From NCBI RefSeq assembly GCF_041956535.1, contig NW_027192192.1, positions 1,500,646-1,564,645 on the forward strand: 64,000 bases of DNA, in the 5' to 3' direction. Positions 1 to 64,000 of this stretch are shown one piece after another (the first letter of the stretch is position 1; the number at the start of each line of letters is the position of its first letter). The stretch is from Calcarisporiella thermophila CBS 279.70 (taxonomy: Eukaryota > Fungi > Calcarisporiellomycota). The notes below the pieces were generated by a model. That model had not been told where the DNA came from and did not search any database. It was given only the letters and a program-made list of their open reading frames with translations. The translations under genes and the position numbers were made by a program.

Positions 1-2
1 AG

Positions 3-656
3 GTGCGGATGGTACAGTGCGACTATTTGATATTCGGTCAGTGTTGCTTCCGGGCCATGCCTTAAATATTCACTCGTCATCCTTTAGTAAGGATACTAAC
101 TAAATCCATTCTAGTTCCCTCGAGAACTCTTCCATCTTGTATGGCAATCCACCGCCGGACCATTCTACACTTCAATCCGGGGGAAGTAACACCAGTGCTA
201 TACCCACTGCGTCACTTCTTCGCCTCGCCATCAATCGCCATGATTCAAATCTCCTGGCCACATTCCATGTAACCTCGCGCTCCATCCTCATTCTCGATAT
301 TCGTATGGGGAAAGTGCTTGCCGAGCTGCAAGGACATGGAGCACCTGTCAATTGCGTGAGCTGGGCACCTCATTTACGGCAGCTACTAGTATCTGGCGGT
401 AACGTGCACCACTAAGCATTATTTTTCTTCTACCCATTCACTCCTTAATCAAATCAATATAGGAGACGATTCACAAGTCCTCGTCTGGGACATCCACGAC
501 CAAACTCCAGCTCCTAATGCACCAAGTGTCAAGCTCTACCATCCAATACTTGCGTACACGGCGGACGCGGAAGTCAGCCAATTGTGTTGGAGCGTGGCCA
601 TTCCAGACTGGATCGTGGTCGGCTTCGGTAGAAGTATGCAGGCCCTAAAAATTTAG
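3..656 (+). CDS. DCAF7: WD40-repeat protein, DCAF7/WDR68/TTG1-like (3' part; gene starts before window)
   Basis: Spliced reading GADGTVRLFDIR|SLENSSILY...LRLAIN...LQGHGAPVNCVSWAPH...VSG|GDDSQVLVWDI...WSVAIPDW. GT-AG introns at 37-114 (TACTAAC branch site) and 399-462; stop TAG 654-656. Confidence 0.85.
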
Positions 657-1435
657 AAAACGTAGAAATTCGGATAAGCTCAGCCCTACACCGCTTGCAC
701 CCTATTCTTCGACCGATTTCTATTTTTTTTTAAATTAAAAACTTATGTATTTATGTCTGTCTTTACTCCTTTTTTTTTCTCGCAGAACATATATTTGTTT
801 TTCTCTATTTCCTTCCATTTTATTTGCCATTGTTTGTTTCTCCCTACTCTAGCCACTTGCAATTGAATGTTAGCTCAAGACTCTTTATACACGCCATTGG
901 GCTAGATTGCCCGTAGACCCACAAACGTTCCTTTGGAAACATAAATACTTGTGGGGCCATCTGCATCCAGTACGAATTCTTACGATTGCATCTCTTCTGT
1001 AGGAGAGATAGACAGAAAACTAAAAAATCTTCGAGGCCTTGGTCTGAGATGCAGACGATGTCAAGCCAAACTTAGGATAGATAGGCGAGGTTGGTCTATA
1101 ACGATCACTGCTCAGGACAGGAGAGAGGCAGGTAATAAATGGGGAACAGCTATGCGACACATCACAGTTTAGCAAAGAAAAAAGGGGCACAGCAAGGCAT
1201 CGACTTGTTTTTTCCAGCTCAACTCAACTTCTTTTTCTTTGTTTTCCTCAATGCATATTTCAACGATAAAGAAAAATTCGTTAACAAGAACAGAAAAGAC
1301 AAAAAGGGACACCTAATATACCATACATTTCAAAGAGAAAAGGAGACTAAAAGATCATAACAAAAGTGACTTGATGGGCTATATCAACTTACTTCAGAAC
1401 AGAATAGATTCATACAATAATAAATGAACTGGAGT

Positions 1436-2494
1436 TTAGGCTGCGATCTCCTGTTCGCCAGCGTGCTCACTCTCGCTGCCGGTCTTTTCATCGGCAGCGA
1501 AGTCCGATCGTGCAATCTTGATCATCAACTCGCGACCCTCAACACTGGTACCGCGAAGGTTGTCGAGGGCACGCTTCTGCTCCTCCTCCGAAGCAAGCTG
1601 CACAAAGCCAAAGCCTTTGCTGCGTCCAGTGGTGCGGCGGTGCACAACGCGAGCAGACGTGACGGAGTAGTCATTGAAGATGTTGCGTAGGCCGTCGTCG
1701 TCAAGGGAGAATGGAAGATTGCCGACAAAGAGCGTGGTCTTTGAGGGCTCATGCTCGGACTCGTCAATGCGGGCGGGGCGTGCACTGCCGCGACCACGTC
1801 CACGGCCACGACCACGGAACCGACGGCCACGTCCGCGATGCGTTGCTGGGAATTCCTCATCCGCACCCTCCTCTGCCGGTTGCTCATCTGAGTTGCCGTT
1901 GGGGGTGGTCTCATTCGCTGCCGCGTTGGCGGGGGGTCCACTCTTGCTCCTTGAGAAGCGTCGCGGGCCAGTCCAGCTTCCACCGCGTCCACTGCGACCG
2001 CCACGTCCGCGTCCGCGACCGCGACCACCAAATCGACCTCCACGTCCACGGCGAGGGCCTTCGTTGGGGGTGACACCCTCGGGCTTAGGACGGGCGATTT
2101 CGACATTAATCTCGCGACTATCGAGCTCCTTCTTGTTAAGGTCATTCACCGCCTTCTCAGCCTCCTCATAGGTATCGAAGGCGACGAAGCCGTAGCCCAA
2201 CGAGCGGCTTCCACGGGAGATAACAGTAGCCTGGAGACTAGGTTGAGAAATAAGCATTAATCATAAGATGACATGAAAGCCTGGATCGGAAAATGAGGGG
2301 AGAATATTAATAATGAAGATGAAAACCTACACTTTGCCAGCTGAAGAGAAAAACTTGGCCAACTCCTCCTCAGTTGTCTGGAACGAAAGATTACCGACGA
2401 AAACCTTGTGACCAATGTCATCTTCCAAGGGATTCTCCACGTCATTCGCGACCGGCGAGACTTGTTCCTGAGCTTTGGCTTCGTGTTCCGTCAT
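1436..2494 (-). CDS. Two-RRM RNA-binding protein with RGG-rich linker (Sbp1-like architecture)
   Basis: ATG 2494. RRM1 KVFVGNLSF...GYGFVAF is split by intron 2238-2330; RGRGG repeats follow; RRM2 TLFVGNLPF...KGFGFV. Probable 5'UTR intron ~2528-2722. Confidence 0.9.
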
Positions 2495-3113
2495 GATGGT
2501 CGACGTTTAAAAAATGGACAGATGGGCCTTAATCAATGAGATTATAGAAAAAAATAAAAACATTGATTAGCATCAGAAAATAAAATCGACGCGTTATAAT
2601 AAAATAAAAAAAGATGATGATGATCGTGGAGATCCCAAAAAAGAGGGTGGTCATGCACATCATCTCTAGCCGAGATGAGAAGATAAAATAGCAAAAAAAG
2701 GATGGATGGATGTATACTTACTGTGTTTCTTGGTGGACAGAAAATGGATACTAGGGTGTTGCAAAGAGAAAGCGCTACTCGCTTGATTTGAATGGATAAT
2801 GCGTTGGATTGGAGTTAAAAAAAAAAGGGGGGGGAAGAGGGGAAGAGATGGCAGGGAAAATTACAACTCAGAATCACGTGTTCACTTTCAACTCTATTCC
2901 ACTTTTACAGAAAAGCTCCTGCGTTTCAGCCGAGTTTCTAACCAAAAGTTTCTTTCCACCCAGCGGCTAGAAAGCGAAGATTTTCAAGATTCCAACTCAA
3001 AAGTAAATTAGCAATGGGCTTAAAAAATAGCGTTATATTGAGTCAAGTCACGAGTTCCTCTATTAGTACTCTAGGTACATTAAATAAATAAATAGGCCAT
3101 TGGAGCAGTATTT

Positions 3114-4739
3114 CTATTCATCTCTAGCTTCACATTCCTTTGCCCAGTTCTTTGGTATCTGGCTTTCAACCGCTCGTTTAAACGCACTCAATGTGCATAG
3201 CGATGTATCGCCATTTGGATGATGCTGACCTCCATTCTTGCACTCCGGTACCTGTACAACCTGGTCGTTGTAACGCACGCGCACATAGTATTGATCTTCT
3301 TCCTTCGACCATAAGCCTCGCCACCAGCTATCAGTCGGCCGCGGTTGGGCACGGAAGAGCTCAATAAGAATGACACTATTAAACGGAGGAAATTTATTAT
3401 CGAAGCCGCCAAGCGTAGTCAAGAGTGGGCCGACGGTTCTAAATGTTTTTGTTTTGTATTAACAGATGAAAAGAAAGAAAAAGTTGAAGGGTGAAGGAGA
3501 AGGCGCGAGATAGAGAGGAGAAAAAGATAAAGAAATATTAGCCTATTATCATCAATTCAGAATAAAAGGCTGTGTTTACGTGTCATGCCCGGAATAGATT
3601 GCTAGCTTCAATTTCTTCGTGCTTTCGTCGTCTCTAACTTTGTCCTCGATTCTACCAGTAATTTCTCCAAGAAGACGGCCAATCCCTAGGCGCCGCATTT
3701 CCTGGCTCTGGGTAAAGCCATAGAACCACTCAATCGTGTTTACGATATGCAAATCCTCTATAACATCTTCGAGCTCTTGAGGAATTGGAATACCGTTTGC
3801 TTTGGCTGCAACAGCGCTGTCCAAGAGTCCGGATGCAGAAGGATGACTGTCAAGTCGTATCTCCCCTAAGCCCAGTCCACTCAATTTCTTACTCACTTCC
3901 TGTAATCGTTTTTCCGTTATCTCCACCGCCGCTCGGTAGAATTGTTCCGTCAAATCTTTGAGTCGAGCACAGTTTCTGTTAATGTAGAGATTCTCATCGA
4001 ATGCATTTCGCGTATACACTTCAAGGACGAAATCTTTTGGACGCGTGCCAGCTGGATACAATCCATCGGCCAGATGCTGCACACTCTCTAGGGTCCGCAC
4101 GAAATCAGTGCTACGGATAAAGAGGGTTTCTGGCCCATCGAGGGACGTATCTAAAAATTTCAACCTACAAAATAAAAGTTGGAGCATAGACAACATCGGG
4201 AAGTAGAGGCTATGTTTAACTTGTCCACGTAAATCTCGCGGAGCCTTGTGCCAAGCTTTGTCATCGATGAGCGTCCTATGTCGGTGAGCTGTCCAAGAAA
4301 GCTATTTATACATAGTTATTGAACCAAGCCTATAATACATTAAAACACTACATATAGACTCACCAATCGCCATCTTTCATTCGTCTTCCGTCAGGACCTA
4401 GCACCATCCTTTTATAGCTAAAAGATTCTAAGCCCATTTTGTTGCTTGAAGAATCGCTCAAATGTTCTGTACGAATGACATCGCGCTGAATAATCGCTTG
4501 GAATTCTTTTGCAGCATGGCATAGATTCCAAACAGGAGTAATCTTGTCTTCCAGGCGTTTTCTAACAGGAGTTCTCTCACCTAAACCAAAGAACTATGAG
4601 TCAGAATGATTTGTGCAGCAATTTCAAGGAAAGTACCGTGGCGATGCACAATCTGCAAAAAGACAAGTTGTAAATCGGGCGGATACAAGGCCTTGATCGA
4701 ATCCTCATCTGCTGGAGGGAATGGTGCGGTAAATTTCAT
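3114..4739 (-). CDS. Histidine acid phosphatase (ACP6/lysophosphatidic acid phosphatase-like), multi-exon
   Basis: ATG 4739. VHRHG|ERTP (RHGxRxP motif) spans an intron; RST..RT..S and YSGHDT (HD motif) present; C-terminal YVRVRYN...C...C. Confidence 0.88.
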
Positions 4740-5464
4740 TGCTTACAATTTCAAATATCGTTTCCTCGAAACAAAAAAACTCCACAGCAGATTAAGCACA
4801 GATATTCTCTGTGACTTGCGGCTGACAATCGAGAAATTCACATCTCTCAGTAGAATTCATCATATCTTTAAATATCTATAGTACCCGAGAGTGTTGTCCA
4901 CTTGAGCTAATATCTGTTGCTCTTTCTTGAAGTTGAACAGAGCTAAAACATATCCATAGCAGTTGAGATAAATGTAAAAGACCCATTGTACATTTAGATC
5001 AAGTCTTTAATAGATATGCCATATCCATGAACTTACTAGACTCGTATATATATATATATTTGTAGATGGTACTCAGTCACGGTATGTGCTAAAGGGCCAA
5101 GCTTCTCCGATACTGCGCAGATTGAAAGATATTGGAACGAATATATATGAAAAAACATAATTGTTGGTTCCTTTTAGTATTAGATATACACAATATTGGT
5201 TACGTGATTATACTTACGTTCAATCCGCAAAAGAAAAAATCAAATACTAAAGAATTATTGTGGAATTAAGCGTTATTTTCTCTCATTTCAAATTTTCGGC
5301 TAGAAATCTGTTTAACTATCGCATAGTGTGGTTTGACAGCAATACGAGATCTTAGTTGAGCAGGTCGCTGATCCAATTCTGATTCACTGTAAATGCTGCA
5401 AAAATTTAATTTTAAGAGAGTAATTAATTTGGAAATAGACATTGACTCTTAAGAAAATTTAACT

Positions 5465-8363
5465 ATGCCCCCAAAGAGAGCTCGTTCATTAGAAAAGGAA
5501 AAAGGTATATAATGTTGTGATGCTTTTGATTTTGAATAAATCATATGCATTTCATTTTTAGAGGGAAGTACGACCGCAATTACTCAAAAACAGAAAAGAG
5601 GGAAGAAGCCAGGTCCTGAACAAGGTGATGAATCTATGCTATCACCTGGTGAATGTTCTGCCCAATTACCACAGGAGGAACAGTCTTATTTTGGCTCGGC
5701 AGTATCACTTATTCCTTCTTCAATAATGACACCGACTCGACCTCAAAATCAAACATTTTGTCTCCCTGAGTTGGATGAAAGATATTACTCAGATATAAAT
5801 GTTTTAGCACGTAATTATTATTTATATTGCCAATAGGTTCTTTTTTTTTAAAATAGTTCCATGTCCATAACATATAGCACCTTTCAATGATGGAAAACTC
5901 TGGCAAGACTATATTCGGCACATCACCGGGTGGCATTATCCTCATACACGCAAAACTACCAAGGACAAACTTGAACAACAGTAAGAAAAGATTCAGCAAC
6001 TAATGCATATACCGTTGATTTTTTAAACATTCCACTAGATATTTCAAGGCAACTTTGACAATGGCAGCAGAAAACATTTTCCGTCACAGTTTTTTAGTAC
6101 ATTGGCCTTCGGATTGTATTCGTGATTCCAACCTGAGGACAGCTGTGGAGGGTTTCTTCACACAAAATTCTAGTCAACTTTCTTTTACAAAAGATTCCAA
6201 AATTCTCGGTCTCGATTGTCGATACATATTTCAATGGCTCATATGGGGCAAAGAAAAGGAAGAAATATTGGTCGCTTTTGAAGAATATTTTCAGGTAGAT
6301 TTCACAAAATTAACCCCAGCTTACTAGATCGTTTACAGTTTATATAACTTCCATTCCATTTTTAGGATCTCCCGGACAAGGAAAGACATGAAGCACTCAA
6401 TATCCAAAATACAGACCCTATAGCAACTGCAGAAAATTGGAGACAGTGCATACAAACACACAATCGCCCTACCGAATTTGTTTCTCCGCTTTTAGTTTCA
6501 GTGGGAATCAAAGCACTTGCAAGAAATAGAGCAACTGTAGAGCAGGATTTCGGAGGATTAGTTCTTGAACCTCTCATAGGAGCACCGCTTCATGAAGCAA
6601 ATATCCCAAATTTTTTTTCACAGAGAGAATTCAGATTTCCAGTGATTGAAGATTGGGCTCCTATAATAGACTTTGCCTGTGGGGTGCAAATGGAATACTA
6701 TAATATTCCAGTATTGATCGTAGAAGTTGAGACGTCGAAAGAATATTCGGCTTCTGCTCACAAAAACACTCGAAAAATGGCAAAGTTGCTGCGTCACTCG
6801 CTAGAGAAGATGGCAACGAGAGTCCCTGATGGTGCTATCGAAGAACTCAGAGCATATGGTCTACTTCTCTCCACGAATGGTGGATATGAATTTGTTGGGA
6901 TGAAACCATTACAAGAGCGCCAGGGAATGAATGGGTCGCATTTTAACTTCTGTCTCTTCGAGCAGCTACTAGAGGGTAGTCTAGCCAGCTATATACATTC
7001 AGCCAACATAGATCATATTATCAAGATCAGTAGCTTCCTTCTTGGACCTGTCAGAGAAGCAATGGTCACGGTCCAAAAGCTTATGCATAAACGAGGTCCA
7101 ATAACTATGGGTACTCAAAGATTTATATTTGCATTTTTTACTGGACACATTAGCTTACGACTTAACTTGTGATTATTTGGTACCAGATCGCTTTCCTCCT
7201 CCTCAAATGCAGTTGGAATCCCGTCCTGGAGGTTCGAAATTTACCCCATCGAAGAAAGGAAAAGATACAAGAGGTGGTAAAAGAATTGAGGAAGCAGAAA
7301 CTTGTGGCAGCGGAAGTGAAAAACAGTCTATAACTGATATATCTATATCTATGTTATCTCTTTTACAAAAATGTGGTTACCACCATATCGATACTATACA
7401 CAAGGTAAGATTTAGCTTTTTTTATTTTGTGGTTACCTAAGATAAATCATAATAACCAAATATCTATTTCACTAAAAGAGTGATCATACACGCGTGTTCC
7501 ATGTAGTCCATAGAGAAAAGTCATTCGCATTTGTAGTTAAGCTTGGAAAAGGTCAAGAAATTTCCTTACTTCAAAAGCTCCAGGTACTTAATTTTTATTG
7601 TTCCAGCTCTTCGCATCGCTACACTGACTTGCTTTTTAGGACCTACCAAATATTGTGCGGCTTTACAATACTTTATTGCTTAATGATTGCTATGGCATGA
7701 TCTTAGATAAAGTGGAGATTTACGGCAGAGATTTTCTTGAGGTACTGGTTTTACCGGTTTTTACTTTTTATCCTGCTTTTAATCTTTTTTTATTCTCTTT
7801 GTTCAAGCTTACTGGAGAAAGATTTACGAAAGCTTTATTTTCTGCACTGAATTCCCTACACACTCGCGGTATTATTCATCATGATATTAAACCAAACAAT
7901 ATCGGATATAGTAAAGAGCAGAAGCGGTATTTTAACAGTTTTTTCAACACAATTATTTTATCCTAATTGCTTTATTTATCTTCTTCGATAGCTGGGCTTT
8001 ACTTGATTTCAATCTTGCTGAGGAAATCCATGATAAGCAAACACAAAGTGGTGCTGGAACCGAGACTTTTATTGCACCCGAAGTTGAACGACACGAGCCT
8101 CATGGGTTCCCAGCTGATATATATAGTGCTGGCAGAACTCTTCAAGAATTAAATCTACTTTCGAAACTGAGTGAGTATTTTTTTTCAATATTCTATATGT
8201 TTTCCATTAAACAGATTTGATTTTTCTAGGTGAAATTGGAAAGCGCATGCTCAGTGATGACCCTAAAATACGTCCCACAGCATCTGAAGTGCTAGAGTAT
8301 TTAGAAATGGAAAAGCAAGCTCGGCGACTACCTACTCCAGAAGATCAAATAGTAGCGAATTAA
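5465..8363 (+). CDS. About 10-exon protein with a central PD-(D/E)XK/REase-like region and a C-terminal Ser/Thr kinase domain (Crinkler-like architecture)
   Basis: Splices without stops from ATG 5465 (MPPKRAR) to TAA 8363. Central IIDFACG...LIVEVE...HKNTRKMAKLL. Kinase motifs VVK, HHDIKPNN, DFN, GTETFIAPE, DIYSAG, RPTA; no GxGxxG loop. Confidence 0.75.
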
Positions 8364-9231
8364 AATTCGAATGCTATATATGCTTCCTGTAACTGATTTC
8401 GATTTTCAATGATTTACTCAACCTATACTCTCCATTATACCTTTAAAGTTGCTTCATTTTGCTTCATGCTCTGTACAGCAAACTAACTTTCATATTTTTT
8501 ATGCTTGATATCGTGCAACACAACACATCAAATTGCTTATTATACTTGTGTTCAACTTCTCTAAATTTATAGCAAATGTCAATAGCGTTGAATATCAAGC
8601 CAATAAAGTATTATGCGAAATATACGATTCCCTTGGAGCAAGAAACAAAGGAAAATGAAACCAGTTGATATAATAAACGCTTTATCCATTAAATCATGCT
8701 TCGCATAAAATCTAAAAATATTAAAAAACATATTCGAAGCCAAATTAAAAATTACTGTAAGCTATGAAATCTGAGGGAGATGTAATATTGGGCTTTGAAT
8801 AATTCCTTTAAAGCCTAACTTTCCAGTAGATAGAATAATATGCAAGCGGCTCTATTAATAAACGGTAGTGGAGCTACGCTTATATGTTGATTCAACCGTT
8901 ATCTCAGTTATTGTAAAAGTTTAGGGAGTTATTAAATGGAACTACTCGATTTATTCAGAGTAGGATCGTTCTCCGAATTATAGCAACCCCTCTCTAATGA
9001 GCTTACGTAGATTTAATGAAGTAAAATTGTCTTGCTTTTGACATTGTAAAGTTATCGTTGGAAAATCTGTTTAATGAAAATGAAAAATATAGTGTGCGGT
9101 GGTGTATTCCCCGTGTTCACTGTTGACAAATACCAAGTAGTAAAAAAAAAGAAAAAAATTCGCAGGGAGAAAAGAGGTGAAGAATAGAATCCTCTACAAA
9201 TACTAATGCAGTATGAAGCGAATAATGGAGT

Positions 9232-10557
9232 CTATTTGTCAAACAAATAGAAAAACGAGGGCGGATCATTATAGATGAGATAATTCTTCGTGCTCTTTGG
9301 AACATCCTTTAGCGCGTTTTTGGTGGCCAACTCTGTCAAATGATCCTTCATTTGCTTGGGCGTGATGGTTTCACCCTCAGGTATTTGAGACAGGAAGTAG
9401 GCGACAATTCCCGCCACATGAGGGCTAGCCATGGATGTCCCAGAGATAGTGTTGGTAGCTACAGGCGATCCAATCCAAGTGGACGTGATATCTTGGCCGG
9501 GCGCAAATACGTCGACACATTCACCGTAGTTGCTGAACCAAGAGCGCTCATCCATGACATTCGTTGCACCCACGGTAATAGCGTTTTCGGAGGCCGCTGG
9601 TGAATAATCTTTGCAGTTCGCATTGTCATTTCCTGCAGCAACGGCAAAATGCACTCCAGAGTCCACTGCAGCATCTACAGCCCTGTCAAGTGTTCTAGAC
9701 CTGCCCCCTCCAAGAGACATGTTAGCGACCGACCCGCGGTGTCGAGTGCCGTTGCGTTGCGCCTCTGCAACCGCAATTTGATGGGACTCTTGAGCCCACA
9801 ATACACCAGCAATCACATCGCTCATCGTTCCAGAGCCATTGGATCGCAATACTTTAACAGCGACAACGTTGGCACGTTTAGCAACCCCATACCGCTTGCC
9901 AGCAATGGTACCCGCAACGTGCGTACCGTGACCATTGCGATCCTCATCTTCGTCACCATCAGGAATAGTAGTGCCCCAACGCGCACGGCCTTCAAAATCT
10001 ACATGATTCACATTAACACCAGTGTCGATTACGTAAACCGTTACCCCATCACCGGCAGCTTTTTCGTTATACAAGTATTTGTTGAAAGTGGTCAAATTAA
10101 GCTTTTCACGGTGAGAAATACGCGATAAACCCCAAGGAGCATTGCGCTGAAGCTCGTTAGTATACACCATAGAATCTCTTTCCACATACTCAACGTCCTC
10201 ACTTCTCCTAATCTTTTCCAGAGTGTCCTTGGAAAATTGGCCCGCATAACCTTTAAGGTTCTTGAAACTGTAGGTGTGTCTGATTCCCGAAGCGATACCT
10301 TGATCAGCCAATGCTTTCGTTAGAGGATCATCGTCATGGATTGATCGAATCCAGTTGTGGTGAGCGGTGATACGGTAATTGTCTACTTTATCTTTGAAGA
10401 CTACAATGTACGAATCTGCAACAGGTTCAGAGGCTTCAGAGGAGAGCAGAGGGGCAACAGGCGAGCTAAGCTCAGGGATCGTGAAAATGGGCCATGCGGT
10501 CGCGAGTCCAGTAGCCAGGATAAACACAAAGGTAGAGATAAGAGGGTTAGAACGCAT
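9232..10557 (-). CDS. PRB1: Subtilisin-like S8 serine protease (vacuolar protease B/cerevisin-like), intronless
   Basis: Signal peptide, I9 propeptide (YIVVFK), catalytic triad motifs IDTG, HGTHVAG and GTSMASPH. Confidence 0.93.
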   Translation of the reverse strand: MRSNPLISTFVFILATGLATAWPIFTIPELSSPVAPLLSSEASEPVADSYIVVFKDKVDNYRITAHHNWIRSIHDDDPLTKALADQGIASGIRHTYSFKNLKGYAGQFSKDTLEKIRRSEDVEYVERDSMVYTNELQRNAPWGLSRISHREKLNLTTFNKYLYNEKAAGDGVTVYVIDTGVNVNHVDFEGRARWGTTIPDGDEDEDRNGHGTHVAGTIAGKRYGVAKRANVVAVKVLRSNGSGTMSDVIAGVLWAQESHQIAVAEAQRNGTRHRGSVANMSLGGGRSRTLDRAVDAAVDSGVHFAVAAGNDNANCKDYSPAASENAITVGATNVMDERSWFSNYGECVDVFAPGQDITSTWIGSPVATNTISGTSMASPHVAGIVAYFLSQIPEGETITPKQMKDHLTELATKNALKDVPKSTKNYLIYNDPPSFFYLFDK

Positions 10558-12560
10558 ACTGTTAAAGCAGCAAAGAGGGAAAAGCCAAGAATAATCTCAG
10601 AAAATGAATAAGTCGTAAATTGCACACAAATATATATATATCTGTTCTATATGTACACAAACTAAAAAAAAAGCTACAGAAATACAATAATAAAAGGGCT
10701 TGAAAAGACGCAGAGAGTTGAAAAGTGATATAAGAAATAGGGGAAGATCCAAGTTTTCTATCAAAAGAGCAGAGGATTGCGATTTTATACTCGGCAAGCG
10801 GAATGATGAAACAATTTGAGGATAAAACGCCCGATAGATTCGAGGTCATCTGACTAGGTTAGGTTAGAGTATCGAATTGCGTGTTGCGCAATGTGGAAAA
10901 ATAAATTGTTTGAAAGTGGAGTTTAATGTTGAGGCCCATATCAATAGCGGCAGGATATTTCGTGCAAGAATTTTAACAAAAGGGCCCAGTACTGTCGAAA
11001 TAAGTAATGAACTATAACAAGAACTTCGAGCTACTTATTTCAAGCTTGCTCTCGCGTAGGTAGCTCAGATGATATCTGAACATTAATCATAATGAATTCT
11101 ATAAGGTATCAGGGACCGTTTGCCACATCTATGCTAAAAATTTTAAGATTATACTTATTAATCGAGGAACTAACTAGAGCAAATTATCAACTGGTCATAT
11201 CTCATCATTAACAAATGAAGCTTTCCAATTTATTAGCGATTGAATCATAATTATTCGTGCGGGAAAACAAAAAGAATATTGCGAAATCCATATTTAGAAT
11301 ATTGAGATTGCGAAATAATCTTGGTAAATTCTTACTCTACCACGAGCCATTCGAGTGAAGTGTGCGGAGATATAGCTAGACTATAGACTGATCCAGGCTA
11401 GTCAACTAACTTATTTAAAAAGTTAGCAAGAAAAGAGAGTTCGGAAGCTTGTAGCTTGGAGGAAGAGTATACGAAATACGAGAACTATTCGATAACTGAA
11501 CAGAGCCCTGACCAATTCTAGGCTTACCCCTTTTTTATACCCTTGAACAAGTAAGCCATTGCATTAAACCCCTCTTATATTTGCAAGAGGAGAACTTGCA
11601 CTTAAGAATAAGAAGAAATTATCACCCCATGTCTCGTGGCTGAGTTAGATTCATCAAGTTATATTAAATTGGCCTATTATTCAACAATCACATCCATATT
11701 ATCAAATATTATTCCCTACTATAAGTTTCAAACGGTGAAGTGGCGTATACAGCAACGGAAATTTATTATGAAACTCGTGCTGACTGAAATTATAAGAAAA
11801 GAAATTTCTCTTATATTATTCCATTACAAAGGAACTAAAGTTGTAAACAATTGTGATATATTCAGCTCGTCGAAGTGGCGTACATGATACATCTTTAAGC
11901 AAATTGTTATATTATCCATCTAGCTGATTTAAAAAAGATGCACTTGTTGGCTAAAATAAAAACAAATGTAACTATGGACGTATTTGAATGCTGGATTGTT
12001 ACTATGTTAAAATTAATTCAAAGTGAGCTATGCTAAATATTTAATGTCAATATAATCTAATACTTAACATGGAAATAGGTGGTATTCTACAAGCACCAAC
12101 GCTCTCAATTAATCACTCGTGTTAGCTTGCTATTATTTATGCACCCAGAAGAGTGAACTATTAATGAAGTTAAGAATGCATTCGAATAGGAGAAAAAGAT
12201 ACTAAGGGCGACGGTTCAATAAGAGAGAAGATTTATTTGAGGAAAATATAACTCTATGTATGAGGATATGACATACATTAGAAGAATACTCTTGGATAAT
12301 ATTTTTAGTTGTACTTTTTAGGCTGAATTTTATAAATGTCATAGATACAAATGAAATAGTTGCCCTCAAGTGAAAGTTTCAATTTATTACGAACTTTTTA
12401 AAGTGCACTATCCAACAAATTTAAGATTTGTTAGCCTTACTTTGTTATCCAAGTAACTGACTGCGCCACAACACCTATCCCCCCTTGTCGAAATTCCAAG
12501 TGAAAACACACTTCGACGTCCTTTGACCTATACTGGATTCAAAAAAAACCCGCTAGGAAA

Positions 12561-13218
12561 ATGTCCTCCATCGCGCTGCGTGCACTGCGTTTTGCACCCA
12601 TTTCAGTAAGTGTTTTTGTTTGTACTTTTGGATTGCTTCGAAGGTGTAATTTTGGCATCTCATCTAATTGCGAAAACATGGAATTATATTGATCTCGTAA
12701 TCTAACAGGTCAAGTATGCCATTCGCCCTGTTCCTGTGATGGCTGTGCGTGCATTCACGTCCCCCTCTTCCCCAGTACGGAAAGGTAACAATAGGCCTAA
12801 TCGGATTTTGACGTTCACCTGAAGATATACTTGATTGTTGACATTTCGATTCTATTGCAATAGATCTTGTCCAAGATATTTATATCAAGCAGATCAAATC
12901 CTACAAACCTGCTCCTGAGGTTTGTAATATTACACTTTGTCCTGCCGGTTTCTTTTTTTTTGACTTGGAAATTTGATGATAACCAATTAGGAAAAAGGTG
13001 CTGAACAAGGTCAAGTCAAAGAGCTTCATATTCCCGCTGCTCCCCAGCCTCCTCAAATTGAGAGTGATCTCACGGCCGATCTTCAGGCTTATCAACAGGA
13101 GGATCCAGTTGCAGTGACCGCGAGTGAGGAAGATCAAGCGGTTCAGGAGGATGAATATACGGATATCTTGGAGGAGGCCTTGAAGGATGAAGAAGAGGAA
13201 ACGGAAGGAGAGCATTAA
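12561..13218 (+). CDS. ATP14: Mitochondrial ATP synthase subunit h, 4 exons
   Basis: Arg/Ala-rich presequence MSSIALRALRFAP; DLVQDIYIKQIKSYKP...QVKELHIPAAPQPP; acidic tail. Not present as a single ORF in the track. Confidence 0.85.
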
Positions 13219-13550
13219 TTAGACTGTTAATTATTCTTTTATCGATTGCTTTTTCTCTTTTCGCCTTTTCTACTCTATCTCCCTCATTTTCACTTTTGGA
13301 TAAACTTGTTCGAAAAGAAAAGATAAAATATAAAATATTTTTTAAAGACTCGCTTTATCTTTTAATCCGAAGTTGAGTACACTAATTGCTCTTTATAGTG
13401 GAACGCGTATTACAACGCAGAGCCAATATGTAAACTAAATGCTGCTAATAAAAAGACTGCAGAGAAGTTTTGCTTTGGATTTTTAGGTTATATACAATTT
13501 ATTGTAATAGATAATAAAAAATAATAACAGAAATTCCAAGTTACATGGTA

Positions 13551-13937
13551 TTATACGCATGGTACATAACACATTTGGCCATTGCAATTACGACCATTCG
13601 TTTTCCATGTCCAAACGCATATGCAGACCATAATTGCTAGAAAAAGAAGAACAATTGCACCGACGACGATCTTTGACAATCCATCATCATCAAAGAAACC
13701 ACCTCCCTTCTGGGGCTGAGATGTGATGGTTGTTTGTGAAGGTACAGGAAGTACTGAAGTAGATGTTGGCGGTAAACTCGTCTGGGGATCTCTTTTGGAT
13801 AACTGTAAATGATTAGAACTAGGGGGTATATGTGTAGAGTGAGCGTGGGGGGTAGATACGACCGGCGTGATGAAAACAAATACAAGAACGATTATAGAGA
13901 GAATTAGTAAGATGGAGGGCAGGGTTGGCTTTGGCAT
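13551..13937 (-). CDS. Small single-pass membrane protein (signal peptide, Ser/Thr/Pro-rich ectodomain, KR site, TM helix, Cys-containing tail)
   Basis: 128-aa ORF with hydrophobic N-terminus, SKRD site and TM segment IVVGAIVLLFLAIMVCICVW. Confidence 0.7.
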   Translation of the reverse strand: MPKPTLPSILLILSIIVLVFVFITPVVSTPHAHSTHIPPSSNHLQLSKRDPQTSLPPTSTSVLPVPSQTTITSQPQKGGGFFDDDGLSKIVVGAIVLLFLAIMVCICVWTWKTNGRNCNGQMCYVPCV

Positions 13938-14730
13938 TGTAATGAGGCCAGTTCAAAGCATGTAGTAGAGGTGGATTAAGAAAAAAGATTGCTTCAAGTT
14001 AGTACTCTTCAGAGTTAAGATTCTCGACTTGTCGGTGTAACGTCCATTTCTTCCAGAATACATCGCCTTTGAATGGGGATACAAAACAAAGCTAAGCCTA
14101 TATAAAAGGCATGATAGCGCAGTGAGCAACGGTCAGTAGAGATCCCCCCTCCTCGATCCAAACCTCTGGTGGGATTGAGTGTAGAGTCAAACTCCTTTTC
14201 AAAAGAAAAGGATATTGCGAAGTCAAGTTAGCATACAGTCCATTAGGTAGCTCCGTCAGCTCTAAAGAATCTATTGGGGTATTTCGAGTGCAGGCTTGAA
14301 GAGCAATATTCTAAATGAAGGCTGCAAGGTTATATCTACAATTGCATTTGCACTAAATTTGGCTTTGGTTTAGCATCCGAAGATGTGTCTCATTATGTTT
14401 AATGTCAACTGAGTTTGGTAAATATATGCATGAACGTGAATTCAGTATGTATAAATCGTCTATTATATACCATAATTTATGACAATATATGTGCACTCAT
14501 CCCTATGGTTTGGACGATTGTCCTGAACAGATCCCTATTGACTCCACCTTTTTATCATATTACAAGAAACAATTGACTGCCATTAGATACAATCGAGCCT
14601 GCTTATAGAAAATTACATTAATTAACAGGTTTGCACCGATTTGCCTACCAGGTGCCAACTCCGCGTTTCCTCTATCCTTTGCAGTGAACGTAGCCATTTC
14701 TCCAATGCCATTTTTTCAACACATTTCCGT

Positions 14731-16003
14731 TCAAGTTCCTAAGCCATGTTTTGCACTCATCTCGGATATTATGTGCCGAAATTCCTGCCTAAGAGAGGAA
14801 AAAGAGTGGGAAGTTGTGTTGAAGGAAGAGAATAGAGCCTGAGTCTTAGAGTCAGCTATAGCCGCTGTCAAGTGCTGGACGCGTGTGCGCAGCTCTTCTG
14901 TTTGAATCCGCAATTTTTCGCGTTCATCCTCAGCAGCTTCCAAACGATGAGATAACCGGCTTACTTCGTGCATCAATTCGTCGTTTTCAATGCGGAGAGA
15001 CAATTCAGCTCTATTGCAAAACTTCTCGCGGAAATCACTGAGGTCATTTTCATAATAAGCACCTGAATACCGATGGGCTTTAAAATATGAACTTGAAAGT
15101 TCTTGCTCCAGGGTTTCCACCCGCATCTTATAATCATCTAGCTGAGATTCAAGAAGCGCAATATTTAACTGCAATTCCTCCACGTTCATCTCTTCATTAC
15201 ACGATTTTTGGCTCTCTAGTACTTGAATCCGTTCCTCAAGCCTCTTAACTGCTCTAGCCAACATCCCAGCTGTGTGTTCTGTTAATCTTCGATGCATACC
15301 TCTGCCTACATATGTCAAGGCCCACATCTCTGCTGCAGTCTCGTCGACGTGTTTGCTTGCATCTGCAAATTCATCCCATACCCGATTAGAATCTTGCAAG
15401 TCAGGTGTTTCTAGTCGCGTAAGGGTATGAGCAGCTCTACGAATCTTCATTTGAAGGACCAACCGAGCCGAGAGTACCTCCAAACGAGATTCAAGCGCTT
15501 CATATTTCTATTGGAAATAACGGATAAGAATGAGTTCAAGAATAAGAAGACAAACGCGGATCTAGATCCTGGGGAAAAGTAATTACGTCTCGCAGCTTTT
15601 CTGCCTCCTCTTCACTTAAAACTTCAAATTTTTCCGCCTCTGCGACTGCCTTAACGATCAACAGCTCTGATAGAAGCTCGTCTTTCTTTACATAATCCTC
15701 CCGGGCGGGAATGCCTGTATTGCATATGGCATCACCCAAGCTATATTCACGTATTCCCAGAGGGACAGTTGGTTCAACTGTACTCGACTTCTCTGTTCTA
15801 TTCAACTCGCTTTGCTCAGTCCAATGGTCAAGGTCAACCAGAGGAAGTGGCTTTGGTTTTATTGGCTGTGAAAAGAATGGGGATTGTGTAGAGAAGCGGT
15901 TAAGAAGATGGTCTGCATACTCTATTTTTGTAAGAGAAGAACTATCGCTAAAGTGGAAGGTGTCTTTGCTCAAAGGAATGTCGAAAAATCGTATTGCTGC
16001 CAT
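14731..16003 (-). CDS. Coiled-coil protein with Up-regulated-during-septation (Uds1)-like domain
   Basis: AEAEKFEVLSEEEAEKLRD|KYEALESRLEVLSARLVLQMKIRRAAHTL across intron 15508-15586, followed by long heptad repeats. Confidence 0.75.
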
Positions 16004-16536
16004 AGTCGAGATAGTGGGTATAAAAGTACAGTGAATACTTTAAATAGTAGAAAAAACAAAGGAAAAGCAGGACAGAAAAAAAATGGAGTGAAGTTATCAG
16101 AATACCTAAAGGAACGCAGTGGCTACAAAGTACAGGCCAACATGAAAAAAAGAAAAATATTGAACAATTGCATATTGCGAATATTTAGTATAGAGATTGC
16201 CAATCCTACCAAAAAATAAAGTTAGTGTTAGGTGATTGAAGGTCAGCACTATTTCTTATGTTATAATCTGCGGTGTTTATGTCATCAAAGGATGATTTAT
16301 CTTTCTCAATAGCCAAGGTAATTACTATATATTAATACGCAAAAGGTATAGAAAGGACAATGGAATTAGACCCGGAGTCAGATAAGAATACGTAGAGAGG
16401 AATTCCTAGAAAACGGTATTATATTTTTTGACGAAATAGCAAATGAATAGATAGAGTAAGTAATAGAGGGGAGGTGAGGACACAAGCACAAGAGTAAATG
16501 GGAAAATTACATTATTGGTCTTGGAAGGAGGATCCA

Positions 16537-17181
16537 TTAAAATAAAACTAGCACAGATGATCCAACTACAAGAAAAGCCAGGTATATAATGGCAATTACA
16601 TTTTTTCGGTGCGACTTGGCCCGCCAAGTTGAAGCAGTAGAAGTTGGTAGTTGCGTAACTGAGCGTGTAGCGGTAGGTGATGTTTCGCTGTAAGTGGATA
16701 AAGAAGCTGAACTAGGCGCATTCGTGAAATTGGATATAGAAGTCGGCATCATATTAGATTGCGTCGGAAGAATCGATGCTGCTGAAGTTTGAGGAGATTT
16801 TTCTTGTCCAAACAATTTCGTCACACCTGCCATCATCCCACTCATCACTTTACAAAAACCCACCACACCATCTGGAGGGGATCTTCCCAACGCGTTTTGG
16901 AACTGCTTCGTCTCTGTTAGACAATCTAGACATGGTTTGTGGTCTGGAGAGCATAAGCACTTGATGGCATCAGTCGCTTGCAATGGGTTGGCTATTGTGG
17001 TGGAGAAGTTGTCGAGAACCTTCGTTTTTTGTAGACAAGTGGTAAACTGTGAATAGAAAGGTTTGCATTCTACACAAGAACGAACTTCAGGGGGAAATGC
17101 AGGCAAGCCTCCCGATTGTGCATAAGATGGTGGAAAGATGATAGGAAGGAGACAAATAGTAATTAGATTGAAAAATTTCAT
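16537..17181 (-). CDS. Secreted, probably GPI-anchored protein with Cys-rich N-domain and Ser/Thr-rich stalk
   Basis: Signal peptide; CxxC..C..CxC..CxxC..C pattern; S/T-rich region; hydrophobic C-terminus. Confidence 0.75.
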   Translation of the reverse strand: MKFFNLITICLLPIIFPPSYAQSGGLPAFPPEVRSCVECKPFYSQFTTCLQKTKVLDNFSTTIANPLQATDAIKCLCSPDHKPCLDCLTETKQFQNALGRSPPDGVVGFCKVMSGMMAGVTKLFGQEKSPQTSAASILPTQSNMMPTSISNFTNAPSSASLSTYSETSPTATRSVTQLPTSTASTWRAKSHRKNVIAIIYLAFLVVGSSVLVLF

Positions 17182-18213
17182 GCTTTGTGAATAAAGAACG
17201 GAAAGGATATAATGAGAGAGAAGGGATAATAATGAAATTTATCTCGAAACCAAATTCATGCTCTTCGAGAAGTTGAGCCTACAGGACACCTAGATTTTTT
17301 TTGGGTAATTCGGCTCCGTTGAATTATTTGCAGATAAGAGATACAATATACGTAAAATATGAATTTTATCTACCGGTTATTATATAAGTTCCCTCCAATA
17401 AACAAAGAATCAGGTTAGTTTGACATTGTCTGAATAATATAGATATGTTTTAAGATGTTACATATAGATTGAATTCTACGTTATTGTCAATACTTGAGCA
17501 GCTTAATATCTCCGTTACTACACCTAGCAGGATATATTTAAAATATCAAAGTTTTGAATTATAGTACTCCAACGAATAAGAAACTAATCATATGGACATC
17601 TGGGAGATCTCACAACACATGTCCTAGTATTAGTAAGAGTTCTATTTCAAATTACATAACCAGCTCTGACTCTTAAATAATAAAACCATATACTTAATGT
17701 GAGTATCATATGAACAGACCATTTGTGAAATCGATTTTTATATTTTGTACAGATCACCTTTAGAAAAGTAAAGCATTATTGTTCACATTAATATTAATTA
17801 GTTGAAGGAGAAGTGTTTGGTTTCAACAATTAGATGTTTATTATACAGTAAATCATAATTCCAACTTCAAACGACATCGAATTCTTTCATGGCCATAATC
17901 ATGGAGCATCGTTGCATTGAAATTTCATACCCTTTCATTTGTCCTGGAAATGAGAACTAGGAATCAAGCCTAACTTGATGAGATATATATATCAATTTAT
18001 GAGTGCGGAAAGGTGTGTAAAATAAGAATGAGGCAAGTGGAAATATATTGATTATAAAGAAGGTAGAACATGTTAAAAATATATATATTCGAAAAGCAAG
18101 ATAAAGAAGGAAAGGTGTTAAAGGAAAGTTTATGAAATAAAAAAGTATCCAGATTTGCTAAACAGACATTTTATACAAAAAAAGAAAAGAAAAAAAAAGG
18201 TGTAAGATTCACA

Positions 18214-19110
18214 TTATTCGGAAGAAAGTGTAGGCAAAAGGGTAAGTCGTTTTTGTTGATAATCTTTAATCATTCCCGTCAGTAAGCCTATCACATCTTT
18301 CTCTTCCACTTTCCACATACGGCAGAAACATTCAGCAAGTACTCGTGGATCATCGTGCTCATATACATTAATTGGTTCAGATTCATCTTCATCTAGCTCT
18401 ACATTTATCGTAATTAGGAAGCGGCCACGCCGGGAATAAAAACTTTTAGGGGTATGGTGGGCGGGTTCTGCCTGCGGAGGCTGTACTGAGGGGCGACTTG
18501 GAGAGGGCGAGGGTGAGGGAGAAGGGGAAGGCTCTTGAGATAGGCCGAAAGATTTGTCTTGTTTCTGGGTTTGTACTGGCTCGGACCGCTCAGCAATACT
18601 CTTGACTTCGTTTTTACCTAATGCTTTACCCCGCGGACGTTGTGGATGCTTGGCAGGAGTTGCATCTTTTTTAACTTCGGAATGTATCTTTTTCTCGGTG
18701 TGCTTACTATTCTCTTTTGTATCATCTAAATTTGCTGCTTTCTTCTTATTTTCTCTACCGTTCCCTTTGGCTTTTTTCTTTCCATCGCTTTTTGTGCTTT
18801 CCTCGCGTTTTTGTCCCATTCTTTGTGCTATTATTTCCTCTTCCTCTTTTGGCTTGTAGTTGGGCCCTTGTCGGTGAAGATTTCCGGTACCAAGCCCATT
18901 CTTCAGCTTAAAATTAGGATCTACTAGTGTATGCCACGCGCTCAATCGTTTTTCGTCATTGCTTGTTAAGCTGCCTTCATCCTTAGCTATAAATTCATCT
19001 GAGTGTGTATCAATAGAGCCATTATTATTGGTATCTAACTTGGCGGATTTAAGTTTATTGTTGCGATTGGTATCTTTTTTTCGTGAACGGCGGTTGGCGC
19101 CCTCCGGCAT
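18214..19110 (-). CDS. Hypothetical Lys-rich disordered protein with a small folded C-terminal domain
   Basis: 298-aa intronless ORF with (SP)n repeat and C-terminal FLITINVELD..INVYEHDDPRVLAECFC; head-to-head with PRP39. Confidence 0.7.
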   Translation of the reverse strand: MPEGANRRSRKKDTNRNNKLKSAKLDTNNNGSIDTHSDEFIAKDEGSLTSNDEKRLSAWHTLVDPNFKLKNGLGTGNLHRQGPNYKPKEEEEIIAQRMGQKREESTKSDGKKKAKGNGRENKKKAANLDDTKENSKHTEKKIHSEVKKDATPAKHPQRPRGKALGKNEVKSIAERSEPVQTQKQDKSFGLSQEPSPSPSPSPSPSRPSVQPPQAEPAHHTPKSFYSRRGRFLITINVELDEDESEPINVYEHDDPRVLAECFCRMWKVEEKDVIGLLTGMIKDYQQKRLTLLPTLSSE

Positions 19111-19292
19111 AATTGATTGCAGTAGTTGTTAGTGAGATGATGAAATGGTATTATGAACAAAAAATATTTCGATTATTCATAAGTTGGGATTCAAAAACTT
19201 TGTAATTGAGGCGCAGTAAATTTAGCATCGTCGTACTTGAACCTCACTTTTTCTAAATAATCCCGATACAACAAAAGTATCTTTTGAGGACC

Positions 19293-22120
19293 ATGGAGGA
19301 TTACCAGGACTCTAATTATCAAGCATATCGGGGGAATGCAGCTGGTAAATCTTAATATAAAGTATAATTGTGGAGTTTATGCTCAATTATTTTCAACGGG
19401 TTTGGATTTTTCTAGCTCACTCTGCGCCTCCTGCCAATGGAAGTTCAAATCCTGCACCAGCGGACCATGGTGCACCTGCACCTGGTGACTGGGAACGTTA
19501 TTGGGACATAGTACGTGCGAATCCTCAAGATTTTGCTTCATGGGAATACCTCATCCGTCTAGTTGAAACAGCTGAAGGTGGTCTCGGTCGAGATGCACCA
19601 TCTGCTAATATCGAAAACGCGAGGAGAGTATATGACGAATTTCTAGATCGATTTCCATTATGCTTTGGTTACTGGAAAAAATACGCCGATATGGAATTTG
19701 CTATTGGAGGTGCCGAGGCTGCAGAAAAGGTATATTTTTTTATTCTTTTTACCTTTAATTTACGTGTTAAATCTCCCTCTTGTTAGATTTATGAGCGCGG
19801 TGTAACGGCTATTCACAATTCCGTTGACTTATGGACACAATACTGCACATTTAAAATAGAAAATTCACAAGATCCGGAAGAGGTTTCACGGTGGGTATTA
19901 CTGTTATTCATTACTCTCCTATTTAGGGCTCTCCCCTTTTTCCTTTATAATGATTTGCCTCCCGTTTTCTTTCAATGACCAATTCAAGTGCTCTTGGAGA
20001 TCTTAATGGTGACAACTCACCTTAGCATCGATCAAGTTCGAAAGAGTATTTTATTTTTCAAAAACTTCCTTTTTATTTATATTTTAAGATCACTTGCTTT
20101 TTGAGATTCATATTAGTGTGCATACTATCTGCACAATCTAACCTGGTCATTGAATGATAGCCTTAGCTCTCTGAGATTTGCTATCGGTTTTGTGATTTTG
20201 AGCAGCTTAATTCACTCTTCTCTATTCAAGCGCTTTTTTTTTTACTAGAATATACTAATAATATCTCTATATTTACAGGTTATTTGCTAGAGGTGGTGAG
20301 AATTGTGGTTATGATTTTCTTAGTCATCTATTTTGGAATAAGTGGCTTGAATGGGAGGAGATGCGACAAGATTACAGTAGCGAGCTTAAAATCTTAGAGC
20401 GTATTATCGAGATCCCGCTGCACCAATACGCAAATTTTTTCGAAAAGTAAGAATTTGATTTGGAAAGAGAAAACGATAACTAGAGGCTGTTTCCTAAGCT
20501 TTCTTCATTCTTTTTATTTACATAAAGATACACCAATTTGGCTGCCACGCGACCAGTTACGGAACTCGTTTCTCCTGAAGAATATGCGCAATTGGAGCAA
20601 GAAATTCGGTCCGAAAATTCAACCTCTGATAACGCGAAAGAGTCATCCACGAAATCGCCTGAAGAGGTTGAGCACGAAATGCGACAACGGATACATGCTA
20701 AGAAGGTTGAGGTGTACACGCGTACACAAACCGAGGTTAATAGAAGATGGCCATTTGAAGCTGAAGTATGTTACTTCAACACTTGTGAGCGGCCATTACC
20801 ATGCATGTTGATGGTTTTTACTTTTTTTTATGTTAGATTAAGCGACCTTATTTCCATGTTAAACCAATGGATGAGCCTCAGCTTATGAATTGGCGGCGTT
20901 ATCTTGACTTTGCAGAGGCGGAGTGTGATGATGGAACAACTCAAATTTTGTATGAACGTTGCCTTGTACCTTGTGCTTTATATGCGGAATTCTGGCTTCG
21001 CTACGCTCGTTGGTTCTATTCAAAAGGGAGGACGGAAGACGCCATTTCAACGTGTGCGCGCGCCGTGTATACATTTGTGCCAGTGCACCAGCCGAGCGTA
21101 AAATTGTTACACGCTCTGTTTGAGGAGCAATTGGGACGCCATGATGAAGCAAGAAGAATTTATCGAGAGGTGACAGAGCTAGGTTTGTCTCCATAGGAGC
21201 TACCAAGTATGTTTTATAATTGCTTACATTAATTTCGATATTTTAGTCCCTGGACATCTGGAAACCATCGTTCGCTATGCGAATTTTGAACGACGACAGG
21301 GTGATCTCAAGGCAGCAGAGGAGATTTACACAACTTCTATAAATTTGCCGTCAGAACAGGTAAACAATAGCGGCAAGGCATTTTTGACCGCACAGCTAGC
21401 AAACTTCGTTTGGCAGGTAAATTAATATCCAAGTCATTTATATCTGAAGAATTTCATCATAATATATTTACAAATTGTCATTTTCTCTTTTCAATTTAGT
21501 GTAAAGAGTCGGCTGAGGACGCTCGCAAAATTTATGTCGAAGAATGCGGTCGTTTCGGAGATAGCAAATATTTTTGGATTAGCTTTTTGAATTTTGAGCT
21601 TGCACAGACTGGTAATAACAAAAAAGGATCTCTCGTCTACCGCTTCCTTGGTCACTCTAATCAAATTTGTTTCTTGATATTTTTAGGAGCTGACACAGAG
21701 CAAAATGTTGAAGCTCTCTTCTCACATCTCCGTACTCATGGCGCAATCCCTCCAGAGACAGCAGCCGACCTTGAACAACGATATCTTGAGTTCTTGATTG
21801 AGCGAGGAAGTTCAGCGGAAGGAATTATTCAATTGGAGGCGAAACTTGCCGCCTATTCGCCTCCGTCCACAGAAACTGTGTCGAGAAAGAGAGCAGCACA
21901 AGATGAACTGAATGGAGCTGCAAAGATTGCACGACTAGACGGCGCAGGTAGTCAGACAGTAGCAGGAGCTGGAATGACTGCAGGTTATGGATATGGGGGG
22001 CAGTGGGGAGATTATTCACAACAGGCAGCTGCAGGATACGGAGGATATGCTGGGTATGGCGGCTATCCAGCAACGGGAGGATGGGATTATTCTCAGCAGC
22101 CGCAGGGACAAGCGCAGTAG
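19293..22120 (+). CDS. PRP39: U1 snRNP pre-mRNA-processing factor 39 (HAT repeats), multi-exon
   Basis: NPQDFASWEYLI, FPLCFGYWKKYADME, IYERGV..SVDLW, YDFLSHLFW, IPLHQY, RWPFEAEIKRPYFHVKP, YERCLVPCALYAEFWLRY; Gly/Tyr-rich tail. Confidence 0.93.
19971..20185 (+). ncRNA. Candidate structured intronic RNA element inside the 388-nt PRP39 intron (19891-20278)
   Basis: Nested complementary segments 19971-19981/20144-20154 (11 bp perfect) and 19985-19999/20082-20096; hairpins at 20008-20021, 20117-20135 and 20156-20185. Confidence 0.45.
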
Positions 22121-22550
22121 TCTCCGCATTAAGTCACTACATTCTTGTTAATCAGTTCTAATATGGTGAGGTCCAAATGTCTATGCAATATTCTCTCTTT
22201 TGTTCACACCCTCCTTTACTGTTGAAGCTATACAACTAATGAGCACCTTTTAGGGAATAAAGGCAAAAAATTTTTTTTCTGCTCTCTAGATGTTCAAAGA
22301 AAACATTTATTTACTTTGCGTAGAGGAAAAAATATATAGCATAAAATGAAATATATAATAAAAAAAAGGTCGCAAATCGCAATGTCATTTTCTCTTATCA
22401 TAGTCAACATCGAGAAATAAAAACCTAAATAACAAGGATTATAATGAAAATTAGATCAGAATAAAAAAAAAAAAATAAGAAACAGGGCATAAAAATTCAT
22501 CAAAAGAAGAGTCTATCTGTAAAGGAAAGTATCTAATAGAGAAGAAGTCC

Positions 22551-25500
22551 TCAATCCTCCATTGGGGAGGCCGCGCGTCTCCTTCTCATCACCAAACTGC
22601 GAAGTTCATTGGCTAGCACGCAAAGAGCCTCAACTTCCTGATGGCATTCACGCTTTTCTTCTCGGCGTTCTGCAGCCTCCTCATCTTCCTCCTCCGCCTC
22701 GTCCTCCTCTGCTCCTTCCTCAGTCTCAAAAGCATCCTCATCGGACGCCTCAGTGCCATAATCCGAGAAGCCCGAACCCGATCCATTATCATTGTCGCGT
22801 TGTCTTCTTCGTCGTCGCCTTTTCCTTCTACTACGATAGCTTCTTTCATCATCCCCGTGGGGATGTTGGGTCAGCCGTCGGTCAACTTCGGCGAAACGGC
22901 GCTCAAGCACGTGTATGCTGTGCTTCATATTTTCAAGAATGTAAAATGCATTGGCATAATATGAAGAAGATATCTGCTTATTCCCAAGCGATAAAGAGGA
23001 TGGTTGTTCACGTGTGGTGGGAGCATTGGTATGGAGTTGCGCTTGCTTTGCTTTTGCGGGCGATGGGGGGGGTGGAGTAGGTCTTGAGGGAAGAGATTGC
23101 GTTGACGCGTGGGGGTGTGAGTCGGGGCCATTTGCAGGTTTAAAGGTATGAGAAAAGGGGTGCATTTCGAGCTGTGAGCTTGCCGAACGACTCATAGAGA
23201 GCCTCCTTCCGTCTCCGGTGCCATATATAGCGTGTAGTTCGTCTGCTGCAGTTGCTCTTGGAATAGCTTCCTTTTCACCAAGCGAGAGTCTTCGTAGGTT
23301 ATCCATCCTTTGGAGGGTGTCCGGGGGCGTAAGAATTTCGTAAGCCGCTGCAAGGGCAGATACACTTGCGCTACGATTGCGGGAGTTTTGCTTTGTCGGC
23401 GAGTGAGCGAGGGAGGAGGTTGAGGAGGGTTGGGGTGAATCTCGGTTCTGGTCGATTTTGTGTTGGGATAAACTAGTAAAAGATTCGGGTGAATCTAGTA
23501 AACTCAAATCCCTCAGATTGTCTGGAAGGGATGAAGATCGACCATGGGAGCGAGGACGCTCCGACCGCCTTCTTATGGGGGGACGCAAATGAGCGTTTAC
23601 CGGTTGCGGGTTGGATGGGTGAAGCGGTATATTTGGAGAAATTTTATGAGATGTTTGCGGGCTTGGCTTCATTATGCCAATGGTCGGTACAGGTTGCAGG
23701 GGAGGCACGTGAGGCTGTTGATAACGGTGTGAAGCGGTAGGACTTGACTGCAATGCTTGCGAGCTTGCACTAGGTTTTGGGTCCACGTCGCGAGCTCTAC
23801 TATACCCTTCACGCTGATCCGCCTGCTGCAAAGGCCAAGCATAGGCGAGGTTCTCCATCGTAATCTCTTGTGCAGAAGAGGAGCGCAGCATTGAGTGACT
23901 CTGCATGCCCATAACATCATCATGTGTGTGGTCGGACCATTCAGACTCTGACGCCCGAGCCATGGACATATCGTACGAGTCCAGGGCGGAGGAGGGACGA
24001 CGTTGCAAAGGGGGTGGGGTCTTTCTTGAAAAACTTTGCGCAGATGGTGGGCGCTCTTTCATTGCCCAGTCAGGGTGCCTCGACAAATGCTCTTCGCGAT
24101 CGAACTGTTCGGCGGAATCCAGCGATTCTCGTGTGCCATCGTCCCAGCGACCTCCGTCCGATATGCTTCCACGTGATGACCAGCTCTCCCCTTCGCCTCT
24201 CGATGCCACCGATGAGGACCTACCGCCGAAATATCCATCATCTCCTCGATATAGCCCGGCTCCCACAAATTGAAGCACTTCCTCAATCTTTCTGACCGCT
24301 TCCTGCTGGAATATGTCGCTCAATAGCTGTTCTTTCACCATCTCAATCACTACTGATTCCGCCGTATCTTCGTTCATATTGAACGGGAACTTTATACTCT
24401 GATTCCCTGTTCCCATCCCAGCTACCTGCATTTTGAGGAATATTTGCTCAGATGAGCTTATATCTGCCGAATCGCAGAGGGCCACCTTGATCATGCAGTG
24501 TGGCTTGCGTGGTTGCTGCTGCGTGGATTGCACTTGCGTGTTCGGCGTGGAAGAAGGAAGGGAAGCATGCTGGAGCCGAAGTGCATCCGGAAAAGGTGGA
24601 TTGCGGGTATTACTTTTTTCGTCTGAACTCATTGTGTCTGGTAAATCGCCTTTTTCGGGGGGTGGTGCAGTCGAAGTCGACACTATTTCGCTTGAATATG
24701 ATTCTGAAGTCCAAGTTCCTGATCCATATCTCGCCTCCTGGTGATGGGTGGGGTGCGAGAGAGTGTGTGGGAGTGGATGGGGGTGAGTGTGGTGTTTTGC
24801 GGTGTCTCGCCCATGCTGCGAAGCTGCTGATGGCGGACGTTCTGGATACACAAATGCAGAATGTTGACGAGTTCCCGGGTCACTGAGCTCACCAAGATGA
24901 GGGGACGAGGGATAGGATCCAAAAGAGGGAGATGTGGCCGGAGGTAAGGACTGTGGAGGAGGCATGGCTGACATGGAGCTGGAAGAGGGACCAAGAAGGG
25001 GGCTAGAATGGGCGCTCTGGCTCCCTACTGCACTCTTAGATACAGCTTGCGGGTCAACTACAAGAGGAGCATGATTGTTATCAGTCTTGAGGAAGTCATG
25101 TTCCAGTAGTTCGCGAGCAGACGGCCGTCGTTGCGGGTCATGCTGCAGACACAAATCAATGAATTCGCGGGTATAAGGGTCAAGTACGCGATGTAGACTG
25201 AGTGGCTTTTGACCGGTCGTGACTCGACGATAAATTTGTGCCTGATTCGTGCATTCGCTATAGGGATACTCTTTCGTGACCATCTCTAGGACGCACATAC
25301 CAAAGGCATAAATATCAACTTTCTCATCATAGTGCTCTTCATATAATTCCGGTGCCATGAATTCGGGTGTGCCGAGCACAGAAGAGACATGTTTTTTACG
25401 CTTTATGACTGCAAGTCCTAGGTCGCCTATCTTCGCCTGGCCATTGTTCCCATTAATGAAAATATTATCGCACTAAACGGGAGGGGGGGATTTTTAAAAA

Positions 25501-26051
25501 CATGATGAGTAAGAGATCCAACCAATAATAAAAACGAGATTAAACATTACTTTAAGGTCACGATGAATAACGGGTGGCTCTCGCGAATGTAGATAGTCGA
25601 GACCCCGCAGAATTTGTCGACACCATGATTTTAGCACCTTGGGTTTGATCTGACCTTTTGTCTTGCGAATGTATTGCTTAAGTGTTCCTGAGGTCATCAG
25701 CTCCGTAATAAAAATGACGCGCTCGCGGCCGTCTGGATCGTGGGATATCCAGGATGCAAAGAAGTTGATGATGTTTTCATTTCGCAAGGATTCCAAAATC
25801 TCAATCTCCGCGAGAATCTTTTTCGCATCCTTACGGTTCATGTGGTCGACTCGTAACTGATTCCACGCAACTTCTACGCCCTCTTCTTGATCAAACGCTT
25901 TATATACCTCTTTATAGGCGCCTTTGCCGAGAGATTCAGCGTAACGTTCAAACCGACCGGTTGGATCTGTTTCAACAACATTATGTTTATTGTCACCGTC
26001 CGAGTCTGAATCGTCATCAGCCGATGTTGCTTGCAAACGCGGAGACACCAT
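22551..26051 (-). CDS. WNK: WNK-family Ser/Thr kinase with CCT-like domain and long disordered C-terminus
   Basis: [24 protein letters not shown] (Lys in Gly loop, AWN in subdomain II); HRDLK|CDNIFING across intron 25473-25550; DLG; GTPEFMAPE; [20 protein letters not shown]. Confidence 0.93.
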
Positions 26052-27553
26052 ACTAGTAGCGAAGAGAGAGGGGGGAGGGGTATATAGGGTAGGTAGTGAC
26101 AGATGTTAATGGGAAGGGGGAAAATTAAAGCAAATTAATTAATAAAGTAAAGATTCGACGGAGGAAGCAACAAGGATAATTGTCAGTGATGAGCCAATGG
26201 AGATGTTCAAATCAATGGTTCACAAAAATCCATAATGCCTTTCTCTTGATCTTGGGTGGGAAACTGAAAAGAGAATCTCCTCAACTATGTTTATTACGCT
26301 GAGAAGGGGGAGAGATTCCAGCGCAGTATCTCTACTAACCTAACCCAATGGCCTCAGCTCCCAGATGAGATATGCCTAGTATGGAGAGGGAGGTATCCAT
26401 TATTTGCAAAGCACCATTAGAATTGAAGTGACGTAGGTGATGCTGCCACAGCCCATTTATTCTATTTAGGATCTAGAGGGTGAAAATGGTGATAACTTGA
26501 TATTTCAAATTCGATTTTGCATGCGGCTCACTCGTTGATTTATACACACGACAACTCTGCAAGTCGACATTGTTACACTATCCTGCAGAACTAACTTTTA
26601 CTTTAAACTTCTTCTGTGTTCCAGAGAAGATGAAGTTTTCTATTAAAAAACCAACTAATCTTGAAGGTTCATGACACCTTGCGTGATTTTGAGACCAACT
26701 TCATCGGTGCACCAGCCAGTGAAGTTGATGCCTCCAAGACAATTCAAATCCTCTTGTTTTAAGCTTGTCGCTCCCTCATATGAGTCTAACATGTTTTTTT
26801 TGTTTCTCTCAAACTTTCGCCGCTGGTGCATGGTCTACCATAAGATCGTCAATTTACACTCTTTAAAGAGTAACCTAACCTGTTGGGATTTGTATCACGT
26901 GACACTAGTTTTCTCTTCTACGACGAAAAAAATTTTTCTCCTGTTGCTTCTCTCTTTTCATCATTCTTTGTTTTGATTGATTTATTGTGCGGGATCGATC
27001 AAGAACTGTTTCGTTAGCGAGCATCGTGTGACTGTGATAGCTCCAACGATCAATTATAGGGTGTTCGTTTAGGACATCTGCGACATTCATTATTCATTCC
27101 TAGGTAAACAGCATTGTCTTTCGACACTACCGGAAGTGATCTTTCTTTTGGAGGCTGAATGTATTCAAATGACTGGCATTTTCCGTAGATTTTCTAATTT
27201 TATCGGGCGCGCCACTTCTCATCCGCGCATAACTCTTACAAAGTATATATCGATTTTGTTCTTGGCCTTTGATTATTTAGATCATTTTTCGATCCAGCTG
27301 ATGAAGCTGAATTCTCAGCAATATTCGTACACATTATCAATATTTATTTTTCGATCACGAATAAGGATTATTTGTTTAAATGACTTGAGGCTAATGTGTG
27401 TCTATATAATTTCCATTTAATAGCACAATTCCGCAGCTGGCCCAACACCATCCAGGTTTCTACCACCTTTTTCACCTAAATATTCGCACTTGAAATCACC
27501 TGTAAAATAAATCTGCAGCAAAGCCAATTGTATTCGGCAGAGAAAAAATTAGC

Positions 27554-29391
27554 ATGAGCGATATTGGTCACAACGCAACTAACGAACTTTACGCATATAT
27601 GCCTGGAACTACGATGATAAATGGACATTACATGCAGAGCGGTAATGGAACAGCTTCATTTCCTCCGCACCAGGGTGGATATGGTGGGATAAACCCGCCA
27701 TATCAAGCAATGCAAGCGGCAGTATACGGGTCGGCGGTGAATGGATATACCAATGGGAGCAACTACAATAATACTGGAGTGCAATATCCTCAACAACAGC
27801 AGCAGCAGCCACAGCAGCAAGGAAACGGTACTCCTCCAAATAGTGTACCTCAGGCTAGCCGCACGATTTATATAGGTGGTATTCCCAACAACATTCCGAT
27901 GAGCGAAGTTCTCGACCATATCCACGCTGGCCCCATTGAATCGATTCGCATTCTGCCGGAAAAAAATTGTGCATTTATTCATTTCATCGATGCAAATACT
28001 GCCGCCGCCTTTTTCCAAGATGTTCAGCAGCGCAAGCTAATCATCCATGGCCAGGAATTGAAGGTTAATTGGGGTAAGTCGTCGCCCACGGTGCCCAGCC
28101 ACGTCGCGATCGCTGTTCAGAATGGAGCCTCGCGCAATGTCTATCTCGGAAATTTAGACGAGTCCGTGACTGAGCAGACATTGCGCGAGGAACTTGGGCG
28201 CTATGGCCCAATAGATACCATAAGAATTCTGCGAGACAAGAGCATTGCATTTGTGCATTTTTTCAATATTTTGCATGCCATCAAATGCGTCTCGACATTG
28301 CCAACCGACCTAGCATGGTCTGGGCGCAGAGTTAATTTTGGACGCGACCGGTGTGCCTACAAGGGCGGGAGCGGAGTCAATGGCCAGGGTGCGCCATCCG
28401 GAATGAAGCAACAGGGCCAGATGGCCGGATATAGCGGATTCGAGAGCTATGTGAATGAGGGTGGCATTCTAAATCCGCAAATACTTGCCGCTTCATGTAG
28501 CCCCAATGCTCAGGTAGTCTAGAGAAACAAAAATTTTCAATAGGTACGATGAATAAGTATGGAACTAAAATCTGCCCTATGTAGCGTACGGTGTATCTCG
28601 GCAATATCCACCCGGAAACAACCTGCGAGGAGCTGTGCAACAACATTCGTGGGGGCATCCTCCATCAGATTCGCTACATGCCCGAAAAGCACATAGCATT
28701 TGTCTCCTTCGTTGATCCCAACGCTGCATCTGCCTTTTTCCAACTTGCAACCTACGCCGGTATTGTGATTCGCAACCGACGCCTCAAAGTTGGGTGGGGC
28801 AAGCCCTCTGCCCTCCCCGCACCCATCGCGGCTGCAGTGCAGCAGGGTGCGACACGCAACGTGTATGTAGGCGGAGTGGATGTAAACCTGGTGACGGAGG
28901 AGCGCTTACGGCAGGATTTCCGGGATTTCGGCGAGATTGAACTGGTGAATATGCTTAAAGAGAAAAGCTGCGCGTTCGTCAACTTCACCTCGATTACATC
29001 GGCGGTGCGAGCGGTTGAGGGTGCACGTTTGCGAGAAGGATATGGCGGGTACCGAATAAGCTTCGGCAAGGACCGATGCGGAAATCTTCCCCGGCCTGAA
29101 AAGGCAGCCGCAGCCGCCGCCGCTGCTGCAGCCGCAGCAGCTGCGGCAACCTCTGCCTCTGCCATATCGCCGGACACGGGTAGCAGTGGAGGACCGCCTG
29201 CCTTCGCCACGGTACCGGTTCAAGCCCTCTCTTCACAGCCGACTTCGCAGCCTCTCATACACAACGGTGGCGGGGATTTTGGAGACAATGCGACAAATGA
29301 TTTCCTAGGTGGGCCGACCGCCGATGACCACGGCATTGGCGTAACGGGAAACATTGGACTTGATTTGGATGATGGATACCCTGCCCTCTAA
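27554..29391 (+). CDS. MRN1: Four-RRM RNA-binding protein, S. pombe Nrd1/Msa2 or S. cerevisiae Mrn1-like
   Basis: [61 protein letters not shown]. Intron 28514-28584; poly-Gln and poly-Ala tracts; probable 5'UTR intron ~27104-27423. Confidence 0.9.
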
Positions 29392-29399
29392 ACTAAACT

Positions 29400-29920
29400 A
29401 AAGTGAGATTCGGTTCTTTTATATATTTTAATCTTTAATGAGTTTTTTCTAGCTTTTTTCTCTCTTCCTTCCTTCCTTTCTTTCTTTCTTTCTTCCCTCT
29501 CTCCTTCCTTCTATATTTTTTTTTCTTTTTTTCTATATTTTTCTCATCTCTTTTTTTTTTTTGTGAGAAGTGCGCTTTTTATTAAAGCTTTAATTTGTTT
29601 TGAAAATGATATTTTTTGTATTGCTTTTCTTTTTACACTTTTTTTCCTTTACAACACAAATTTTTTGGAGCTTTTTTTTCCTTTCCTTAAAACAATCCCC
29701 TTTATATATTTTGTTTCTTAATTATATTTTCCTATCTCTTCTCTTTAATTTTTTCTTATTATATTTGGCTTTGGGAGTTTTACTTTTCTTTCTTTTCATA
29801 TATATATTTTATTTTCTTAATGTTTTCTGTGCGTGTGTTAGTAACAAAAATATTTTCTTTTTCATAGTGTCTTTTTTCCCTCTTTTTTTCCTTTGTTTTA
29901 TACAAAAATACTCTTATTGA
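29400..29920 (+). repeat. T/pyrimidine-rich low-complexity tract (probable 3'UTR)
   Basis: About 500 nt dominated by T runs and TTCC/TTTC repeats, directly after the RRM gene stop. Confidence 0.7.
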
Positions 29921-30301
29921 TTCTTAGTGGTCAAAGCCATTGAGCAAACTAATATGGATCTTCAAGGAAATATCGAGGAGAGTGGTTTGTATCGATGAGC
30001 GAGAAAGAGATATAGAAAGCACACTGCGGAAGGAAAAAAATAAAGGAAAAACATAAACGACAGAGAGACGCATTGGATAACTTAATATCGACTTAAACGG
30101 AAAACTGTACAATATATAAAGGACACACAGAAATAGAATAGATAGAGGATTGACGACCAATAGATAGGGTTAAGTTAATATATAAACGAGCACAAAACTA
30201 GGGGAGGAGGATATACTTGTTCCAATTCATACGAGAGAGGCTATGTTACAATTCGAGTCGGGTTCACGGTGACACTAGGCTTGGAAAACGTGCGGGATGG
30301 G

Positions 30302-31312
30302 TCAATGTTGGTATGCATTCACGAACACTCCATCTGACGACGTCCCGCCAAGGGAGTAGTGGCTGTGGTGGCTTCCCACCTGGGAAACTCCGGCCCCGTA
30401 GGGGAAATAGAGCGATCCAGAGGAAGGCGTGCTTGGCAGGTAGGGATGGTAGTAGCCCATGGGAGAGGAGCCGAGATACCGGCTGGCCACAGCACGATTC
30501 CCGCCCGAGGATTGCTTGTCGCGAGGAGAATTGGACTTTTCACGAGAGGAAGCCGAGTGGTTGACTGTCCAATATCTATAAAGACTCGGGGGGTCAACCA
30601 GGACGGGGAATGGGGGAAGGGGGAGAAGAGCAGAGAGGACAGAGTGTACTTACCCTCCTTTGCCAGGCTCACAGCTGGGGCGTGCGTCTCTGACGAAGAG
30701 ACCTTTCATCGTCAGGTTGTGGCGGATGGAGTTTTTCCAAGTGGCGCGGGTCGTGCGAAAATAGCTGTAATTGCGAAGAAAGTAGTCGTAGATTTCAGCC
30801 ACCGTCATCCGTTTCTGGGGGGAGGATTCGATGGCCTGCTGGATCAGCGCAGCATACGAATAAGGGGGGCGACCCTCCTCCTCTCCCGCGCGAGTGCGAT
30901 GCCGGACCTTAGAGGGCGTCTTGTTGGTGTGGGCTCCAGCATAGGCGGCGGAGGCGGGGGTGCTGGAGAGAGGCGTGGCTGGAGAATGGTCCGCCGAGAC
31001 GGGAAGATAGCTGGAGTCGATGTGAGTTTCCCTGTCGGGCTGCTGATAGGACGACGAGGACGACGAGGTGGAGGAGTAGGAGGAAGGGGAAGACGAGAGA
31101 GGAGCATGTGGCGAGTATGACTGGTATTCCCTATCCTTGAGGTCGCTGACATTCTGCCATACTCCGTAAGCCTGGGGGGTGAAGGGCGAAGAGATGGAAC
31201 GAGGGACGTAGCGGAAAGGATTGTCGGTGGAGAACGAGGTCTTAGCGTCGTTGCCGGAGGAAGGAAGGTACTGGTGGGGAATGGCGAATGGAATGCTGAA
31301 GTCGGAGGTCAT
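30302..31312 (-). CDS. Forkhead (winged-helix) transcription factor
   Basis: RPPYSYAALIQQAI...MTVAEIY...TWKNSIRHNLT...F...GKG|GYWTV across intron 30576-30653. First in-frame ATG 31312; stop 30302-30304. Confidence 0.9.
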
Positions 31313-32645
31313 TTCGGGACAGCAGTTGTTTTTAAGGGTGTTGTTAGGCGTGTTTTCTGGGAGGGGAGGGCTGGGGAATAAAACAGGAAACACAACAATG
31401 TGCCTGGGCAATCAAGCCTAAGAGGGAGAGGGTGACTTTTGAGGGGGAATAAAGCCAAGGAGGAAAAAGGTAAAAAAAAAAGAAGATTGAGGACAAACTA
31501 GCGTGTTTTTATATAATTAGGAAGGAGAAAGCGAGCCTGTCACGAAATCTGCGGAGAACAGAGCCTCTAAGGTGCTCACCATGGAGAGGGAGAGGGAGAA
31601 AAAAAAAAGCAGACGCCTTGCATGAGGGCCGAATATGCAGCAGACAATGCTAGGGCCAGCAGATATCAACCCTGGATGAACACGCGGACAAGCCACAGCT
31701 CACAGGCACATTATATGAAGGGCAGATATTAATGCAGGCCAGCAGGAAAGTGGGTTCGTTGATGTAATCGTCGACACGCGCTATTGTTGTGGTTCCCCGT
31801 TCTATCCCGACGAGCTTTCAGAAGCTCAAGGAAAAAAATTTTGATTTTGTTGTGTTTTCCGCCACGTTAAAACAACGCTCTCCCCGCCCATTCCAAAAAA
31901 ATGGATGGCTTTATTGAGTCGCCAACCATGCCCCAAGCTGCGTGTCGGCTTGGGCGGCGGGGAGGGGAAGAGGAGGAAGGGCCTGTCTCGCACTCGCCAT
32001 CTTACGATTTCCTGCTGTGCGGAGGCCCACCCCAACTTCCTGCCGGCCCGTTCTCTTGCTTCCGCTCGAAAGGCCAGGGTCACGCTCCTGAGCATATAGA
32101 GTTGTCGAGCGCTTATGCAAATGCGGGCCCCAGCTATTCCGTTTCTGCCCTATGGGCGGTATTAGTAGGGCGACTACAGGAACAGACACTTGATCTCTCC
32201 TGCCTTGACCCGTGGGTGTCAAAATAAGATTCATCCCGCATCACATGCCTCCGCCCCTCCCCCCTAATATATTTTGCCAATAGCATGCAGGTCGAATGCA
32301 CGCGATTCATCTCCCCAATTAATTTATTCCCAGCGCAGCTAGAGCGCGAAAAAGGATAAACAATAACTCGTATCCTCTTGAGGCGATATGGTTTATTTGT
32401 TTGTGGTTTGTTTTACGTTTGTATTAATTGCGCTCGCTGGATCTCCTGGCTGCCGAGGGCAGCGCGGCTGGGCGTCTCACCGCAGAGTCCTCGCCCGAAG
32501 CAATTCGGGTGTGTTTTCCCGGCGCCCCTTGGATTTTCAGAGAACAAGGGGAGCGCCAGATGCGGAGGATCGCAACGATTGAAATCAGAAGCGCAAATTA
32601 AATTTAATAATAGATAGCAATTTAGATAGAAAACACAAAGGAAGC

Positions 32646-33534
32646 TTATAGGGTCCCCAGCAAAATCCCTACTCCGGCAAGTGAAAAAGCTACACCAACA
32701 TCAAAAATCCGGCCTCCATTCCCTCCATTACTCCCATGGCACGTACTATCAACAACAGCAAAAGCACTCAGGTTAGTACAGGGCGCCTTCTAGGCAAAGG
32801 AAGCAAGGCTCGGATGGTTTACCAATGGCCTATGCCGGATCCATCGCACGACGCCTCATACTGCTGAAATGCACAAACGACATCACGGCAGTTAATCATG
32901 TAGTGCTTACAGGCCGCAGTTCCTGGAATCAGCCCACCCATCGGTGCACTTCCAGGCGTGAAGGCCGCGGTCTTCGCAGATACTGTGAATGGAGGAAGGG
33001 AGCTAAGTGTGAATGCAAAATCGGATGTGGCAGGTTTGGCTGGCGCGGTGGGCGAGGGTTTCAACAGGGTTGTGGGTATAAGGGTGGCAATAGGGTTGGG
33101 TAACTCCGGCCCTTTTTGGGGACCTTGGGCCGGTTTTGCATCTAACGATCAAATGGGTAGGGATGGGTTAATCATCCATACAAAGCGGAGGCGAAATGAG
33201 ATCGATTACCTGGTTTTTCAGGCGCATTCCCCGGGGGCTTTCCTTCGTTATTATTATTATCCGGCTTGTCCGGTTGATTGACGGGAGGCTTATTGTCACC
33301 GCCCGGTGGATCGTTATTATTTTTATTATCTTGCGGCGGTTTTGCGGGTTGTACAGGCTGTTGTGGAGGATTCTTTGGAGGATCTTGAGAAGGGGCGGGG
33401 GCGGGGGCAGGGTCATTTTTGTCATTCTTCCCTGGAGGCTCTTTGGCTAAAGGGGGAATTTCCAGTGCGGCTTGCGCACACTGGATAAGGCAAAATGCCA
33501 CTACGGCGATGAAAATGAAGTAAGAGGGTCTCAT
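32646..33534 (-). CDS. Secreted Pro/Asn-rich protein with C-terminal Cys-rich domain and GPI-like signal, 3 exons
   Basis: Signal peptide MRPSYFIFIAVVAFCLIQCAQA. Introns 33142-33209 and 32746-32822 join to ...CKHYMINCRDVVC..C..HCTCHGSNGG...VGVAFSLAGVGILLGTL*. Confidence 0.8.
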
Positions 33535-34876
33535 TGGGTTAAATGAATGTGGAGGGACTAGATCCGATCCCCTTGAGGAAGATTATATCATCTAAATTAA
33601 AGTAGGAGATGGAATGAAAGGAGCGCAAAGTAATTCGAGACGATGCAGGATTTCGAAAGCAGCGGAAGCTCGATGATGAGATGGATGTGCAGTGGGAAGA
33701 GAGGGGAAGAGCGCCCCCGATTATAGGCTTAAAAGAGACATATTGCCCCTATTTTGATTGGAGTGGGGAAATTAATGAGGTAATTAAAAAAGCTAGGACG
33801 AGCGCAATTTTTACTCACTCTAATTTGAACCCATCCTAGTTTAAGACCACGGCTACGAGTCAGCTCAATCTCAGAGAAGCACAATCCAAATAGAAAAACC
33901 AATGGGCCTAGCCTTAATATACTTTGTGGCTACCTTGAAAAACTGCCATCCGACTATCACCAGCGTTTATGCTTTGATGTTTATACCCACTCGGTGCAAA
34001 GCTTGGCACTTTTTCTTTGCACTGATGACCCTTTTGAATGGTTCCCTCTACTGACTATTACCTTCAGAAAGTGCTACCATGATTTGCGAGTACTCTCACT
34101 GTATGCTCTACATAACGTAATGTAGAACTTATTATTATCGATTACTTTCACCAAGTGATCAGTGTAAAAATAGGGTTTCGAGGATTTAAACTCTGTGTTT
34201 TTTATTTAAACGAGACTAAGCTCGTGCTAACTTTTAGAGAGCAACTTGTTGTTCACATGCAAAAGACTCCATGGTCTATCATATCCTTACGTTCGCAAGC
34301 TTAATCACCGAGTGGCAGAGCTGTCGCGATCATAATTTGCATCGATTTGAAGGAGATTAAGGATAGTTGGGAATCGGGTCCAAAACTTGTATGGATGGCT
34401 ATCCTGGCCCAAAGGAACAGGATATCCGAGTGGCCAAAAGATGTGAAAAACAGATCAATAAGTCGGGAGTTGGTTCAATCTACTCTTCATGTAGTGACGC
34501 AAGAATAAGGATAGAACCGAAGAACAGAATGCAGTAGACCGATTCATTCGATTTGATAGGCTTATAATGGTAATGGCATTATATACACGCAAACCTTGCT
34601 TGCCAGTGTGATCACAGTAGGATGATCACAGGATGAAAACTAAGTGCTATGGGGATGCGCAATGGATTTGCCGGAAGGACAAGGCTTCATGGAAGAGGTT
34701 CTCGTCACTCTGAAGTTCCATTTAGAAATATCTCACGAGGAAGAAAAACGTAGAGGTGGATGTAAGGTTGTGGAGGCTTTTTATTTCCCTGCCTAATCCT
34801 ATTTAATACAATACTACGCCAGTATTTTTCGACGCTATCCTCACTAGCTCCTTATAATTTTGTACTCTAGTTCCCA

Positions 34877-35233
34877 ATGAGTTCACAAAAGCGCCACGAG
34901 CTCTCAGATGCGCTTCGAAATGAAATAGTTGAACTGTTCAAGTCTGGAGCAAAGCGCAAAGAGATCAGCCAAAAAACCGGGGTGCCAATGAGCACGGTTG
35001 GAAATACAATTAGGCGGTGGACGAGCACGGGTTTGATAACCCCGATGAAACGCCCTGGGAGACCTCGGGTACTAAGAGATCGTGATCTTTGCAAATTGGA
35101 TTGTCTGGTGAAGCAAAACGCCGGTGCGACCCTTCGAATGATCACTGACGAGTTCAATTTAGTTAGTGATATCAAAGTCTCGGAACGCACGATCCAGCGT
35201 AGCTTACGTGAATTGAAGTCGAAATCTTCGTGA
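34877..35233 (+). mobile_element. Tc1/mariner transposase N-terminal HTH fragment
   Basis: ELSDALRNEIV...ISQKTGVPMSTV...RPGRPRVL...VSERTIQRSL; the catalytic DDE domain is absent. Confidence 0.85.
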
Positions 35234-36000
35234 GAAATCCGTGGTTCTTCATCTTTGATGTCAAATAGCAATCTCACCTGGAATATCAGGTTAACATGCT
35301 CCAAATGGCGAGTTGTTATGGGAGATTGTGTTGGTATTAATTGAAAAGTTGATATTCAGCTTGATGTGGGCGGGCGAATGCTAGTTTTTCAAGAACGAAT
35401 CATCCCATCCTCGTAGCTAATGAGAGGCTGATTTTAAGACACAGCATGACAATTGAAATACTGAGCACGTCTTAGTCTACTTGTGCATTGAATCCTTGAT
35501 GCCTTTTCCCTCTTAATATATAATAATATAAAGCTGTATTACAATAAAGCTCTCGTAGATGGAGATATATTTTGCTCGGTGAAATGTTGGTTTAATTATG
35601 ATGTTAATTCAAAGATACATGCTCTATAACAATCGATGATGTTGACGAGAAATTAAGAATGAGAAAATGAAAAATAAGTTCCTGTCACAACCAGATGCAA
35701 ATGTTGTCGGGCAACGCATAGTCCGTGGAGGCGTAGGATATCCATAAAATTACAATCGAAGTTTTCTCCAGGAATTGTATAATTATTACATGTAAAAATT
35801 AGATATGTGACAAGAAAAAGTTAACCATGACTCTTGAATATCTTCTCCTACACCTAATACGGCTAAGTTCCCAAAAAAATTTCATCGCGCAGATCATCTC
35901 CGTTTCCCTATGATTAGAATTTGCCACCATTCCCCTGCCCAAACCAACTTAAGAGAGAGAATAAAGCAGAGATGAGTGCAATTTTCTCTCCAGTTCTAAA

Positions 36001-36462
36001 ATGTTCTTCTATACATTGGCACCATTATTTTACTGCCTAGTTGTGCTTGCATCAGTGTGTAAACATCTTGTCCATTGTCAACAAGAATGTGTTACCTCGA
36101 CCTATGACTGGGGAGAATATGTCTACTGCCAGCAGACGCCCGTCCTCAATGATGAGAAGCCAGCCCAATCTGTATCCACCTCACTAAGCAGAATTTGTCG
36201 ATCAATAACATATGAGAGTAGCGTCGAAGGACTTTGCTCGCTGAAAACCATTACATTTAGGCCGAATCATCCTGAGCCAACTCTCGCCAATCTATGGCAA
36301 ACTCAAAGAGATTGCGAGGCGAATTCGTCTGGTTCCCGCTGGTCCGATCATTGCAAAAAAACAAGTACTGAGCCGTTGAAGAGTACGACCACGACTTGGC
36401 CAACTCCTAGTAATTGTCGCATTAGAACCATCGATCATGTTAGATTTAGCATATGCCAATAA
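36001..36462 (+). CDS. Small secreted Cys-rich protein (153 aa)
   Basis: Hydrophobic N-terminus ending VHC-QQE; about 8 Cys in the mature part. Confidence 0.6.
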   Translation: MFFYTLAPLFYCLVVLASVCKHLVHCQQECVTSTYDWGEYVYCQQTPVLNDEKPAQSVSTSLSRICRSITYESSVEGLCSLKTITFRPNHPEPTLANLWQTQRDCEANSSGSRWSDHCKKTSTEPLKSTTTTWPTPSNCRIRTIDHVRFSICQ

Positions 36463-37032
36463 TGTGTTCCGATGACCCACAAGATATTTAGCATATGATT
36501 GCCTGTTTCATTGTGAATTTATCTCATATACTTTAATGACTTAGATATCATTGTATTTTTGACACAGTGTAAATAGTACTCTTATTCGCAAATTATATGA
36601 CGTTAAGTAGTGTATTCTAATTATTTTTGGAATCATTAAGGCGATATAGTGGATACCTCTTGTTCCAATAACGTGGGCACCTTCCTCTGCAACTTTCATA
36701 CTTGCAATAAATACGGGGGTTGAGGGAGCTATGGCCGAGAGCCTTGACCTGACTAGACTCAGAATATCAAACTACTCTTCCATATTCAGCAAGAAAGGAT
36801 TTTGAACCAGATCTATTTGAGCCTATCTAATGGCCTGAACTTCTGTAATTTTCGACCTTCATTAAGCTTCAGTCAGTATTAGACAATATCGAATGGAGTT
36901 GCGATAATCAGATATCATGCTCTCTACTGCTCCACTTGCTTGACCATTATTATTCATTTCTCAAGAACTTGGAATTATTCAGTAAATGAAGAAAATGTAG
37001 TCCATTCAATAGTAACAGCATTTGCAGGTTTT

Positions 37033-37286
37033 CTAGATGAGGTCGTTGCACTGGCAGTTTGCACGAAATTACCTTTGAAATGATGCTCACAGTCGAGCCG
37101 GTCCTCATTGTAGCAAACAAATATTGCATTGCAATCCCATAGTCCATAAGGTGACTGGCCTGTTCTGCATTGTTTTGTCTCTGTTCGATTGTCGACCCGG
37201 CAACTTATTAGATAGGTGGCGAAGCAATTGCCACTTAGACCTTAGATGGTCAATAGTGTAATAACGTACATGAGAAAAATTGCCAT
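37033..37286 (-). pseudogene. Pseudogene of a small secreted Cys-rich protein
   Basis: ATG 37286: MAIFLMYVITLLTI*GLSGNCFATYLISCRVDNRTETKQCRTGQSPYGLWDCNAIFVCYNEDRLDCEHHFKG. A 1-nt frameshift continues FRANCQCNDLI*. In-frame TAA at 37242-37244. Confidence 0.55.
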
Positions 37287-39111
37287 TTGGTGGATATTCT
37301 ATTCAACATGTTTGGGAAAAAATTTTCAAGTGTTGTAGCAAAAAGTATGCTCCAATATGAATCTACATCGCAAATATATATGAGAGGGTTACATCGAACA
37401 TCTAGGAAAGCATGCAATATTCAAGGATGACTATTTAGATTTATAGCATCAGTTAGATTATATACTAGCTGCTATATTCAGTCAGAATAAGTGATATATA
37501 TATGGTCAATGGATAATATTGGTTAACTTGATTCTTGAGGTTCTATTCCATGCATACCGTAATGCAAACTTCGTATATAGATAAAAAAATATCGCACGAG
37601 TCATTCTATAGGATTGGAATGAAATATGTCCTTGTCTTGTGCTGTGATCATGAGAGCTTATACAAGTGCCAAAAGTACGCGTGTACAGAATTCAGAGTGG
37701 GATTTTGATCACTGTTGCTCAAGTGAAATGGTGATATTCGAAGTGCATTGCATAGCTTTACACGAAGTTTTGTGCAATATTTCCATTTGAATTCTAAAAC
37801 GAGAGGAGTGGAGCTCTAAGAAAAGTATCCTCAACTCTAATTTATGGATGAATTGTTCGTAATAAGCAAATTTCTAAGAAAAAAGGGCAGCTTCATAAGT
37901 GGAAAAAAAACTTAACAGAAGACATTGCAAGGCAAGGACCCATGATGAGGGAGATCAGATAATATCGAATGACCTTAATCTATTCGTTGCTCGAGTGGAG
38001 ATAGCCTCATTCGGAAATGGATGGTAGTATTTTTTGCTAAGTTGTCGAGAGAATGATCGTAAGAATACCGGAGAACTCCGAGTGAGTGGAGGGACTCTAA
38101 AAATAATCCAACTTTACTAAAAACGAGCTCTAGGGGTGTCTTTCCTCAAAAAATTGCAGTTACCATTCGATAGATTATTTGTTTTCAGTGCTAAATATAC
38201 ATTGCTTGGTGAATTGTATAAATTTACCGACTCTGGCATAATATCTGCACAGACATCCGGAATCAGTCCAAACTAGAACATAGATTCAACTCAGCCTTTT
38301 CAACACAGTCAAATGACAGCAAAGCATACTTGTTTCCTGAGTGAGCTTTAGTTGTTTTAGGCCAATTAAATAGAATGATCTGTTCTTTTAAGCTCGATTA
38401 ATGAGGAAAGATGTCAACTTAGCCTCACAATACTTCAGTGCTTTAAAGCCTCGTGTGAACCAATATTTACCACTAGGAAAAAATAACGGCAGTAACCTCA
38501 CTTCTCTCTTATTACTTTATGATGCTTCTAATACTATTATTTTGTTCCTGAGTTTTGATTTCGTCTAAAGCAGTTCATCCGCTACTAAAGAAAATGGTGG
38601 ATAATTTTGGGCAAGAGCTCATTATTATTGACACCAGTTGAAGGGGCCTGTATAAGTCAGTTGAAGTTAAGTAAGGCATGGTCATGATATATGCGATGCA
38701 TTCGAATTAGCCACCAATTTTATTGGGTAATAGAGCTAAAACGATGTTTTCGTCAAATTCGTCGCATAATGTGTCTAAGAGGCAAAAAGCACGGAATGAA
38801 TGCTGTCATAACAACGATTCAACCCTTCTAGCTGAGCTGCAGCATCTGAGGCATAGGGCAGTATTTCATATACTTAGAAGGGGTAAAGCGAATCCACAGC
38901 CATAAGACCAGCTGCTTTAGTCATTACTACTAGATCAATGATGAGTACCATAAAAAGAGATAATGAGCTGGCATACCGACCGCAATGCCACGCCCCCATT
39001 TAAAAATAAACATCCCAGATCCCTATAAAATGCTTTGATTTTGAGGTTTGATCTTGCTATATTTTCATACACTCTTTCAGTTTCTAGTTGACTGAATTCT
39101 TTCGACACAAA

Positions 39112-39378
39112 ATGCAGAAAGCTTTCATCTTGCTCCTCATTCTCTTCTTCATCAGCCCAGTGCTCGCTGGTGACTACGTTAAGCCAGGAAAGGCGAAAGA
39201 GGGAGGAGAAAAGAGTGCTGAATTGGAGGCTCAAGGATGTAACCATTGCGGAGGAGGCCTGTACTGCTGTACTCCTAATCCCATTTGCTGCAATTTCAAT
39301 GGCGCGATTGGATGCTGCTCCGCAAGCTATCCAATTTGCTGCTACCGCAATGGTCAGCCAGCATGCTGCAGACAGTGA
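39112..39378 (+). CDS. Small secreted peptide precursor with a 12-Cys (C-C-CC-CC-CC-CC-CC) mature domain
   Basis: MQKAFILLLILFFISPVLA signal; charged spacer; GCNHCGGGLYCCTPNPICCNFNGAIGCCSASYPICCYRNGQPACCRQ. Confidence 0.8.
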   Translation: MQKAFILLLILFFISPVLAGDYVKPGKAKEGGEKSAELEAQGCNHCGGGLYCCTPNPICCNFNGAIGCCSASYPICCYRNGQPACCRQ

Positions 39379-42300
39379 ACCCATTACACTCTAGGCACTC
39401 GATCAATGCCTTTGATTTAAGCTTGATTTTGTTGCTTTAGCGTAGTGGTTTTCATCCCTATTAAATTTAATTTTGAAAATGTTCGTCTAAGTGCTCTGAA
39501 GTATTACATTGAGTCTCATTGGCCGTCCCTTTCATCGAAATATCTATTGAATATATAGTGTTATTTTGATAGCAAAATATTACATACGTAAATAAATATA
39601 TGTTGTTAGGACAAATATACATAAGTTTTGGAAGAGAGTTGGCATGGGGTTGGTGGCGATATTTAGAATACAAAATGATGAATCACGAAAGAAAGGATAT
39701 AGGTGATGAAATCATTAAAGAGCCTGAGAGGAGAAAAGCCATAAATATAAAGGATTGTTTAATGAATCGGGATGCTTCATCATAATCGCTAGTGACTCAC
39801 GGCGACATTATTATAAACTTAAATATCGCTTTAGCTAAGCAATTAACTTTGAACGAGTATTTAAAAGAATTACAGTAGATACAGTATTGTAAATATAGTA
39901 TCCTACAATATCACTGAATTTATTTATTTTTAATATAATCGTGTCTGCCAGTAATTCCAACCTTTCTCACCTCATCGTGGCAGAGAAATTCAGAAACTCC
40001 AACCAACCGACCCGCATATTCCTACTATCATTATTTATGACATGATAGGTATTATTATTCAAACAAGAATGCTTTGAGTGAAAACGAGAGTATTATATAT
40101 GAGTTCCTGCGAATCACACAGAAGGAGCCAAAGAAAGAGTCAGGGATTTCATCGTTGTTCATTCAAGAGAATCCCCCCAAATCAACTTTGCCACTTCAGG
40201 AGATAGAGCTCATCAATATATGGTTAAATACCTACTCCTTCCCCATCATCAGTCGCACAAGAGTGATACATACTACGAAAAGCGATTAGATCCTTTATTC
40301 TATGCTGCATCTTTCGATACCTTGATTGGAGGGATTTTGACTTTGTTTGGGATCTACACTCACTTATCATGAGGTTAAGCTTTTAGAAAATGCGATATAT
40401 GAGGCTTCGCTAACGAGATTGCAAGGGCATTTTATTTCAAGTGAGCATTATTTGACTCTGGGAGAACCAACCTGAGGCATGATATTCTTTTCGACGGCAT
40501 TGAGAATGGCAAAAGAAATATGAATTTAATGAATTTTTGAAGCAGCCTAACAAAATACTTGATCCTATCTAGCATGATTTACCTGCGAATCTCGCTTGGG
40601 CTATTTGCATGGTATATACATGGTTATATCTACAGATTGGCCTGAGAATCGATAGCAAAACTCTGACACTTCAAATGAAATTTCCAACTAAGGACGAAAA
40701 ATAACCGTTCCTCTACGCACTAAATAAACAGTATGGATACATTATTTCGCTGCGCGGGCACACTCAAATAAAAAAAACGATTATCTCTTTTCACAATCGT
40801 GCTTATATGACGCTAGTCATATCCGTAATACGGCAGAAGATTACTCCACTGTCTACGTCGGTGTCTTTGGTGAATCATCATAAGAAAATCCCATGAGCCA
40901 ACTCAAAAACCTGAAAAATTGCCTTCAATCTTATAGTTAGGTTAAACGCGATTCCGACAACCTTATTTGGCTGAATATGGTGAAAATCATAATCTACCTT
41001 AATATTCTTGTCATCCGTTTGTATTTTCCGAAATCTAAAGATCCTTTCCAGGTGTCTATCGACCGCGTCACTTTCACCAGATGTATTATGCATGATGACA
41101 TGAGTCAATTTATTAAAGTGAATTCTCAAAGCCTCCAGGGAACGGTCTTCTTTTCTCTTGGCATTTTTGGGCTAACCATAATCGCACGTGTTCACATTAT
41201 TTGGGTAAGAGTTGGGTTTGAAGAGCGTGAAATAGCATTAGGGAATTTGAAGTAGGTGATGGAGCTATTAAATTGGAGGGGTTTTCTGCACCATATCAGA
41301 ATCTGTTGAATACCATAAGAAGAAATATGATGGGAGCAGTGTATTGGACAGTTGTTGCTTCAAATGCAAACAAGATGAATATTAGTGCGGATAATCTTTA
41401 GCATAATCTAGTTGACCTACCCATGTCAATCTCGATCTAATTGCTAATGTAATAGTGGGCAAAATGTGGATACCGCCCACAGAGATATAAGTAGTATTAA
41501 CGTGAAGTAAAACTCAATTACCCATTCATTTATAATACTTAAATTATTTCTCGACAATCTTCATCTAAGATGCGATATCTCTGAGATAATGGAAGGATGA
41601 TCCAATGGCAGAAGAAACTTTGTATTGAGATGGCAATTAATGCCCATTGAGCACTGCAGGAGAAAATAAACTTAAATGAGAACTTTCACTTCACGATGTG
41701 GTAAAACACTATGTTTACAAAAGAGTGTCTCTATTTCTAACGGTTGACTAGTAAATATGTTCAAATTGCCATTTCTTTATTATAACCCAGAATTACAAGC
41801 AAATCAATGTGCCAAATGAAGTACATAGTTATCCCATATTATAAAATATATCTCAACCTGCTGGAAGAAATGGATAGGAAAATATAGCTTTATTTGATTC
41901 ATCAATCGTGATAGTTTTGTTTGTGCTTTGTTCTGCAAGGAACAGGCAATAGCTGCGTATGATTTATTTAAACATCACTTATTAACTAGGATAAATATAG
42001 TTATTAGAGTATTTCTTATCTCTGAGCATTCTTCGAGTTTGCGAATATTCTATTAAAAAATGTTAAGTCATTAATTTGCAACTGACAAGTTTTATATCTT
42101 ATGAAGCCGTTTGTTCTTGTCGATTTCCTAGATATCAGCCTATTCTGATGAAGGTTGTTGGGGTAAGTTATGCAAGATTCAATAACCTTATTTGTCAAAT
42201 GGTGTGAGAAAAATTTAAAACTTAAGTATTATGTAACTGGGCACGTGATATAGAATATGTAACTTCAACTTCAAAATTATGAGTTTGTATTTAGTATCAA

Positions 42301-42885
42301 TCTATGATACCCATACAGCCAAAAAGCCACGGTATAGTTATATTCGTTTTTTGTAAGATTTAACTTGTGATTGAGCTGAGGGCTATTTGAATGGTAAATT
42401 TTGTTCCAAGAATAGGGCTCGGATAAGTAAACTTCCCGATAAGCCACACAATAAACCGCTCAATTATAAGGCCACCACCATCAGAAAAAGCGGAGATTCT
42501 ACAAGCTACCTTTACGGGTCTTGGTGGATTGCATGTCTCAAATTGAGTAGGGATCAGTTAAAATAGTCCTAACGTTACTAGCCAATCATCTATCTGATGA
42601 CTTCACTATATCGTTCGATACGATCAAGTCAAATTGCTCATATGATTCCGGAGAATATGCTTCGAACAAAATAGGTCTCTCCGATTTCCAAGCATGGTAC
42701 TTAATTTGATTTGTTTCATAGATGGGGGTGAATTCACTTTGGGCTTGAGCTTAGTTATACCAAAGCTTCCATACCACAAAAATGACATGTGATTATTTCT
42801 ATTTAACTCCACACTGCCCACATTCACTTCAGTATTCACTTTTACATTTGGTGAAAACATATCGAGACACTAGGTGTGCTTTATT

Positions 42886-44449
42886 ATGGCATCTCAACAA
42901 CAAGACAGCAAAGAAGTGAATCCACTGCGACCACAACATCACTATGTTATAATAATAGGAGCTGGGTTTTCAGGCCTTGGAACAGCAATACGGCTTATGC
43001 AAGAAAATATCCATGATTTTGTTATTCTTGAGCGCGGTAATGATGTAGGGGGAACATGGCGAGACAATAGGTGATGTTAAGACATAATCGCAACAAATCG
43101 AGGTATGGGATACTAATGATGTTTACTAAAAATCGAATAGTTATCCTGGGGCAGCTTGTGATGTACAAAGCGATCTTTATTCCTTTTCTTTTGCTCAAAA
43201 TCCAGACTGGACACGCAACTACGCTCCTCAGCCCGAGATATTTGCCTATCTCCGCTGGTGTGCATCTAAGTACGACGTTTATAAGCACTGTCGTTTCTAT
43301 CATGAGGTTGAATATGCACAGTGGGACGACGCGCGCCAATTGTGGGAAGTGCAAACTTCGCAAGGAACGTATTCTGGGAATTTCGTAGTATCTGGAGCCG
43401 GTGCACTTTGTGAACCTTCTTATCCAAAGATTAAAGGGCTGGCTGAATTCGCCAAAGTGGCGGGTAACAGCGTGTTCCACTCCGCACGTTGGGATCATGA
43501 GCGCGATTTATCAGGCCGCAAAGTAGCGGTAATTGGCACTGGAGCCTCAGCCATCCAGATAATACCGGCTATACAGCCGAAAGTCAAGCAATTGGTGGTA
43601 CTACAACGAACCCCTCCCTGGGTTATTCCTCGTGATGACCGTCCACGGTTCGAACGATGGCTGTTTAGAAGGATTCCAATACTTCAAACAGCAATGCGAG
43701 CGTTTCTTTATATTGTCCGTGAGTTGTTTGTGATCCCGATGAAATATAATTTAACGGCATTCCGTCTGCTCGGCCTACTGCAACTGTATTGGCAAGTAAA
43801 AGACCCGAAGCTGCGCGCGAGGATAACTCCCAGTTATTCTATGGGATGCAAACGAATCCTTATCTCCAATGATTACTATCCAGCGATAACCCAACCAAAT
43901 GTTTCCGTTGTGACCGAAGGAATCGAAGAGATTGAAGAAAATCACATTGTTACTCGAGACGGCGCCCGACATGGAGTTGATACAATTGTTCTTGCCACAG
44001 GATTTCTTGTAACCGACGCACCTACTCCAAACTTCATCCGAGGCCGCGGAGGAAAACTACTTGCCGAAGCCTGGCGTGAGAATATAGAAGCTTACAAAGG
44101 AACTACAATTCCGGGGTTTCCCAATTCATTCATTCTTCTCGGGCCTAACACTGGTTTGGGGCACACATCTCAGATCGTAATGATCGAGGCCCAGATCAAT
44201 TATATTGTCGAAGCAATCAAGTATATGCGGGATCATTCCCAAAGGACCATAGAGGTGAAGAGAGACGCATGTAGAGAATACAACGAAATGATTGCGCGAA
44301 AACTCCGTAATACTGTTTGGACATCAGGTGGATGCAAGAGTTGGTACCAGGACTCCAGTGGCAAAAATCCTGTCGTTTGGCCTGATTATACTTTTGTGTA
44401 TTGGTGGAAAACTCGCCGTTTTGATTTCGAAAACTTTATATTCACATGA
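42886..44449 (+). CDS. Baeyer-Villiger/flavin-containing monooxygenase (cyclohexanone monooxygenase-like), one intron
   Basis: GAGFSG; GGTWRDNS|YPGAACDV across intron 43071-43140; FHSARW fingerprint; GTGASA; ATGF; GCKSWY. Confidence 0.92.
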
Positions 44450-45192
44450 TGGCAAGATTTCTCGCTAGAAAATCGGATTGCATCACAAGTTTACCTTTAT
44501 TCTCCCTAAGATATTTGCCTGTGCAACCAATTCTTTAGAGATGTAGGTACATTTTTCGCCTAACAAAGCTACAATGATTTGATTTTGGCACAATCTATTT
44601 AATTGCAAGCCTTTGAGAAATATAATATTTAGCTTAATCATTGAGACCTAATCTTTGTTTTCTAACTTGATGCAGCACTTTTTAGATCTCATTAAAATGG
44701 GAAAATGTCTTCTAGAGTCTAGTAGAATTAACGCTAATTTCATTTATCTAACATTGTAAAAACGGGTTAAGAAATGTAAAAAAGAGTGGTTAATTCAATG
44801 TGTTAATATAATCGTCCTCGCCAGAAGGGCTTGTCAATTAAAATGCATATTGGCTATGGGATAATATCTCGTTCTATAATATAAAGTTTTTTAAGAAGTG
44901 ATTCCATTTCCAGGGCGGGTTTATTAAAGTTTTATAATAGTCATAAATTGTATTCGGACAAGGAGTATAATGTTTTGTTACACCCCTCATTTTTTATAAA
45001 ATCAATCGAAACTCCTGTGAGGTTACCATTACAAATAAATATTGTATATTTTGTAAAAGCAAATTATACAAGCTCCACCACCGTACATATCAGGGAGTAT
45101 TGTTTGTAAGTTTTCGATGATAAAGGCGTATTAAAAAGAAAATTTTCGTGGGACATTTTTGCATCAATAAGCAGGGGTAGGCACATACCCTT

Positions 45193-46028
45193 CCCTACAA
45201 AAAACCCGCCTGGTGAAAACTGCTAGNNNNNNNNNNNNNNNNNNNNNNNNNNNNNNNNNNNNNNNNNNNNNNNNNNNNNNNNNNNNNNNNNNNNNNNNNN
45301 NNNNNNNNNNNNNNNNNNNNNNNNNNNNNNNNNNNNNNNNNNNNNNNNNNNNNNNNNNNNNNNNNNNNNNNNNNNNNNNNNNNNNNNNNNNNNNNNNNNN
45401 NNNNNNNNNNNNNNNNNNNNNNNNNNNNNNNNNNNNNNNNNNNNNNNNNNNNNNNNNNNNNNNNNNNNNNNNNNNNNNNNNNNNNNNNNNNNNNNNNNNN
45501 NNNNNNNNNNNNNNNNNNNNNNNNNNNNNNNNNNNNNNNNNNNNNNNNNNNNNNNNNNNNNNNNNNNNNNNNNNNNNNNNNNNNNNNNNNNNNNNNNNNN
45601 NNNNNNNNNNNNNNNNNNNNNNNNNNNNNNNNNNNNNNNNNNNNNNNNNNNNNNNNNNNNNNNNNNNNNNNNNNNNNNNNNNNNNNNNNNNNNNNNNNNN
45701 NNNNNNNNNNNNNNNNNNNNNNNNNNNNNNNNNNNNNNNNNNNNNNNNNNNNNNNNNNNNNNNNNNNNNNNNNNNNNNNNNNNNNNNNNNNNNNNNNNNN
45801 NNNNNNNNNNNNNNNNNNNNNNNNNNNNNNNNNNNNNNNNNNNNNNNNNNNNNNNNNNNNNNNNNNNNNNNNNNNNNNNNNNNNNNNNNNNNNNNNNNNN
45901 NNNNNNNNNNNTCTACAAATTATAGTGAAATTGTTGAAAAATTATAAGGAATCGCGAACCTCCTCCATCTTTTCTACATGCTCCTATACGTTTTCTAGCA
46001 GTTTTCACCAGACGGGTTTTTTGTAGGG
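45193..46028. mobile_element. CACTA/CMC-like non-autonomous element spanning the assembly gap, 3-bp TSD CTT
   Basis: 34-bp inverted repeat CCCTACAAAAAACCCG(C/T)CTGGTGAAAACTGCTAG at 45193-45226 and 45995-46028; CTT at 45190-45192 and 46029-46031. Confidence 0.8.
45227..45911. other. Assembly gap (N run)
   Basis: 685 N characters. Confidence 1.
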
Positions 46029-47645
46029 CTTGTAACTAAACAAGAAAATACATCTATGGTCTGAAAATCATTCCAAGTTTTCTGTCAACTAGACTTTTAT
46101 TATCTAATAATATATTCACTATGTCTCGCACCACTCCTGTTCAACGCGCTCACATATCCGTCCTTCTCTAAGAAGGTTATTCCACTCGTGAAATTGCCAC
46201 TCGTGAGGGCACCAGCAGAACAACTGTATCAAGAATACATCAAGATGAAGAGAATGATCCAGAGAGTTCATCAAGAAAAAAAATGGATCGCCCGCGCAAG
46301 TTATCCCGGCGTGATGAAAATAGATTATGCAGGAGCTTGACTACCGGAGAATGTAGGAACGCAGTCAAGGCACAAGGACTTTGGAACGAGACAATTAATC
46401 AGGTTATCTCCGTTAATACTGTTCGCCAGACACTCCATCGCAATGATTTTGTTGCAAGAGTTCGAAAAAAAAGGCTTCTTCTCACAAAAAAGCATCGCCT
46501 CAGGAGATTGCAGTTTGTAAGAAAATATAAGGATTGAACCACTGAAGATTGGAGTCGAGTCATCTTCTCGGATGAGCGCCAAATTCGTATCTTTGGGGAT
46601 GAGGGGCGAGAGTGATACTGGAAGAAGCGTGACGAACCTCTTCAAGATCGCCATATACAACCCGTGATAAAGCATGGAGGCGGAAGCATAATGATGTGAG
46701 GTTGTATGAGCTATTATGGCATCGGATTTTCATGTCGTTTTATAAAAACTCTCGATGCCAAACTTTATCCGCAAATCCTTGATGATGAATTGATGGCGAC
46801 AATCAAGTGGTACAATCTTGACAAGAAAGAAATAATATTTCAGCATGATAACGACTCAAAGCATAAAGCAAAACTCGTCGAACGATGGTTCCAAAGCATG
46901 CAGATCCAAGTTCTTGATTGGCCTTCACAATCGCCTGACTTTAATCCCATAGAACATCTATGGGATGAGGTAAAGAGACGACTGAGGGACAGACTCCCAC
47001 AGATATCGGGAAAGGATGGCCTGTGGGAAAAGGTGAAAACCGTCTGGGAGTCGCTCACAAAGGACGATTGTGTTACGTCGATAAATACGATGCCAAGGCG
47101 GATTCAAGAAGTTATCAATGCTAGAGGCGGATATACTGAATTGTAGTCAGAACGTACTTTATTTATCTTAAATATTGACTATTTGCTATAATGAGTCTGT
47201 GGAGAAAGAGGATAAAATGTTGAAATCATGAGATTTTCAATTTGATAAAATATGTAATTTCCCGAAATATATTAATATTTCTTGAAAGGAGAGTTAGCAA
47301 TGGGCATTCCATGGTATACAGGGGATTAGCAGAGTGAATGGGGTTTTCAATTATACAAGTGCTAAGTATATAGGGGTTGTCTTTGAAGAAATATTTGAGT
47401 TGAATATAAAAATAATAGGGTGTCACGAAACTTTTAAGAGGCACTTTAGATGTAAATAACCTAACCTAATTAGTCTAGAGTGAATGAACTAGGCCCTGTT
47501 CAATTAAGTTACATGGATGAGATGGGATCACGTGTACTCTTATCTTTCGCGCAATATTGCATTACTCACTACCGCTCAGTACTTTTACTAGTTCTCAATT
47601 TTTGGTATCTCATAGCTGGTATTGCATCTTCTATATTAGTTCACC

Positions 47646-49579
47646 ATGGGTTCTTTCCAATCTGTACCTTCTCAGCCCTGCCAAGCCAAGGAACATTTTG
47701 AGCCTCCACCACCATACTCTATAGATTCAGAAAGTAGCTTTGAGAAGGAGCAATTGTATCCTTCTAGTGATGAGCTGACTAAGGACCATTTTGACCATTT
47801 CAAGTAAATTAATACGTCTATCACATATTACCATAGGTTTTCTTTAGAATACTAGCTAAAGATTCTGAGATGTAATAGGAACGATTTTTCCAGCAATCCC
47901 AAGAACCTCCTTGCTGTAAATGCAGTGACTCGGAATGATATTTCTGCTGTTACTATCTCAAGAGAGGCAGTTATTAAGAACATCCCCGTGTTTTCCACAA
48001 AATTGGAGCTCGAAGGTATCATCCCTTTCAGAAATAATTTTAATGCGGTTGATTGATTAGAACTAACAATTTCTTCTACAATATAGGCAAAGCAACCAAT
48101 CAAAAGTCAAGTGGACGCTGCTGGCTCTTTGCAAGTACCAATGTGTTGCGATTAATTCTCATTAAAAAGTAAAATATATGTCATGTGGAGTTAATTCATA
48201 TGTTTAGTGTTCATTTCTTGTTAATATCTATGATCATACAGATACAATCTCGAGGACGATTTCGAATTGTCTCAGTCTTACCTCTACTTTTACGATAAGC
48301 TGGAAAAGTCTAATTGTAGGCCTTTTTTAATATTACTTACCGCAAACTCAACTATAGTGATTTCTCATACTTGCTTTTAATTTTATATGTCTAGATTTTT
48401 TGGAATCTGTGCTTGATCTTATTGAGGTGGACGTGAATGATCGAAATCTTGCCGCTCTCCTCTCTGATCCTGCTAGTGATGGTGGCCAGTGGGATATGTT
48501 GGTTAATCTAATAAATAAATATGGCGTTGTGCCGAAGTCGGGTAAGAAAGATTAATGTGTTTTTCATTTTTTTCCTCATCTAATGTCACTGTAATTGGAT
48601 TTGTAGTGTACCCTGAAAGCTTCCAATCTTCTAATTCAAAGCGTCTATCATACTTGGTGGTCGTCAAGCTTCGAGAATTTGCAGCAAGACTTCGTAAAGA
48701 ATATCGTAATGGAAAGAGCTTAGAGCAGTTACGGCGCTTGAAAATGAGCATGATATCTGATATATATCGTATTTTGGCCATTTCCCTTGGCACTCCTCCA
48801 ACTGAATTTGATTGGTGCATTTACAACAAGAGTAAGAAGCTGATCGAGCACCGGTCGCTCACTCCAAAGAAATTTTTCGAAAATATCATAGGCTACCCGG
48901 TATATATGATTTATGCACTAGTTTTAATAGACACCTGGTCTAATGCTTCGACCGTTATAGCTTCAGGACACGTTGTCGCTTATTAATGATCCTCGCAATG
49001 AATACAATAAGCTTTACACAGTAAAATATTTGGGTAATATCGTAGGGGGTCATCCCATACGATATGTTAATATTCCCATTGAGGAGATGAAAGCTATTGC
49101 TTGCCGTGTTCTTCAATCCGGCAGACCTGTGTGGTTTGGGTGCGATGTGGGACAATTTAGCCACAATGAATTTGCTACTATGGATACTGCACTTTACGAC
49201 TACGAATCCACATTCAGCGTCAAACTTGGATTAACCAAAGCAGAGCGCATTTTGTATGGTGAAAGTCGCATGACCCATGCTATGATGTTTACTGGTGTTC
49301 ATATCGAGAACGGTCGACCTGTCAGGTGGCGCGTTGAGAATTCGTGGGGTGATAATGGTCCTGAGAAAGGATTCTGGATCATGAGTGACGCGTGGTTTAG
49401 CGAATTTGTCTATCAGGTGGGTTATTTTTCAAATGAATTTCTGAATCTTGTTTTAATTTCTTCTCTCTATCTTTGTCCAGATTGTGGTAGAAAAACGTGA
49501 TGCTGGCAAGTATGCGGATGTACTGAAGCAAGATCCTATTGCATTTCCCCCGTATGATCCTTTTGGAAGCCTAGCGTAA
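47646..49579 (+). CDS. LAP3: Bleomycin hydrolase / cysteine aminopeptidase (C1B), multi-exon
   Basis: NQKSSGRCWLFA, FELSQSYL.FYDKLEKSN, SDGGQWDML, PVWFGCDVG, MTHAM, WRVENSWG, C-terminal YDPFGSLA*. Confidence 0.93.
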
Positions 49580-50696
49580 ACTCTTCTCTTTAAGGTTGAG
49601 AAACCTTTTTCGACCCATGGAACCCTTGGTTTCATAATAATGATAATATTTGTTATGTATTTGTTAACGAAATAAAGGCGGTTGTTTCTATTTAGTGTTC
49701 GACTGTGCTTTTTTGAATAGCCCTGAGAAAATTGTTTAAAAGGTTCAAAAACTATTTTCATGGCGTTATTTATATAATATTAATAGATCTGTCCCTATCA
49801 CTGTCGAATAGATTATTTAGATTTAATTTTGAAAATGAAAATTTCAATTCCTAACGTTTACAAAGATATAGACGCTATTTTAAGTAGGGATAAAAGTATA
49901 TCTTTTTTGAAAATTAAAATTTCTTTAATTGAAATCATTATTGAACTTTATTCCATGACTTCTTTGCAATCATAATACTATCCACAAAATATTTTTTATT
50001 GTAGGTACCATTGGTGAATCTTGGATTATTTTTTATTATATTTGGATTCCTATTCACACTCGACGTTGCATAAAAGATTCACCTCAGTGAACTTGTATTA
50101 TTATCTGCCTTAATTTTTTGTGAGACAAAAATATAACGTATACTTTTGCTCTTTCTAATCAGATGGCGAATACCGATATTCAACTAATGATGAATTATAG
50201 AACTGCGTTTTTAAACTTAATATGCAGAAGGATTTTTTCTGCTATTTAGTACATTTTGTTGCAAATTTGATAGGATTTTGCTTCGTTTCGCGGGTAATAT
50301 GTTGTCCTTAACCAGTAGAAGAAACTACCTATAAATTACTGAGAATGAATTTGTACTCGCCACATGTACACTTGAGGCGATTGGTTTACTGGAACCATTC
50401 ACCAAAATAAGACATATTATGTACATCATACCTGGGGCTTATGAAATTGGTTTCGATAATTCAATTGGCTGGGGCGGCAAGATTATTATAAAATGGATAA
50501 GTTGCAGCGCATATCAAATTAATCTGAAATATATATATCTGTCAAAATTAAATTTGCCCATGTATTACTTCAATAGGGTCAAAATGCACTGAATAAGTGT
50601 ATATAAAGGATGATTTTAATTTTCGCAAAACAAAAAAAAATTTCTTATATATTTTTAAACTTCTCAGCTATTTTCTTCGCGTACTTTGACATCAAC

Positions 50697-52157
50697 ATGA
50701 ATTGCTTTCATAAACATCAAGATCTTTACGATACTCTCGTTCAACATCTGCCCTCTTCCAGCGTGATTTTCCAACATCATCCAGATTATAAAACCGTTAG
50801 TTCCTCCTGGAATCTCCGCACACCTTATAAACCATATGTATTCGTTCAACCTGCTAATACCAAAGAAGTTCAAGCGGCAATAAAATGCGCCAGACAATGC
50901 AACGTAACACAAGTGGCAATTCGCAGCGGAGGACATTCTTTTGAAGGTGCTAGCTTGGGAGGTAGAGGTGGGCATGCCTTGGTGATCGATCTTGTAAAAA
51001 TGAATGGTGTAACAGTCGACAGTGAGAGTGGCATCGCTACAGCTGAGGGTGGGGCGCTATTGGGCAAAATTTATCTGGAGGCTTGGAACACCGGAAAATA
51101 TGCTCTTTCGGCAGGGTCATGTGTCGGTGTGGGCGTGGCTGGACAGGCTTCTTGCGGGGGTTATGGGCATTACACTCGCACTCACGGAATTCTATCGGAT
51201 AGAGTTCTCGAGTTTGAGGTGGTAACTGCTGATGGGAACGTATTAATCGCAAACAACGAGCAAAACGAAGATTTGTATTGGGCTCTGCGCGGTGCAGGCA
51301 CAGGTTCCTTCGGGATAATAACCAAACTAAAGATTAAATTACACCAAGCCCCTGACACCATTATCAACTTCACTCTAGACTATCAACTTGGATGGATTAA
51401 CTTCAAACATGTCTTTAAAGCTTTCCAAGATTACTGCTTGTCCGCTTCCACCAAAGTCAATCCGATGATGGTAATCCAATTTGGAAATTTCACCCTCGTA
51501 GGTTCGATATTAGCAGATTCCAAGGAAGAGGGTGATGCATTAGTAGAAGATATGCTGAAAAGACTTCCACCTCCAACAAACAAGGTTATCCAGAAAGTGT
51601 CTTACATTGAATCAGTTGTGGGGCTATCTTTAACCCAAACATCGGCACCATGGTGGGATGATCTGAGGCCATTGAAACGAGAGGGAGAAGAGAAGCGTCG
51701 CTGGATGAAGATTAAAAGCGGATATATTCCAGAAGCGTTGCCAGATGAATTTATTTCAAAGCTTGGAAAGCTTGCCAACAGACAGTGTGCAACTGGGCTC
51801 AGAGTTCAGCTTCTTTGTCTAGGGGGTGCGGAGAGCGAAACTCCTGTTGACTCTACTGCTGTCAGCCGTCGTGGGTGTGCATATTTAATGGGAATGTCCG
51901 TATGGATTATGGATGACGAGGAAGATCCTGTGAACGGAGCAATTGAAGAAGCAAATTACCGTCTTCCTTGGCTCAATCAAACATTCGAGGCCTTTTACCC
52001 ATACATGGATGGTTGCTATATTGGTGATGATGATGCCGATGTTCAGAATCTATACTACAACTTCTTTGGCAAGCATTTTCCTAAACTTCAAAGCATTAAG
52101 CGTAAATATGACCCGGAAAATATTTTCAATCATCGATTGAGTATTCCACCTCAATAG
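50697..52157 (+). CDS. FAD-linked oxidase, berberine-bridge-enzyme/VAO family, intronless
   Basis: RSGGHSFEG (His for covalent FAD), AGSCVGVG (Cys), DLYWALRGAG..SFGI, C-terminal FGKHFPKLQSIKRKYDPENIF. No clear signal peptide. Confidence 0.92.
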   Translation: MNCFHKHQDLYDTLVQHLPSSSVIFQHHPDYKTVSSSWNLRTPYKPYVFVQPANTKEVQAAIKCARQCNVTQVAIRSGGHSFEGASLGGRGGHALVIDLVKMNGVTVDSESGIATAEGGALLGKIYLEAWNTGKYALSAGSCVGVGVAGQASCGGYGHYTRTHGILSDRVLEFEVVTADGNVLIANNEQNEDLYWALRGAGTGSFGIITKLKIKLHQAPDTIINFTLDYQLGWINFKHVFKAFQDYCLSASTKVNPMMVIQFGNFTLVGSILADSKEEGDALVEDMLKRLPPPTNKVIQKVSYIESVVGLSLTQTSAPWWDDLRPLKREGEEKRRWMKIKSGYIPEALPDEFISKLGKLANRQCATGLRVQLLCLGGAESETPVDSTAVSRRGCAYLMGMSVWIMDDEEDPVNGAIEEANYRLPWLNQTFEAFYPYMDGCYIGDDDADVQNLYYNFFGKHFPKLQSIKRKYDPENIFNHRLSIPPQ

Positions 52158-52316
52158 AAGATCCCATAAGCTATTTATAGAACTATTTAGCATATTGTAA
52201 ATTCATTAGAAATATAATAGTACATACTGTATATGAAAAGCTTTTAATAAATTTTTGAATTATATTTCTTTAAAAGGATAATTCACCAGGGACTCTCACA
52301 ATTCTTGCATAAGTAT

Positions 52317-52731
52317 CCCTATAAGAAACCACCGTAATCAAGCCCCGCGTAAATTTATTGGACTTTTTAATAAAATTTCCAGATAAGCTATTGGCTCAAG
52401 TAAAATATTGACATAGTGATTGCGGAAAGCGGGAAAGGTGCCTTGTTGAATACGTATTCATCTCGGCCCAGTGAAATTACTTCGTCAAATGCAAATTGAA
52501 AATTGTTGCAGATTAAATTTCAAACTAGTTACATAGTAGTTGAATCTTTGGAACGTATTACAACACACACCTATGTTTTTACAACCATAATAGCGTATAA
52601 ATTATTTCCTTGTCACCCACATAGAATACTCTCCCTTGAATCCAACCTGCCCATCTATTTATTGTCTCCACCCAGAAAAAATTCGACAAAGAGGAATGTT
52701 TATGGTATTATTGCTGTATATTTCTTTAGGG
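52317..52731. mobile_element. Possible degenerate CCCTA-ended element
   Basis: CCCTATAAGAAA at 52317 and TTTCTTTAGGG at 52721-52731; flanks TAT/AAT (one mismatch); no long TIR. Confidence 0.3.
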
Positions 52732-53213
52732 AATGTACTCTAAGTGGGAATCAGTAGCATGACTGATAAGGTGAGTAGAGGTGAGAGCAAAGGAAAGATA
52801 TGTCAAAATAATCATAGAATTGTGGCTAGTAAAAGGGATCACCAAAGAGATATTCAGTGAAATGGAGTCGATAAAATAAATCATCATTTTAGTGTGCCAT
52901 CAGGTAACTGCAGGTATTCTATAATAAATGCTTGATCAATGGAAGCCCAAAAGAGTAATTCAAATCAATAAGAACAATAAGCAAATAGCATGGAAATTCC
53001 GCTTTCTATATGCCAGATAACGAACATTATTCTAGCAATTTCCAACTTATTAATCTAATGAAAGTCGCGACACAAACTTCTCCTAGATTTATAGAGAGAA
53101 AGATTATATTGTATACGACTTAAAGGCCAATTCATTACAACTTGTGAAGAAATAATCGAGTTGAGTATAAATTAATATGGGAAGTCAAAATATCTGACAG
53201 ACACTATTACATC

Positions 53214-55143
53214 TCAGGAACGCTTCTCAAACTGTATCAAAACATCTTCAAGACGCAGCACGCCGAATAAATTATTCACCTGCAGACCGGTTGTATGGAG
53301 CGAATTTTCAGGCAATTTCCAAGTATAGTTACGTACTGTAATATTTGGCATATATCCATACAAAACAGGTTCGTAAAGAAAACACAAATGGAGCATGTAG
53401 GAGCATAAGGGAACGTTCAGGCTTCAATTATTTTTCCCTTATATTTAAAAGGTAGAGGCATTAGAAATTATATAGAGCAATGTCTCCTTATGCATCTACA
53501 TGCTCCTCTGTGTTTGCTTTACGAACCTGTTTTGTAGGAATAAAATGTTAAAATAAATATGAGCACTCCAGAATAATAATAAATCGTGCTCACATAGCAT
53601 TGAAAGCACTATGCGTTGCTCAGTGAACGAAAACTGCATCCCTAACTGTTTTTTCCAATAGGGATTTAGTAATAGTTTTCTCTCCGCAGACAATACGAGT
53701 ATCGGGACTTACGCAAATGCGCGAGCCACCGCCAAAAGCTAACTAGGCATCTCGAGGTGGATTATTCTCAGGGTAGAATCTCTCCGGCCAGAATCTTTCT
53801 GGATCTTTCCAGTGCTTAGTGGAATTTTGCATGGAACATATGTCTGCAAACAAGTAAGTGCCCTTGGGAATGGCAATTCCGTCAAATTCGACTGGTTCCA
53901 CTACAACCCTAGGCCCAATGTTAGGAAAGGGAGGATGCATACGGAGCGACTTTTTTTACAAACACTTTACGTAAACCTCTTTTAAAATATGAGCACAGAA
54001 TTTGCATGTACCTCTCTGATAATACAATCAATATATTTCATATTTCGGCAATTCTTGATACTAGGTATTTGCAGAGAACCTGTTGCAGTAAAGATGCTAT
54101 TAATCTCTTGACGAGCTAGCTCCTGGATTTCTGGGATGAGAGCTAGGTAATAAATGGCAACGGAAAGAGAACTAAAGGTGGTTGTTAGATTAACATTGCA
54201 TTCTGGTATTTTTTTAATAACTTATATTTACGCCTGGGTTGTGTCGTGACCAGCAAGGAAAAATACCATTAGATTATCCTAACATAGTCAACATGAACAA
54301 ATCATGAAGGTACTGGAGTCCAGCAGTCAAATTGAAAGATATTTACCTTTATATCAGTCGTAGTCCATCTATTCTCATCATCGCCTGATTCTGCTTCTGC
54401 TTCTATCATCAATCTAAGCATGTCTTTGTGTTGATCGCCCTCATCCTTGTAGATTCCATCCTGAATTTCTTTCTTTCTTTTCTCAATGATGTCAAATACA
54501 ACCTAAATTTGTTTAAAAGTAACAAGAATTTTAAAGCAGGATAAAACAACTCAAGTTTGGATATGATTACCTCGTTCAAATCGGCAAAGGATTGAACGGC
54601 ATGTTTGTCGAAAAGACTTATTATTGGATCAGCTCTTGGAAAAAGAATACGAACCGGGTTTGCGAATCCTTCAAATGTGCCTTCATAACATTTGTAATAT
54701 CTGTTTTCTGGATTTTGGAGAGCGTTGAAATTGAATCTAAATAGCGTCTTTCCGAGAGCGTCCAAAGTAAGTCTGCGCATGAGTATAGGTATGTTGACGG
54801 CATCTGCAGATATAATGGCTTGATCTAGGTGTTCAAAAAGCTTGTATGTGCATTCTACAAACGGCTGCGTGGGAATAGTGTTACGGAACACAGGATTAAG
54901 GACCATTATAGAAAACATTACATGCTTAGCTTGAGTCCAATCTCATTGATGAAGAAAATAATTAAAGTACCTTTCTGTGACGTTTCCACTCCTAAATACG
55001 AGACATCAAAATCAATTAATCTCATATACATAGAGAGAGAAACAATCATGATACCTCTCCATTGCTCATTGCCACATTCTCTTCACCGAAGAAATCGAAG
55101 AAGAATTTCCCCTGCGCCAGAGTGTTAACTTTGGGAATAGAAT
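53214..55143 (-). pseudogene. Cytochrome P450, multi-exon, 5'-truncated
   Basis: EWKRHRK, AGHDTT, E|SLR, PERF, FGGGSRIC|LGMQFS heme motif. N-terminal exons are replaced by gypsy sequence; the expected acceptor before VLNPVFR reads TG, not AG (54904-54905). Confidence 0.8.
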
Positions 55144-55204
55144 CTAGGAGAGAATTATTTGTTGTTCCTCACCGATCTTCTATTTTCATAAAGAGCTTCA
55201 TCTA

Positions 55205-56810
55205 CCATTCGAACCCTGTTACAAGCGATTTGACGACCAACGCCGATTATGTGTTCCTCAGACCAACTCGCTGATCAACAAAATAATGATGAACGCTCAT
55301 GATGCGATTTATGCTGGTCATTTGGGAATCGACAAAACCCGGGATGGAATTCAACGCGACTACTATTGGCTGAATATGCAGAAGACAGTACGACGATACA
55401 TTAAGGCTTGTGATTCATGTCAACGAGTGAAATCAACGAACAAGAAGCCAGCAGGATTATCGCAACCATTAGAAATTCCAACTGCAAGATGGGACTCGAT
55501 TTCGATGGATTTTATTGTTCAACTACCGAAGACAAAAAGAGGATTCGATGCGATAACAGTTTATGTCGACAGACTCACCAAGCGAGCTCACTTCCCCCCA
55601 GCAAGACAACCGATAATGCAGTATATGCAGCCCATACATTTTTCCGAGAGATCTTTAGACAACACGCCATGCCAACCAGTATTATTAGCGATCGTGATCC
55701 GAAATTTACATCGAAGTTTTGGCGGACCATAACGCAGAAACTCGGCATAAAGACCAAACTTTCCTCGGCTTACCACCCACGGACGGATGGACAAACGGAA
55801 CGCATGAATAGAACCCTCGAAGACATGTTACGACACTACACTGCACATAAACAGGGTAATTGGGACGACCTTTTGCCCATTGTTGAATTTGCGTATAACG
55901 ATTAGATGCACATTTCCACCAGAACTACACCCTTTACGTCCGACCTAGGACGATCACTACGAAACCCCGATATGACCCCCGCCACGAAAGAAAATCCTAC
56001 CGCAGAAGAACTTGCCGAACAACTTAGATAACTTAGAGAAGACCCAATCGACTATCACCCAAATGATCAAGGATGAACAAGAGCGACTACGAGAATACGC
56101 TGACCAATAACGATCCGATGTAGAGTTCCAAGAAAATGACCAACTTATGATAAGAACCACACACTTGAAACCGGAAGTGTAATGCAACGCTCCCTCGAAA
56201 AATTATCACCACGATTTGCGGGACCATTCAAGGTTCTCAGTCGAATCGGTAAAGTTGCATTCAAACTAGAGCTGCCAGCGAATGTCAGAACGCACTCAGT
56301 ATTCCATTTTTCCGTTCTTCTAAATATGAACAAGCCACAGACGATCGCAAAGCGCCACCACCTCCACTCATAATCGTTGATGGAGAAATAGAATACGAAG
56401 TCGAAAAAATCCTCGACGAGCGAAGACGGTACAATCGCAAGGAGTACTTAGTTAAATGGAAAGGCTACGATGACCACGAAAATACTTGGGAACCCGTGAA
56501 GGGCATGACCAGAGCTCAAGTCCCTATAAGAAGTGGGCATAGGGAAAACATAGGGAAATAATATGGAACAGATGCGGAACACCTCACTTTCCCTATAATT
56601 TCCTTAAAATTTCCTTTTATTTCCTCTAATTTTTCTATAAATTCCAAATCCTTACCCATATAAAAATCCATATAAAATCCATTAAAAATTATAGGAAATA
56701 TCAGGAAATCATATGGAGAGTGAGGTGTTCCCTATTTTTTCCCTATGTGACTTCCTATAGGGAGACGTTATCAGAGAGTACGAGAAAAACAAGAAGACCG
56801 AGAAAGCTTT
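55205..56810 (+). mobile_element. Ty3/Gypsy chromovirus pol fragment (integrase plus chromodomain), degenerate
   Basis: HDAIYAGHLG..CDSCQ (HHCC), [38 protein letters not shown]...YLVKWKGY...TWEP. Frameshifts and stops; no LTR recognised. Confidence 0.92.
56522..56762. mobile_element. CCCTA-ended MITE-like element inserted in the gypsy chromodomain
   Basis: CCCTATAAGAAG...CTTCCTATAGGG, flanks AGT/AGA. Removing it restores the reading RAQDVIREYEK. Closely related to 59349-59580. Confidence 0.8.
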
Positions 56811-57168
56811 ATCCGAATAAACGGAAACGTGAACATCCCCATTTTTGATATTTTATTATTTTTTCCATGTCTATGAATAAAGCACGATTTGGGCTCCGAA
56901 GGAGCAGATATCCTCCAGCTTCGTTCCCCTTGGGCTCTCGCCCAAAATGAAAAAATTAAGCGTGGACTGCGGCCGCTGTCCACAGTATAAAGTATTTGCA
57001 AATTCAAATTAAGAAATTTCAATATTGATCTCTGTTTATTTCCAAAATCTTAGAGCTCATATTGAAATTCATATACCAAAATACATTTAAAGAACCATTT
57101 TGTTACGAATCGACAACTAGAAATGGAATAGAAATCACACCCGCGTCGGAAATAACAGTATGTTTCAC

Positions 57169-59145
57169 TTAAATAGCGCCAACTGCATCGTAATGTGGCC
57201 CAGAAGCAGCAGAAGTGGCTTTGGCATCACTGGCTCGGACCAGTGCAGCAACTTCATGTACCTCCAATTTGGGATTCCACTCCACCTGACAGTTCTCAAT
57301 CTTTCTCACCTTTCCGCACGTGTAACATTTTCTCCAATCCGGTCGTGAAGCGACCCAACTTCCACAGTGCTCACACCTCCTAGAGAATCGATCCTTCCAA
57401 TTCTTTTCTGGTAAGTAGTTGAGCTCAAGATCATAATATCGAAGAAGGCCATTCCATCTGAAGTTGAAGCGGTTTGAAGCCACGGCCTCACGTTTAATAG
57501 CATTCGAAAATTCGATCAATTCATTAACAGTTTCAATCGGTACGGGGTCGTATAACGGACCATCAAGTAGCTCAATAGCTTTTTTCGCTACCGTTACGTA
57601 CTCTGGCACTTGAGATCCCCAAGCCCAATTTTTGGAGTGGTCGACATAGGTTGCAAATGTGAGGTTGTAGTCTTGTCGGATGAGTTGCCATCCAGGAATG
57701 CCTATGCCAGCAAAGAACTGCCAAAGGGTGGAAACTTGGGGTCCAAGCTCGGGATGCCGGAAACAGACATAGTTGAACTTGTTCATCTGGTGCAGCGAGG
57801 GGATAAGCTTGTTACAAAAGACTTCATATGGCTTGAACAACTCTAAGCGCTTCTCTGGATTCGACGTTGCCAAGGCCTTGTGAGTCAGTTCAGCTGCGTA
57901 CGTGGAGGTTGACATGCTAGCGCTGATTCCAGGAGAGTGAAGGGGATTAGTGAACCCCACTGCATCGCCTATGGCGACCCATCCAGGTCCCGAAACTTTG
58001 GGAGATTGAAAAGCAAGTTGCTTGCGAATGAACCAGGTGGTGTTAGATCCATATGGATTTTCAATCAACTTGTAATTCTCCATCACCCGCGAGATCATAG
58101 GGTAACGATGAACCCAATAGTTAAACTTCTGCTCAGCTTCCTTTGTTCCATATGGCGTCAAGTCATCAGGATACCTAGCGTCATCGCGAACCGCAAACCC
58201 GATACTAACAATCCACTGGAGCTTGAGACCAAAGATTTTTGCAAGCTCTTCAGACGAGGGAATTTCATCACCAGGTGTCTTGTTCTCAGCATGGTCAAGC
58301 AAATAGTTCATCATATCCATTAAGTTAGGAATAGGACTACCTTCCCAGGAAGGCATGCGAATTAACCAGGCCCATCCCTCGGGAAAGCAGAGGTGGTTGG
58401 TGTGGTCACCCTCGAAAAATCTAAGGGGAATCTTGGTCTCATCTTTGCAAGTAAAGTAACCCCAATATGCGTTGACATTCCAACCGTCAAATCGTTTGAT
58501 GCGAGCCTCTTTGGAAGTAAATTGTCGAAATCTGCCCGTGGCGTCTACTAAGTACTGCGAAGCGATAGTCTTGGAGATTTTAGACTCGTTTTCTACGACT
58601 TGGATGAGGTTTCCAGCACCAGAAATCTTTGTTCCCTGAATATTAATTGAATGCCCATGGAATACATTGACACCATGTCGTTGGGCATAAACTGTGAACA
58701 GCAGCTCGCTGGTGGAACGCTCAATCTGGTAACCGGATAAAAATAAGCAAGGAGTTCCATTGCTGCAGAAATCGGTATAGTGTTCTGGATCTTCTGAATC
58801 AAAAAAATAGAAGCAAAGGCCATCCTTGAGGCCAAAAATGCGTAGGAGCATTTCCGCGTTGAGCCCCATCATCTTGCACCAAAGGGAAAATAGGGGAAGC
58901 GTGCTTTCCCCAATTTTATAGCCCGGCTTGGGCGATTTCTCCACGACAGTGACGCTTATACTAGGATCAAAGCATTTAGCATGAATAGCGTAGATGAGAC
59001 CGTGAATACCGCCACCAGCAACGACTACATCCTGGTTTTCAGGAAGCGAAGGGCTGTCATTATTGAAATTAAGGATCTCTGAGGTCGAAAATCTTTGTTC
59101 CTGGGCAAGTTTGGCAAATTTATGGTGCGGATCGACTGCAATCAT
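57169..59145 (-). CDS. Flavin-dependent halogenase, intronless, 658 aa
   Basis: VVVAGGGIHG (FAD binding), KIGESTLP, LKDGL, DATG, GWAWLIR (WxWxI motif), IGDAVGFTNPLHSPG; extra C-terminal CxxC...CxxC. Confidence 0.88.
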   Translation of the reverse strand: MIAVDPHHKFAKLAQEQRFSTSEILNFNNDSPSLPENQDVVVAGGGIHGLIYAIHAKCFDPSISVTVVEKSPKPGYKIGESTLPLFSLWCKMMGLNAEMLLRIFGLKDGLCFYFFDSEDPEHYTDFCSNGTPCLFLSGYQIERSTSELLFTVYAQRHGVNVFHGHSINIQGTKISGAGNLIQVVENESKISKTIASQYLVDATGRFRQFTSKEARIKRFDGWNVNAYWGYFTCKDETKIPLRFFEGDHTNHLCFPEGWAWLIRMPSWEGSPIPNLMDMMNYLLDHAENKTPGDEIPSSEELAKIFGLKLQWIVSIGFAVRDDARYPDDLTPYGTKEAEQKFNYWVHRYPMISRVMENYKLIENPYGSNTTWFIRKQLAFQSPKVSGPGWVAIGDAVGFTNPLHSPGISASMSTSTYAAELTHKALATSNPEKRLELFKPYEVFCNKLIPSLHQMNKFNYVCFRHPELGPQVSTLWQFFAGIGIPGWQLIRQDYNLTFATYVDHSKNWAWGSQVPEYVTVAKKAIELLDGPLYDPVPIETVNELIEFSNAIKREAVASNRFNFRWNGLLRYYDLELNYLPEKNWKDRFSRRCEHCGSWVASRPDWRKCYTCGKVRKIENCQVEWNPKLEVHEVAALVRASDAKATSAASGPHYDAVGAI

Positions 59146-59348
59146 TGAAATTCGAGTGGGTTTAAGTTATAATTAGGTTTGTATGCTGGTATAGAATATG
59201 AAAGATGAAATTTATCAAATAAAGAGAAATGAACTGATGTAAAGATCTTCGAATAAATAGTAGCTTCAGGGGAGAGCTCCTAAGATGGATTTATATCGCA
59301 ATTTCATGGGGATGCGCAGTTATTATTTCGATGAGATAGTGGTATTGA

Positions 59349-59580
59349 CCCTATAAGAAATGTCCATAGGGAAACCATAGGGGAATAATGTGGAACACAT
59401 GTGGATCACCTCACTTTCCCTATAATTTCCGTATAATTTCCTGATATTTACTGTAATTTTTCTATATTTTCCAAATCCGTACCCAAATAAAAATTATTAA
59501 AAATTATAGAGAAAGTGAGGTGATCCACATGTGTTCCACATTATTCCCCTATGGTTTCCCTATGGACACTTCTTATAGGG
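59349..59580. mobile_element. CCCTA-ended MITE-like foldback element with ~80-bp TIRs
   Basis: CCCTATAAGAA(A/G)TGTCCATAGGGAAACCATAGGGGAATAATGTGGAACACATGTGGATCACCTCACTTTC occurs at both ends in inverted orientation. No matching TSD (TGA/ATC). Confidence 0.88.
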
Positions 59581-59740
59581 ATCTGTTCCACACCACAACC
59601 CTATCCGAGAGAGATTTGTTTTCAACTCATATCATAATATTGATTCATACAATCTTATTTTTCCCATCTGATTTTAGTAATCTCTTTATATGCTCTGAGT
59701 CCTTTTCCTCTTCGTTAAGTTATAATCTACAGCGTTCAAG

Positions 59741-60109
59741 ATGGTCGTATCGCGCATTCCGCATCTCTTCATTTCCTTCTCAACTGGCCATGGTCATGCT
59801 GTGCCAATCATATGTTTTGCGCGTCGCCTAATTGATATGCCAAATGCACTCGCAGGCTCAGATGTCACCCCTGGGCTTCGATGCATAGTAACGATAGCCA
59901 CCGTCAACTCATATGTTGATGACCTTGTCGCGACGGGGCTCATTTCTTCACCCGATGAAAATGGCGTGATATTCCGCGGTTCCTATGGCGAGGTGCGCCT
60001 CGCGAAGTTATACGATCTCCCTAAGGTCGATCCTCAGGAGGACGACAAATACCTCCCCCCCCCAATGGTTTCCAATGTTATATCGAATCTGCGCATCAGA
60101 CTGGCATAG
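59741..60109 (+). pseudogene. UDP-glycosyltransferase (GT1-like) N-terminal exon, truncated or interrupted
   Basis: PHLFISFSTGHGHAVPIICFARRL...VTIAT resembles the GT1 N-terminal GHxxP motif. No continuation or PSPG box was found downstream in the window. Confidence 0.6.
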
Positions 60110-61255
60110 CGCGCGCCCCTACAAAAAGCCTTTTTAAGGAAATTACTTAGAAACCTATGCCAAAGTTGTAGGGTACAGTGTAAAAATCTATAGAATTGCG
60201 GTAAAAATTGACCGGTGGGTATAAGAAAATTGGTAGGTCACCATATAGAAAAGTCACGTGACTATACCCTTTTGGCTTGGATATTAGGTATTTGGCCTGG
60301 AAGGAACTCGTCAATTTTTGCTTGGCCGTGACGTCCGGCCGAAATAAAATCAAACCAAGAATTTAACTTATAAATAATTAAATAAACAAAGGATTTATCT
60401 TTAAAATTTGTTATTTTTGTAATAATAAGCATTAGAGTAAACATAAAAAATCATACTAATATTGAAATGAAGTGCTGCGTATGCTCACTTCAACTTCTGC
60501 GTAAAATTCTTTTTACTCCAACTCTTCGGTTCTTCTATAATACTTAGTATTTCGGTGAATAAGCATTATAGCCTAGAAAATAATACAATACACTTGATAA
60601 TGTAAATATTTTAATAGGATTCATTCTTTCTAATTATTTGGGTACAATCTATTCAAGAAATTGTGTAGATATTAAACTTACAGCAGCTGCATAGTTAATG
60701 CGTCTGAAATCATCTAAATACATATATGTATTTATGTCATTTCAACGAGCCCAGGATGTATCCATCCTTTGTTCGGAGTCGGCCCTACTGAAGTCTGTTC
60801 TTAGAACATCTAATTTAAAGCTATCCAATTCATCCACTCTCCTGCCTTGGAAGAAACGAAAGCAGAGAATACAGAGGATATGACTAAAGCAAACGATGGT
60901 TATAAAAGATAGTGAAATAAATTTTAGATTTTATATTGTACTGGGCATCATAGCGAAATTTCGATAATTGAAATTTCATTTTTATTGTATAACTCACGAC
61001 ATAAAAGGTATTTTGCAAGTCCATGTAGATTGTTGGTTGTGATATGGATAGCTGTGTTTGCTTTTCGTAGCGCAACTTAGTATAGCTAGATTTGAGGATA
61101 AGAAGGGAAAATGATGTGAAAAATAAAAATTATTCGATCACATTCCGAGGGCAGTTCACAAGTATAAGACAAGTTGACACTACGAATCGTAACACTCAAT
61201 AAAATAATCCTCAGCCACTTTTTGCTCACACTGGTTACCGTTGGGCTACTTATCA

Positions 61256-63750
61256 TGTCATCTCAAGATGAAAATGCTGGCGAGGTCTCTCTTCGAGCGC
61301 AGATGGAAATCCTTAAGACCATGCTTGAGGAAATCAAAACTAAACTGGAGGGAAACAAGCAGCGAAAGCAGTAGTACTGGGGAAGAGGAGCCTGACGAGC
61401 TCATATGCACTGCTAAGGCCAAACACTACCAAAGGATCCCACAATGGGTGGCGGACGCGTTCCCTCAAATCCTGGACCCCTTTTTTCACCCGAACACCGA
61501 ATTCGGGACAGGGACCTTCGCGCAGAATGGTGGGCCCGTGCGCCAGCCATTCGCGATCGCGTTTATGACGCGCCAGCGATGCCAAGCAGCTTGCTTCAAG
61601 TGGCATCACATCAATCCAAAGCAAAAGATCGTTCACTGGCAGACTTCCAATCTCGTCTGGCCTTAACTACGAGAACAATCGACGCGCTTTTCCATTCGGT
61701 CGCGGGATTCGTGGAAAATAATCGAGACGTGTTCCCAGATACTCTTTGCCACTATTGGCTGCAACTATATCGGGACATCACTTTGCAGATGCGAGACCAT
61801 CTCACTACAATGTCAGAGTCAAGGCTCGGAGAGATCAGACAAGCGAGTCAGTATGGCGCCAGCCTCCGCTATATAACTCCGGAGCACACCCTCATCCCCG
61901 AGGAGATGGCCAGTGAATTCACGAAGGAACGGAGAGCTACATCCAAATCAAAAGCGAAGACGCGTAAACAGCGTACAAGTTATAGAAATTCCAGGAAACA
62001 TAACGGAATCCGTAGCCGTTCGTATTCCAGCAACGGAGGGAAGAATGAAGAGAAAGAGCCAAAAACCTATAAAGAAGGGTGGTATTGATGATGCTCCCCT
62101 TCAACACACACCAGTAGGAGGAAGGCTAGCACTATTCGCGGACTCTTGGAAGGAAATCACGAGAAAACCGTGGGTACTTACGTTACGTTCACGGAAGGGG
62201 CTATGATGGGATATTACAGGCCCGCAAAACAATGGAAAAGTCCGAGTCCATTGAACTTATCAAAAGAACAAGAGCAAGCAATAGCGCGGGAAGTCGAAGA
62301 ACTGTTGGAGAAGAAAGCTATAGAAAAAGTCAGGCGAAAGAATGTGGGGTTTGTCTCCAGGCTATTCACCATTCTCAAGGAGTCAGGGGGTCTCAGGCCG
62401 TTCCTGGATCTGAGAGAACTAAACAAGTTTATTCCCCCGATGCACTTGGAGACCTTGGCTCACCTTCTTCCACTCATCAACAGAGGCGCTTATATGACAT
62501 CGGTGGACCTCTCCGACGCATAGCTATATGTTCCAATCCACAAGGACGAACGCAAGTTCATGGCGTTCGAATGGAGGGACACTTGGTATTGGTTCAAATC
62601 ACTCCCGTTCGGCCTCTTATCTGCTCCGAGGATTTTTACGAAGATTCTTCGCCCGTGCCTCGCTCATCTTCGCTCGAAAGGAGTGGGGATATCAGCCTAT
62701 TTAGACGACCTGATTATCCTGGCGAGGTCAGAGCAGAAAGCGAAAGAGCACACGCTTCTGGCGGTAGAGCTACTAGAGAAGCTAGGGTTCATGATCAGCC
62801 GCAAGAAATCAATCCTCACACCATTCCAAAAGATGGAGCATCTGGGATTCATCCTCGACACGGAGAGCACGTCGCTGACTCTGCCAGGAGCAAAATCAGA
62901 GATATGAGAAGGATGGCAAAATGCATGATGAACAAAGCTCCTTCAGCACGCACTCTGGCTTCTTTCCTAGGGAGAATTGTGACAGCAACCCTGGCACTCC
63001 CAGTGGGGCGGCTATATCACCATCATTTGGCGAGAGACAAGGATGCTGCTGTTCGGAGCTATGGCTGGGATGCAATGGTAAGATTGAGCTCAAATTCCAT
63101 GAAGGAACTAAAATTTTGGTCGTCCCAACTGGAGAAGTGGAATTGGAGTACCTTTCTTCTTCTGGATTCTTCAGCAGTCATATACACCGATGCGTCAACC
63201 ACAGGAAGGAGTGCAACCTTCCAGGGCAGGTCTGTGTTCGGCCCTTGGAATTCGGAGGAAAGGACACTCCACATAAATGTCCTGGAGATGATGGCTGTGG
63301 GACACGCACTAAGGAGTTTTCCAGAGCTGACTCATTGCGCGGTGGCAATCCAGTCAGACAACTTGGCTGCAGTAGCTTATGTTGCCAGTCAAAGGGGAAC
63401 GCGATCGCCACAAATGCACAGGGTGACGAAATCCAATTGGGAAGAGTGCTTTCGCAGGAAAATAACGTTGACAGCGAAGCACATTCCAGGGGAGAACAAT
63501 ACGAGTGCAGACAAAGCATCGAGAATGAGGACCTCAGCAAGTGGAGGATCGACAAGAATTATGTGAAGAGAATAGAGAGGAAATTCGGTCCGCATGACAT
63601 AGATCTGTTCGCGGACAAGGTGAACAAAGTTTGCAAGAGGTACTTATCGTGGAGCTGGGATCCGAAAGCAGAAGCTCAGGACGCACTATCGATACCCTGG
63701 AAGCCGCTCGGAGTACCTTGGATCAATCCTCCTTGGACACTAATTCTAAG
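61256..63750 (+). mobile_element. DIRS-type (tyrosine-recombinase class) retrotransposon, degenerate: gag-like, RT, RNase H, methyltransferase-like domain
   Basis: PVGGRLALFADSW, LRPFLDLRELN, DLSDA, LPFGL.SAPRIFTK, AYLDD, YTDAS, HINVLEM, SDN, ADKASR, DLFAD...WINPPW. Stops and frameshifts; YR not visible in the window. Confidence 0.9.
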
Positions 63751-64000
63751 AAAAGTTCCAGATTCTCCATGCTTTCTACATTTTCCTATAGATATTCCCC
63801 ATGCACACTCTTAGTTGAGCTTCAGGCGAAGCGCCTAGTAAAGGCAAGGAGGGAATTCGTACAATACGTTAGTCCCTCTCATTTCTATCCAGGACACACA
63901 CATCCTGGTCCCGGATGAAGAACTTATGGCTAATCTGAGCGAGCACCAGCCGTACTCCAAGGATACGCTGATGTAGATGACGTAGCCCGCAGTCTATTAC

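Follow-up and report, generated by a model that had tools for sequence, protein, structure and literature searches.

A rearranged, partly decayed locus with a MalA-type halogenase and an isocyanide synthase gene in Calcarisporiella thermophila

Introduction

The xan cluster of Aspergillus fumigatus is built around XanB, a backbone enzyme that is neither a polyketide synthase (PKS) nor a non-ribosomal peptide synthetase (NRPS), that combines the PF05141 and PF02668 domains and for which a two-step conversion of tyrosine like that of IsnA/IsnB has been proposed (Lim et al. 2018, PMC5974471). Among the xan genes considered here (XanA, XanB, XanC, XanE, XanG and others) there is neither a halogenase nor a glycosyltransferase; dimerization is assigned to a Dit2-like P450, XanG, and isocyanide hydratase activity to XanA (PMC5974471). 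The rhabduscin pathway of Xenorhabdus and Photorhabdus proceeds from an isocyanide synthase (ICS) through a decarboxylating Fe/2OG desaturase to a glycosyltransferase, and its product is a vinyl isonitrile that is derived from tyrosine and carries a sugar (PMC13005658, PMC9467999). This pathway is bacterial, its ICS and dioxygenase (IsnA, IsnB/PIsnB) are encoded by separate genes, and it has no halogenase. In the paerucumarin pathway (pvcABCD) of Pseudomonas aeruginosa, a PvcA-type ICS is paired with a TauD-family dioxygenase of the PvcB type, whose substrate is tyrosine isonitrile; the pvc cluster is not known to include a halogenase or glycosyltransferase. Isonitrile formation of the IsnA/IsnB type is combined with chlorination in the cyanobacterial alkaloids of the hapalindole/welwitindolinone type, but there the producers are bacterial and the halogenases are Fe/2OG enzymes, not flavin-dependent as in Calcarisporiella. 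WelO5 is classed among the non-heme iron halogenases (PMC8407142). The founding zinc-binding flavin-dependent halogenase, MalA/MalA' of Malbranchea aurantiaca (5WGR), acts late on an NRPS-derived prenylated indole alkaloid (PMC9144378, PMC8407142).

The sequence considered here (the window) is a stretch of 64,000 nucleotides of contig NW_027192192.1 of C. thermophila (Mucoromycota); this contig is labelled C2, and the two paralogous loci are named after their contigs, C30 and C47. The original prediction had placed a scaffold enzyme either outside the window or outside the PKS and NRPS families, and both proved true: it is an ICS–Fe/2OG dioxygenase fusion (ICS-TauD in what follows) encoded beyond the right edge, with PF05141 and PF02668 as in XanB. 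The best explanation of the data, to which we give a probability of roughly 0.65, is that the window locus is a rearranged and partly decayed member of a three-copy isocyanide cluster family.

The window and its genes

The right end of the window falls 6.1 kb short of the contig end, and mobile-element sequences (a Ty3-type integrase relic, two MITE copies and a Tc1/mariner transposase) are scattered among the genes; the integrase relic separates the halogenase from what is left of the P450. The genes previously predicted, namely the FMO/BVMO-like ORF, the bleomycin hydrolase, the BBE-like oxidase, the P450, the halogenase and the divergent UGT start, were each found in their places (table 1), as was the contrast between the oxidase and halogenase, which are single ORFs, and the P450, which has several exons.

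Table 1. Features of the window and of the displaced ICS-TauD gene, in window numbering.
Feature	Position	Strand	Remarks
FMO/BVMO-like ORF	43340..44449	+	Pfam FMO-like
Tc1/mariner DDE transposase	46283-47146		
Bleomycin hydrolase (Peptidase_C1_2) exons	48555-49500		housekeeping peptidase
BBE-like FAD oxidase	50610/50697-52157	+	one intact intronless ORF
Cytochrome P450 pseudogene	53211..55159	-	nonsense codon, 5' exons missing
Ty3-type retrotransposon integrase relic	55286..56373	+	broken ORFs matching Pfam Integrase_H2C2, rve and SH3_Tf2-1
Second copy of the foldback MITE family	56521..56746	.	just 3' of the halogenase; repeat search and own-genome DNA search
MalA-type (zinc-ribbon-tailed) flavin-dependent halogenase	57169..59145	-	single intronless ORF, 658 aa
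Foldback MITE	59349..59580	.	80-nt arms, 98% complementary; exactly at the position of ICS-TauD in C30
UGT (GT1) 5' stump, pseudogene	59735..60111	+	125 codons, divergent from the halogenase
Mosaic of dispersed repeat fragments	60112..62025	.	own-genome copies at 80-99% identity, query 5-1913
ICS-TauD, window copy	window-equivalent 66436-69170		inverted relative to the C30 arrangement; PF05141 and PF02668 exon matches

Intact sister clusters

At both C30 and C47 the halogenase lies head-to-head with the ICS-TauD gene, followed by the UGT and then by an MFS transporter. As far as the sequence beside the C30 halogenase is readable, the pieces adjoining the halogenase at these loci carry DIT1_PvcA and TauD, an MFS/TRI12 ORF and a full-length UGT with Pfam UDPGT (525 aa at one locus, 540 aa at the other). 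Comparison of C30 with C47 yielded dN/dS values of 0.15 for the UGT and 0.17 for the MFS, at dS of approximately 0.8-0.9. Halogenase, UGT and MFS adjoin ICS-TauD at both loci, all under purifying selection. PF05141 occurs in only four loci of the 28-Mb genome, and each halogenase copy has one of these less than 10 kb away. Since the three Calcarisporiella loci are duplicates, their common content counts as one observation, not three.

Of the tailoring cluster first proposed, the halogenase and the glycosyltransferase hold as parts of a recurring secondary-metabolite cluster; the oxidase, the P450 and the BVMO are not supported as members. In contrast with xan, none of the three halogenase loci has an intact P450, and no DJ-1/PfpI gene was found near them. 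The intact glycosyltransferase beside ICS and desaturase, as in the rhabduscin pathway, is present at C30 and C47 but absent from the window copy. The Calcarisporiella UGT is plant-like and of the phenol type: the relatives found outside this genome are plant-type UGTs at 24-40% identity, several of them named hydroquinone glucosyltransferase, with no close relative found among them.

Rearrangement of the window copy

By DNA comparison, window positions 57035-59340 and 59577-60111 match C30 without the 3.6 kb between them, C30 homology stopping upstream of the halogenase and starting again upstream of the UGT. The missing segment of approximately 3.6 kb, which in C30 holds ICS-TauD, matches the window-equivalent stretch listed in table 1 in the opposite orientation, approximately 7.3 kb to the right and 2.4 kb past the window edge. 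The junction is occupied by a foldback MITE, of which an own-genome DNA search found at least 12 copies, and the second copy of the family means that the halogenase is bracketed by two of them. The ICS-TauD gene has thus been removed from beside the halogenase, with the foldback MITE at the junction; in principle, the inverted position of the gene so close to the end of a contig could also result from misassembly.

The UGT stump corresponds to the first 125 residues of the 525-aa C30 protein, and its homology is terminated by the repeat mosaic. It also contains a 1-nt frameshift near 60056-60060 (KYLPPPMVSN versus KYPPNGFQCY in the frame comparison), in agreement with a tblastn search with the C30 UGT, in which residues 2-109 and 108-125 fell into separate HSPs that differ in frame. 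Because its UGT is broken, the window locus alone is unable to glycosylate. No MFS gene was found in the readable sequence of the window copy, which runs to the window edge and resumes 2.1 kb beyond it. Of the cluster genes, this copy keeps only the halogenase and ICS-TauD.

The halogenase

The best structural match of the halogenase is MalA' (PDB 5WGR/5WGU; E 4e-239, query residues 4-638 versus chain 3-644), with approximately 53% identity to MalA across almost the full length, C-terminal extension included. By alignment to MalA, the FAD motif GxGxxG is kept as GGGIHG, the equivalent of Lys108 is Lys107 (in GLKDGLCFYF), and WxWxI is kept as GWAWLIRMP (GWVWVIRLP in MalA); the roles of the GxGxxG motif, the catalytic Lys and the WxWxI motif have been discussed elsewhere (PMC9144378, PMC8407142). 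Also kept are Cys111 and Cys127, equivalent to MalA Cys112 and Cys128, and His248, equivalent to His253. The four C-terminal cysteines (CxxC...CxxC), which we take to be a putative zinc site, are conserved as well (RRCEHCGSWVASRPDWRKCYTCG versus RQCSGCGAWLQLRPDWKKCHSCG in MalA).

The differences from MalA concern the partner, which in Calcarisporiella is an ICS, and the pocket. MalA Glu494, which positions the substrate, aligns with a Gly in a loop whose alignment is uncertain, beside a seven-residue insert (GIGIPGWQLIRQDYNL) that is absent from MalA and common to the ICS-linked lichen proteins. The reference row (P0042) has Asp at position 494, which matches the E494D variant listed for 5WGU. 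With Glu494 replaced by Gly and the insert present, the substrate pocket is probably different from that of MalA; the mismatch points to another substrate and is no sign of inactivity. The genome holds three halogenase copies, all open (window, C30 at 94% and C47 at 86% identity), with pairwise dN/dS of 0.09-0.12, and the window copy has evolved under purifying selection.

The displaced ICS-TauD gene

In the window copy, PF05141 (DIT1_PvcA) was found at C2:1568470-1569428 as three exon matches of 47-97 bits, above the Pfam cut-off. The exons cover PvcA positions 1-201 and, in the last exon, TauD positions 114-266, all without stops; they are 87-95% identical to those of C30 with dN/dS of 0.13-0.17. 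The gene is therefore intact at exon level and has evolved under purifying selection. From exon order, strand, spacing and the C30 locus tags (VTP21DRAFT_7467 and 7469 flank a single gene), ICS and TauD appear to be fused in one protein. The HxD...H iron triad of the TauD part is found in the motifs PFHYDG and NMALHHTR, and the best PDB matches of the dioxygenase are PvcB and PIsnB, with PvcB at the top for the C-terminal dioxygenase exon.

Enzymes of the vinyl-isonitrile-forming PIsnB type have Lys or Arg at K107 and Asn or His at N188, whereas the PvcB type has Leu and Cys at the diagnostic positions and gives an isocyanoacrylate (PMC9467999). The C2 copy, the C30 copy and the first copy at C47 have a Lys (in FHYDGCFKM) that aligns with K107 and a His (in LRFHEPW) that aligns with N188 of PIsnB (7TCL chain), so that both residues are those of the rhabduscin-type enzyme, by a rule that was derived from bacterial enzymes and is extrapolated here to a fungal fusion. 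The only NCBIfam match of ICS exon 1 was to the L-tyrosine isonitrile synthase PvcA (72.9 bits, far under the whole-protein cut-off).

It may be asked whether the window locus is simply a dead remnant, with a halogenase that is a recently orphaned duplicate, open by chance and contributing nothing. The broken UGT, the unseen MFS, the displaced ICS and the transposon debris at the contig end would fit such a picture, and the rearrangement may postdate most of the substitutions counted. However, the 658-codon ORF is open with all catalytic motifs present, and the displaced ICS-TauD is open and constrained too. Furthermore, the nonsynonymous:synonymous codon changes on the window halogenase branch (15:30) are like those on the C30 branch (11:29) and unlike those in the UGT stump (10:13 over 108 codons). 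A dead remnant is thus considered unlikely.

Linkage and origin across fungi

Three loci outside this genome, those of a lichen-like metagenome contig, of Usnochroma carphineum and of the basidiomycete yeast Parajaminaea, have an ICS 3-9 kb from the halogenase homologue, accompanied in all three by an MFS and a DJ-1/PfpI gene. At the other six of the nine loci examined (Penicillium, Trichoderma, Collybiopsis, Bogoriella, Gyalolechia and a chytrid), no ICS was found within 10 kb of the homologue. Two homologues of the oxidase have neither ICS nor halogenase among their neighbours. A FAD_binding_4 gene lies approximately 10 kb from the Trichoderma halogenase homologue. The pairing of a fungal ICS with a halogenase was not found in the literature searched. 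Across the PvcA domain, the lichen ICS proteins are only approximately 40% identical to that of Calcarisporiella, and they yielded no TauD motifs, so their chemistry may differ.

After the in-genome copies, the best of the 120 halogenase matches listed are from Teloschistales lichen fungi (approximately 65% identity), and none of those listed is from another Mucoromycota. Together with an intronless halogenase in an intron-rich genome and a tree that joins the Calcarisporiella copies to the Ascomycota clade as its sister, not outside Dikarya, this could suggest a recent horizontal transfer of the cluster, or at least of the halogenase, from a lichen-forming ascomycete. However, the copies are not nested inside the ascomycete clade, and a tree in which Ascomycota and Basidiomycota form a group that excludes Calcarisporiella is not rejected by the AU test (p 0.105). 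The low identity of the ICS partners, the TauD motifs not found in the lichen ones and the UGT without a close relative outside this genome also argue against a recent transfer, which we regard as improbable.

Still less probable is that the halogenase–ICS adjacency has no biochemical meaning and that the halogenase acts on an unrelated substrate, such as an indole alkaloid. MalA does serve an NRPS-derived indole-alkaloid pathway, and the six outside loci without an ICS are in keeping with this possibility. On the other hand, ICS genes are rare in this genome and are called scarce in Mucoromycota (PMC13005658), yet the halogenase has one less than 10 kb away both here and in three more lineages of two other phyla. 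The divergent orientation of the two genes at C30 and C47 is also found in the lichen loci, and the Glu494 loop of MalA is replaced by the insert common to the ICS-linked lichen proteins.

Proposed chemistry

If the window locus is a member of an isocyanide cluster family, domain content and diagnostic residues allow a substrate, an order of steps and a product to be proposed. The ICS would convert an aromatic amino acid, most likely tyrosine, to the isonitrile, the fused dioxygenase would decarboxylate and desaturate it to an aryl vinyl-isonitrile, and the halogenase would chlorinate or brominate the ring. At C30 and C47 the UGT would then glycosylate the phenol and the TRI12-like MFS would export the product. 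The predicted compound, a chlorinated aryl vinyl-isonitrile that would be glycosylated at the intact loci, is expected to be akin to a halogenated rhabduscin-like compound. To our knowledge, it would be the first halogenated isonitrile of fungal origin. A wider proposal, which we put forward tentatively and at less than even odds, is that C. thermophila makes such a halogenated, glycosylated aryl vinyl-isonitrile and that MalA-type halogenases are of isonitrile-pathway origin, the role of MalA being a later recruitment. In that case, the pairing of these halogenases with an ICS would be a conserved feature in Mucoromycota, in Ascomycota (lichen fungi) and in Basidiomycota, and the indole-alkaloid role would be secondary.

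Neighbouring genes

It is very improbable that oxidase, P450, halogenase and glycosyltransferase, with the BVMO, work together as a single tailoring cluster for an aromatic compound that is halogenated and glycosylated. In favour of such a cluster, the genes are packed into 9.5 kb (16 kb if the BVMO is counted), come from families typical of tailoring and have a parallel in the FAD_binding_4 gene of Trichoderma. Against it, the P450 is interrupted by a nonsense codon and lacks its 5' end, and the UGT is reduced to a stump with a frameshift. At the sister clusters, neither the oxidase nor the P450 has a copy, and the BVMO region gave no DNA match there. Furthermore, the relatives of the oxidase are mainly bacterial and in unrelated contexts, and transposon relics and a housekeeping peptidase lie between the genes. 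In the isocyanide-family reading, the oxidase, the inactivated P450 and the BVMO count as unrelated neighbours in a transposon-rich contig end.

In the P450, an in-frame TAG at 53745-53743 stands in place of a conserved Trp, nine codons ahead of the cysteine that binds the heme (PPRDA*LAFGGGSRIC versus DAWLAFGGGSRIC in the C15 paralogue and DAWMPFGGGSRIC in that of C6). The apparent frameshift after this cysteine is an intron, as a GTAAGT donor directly follows the Cys codon. The stretch homologous to the C15 paralogue extends as far as 55159, the upstream exons of that paralogue having no counterpart here, and no P450 paralogue in the genome lies at an ICS locus. A functional P450 would need an open reading frame through the FxxGxRxC heme loop and an N-terminal anchor; the TAG and the absence of the 5' exons argue against both.

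The FMO/BVMO-like ORF scored 116 bits against the NCBIfam PtlE-like Baeyer–Villiger model, under its cut-off, and is separated from the halogenase by the Tc1/mariner transposase and the bleomycin hydrolase. The only close copy of the oxidase in the genome is a pseudogene on C10; the nearest relatives of the oxidase are from Actinobacteria (42-51% identity) and Burkholderia (42%), with only approximately 26-37% in other Mucoromycota. The oxidase matches Pfam FAD_binding_4 and BBE with 84 and 38 bits, and its best PDB match is PpBBE1 (1.9e-50). Its translation contains IRSGGHSFEG and SAGSCVGVGVAG, that is, the His (SGGH) and Cys (GxCxxVG) motifs that are presumably the sites of bicovalent FAD attachment.

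An isocyanide synthase near each halogenase

The original prediction placed a BBE-like oxidase, a P450, a flavin-dependent halogenase, the start of a UDP-glycosyltransferase (UGT) and an FMO/BVMO-like gene in the right-hand part of the window, and Pfam and homology searches recovered all five where they had been reported (table); the first 30 kb hold ordinary genes (RRM proteins, a subtilase, a kinase). The further expectation, that the scaffold enzyme lies outside the window or is not a PKS or NRPS, was borne out on both counts by a PF05141 (DIT1_PvcA) locus at C2:1568470-1569428 on the minus strand, 3.8 kb past the right edge, which is itself 6.1 kb short of the end of this contig (C2; 1,570,740 bases).

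Features of the right-hand part of the window (window positions)
Feature	Position	Strand	Assignment
FMO/BVMO-like ORF	43340-44449	+	Pfam
Tc1/mariner transposase	46283-47146		
Bleomycin hydrolase exons	48555-49500		
BBE-like FAD oxidase ORF	50610-52157	+	Pfam FAD_binding_4 and BBE; best solved relative PpBBE1, 1.9e-50
P450 exons	between about 53.2 and 55.2 kb	-	domain search
Ty3-type integrase relic	55286-56373		
Flavin-dependent halogenase ORF, 658 aa	57169-59145	-	domain search
UDP-glycosyltransferase start	59735-60111	+	homology to the UGT at C30

A search of the window's own genome found three halogenase copies, all of them open, namely that of the window and those on contigs C30 (94% identity) and C47 (86%). 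DNA comparison of the window with C30 showed that the halogenase and the start of the UGT had been duplicated as a pair, and that approximately 3.6 kb lying between them at C30 is missing from the window. This segment contains exons of an isocyanide synthase (DIT1_PvcA) and of an Fe/2OG dioxygenase (TauD), hereafter ICS-TauD, and is followed by a 525-aa UDPGT ORF (100% identical to VTP21DRAFT_7467; the C47 paralogue is VTP21DRAFT_9059) and by a 591-aa MFS/TRI12 transporter ORF. The gene order on C47 is the same, with the addition of an arylamine N-acetyltransferase adjoining the halogenase and of a second ICS-TauD gene (C47:29489-30692 and C47:44080-46175; loci L005, L014). This second gene is more divergent, about 10 kb off, and its last exon has two stops in the matched stretch. 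In a profile search of the 28-Mb genome PF05141 was found in four places only, with one within 10 kb of every halogenase. Between C30 and C47 the dN/dS values are 0.15 for the UGT and 0.17 for the MFS gene (dS about 0.8-0.9 for both), and the cluster is maintained as a unit at both intact loci. Of the matches to DJ-1/PfpI, the isocyanide-hydratase family, that the genome contains, none is near any of the three clusters.

The whole ICS-TauD segment of C2 spans positions 66436-69170, in window numbering continued past the right edge; its DNA is 89% identical to the C30 gene and, in this assembly, its orientation with respect to the halogenase and UGT is opposite to that at C30. Its four exons are all open and cover PvcA positions 1-201 and TauD positions 114-266, with protein identities to C30 of 87-95% and dN/dS of 0.13-0.17. 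For ICS-TauD and the P450 the searches were run on single exons, so that homology refers to each exon rather than to a full-length spliced protein. Exon 2 of the isocyanide synthase gave no match in the PDB at E ≤ 0.001.

The halogenase

Almost the entire length of the window's halogenase can be aligned with MalA' from Malbranchea aurantiaca (E about 4e-239; PDB 5WGR and related entries); MalA has been called the first zinc-binding flavin-dependent halogenase (PMC8407142). The alignment shows that the FAD motif and the four C-terminal cysteines of MalA are kept, that the equivalents of Cys112/Cys128 and His253 are present, and that the catalytic lysine of MalA, K108 (PMC9144378), corresponds to Lys107. 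The Glu494 loop of MalA is different: the window's enzyme and its lichen relatives have GIGIPGWQLIRQDYNL, with a seven-residue insert absent from MalA, and this replacement suggests that the substrate differs from that of MalA. With respect to conservation at position 494, the MalA reference row of the alignment (P0042) has Asp there and so agrees with the E494D variant listed for PDB 5WGU (PMC8407142), not with the wild type.

Pairwise dN/dS values among the three copies are 0.09-0.12. When changes are polarised by C47, the ratio of nonsynonymous to synonymous changes is 15 : 30 on the window branch and 11 : 29 on the C30 branch, with no sign of relaxed constraint on the window's halogenase.

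Likely product of the intact loci

The Calcarisporiella ICS-TauD proteins share the two-domain architecture of XanB, which is proposed to convert tyrosine to a vinyl-isonitrile intermediate as IsnA/IsnB do (PMC5974471). The best solved-structure matches of the dioxygenase exons are PvcB and PIsnB. At the two diagnostic positions, work on bacterial dioxygenases (PMC9467999) assigns Lys and His, at PIsnB K107 and N188, to the decarboxylating, vinyl-isonitrile-forming enzymes, and Leu and Cys to those of the PvcB type; alignment places Lys and His there in the Calcarisporiella dioxygenase, in contrast with PvcB. Outside the genome, the relatives of the UGT are plant-type UGTs only, several of which are named hydroquinone glucosyltransferase. 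On the basis of the XanB architecture, the structural matches, the PIsnB-type residues and the UGT relatives, the intact loci should make a halogenated, O-glycosylated aryl vinyl-isonitrile from tyrosine or tryptophan, a predicted product that would be similar to rhabduscin with the addition of a halogen. The locus of the window could yield at most the halogenated aglycone, or could borrow the UGTs of the other loci.

Occurrence in other fungi and significance

Among the matches listed, the closest to the halogenase after the copies in the genome are from lichen-forming Teloschistales (about 59-65% identity), with MalA at 53%. Three lineages have an ICS gene at a distance of 3-9 kb from their halogenase homologue, namely a lichen-like metagenome contig, Usnochroma carphineum and the basidiomycete yeast Parajaminaea. 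Each of these three loci also carries an MFS gene and a DJ-1/PfpI gene, the latter of a family that includes isocyanide hydratases (PMC5974471). No ICS gene was present within 10 kb of the homologue at six other loci examined. That both lichen fungi and a basidiomycete yeast have the halogenase-ICS pair suggests a wider and undescribed cluster family.

A recurring syntenic block was also observed, consisting of a MalA-type halogenase, an unknown gene called at about 550-680 aa, an MFS gene and a DJ-1/PfpI gene, at L015/L016 (JGI metagenome contigs), L017 (Usnochroma carphineum), L025 (Gyalolechia) and L023 (Parajaminaea); some of these loci also have an ICS gene, a GST or GFA gene, or an intradiol dioxygenase. 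The block looks like an undescribed cluster family of lichen fungi and the yeast. The 550-aa gene beside the lichen halogenase was considered as a counterpart of the UGT, and no similarity was found.

With regard to the origin of the halogenase, vertical descent with many losses is possible. A recent transfer from lichens, which may be thought of from the identity values, is unsupported, because the three copies from Calcarisporiella group together as the sister (SH-aLRT 94) of the ascomycete clade and are not nested within it, and because a tree keeping the Dikarya sequences together is not rejected by the AU test (p 0.105).

ICS clusters are a recently recognized class of fungal secondary metabolism, and those of A. 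fumigatus are copper-responsive (PMC5974471). The word stems halogen, glycosyl and Mucoromycota are absent from the text of the ICS-cluster survey (PMC10153163), isonitriles are never mentioned in a 2022 review of fungal halogenation (PMC9144378), and ICSs are described as scarce in Mucoromycota in a 2026 paper that reports the first isonitrile of the phylum (PMC13005658). A full-text search, judged by titles and abstracts, found no fungal cluster pairing an isocyanide synthase with a halogenase. The parts are of known kinds, and their combination is undescribed in the literature searched. The presence of four ICS-dioxygenase genes alongside three MalA-type halogenases in a thermophilic mucoromycete provides a concrete way, open to testing, towards a new class of compounds, and the enzymes are candidate thermostable catalysts for halogenation at a late stage and for the glycosylation of phenols.

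Decay of the window's copy and its neighbours

Because the copy in the window has decayed, the window is useful mainly in directing attention to the intact loci of C30 and C47; it is also a natural example of cluster decay, brought about by MITEs and retrotransposons active near the end of a contig. Homology to C30 ends at 59340 and picks up again at 59577, and the gap is occupied by a foldback MITE (59349-59580) whose 80-nt arms show 98% complementarity. The family has at least 12 copies in the genome, including a second one in the window that flanks the halogenase on its opposite side (56521-56746), and recombination between MITE copies could have displaced the ICS-TauD gene. Another member is found at C47:36955-37222, between ICS-TauD and UGT. 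The UGT stump has a one-base frameshift near 60056-60060, its homology stops at 60111, where a dispersed-repeat mosaic starts, and over the 108 codons compared the nonsynonymous to synonymous ratio is 10 : 13; in contrast to the halogenase, it shows signs of relaxed constraint. No MFS gene was found in the readable part of C2; the 2.1 kb adjoining the right edge (64001-66076 in continued window numbering) read N, as do parts of C30 and C47.

The P450 and the BBE-like oxidase, initially taken as cluster members, are better read as bystanders. The P450 has a TAG, real in this assembly, at 53745-53743, where its two closest paralogues have Trp (DAW[LM][AP]FGGGSRIC), homology with the nearest paralogue breaks off at 55159, beside the integrase relic, with the upstream exons missing, and none of its paralogues was located at an ICS locus. 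An apparent frameshift after the heme cysteine is instead an intron, since the Cys codon runs straight into a GTAAGT donor and the reading CLGMQFSFTEQ resumes from a CAG acceptor. Neither C30 nor C47 carries a copy of the oxidase at its cluster, and neither of two homologues inspected (Aspergillus and actinobacterial) has an ICS or halogenase gene among its neighbours. The nearest relatives of this intronless gene are in Actinobacteria (Sciscionella 51%, Nocardia 40-49%) and Burkholderia (42%), with a few ascomycetes at about 36-44% and other Mucoromycota lower, at about 26-37%, which makes it a candidate for bacterial-to-fungal transfer. A decayed copy is present at C10:503187-503878, on another contig.

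The best model for the FMO-like ORF is the bacterial Baeyer-Villiger monooxygenase PtlE, at 116 bits, below the model cut-off. Because the stretch 45227-45911 reads N, a 244-aa 'ORF' (45213-45947) and a dip in GC at 44-46 kb arise as artefacts. At 62232-63814, a mostly unique region of higher GC (0.49), two plus-strand ORFs overlap in different frames and could represent a single gene, interrupted by an intron or a frameshift, that runs on past the readable part of the window; residues 314-432 of the first give a weak RNase H/RVT_3 match, directly followed by a match to a Dam-like N6-adenine methyltransferase (2.8e-9).
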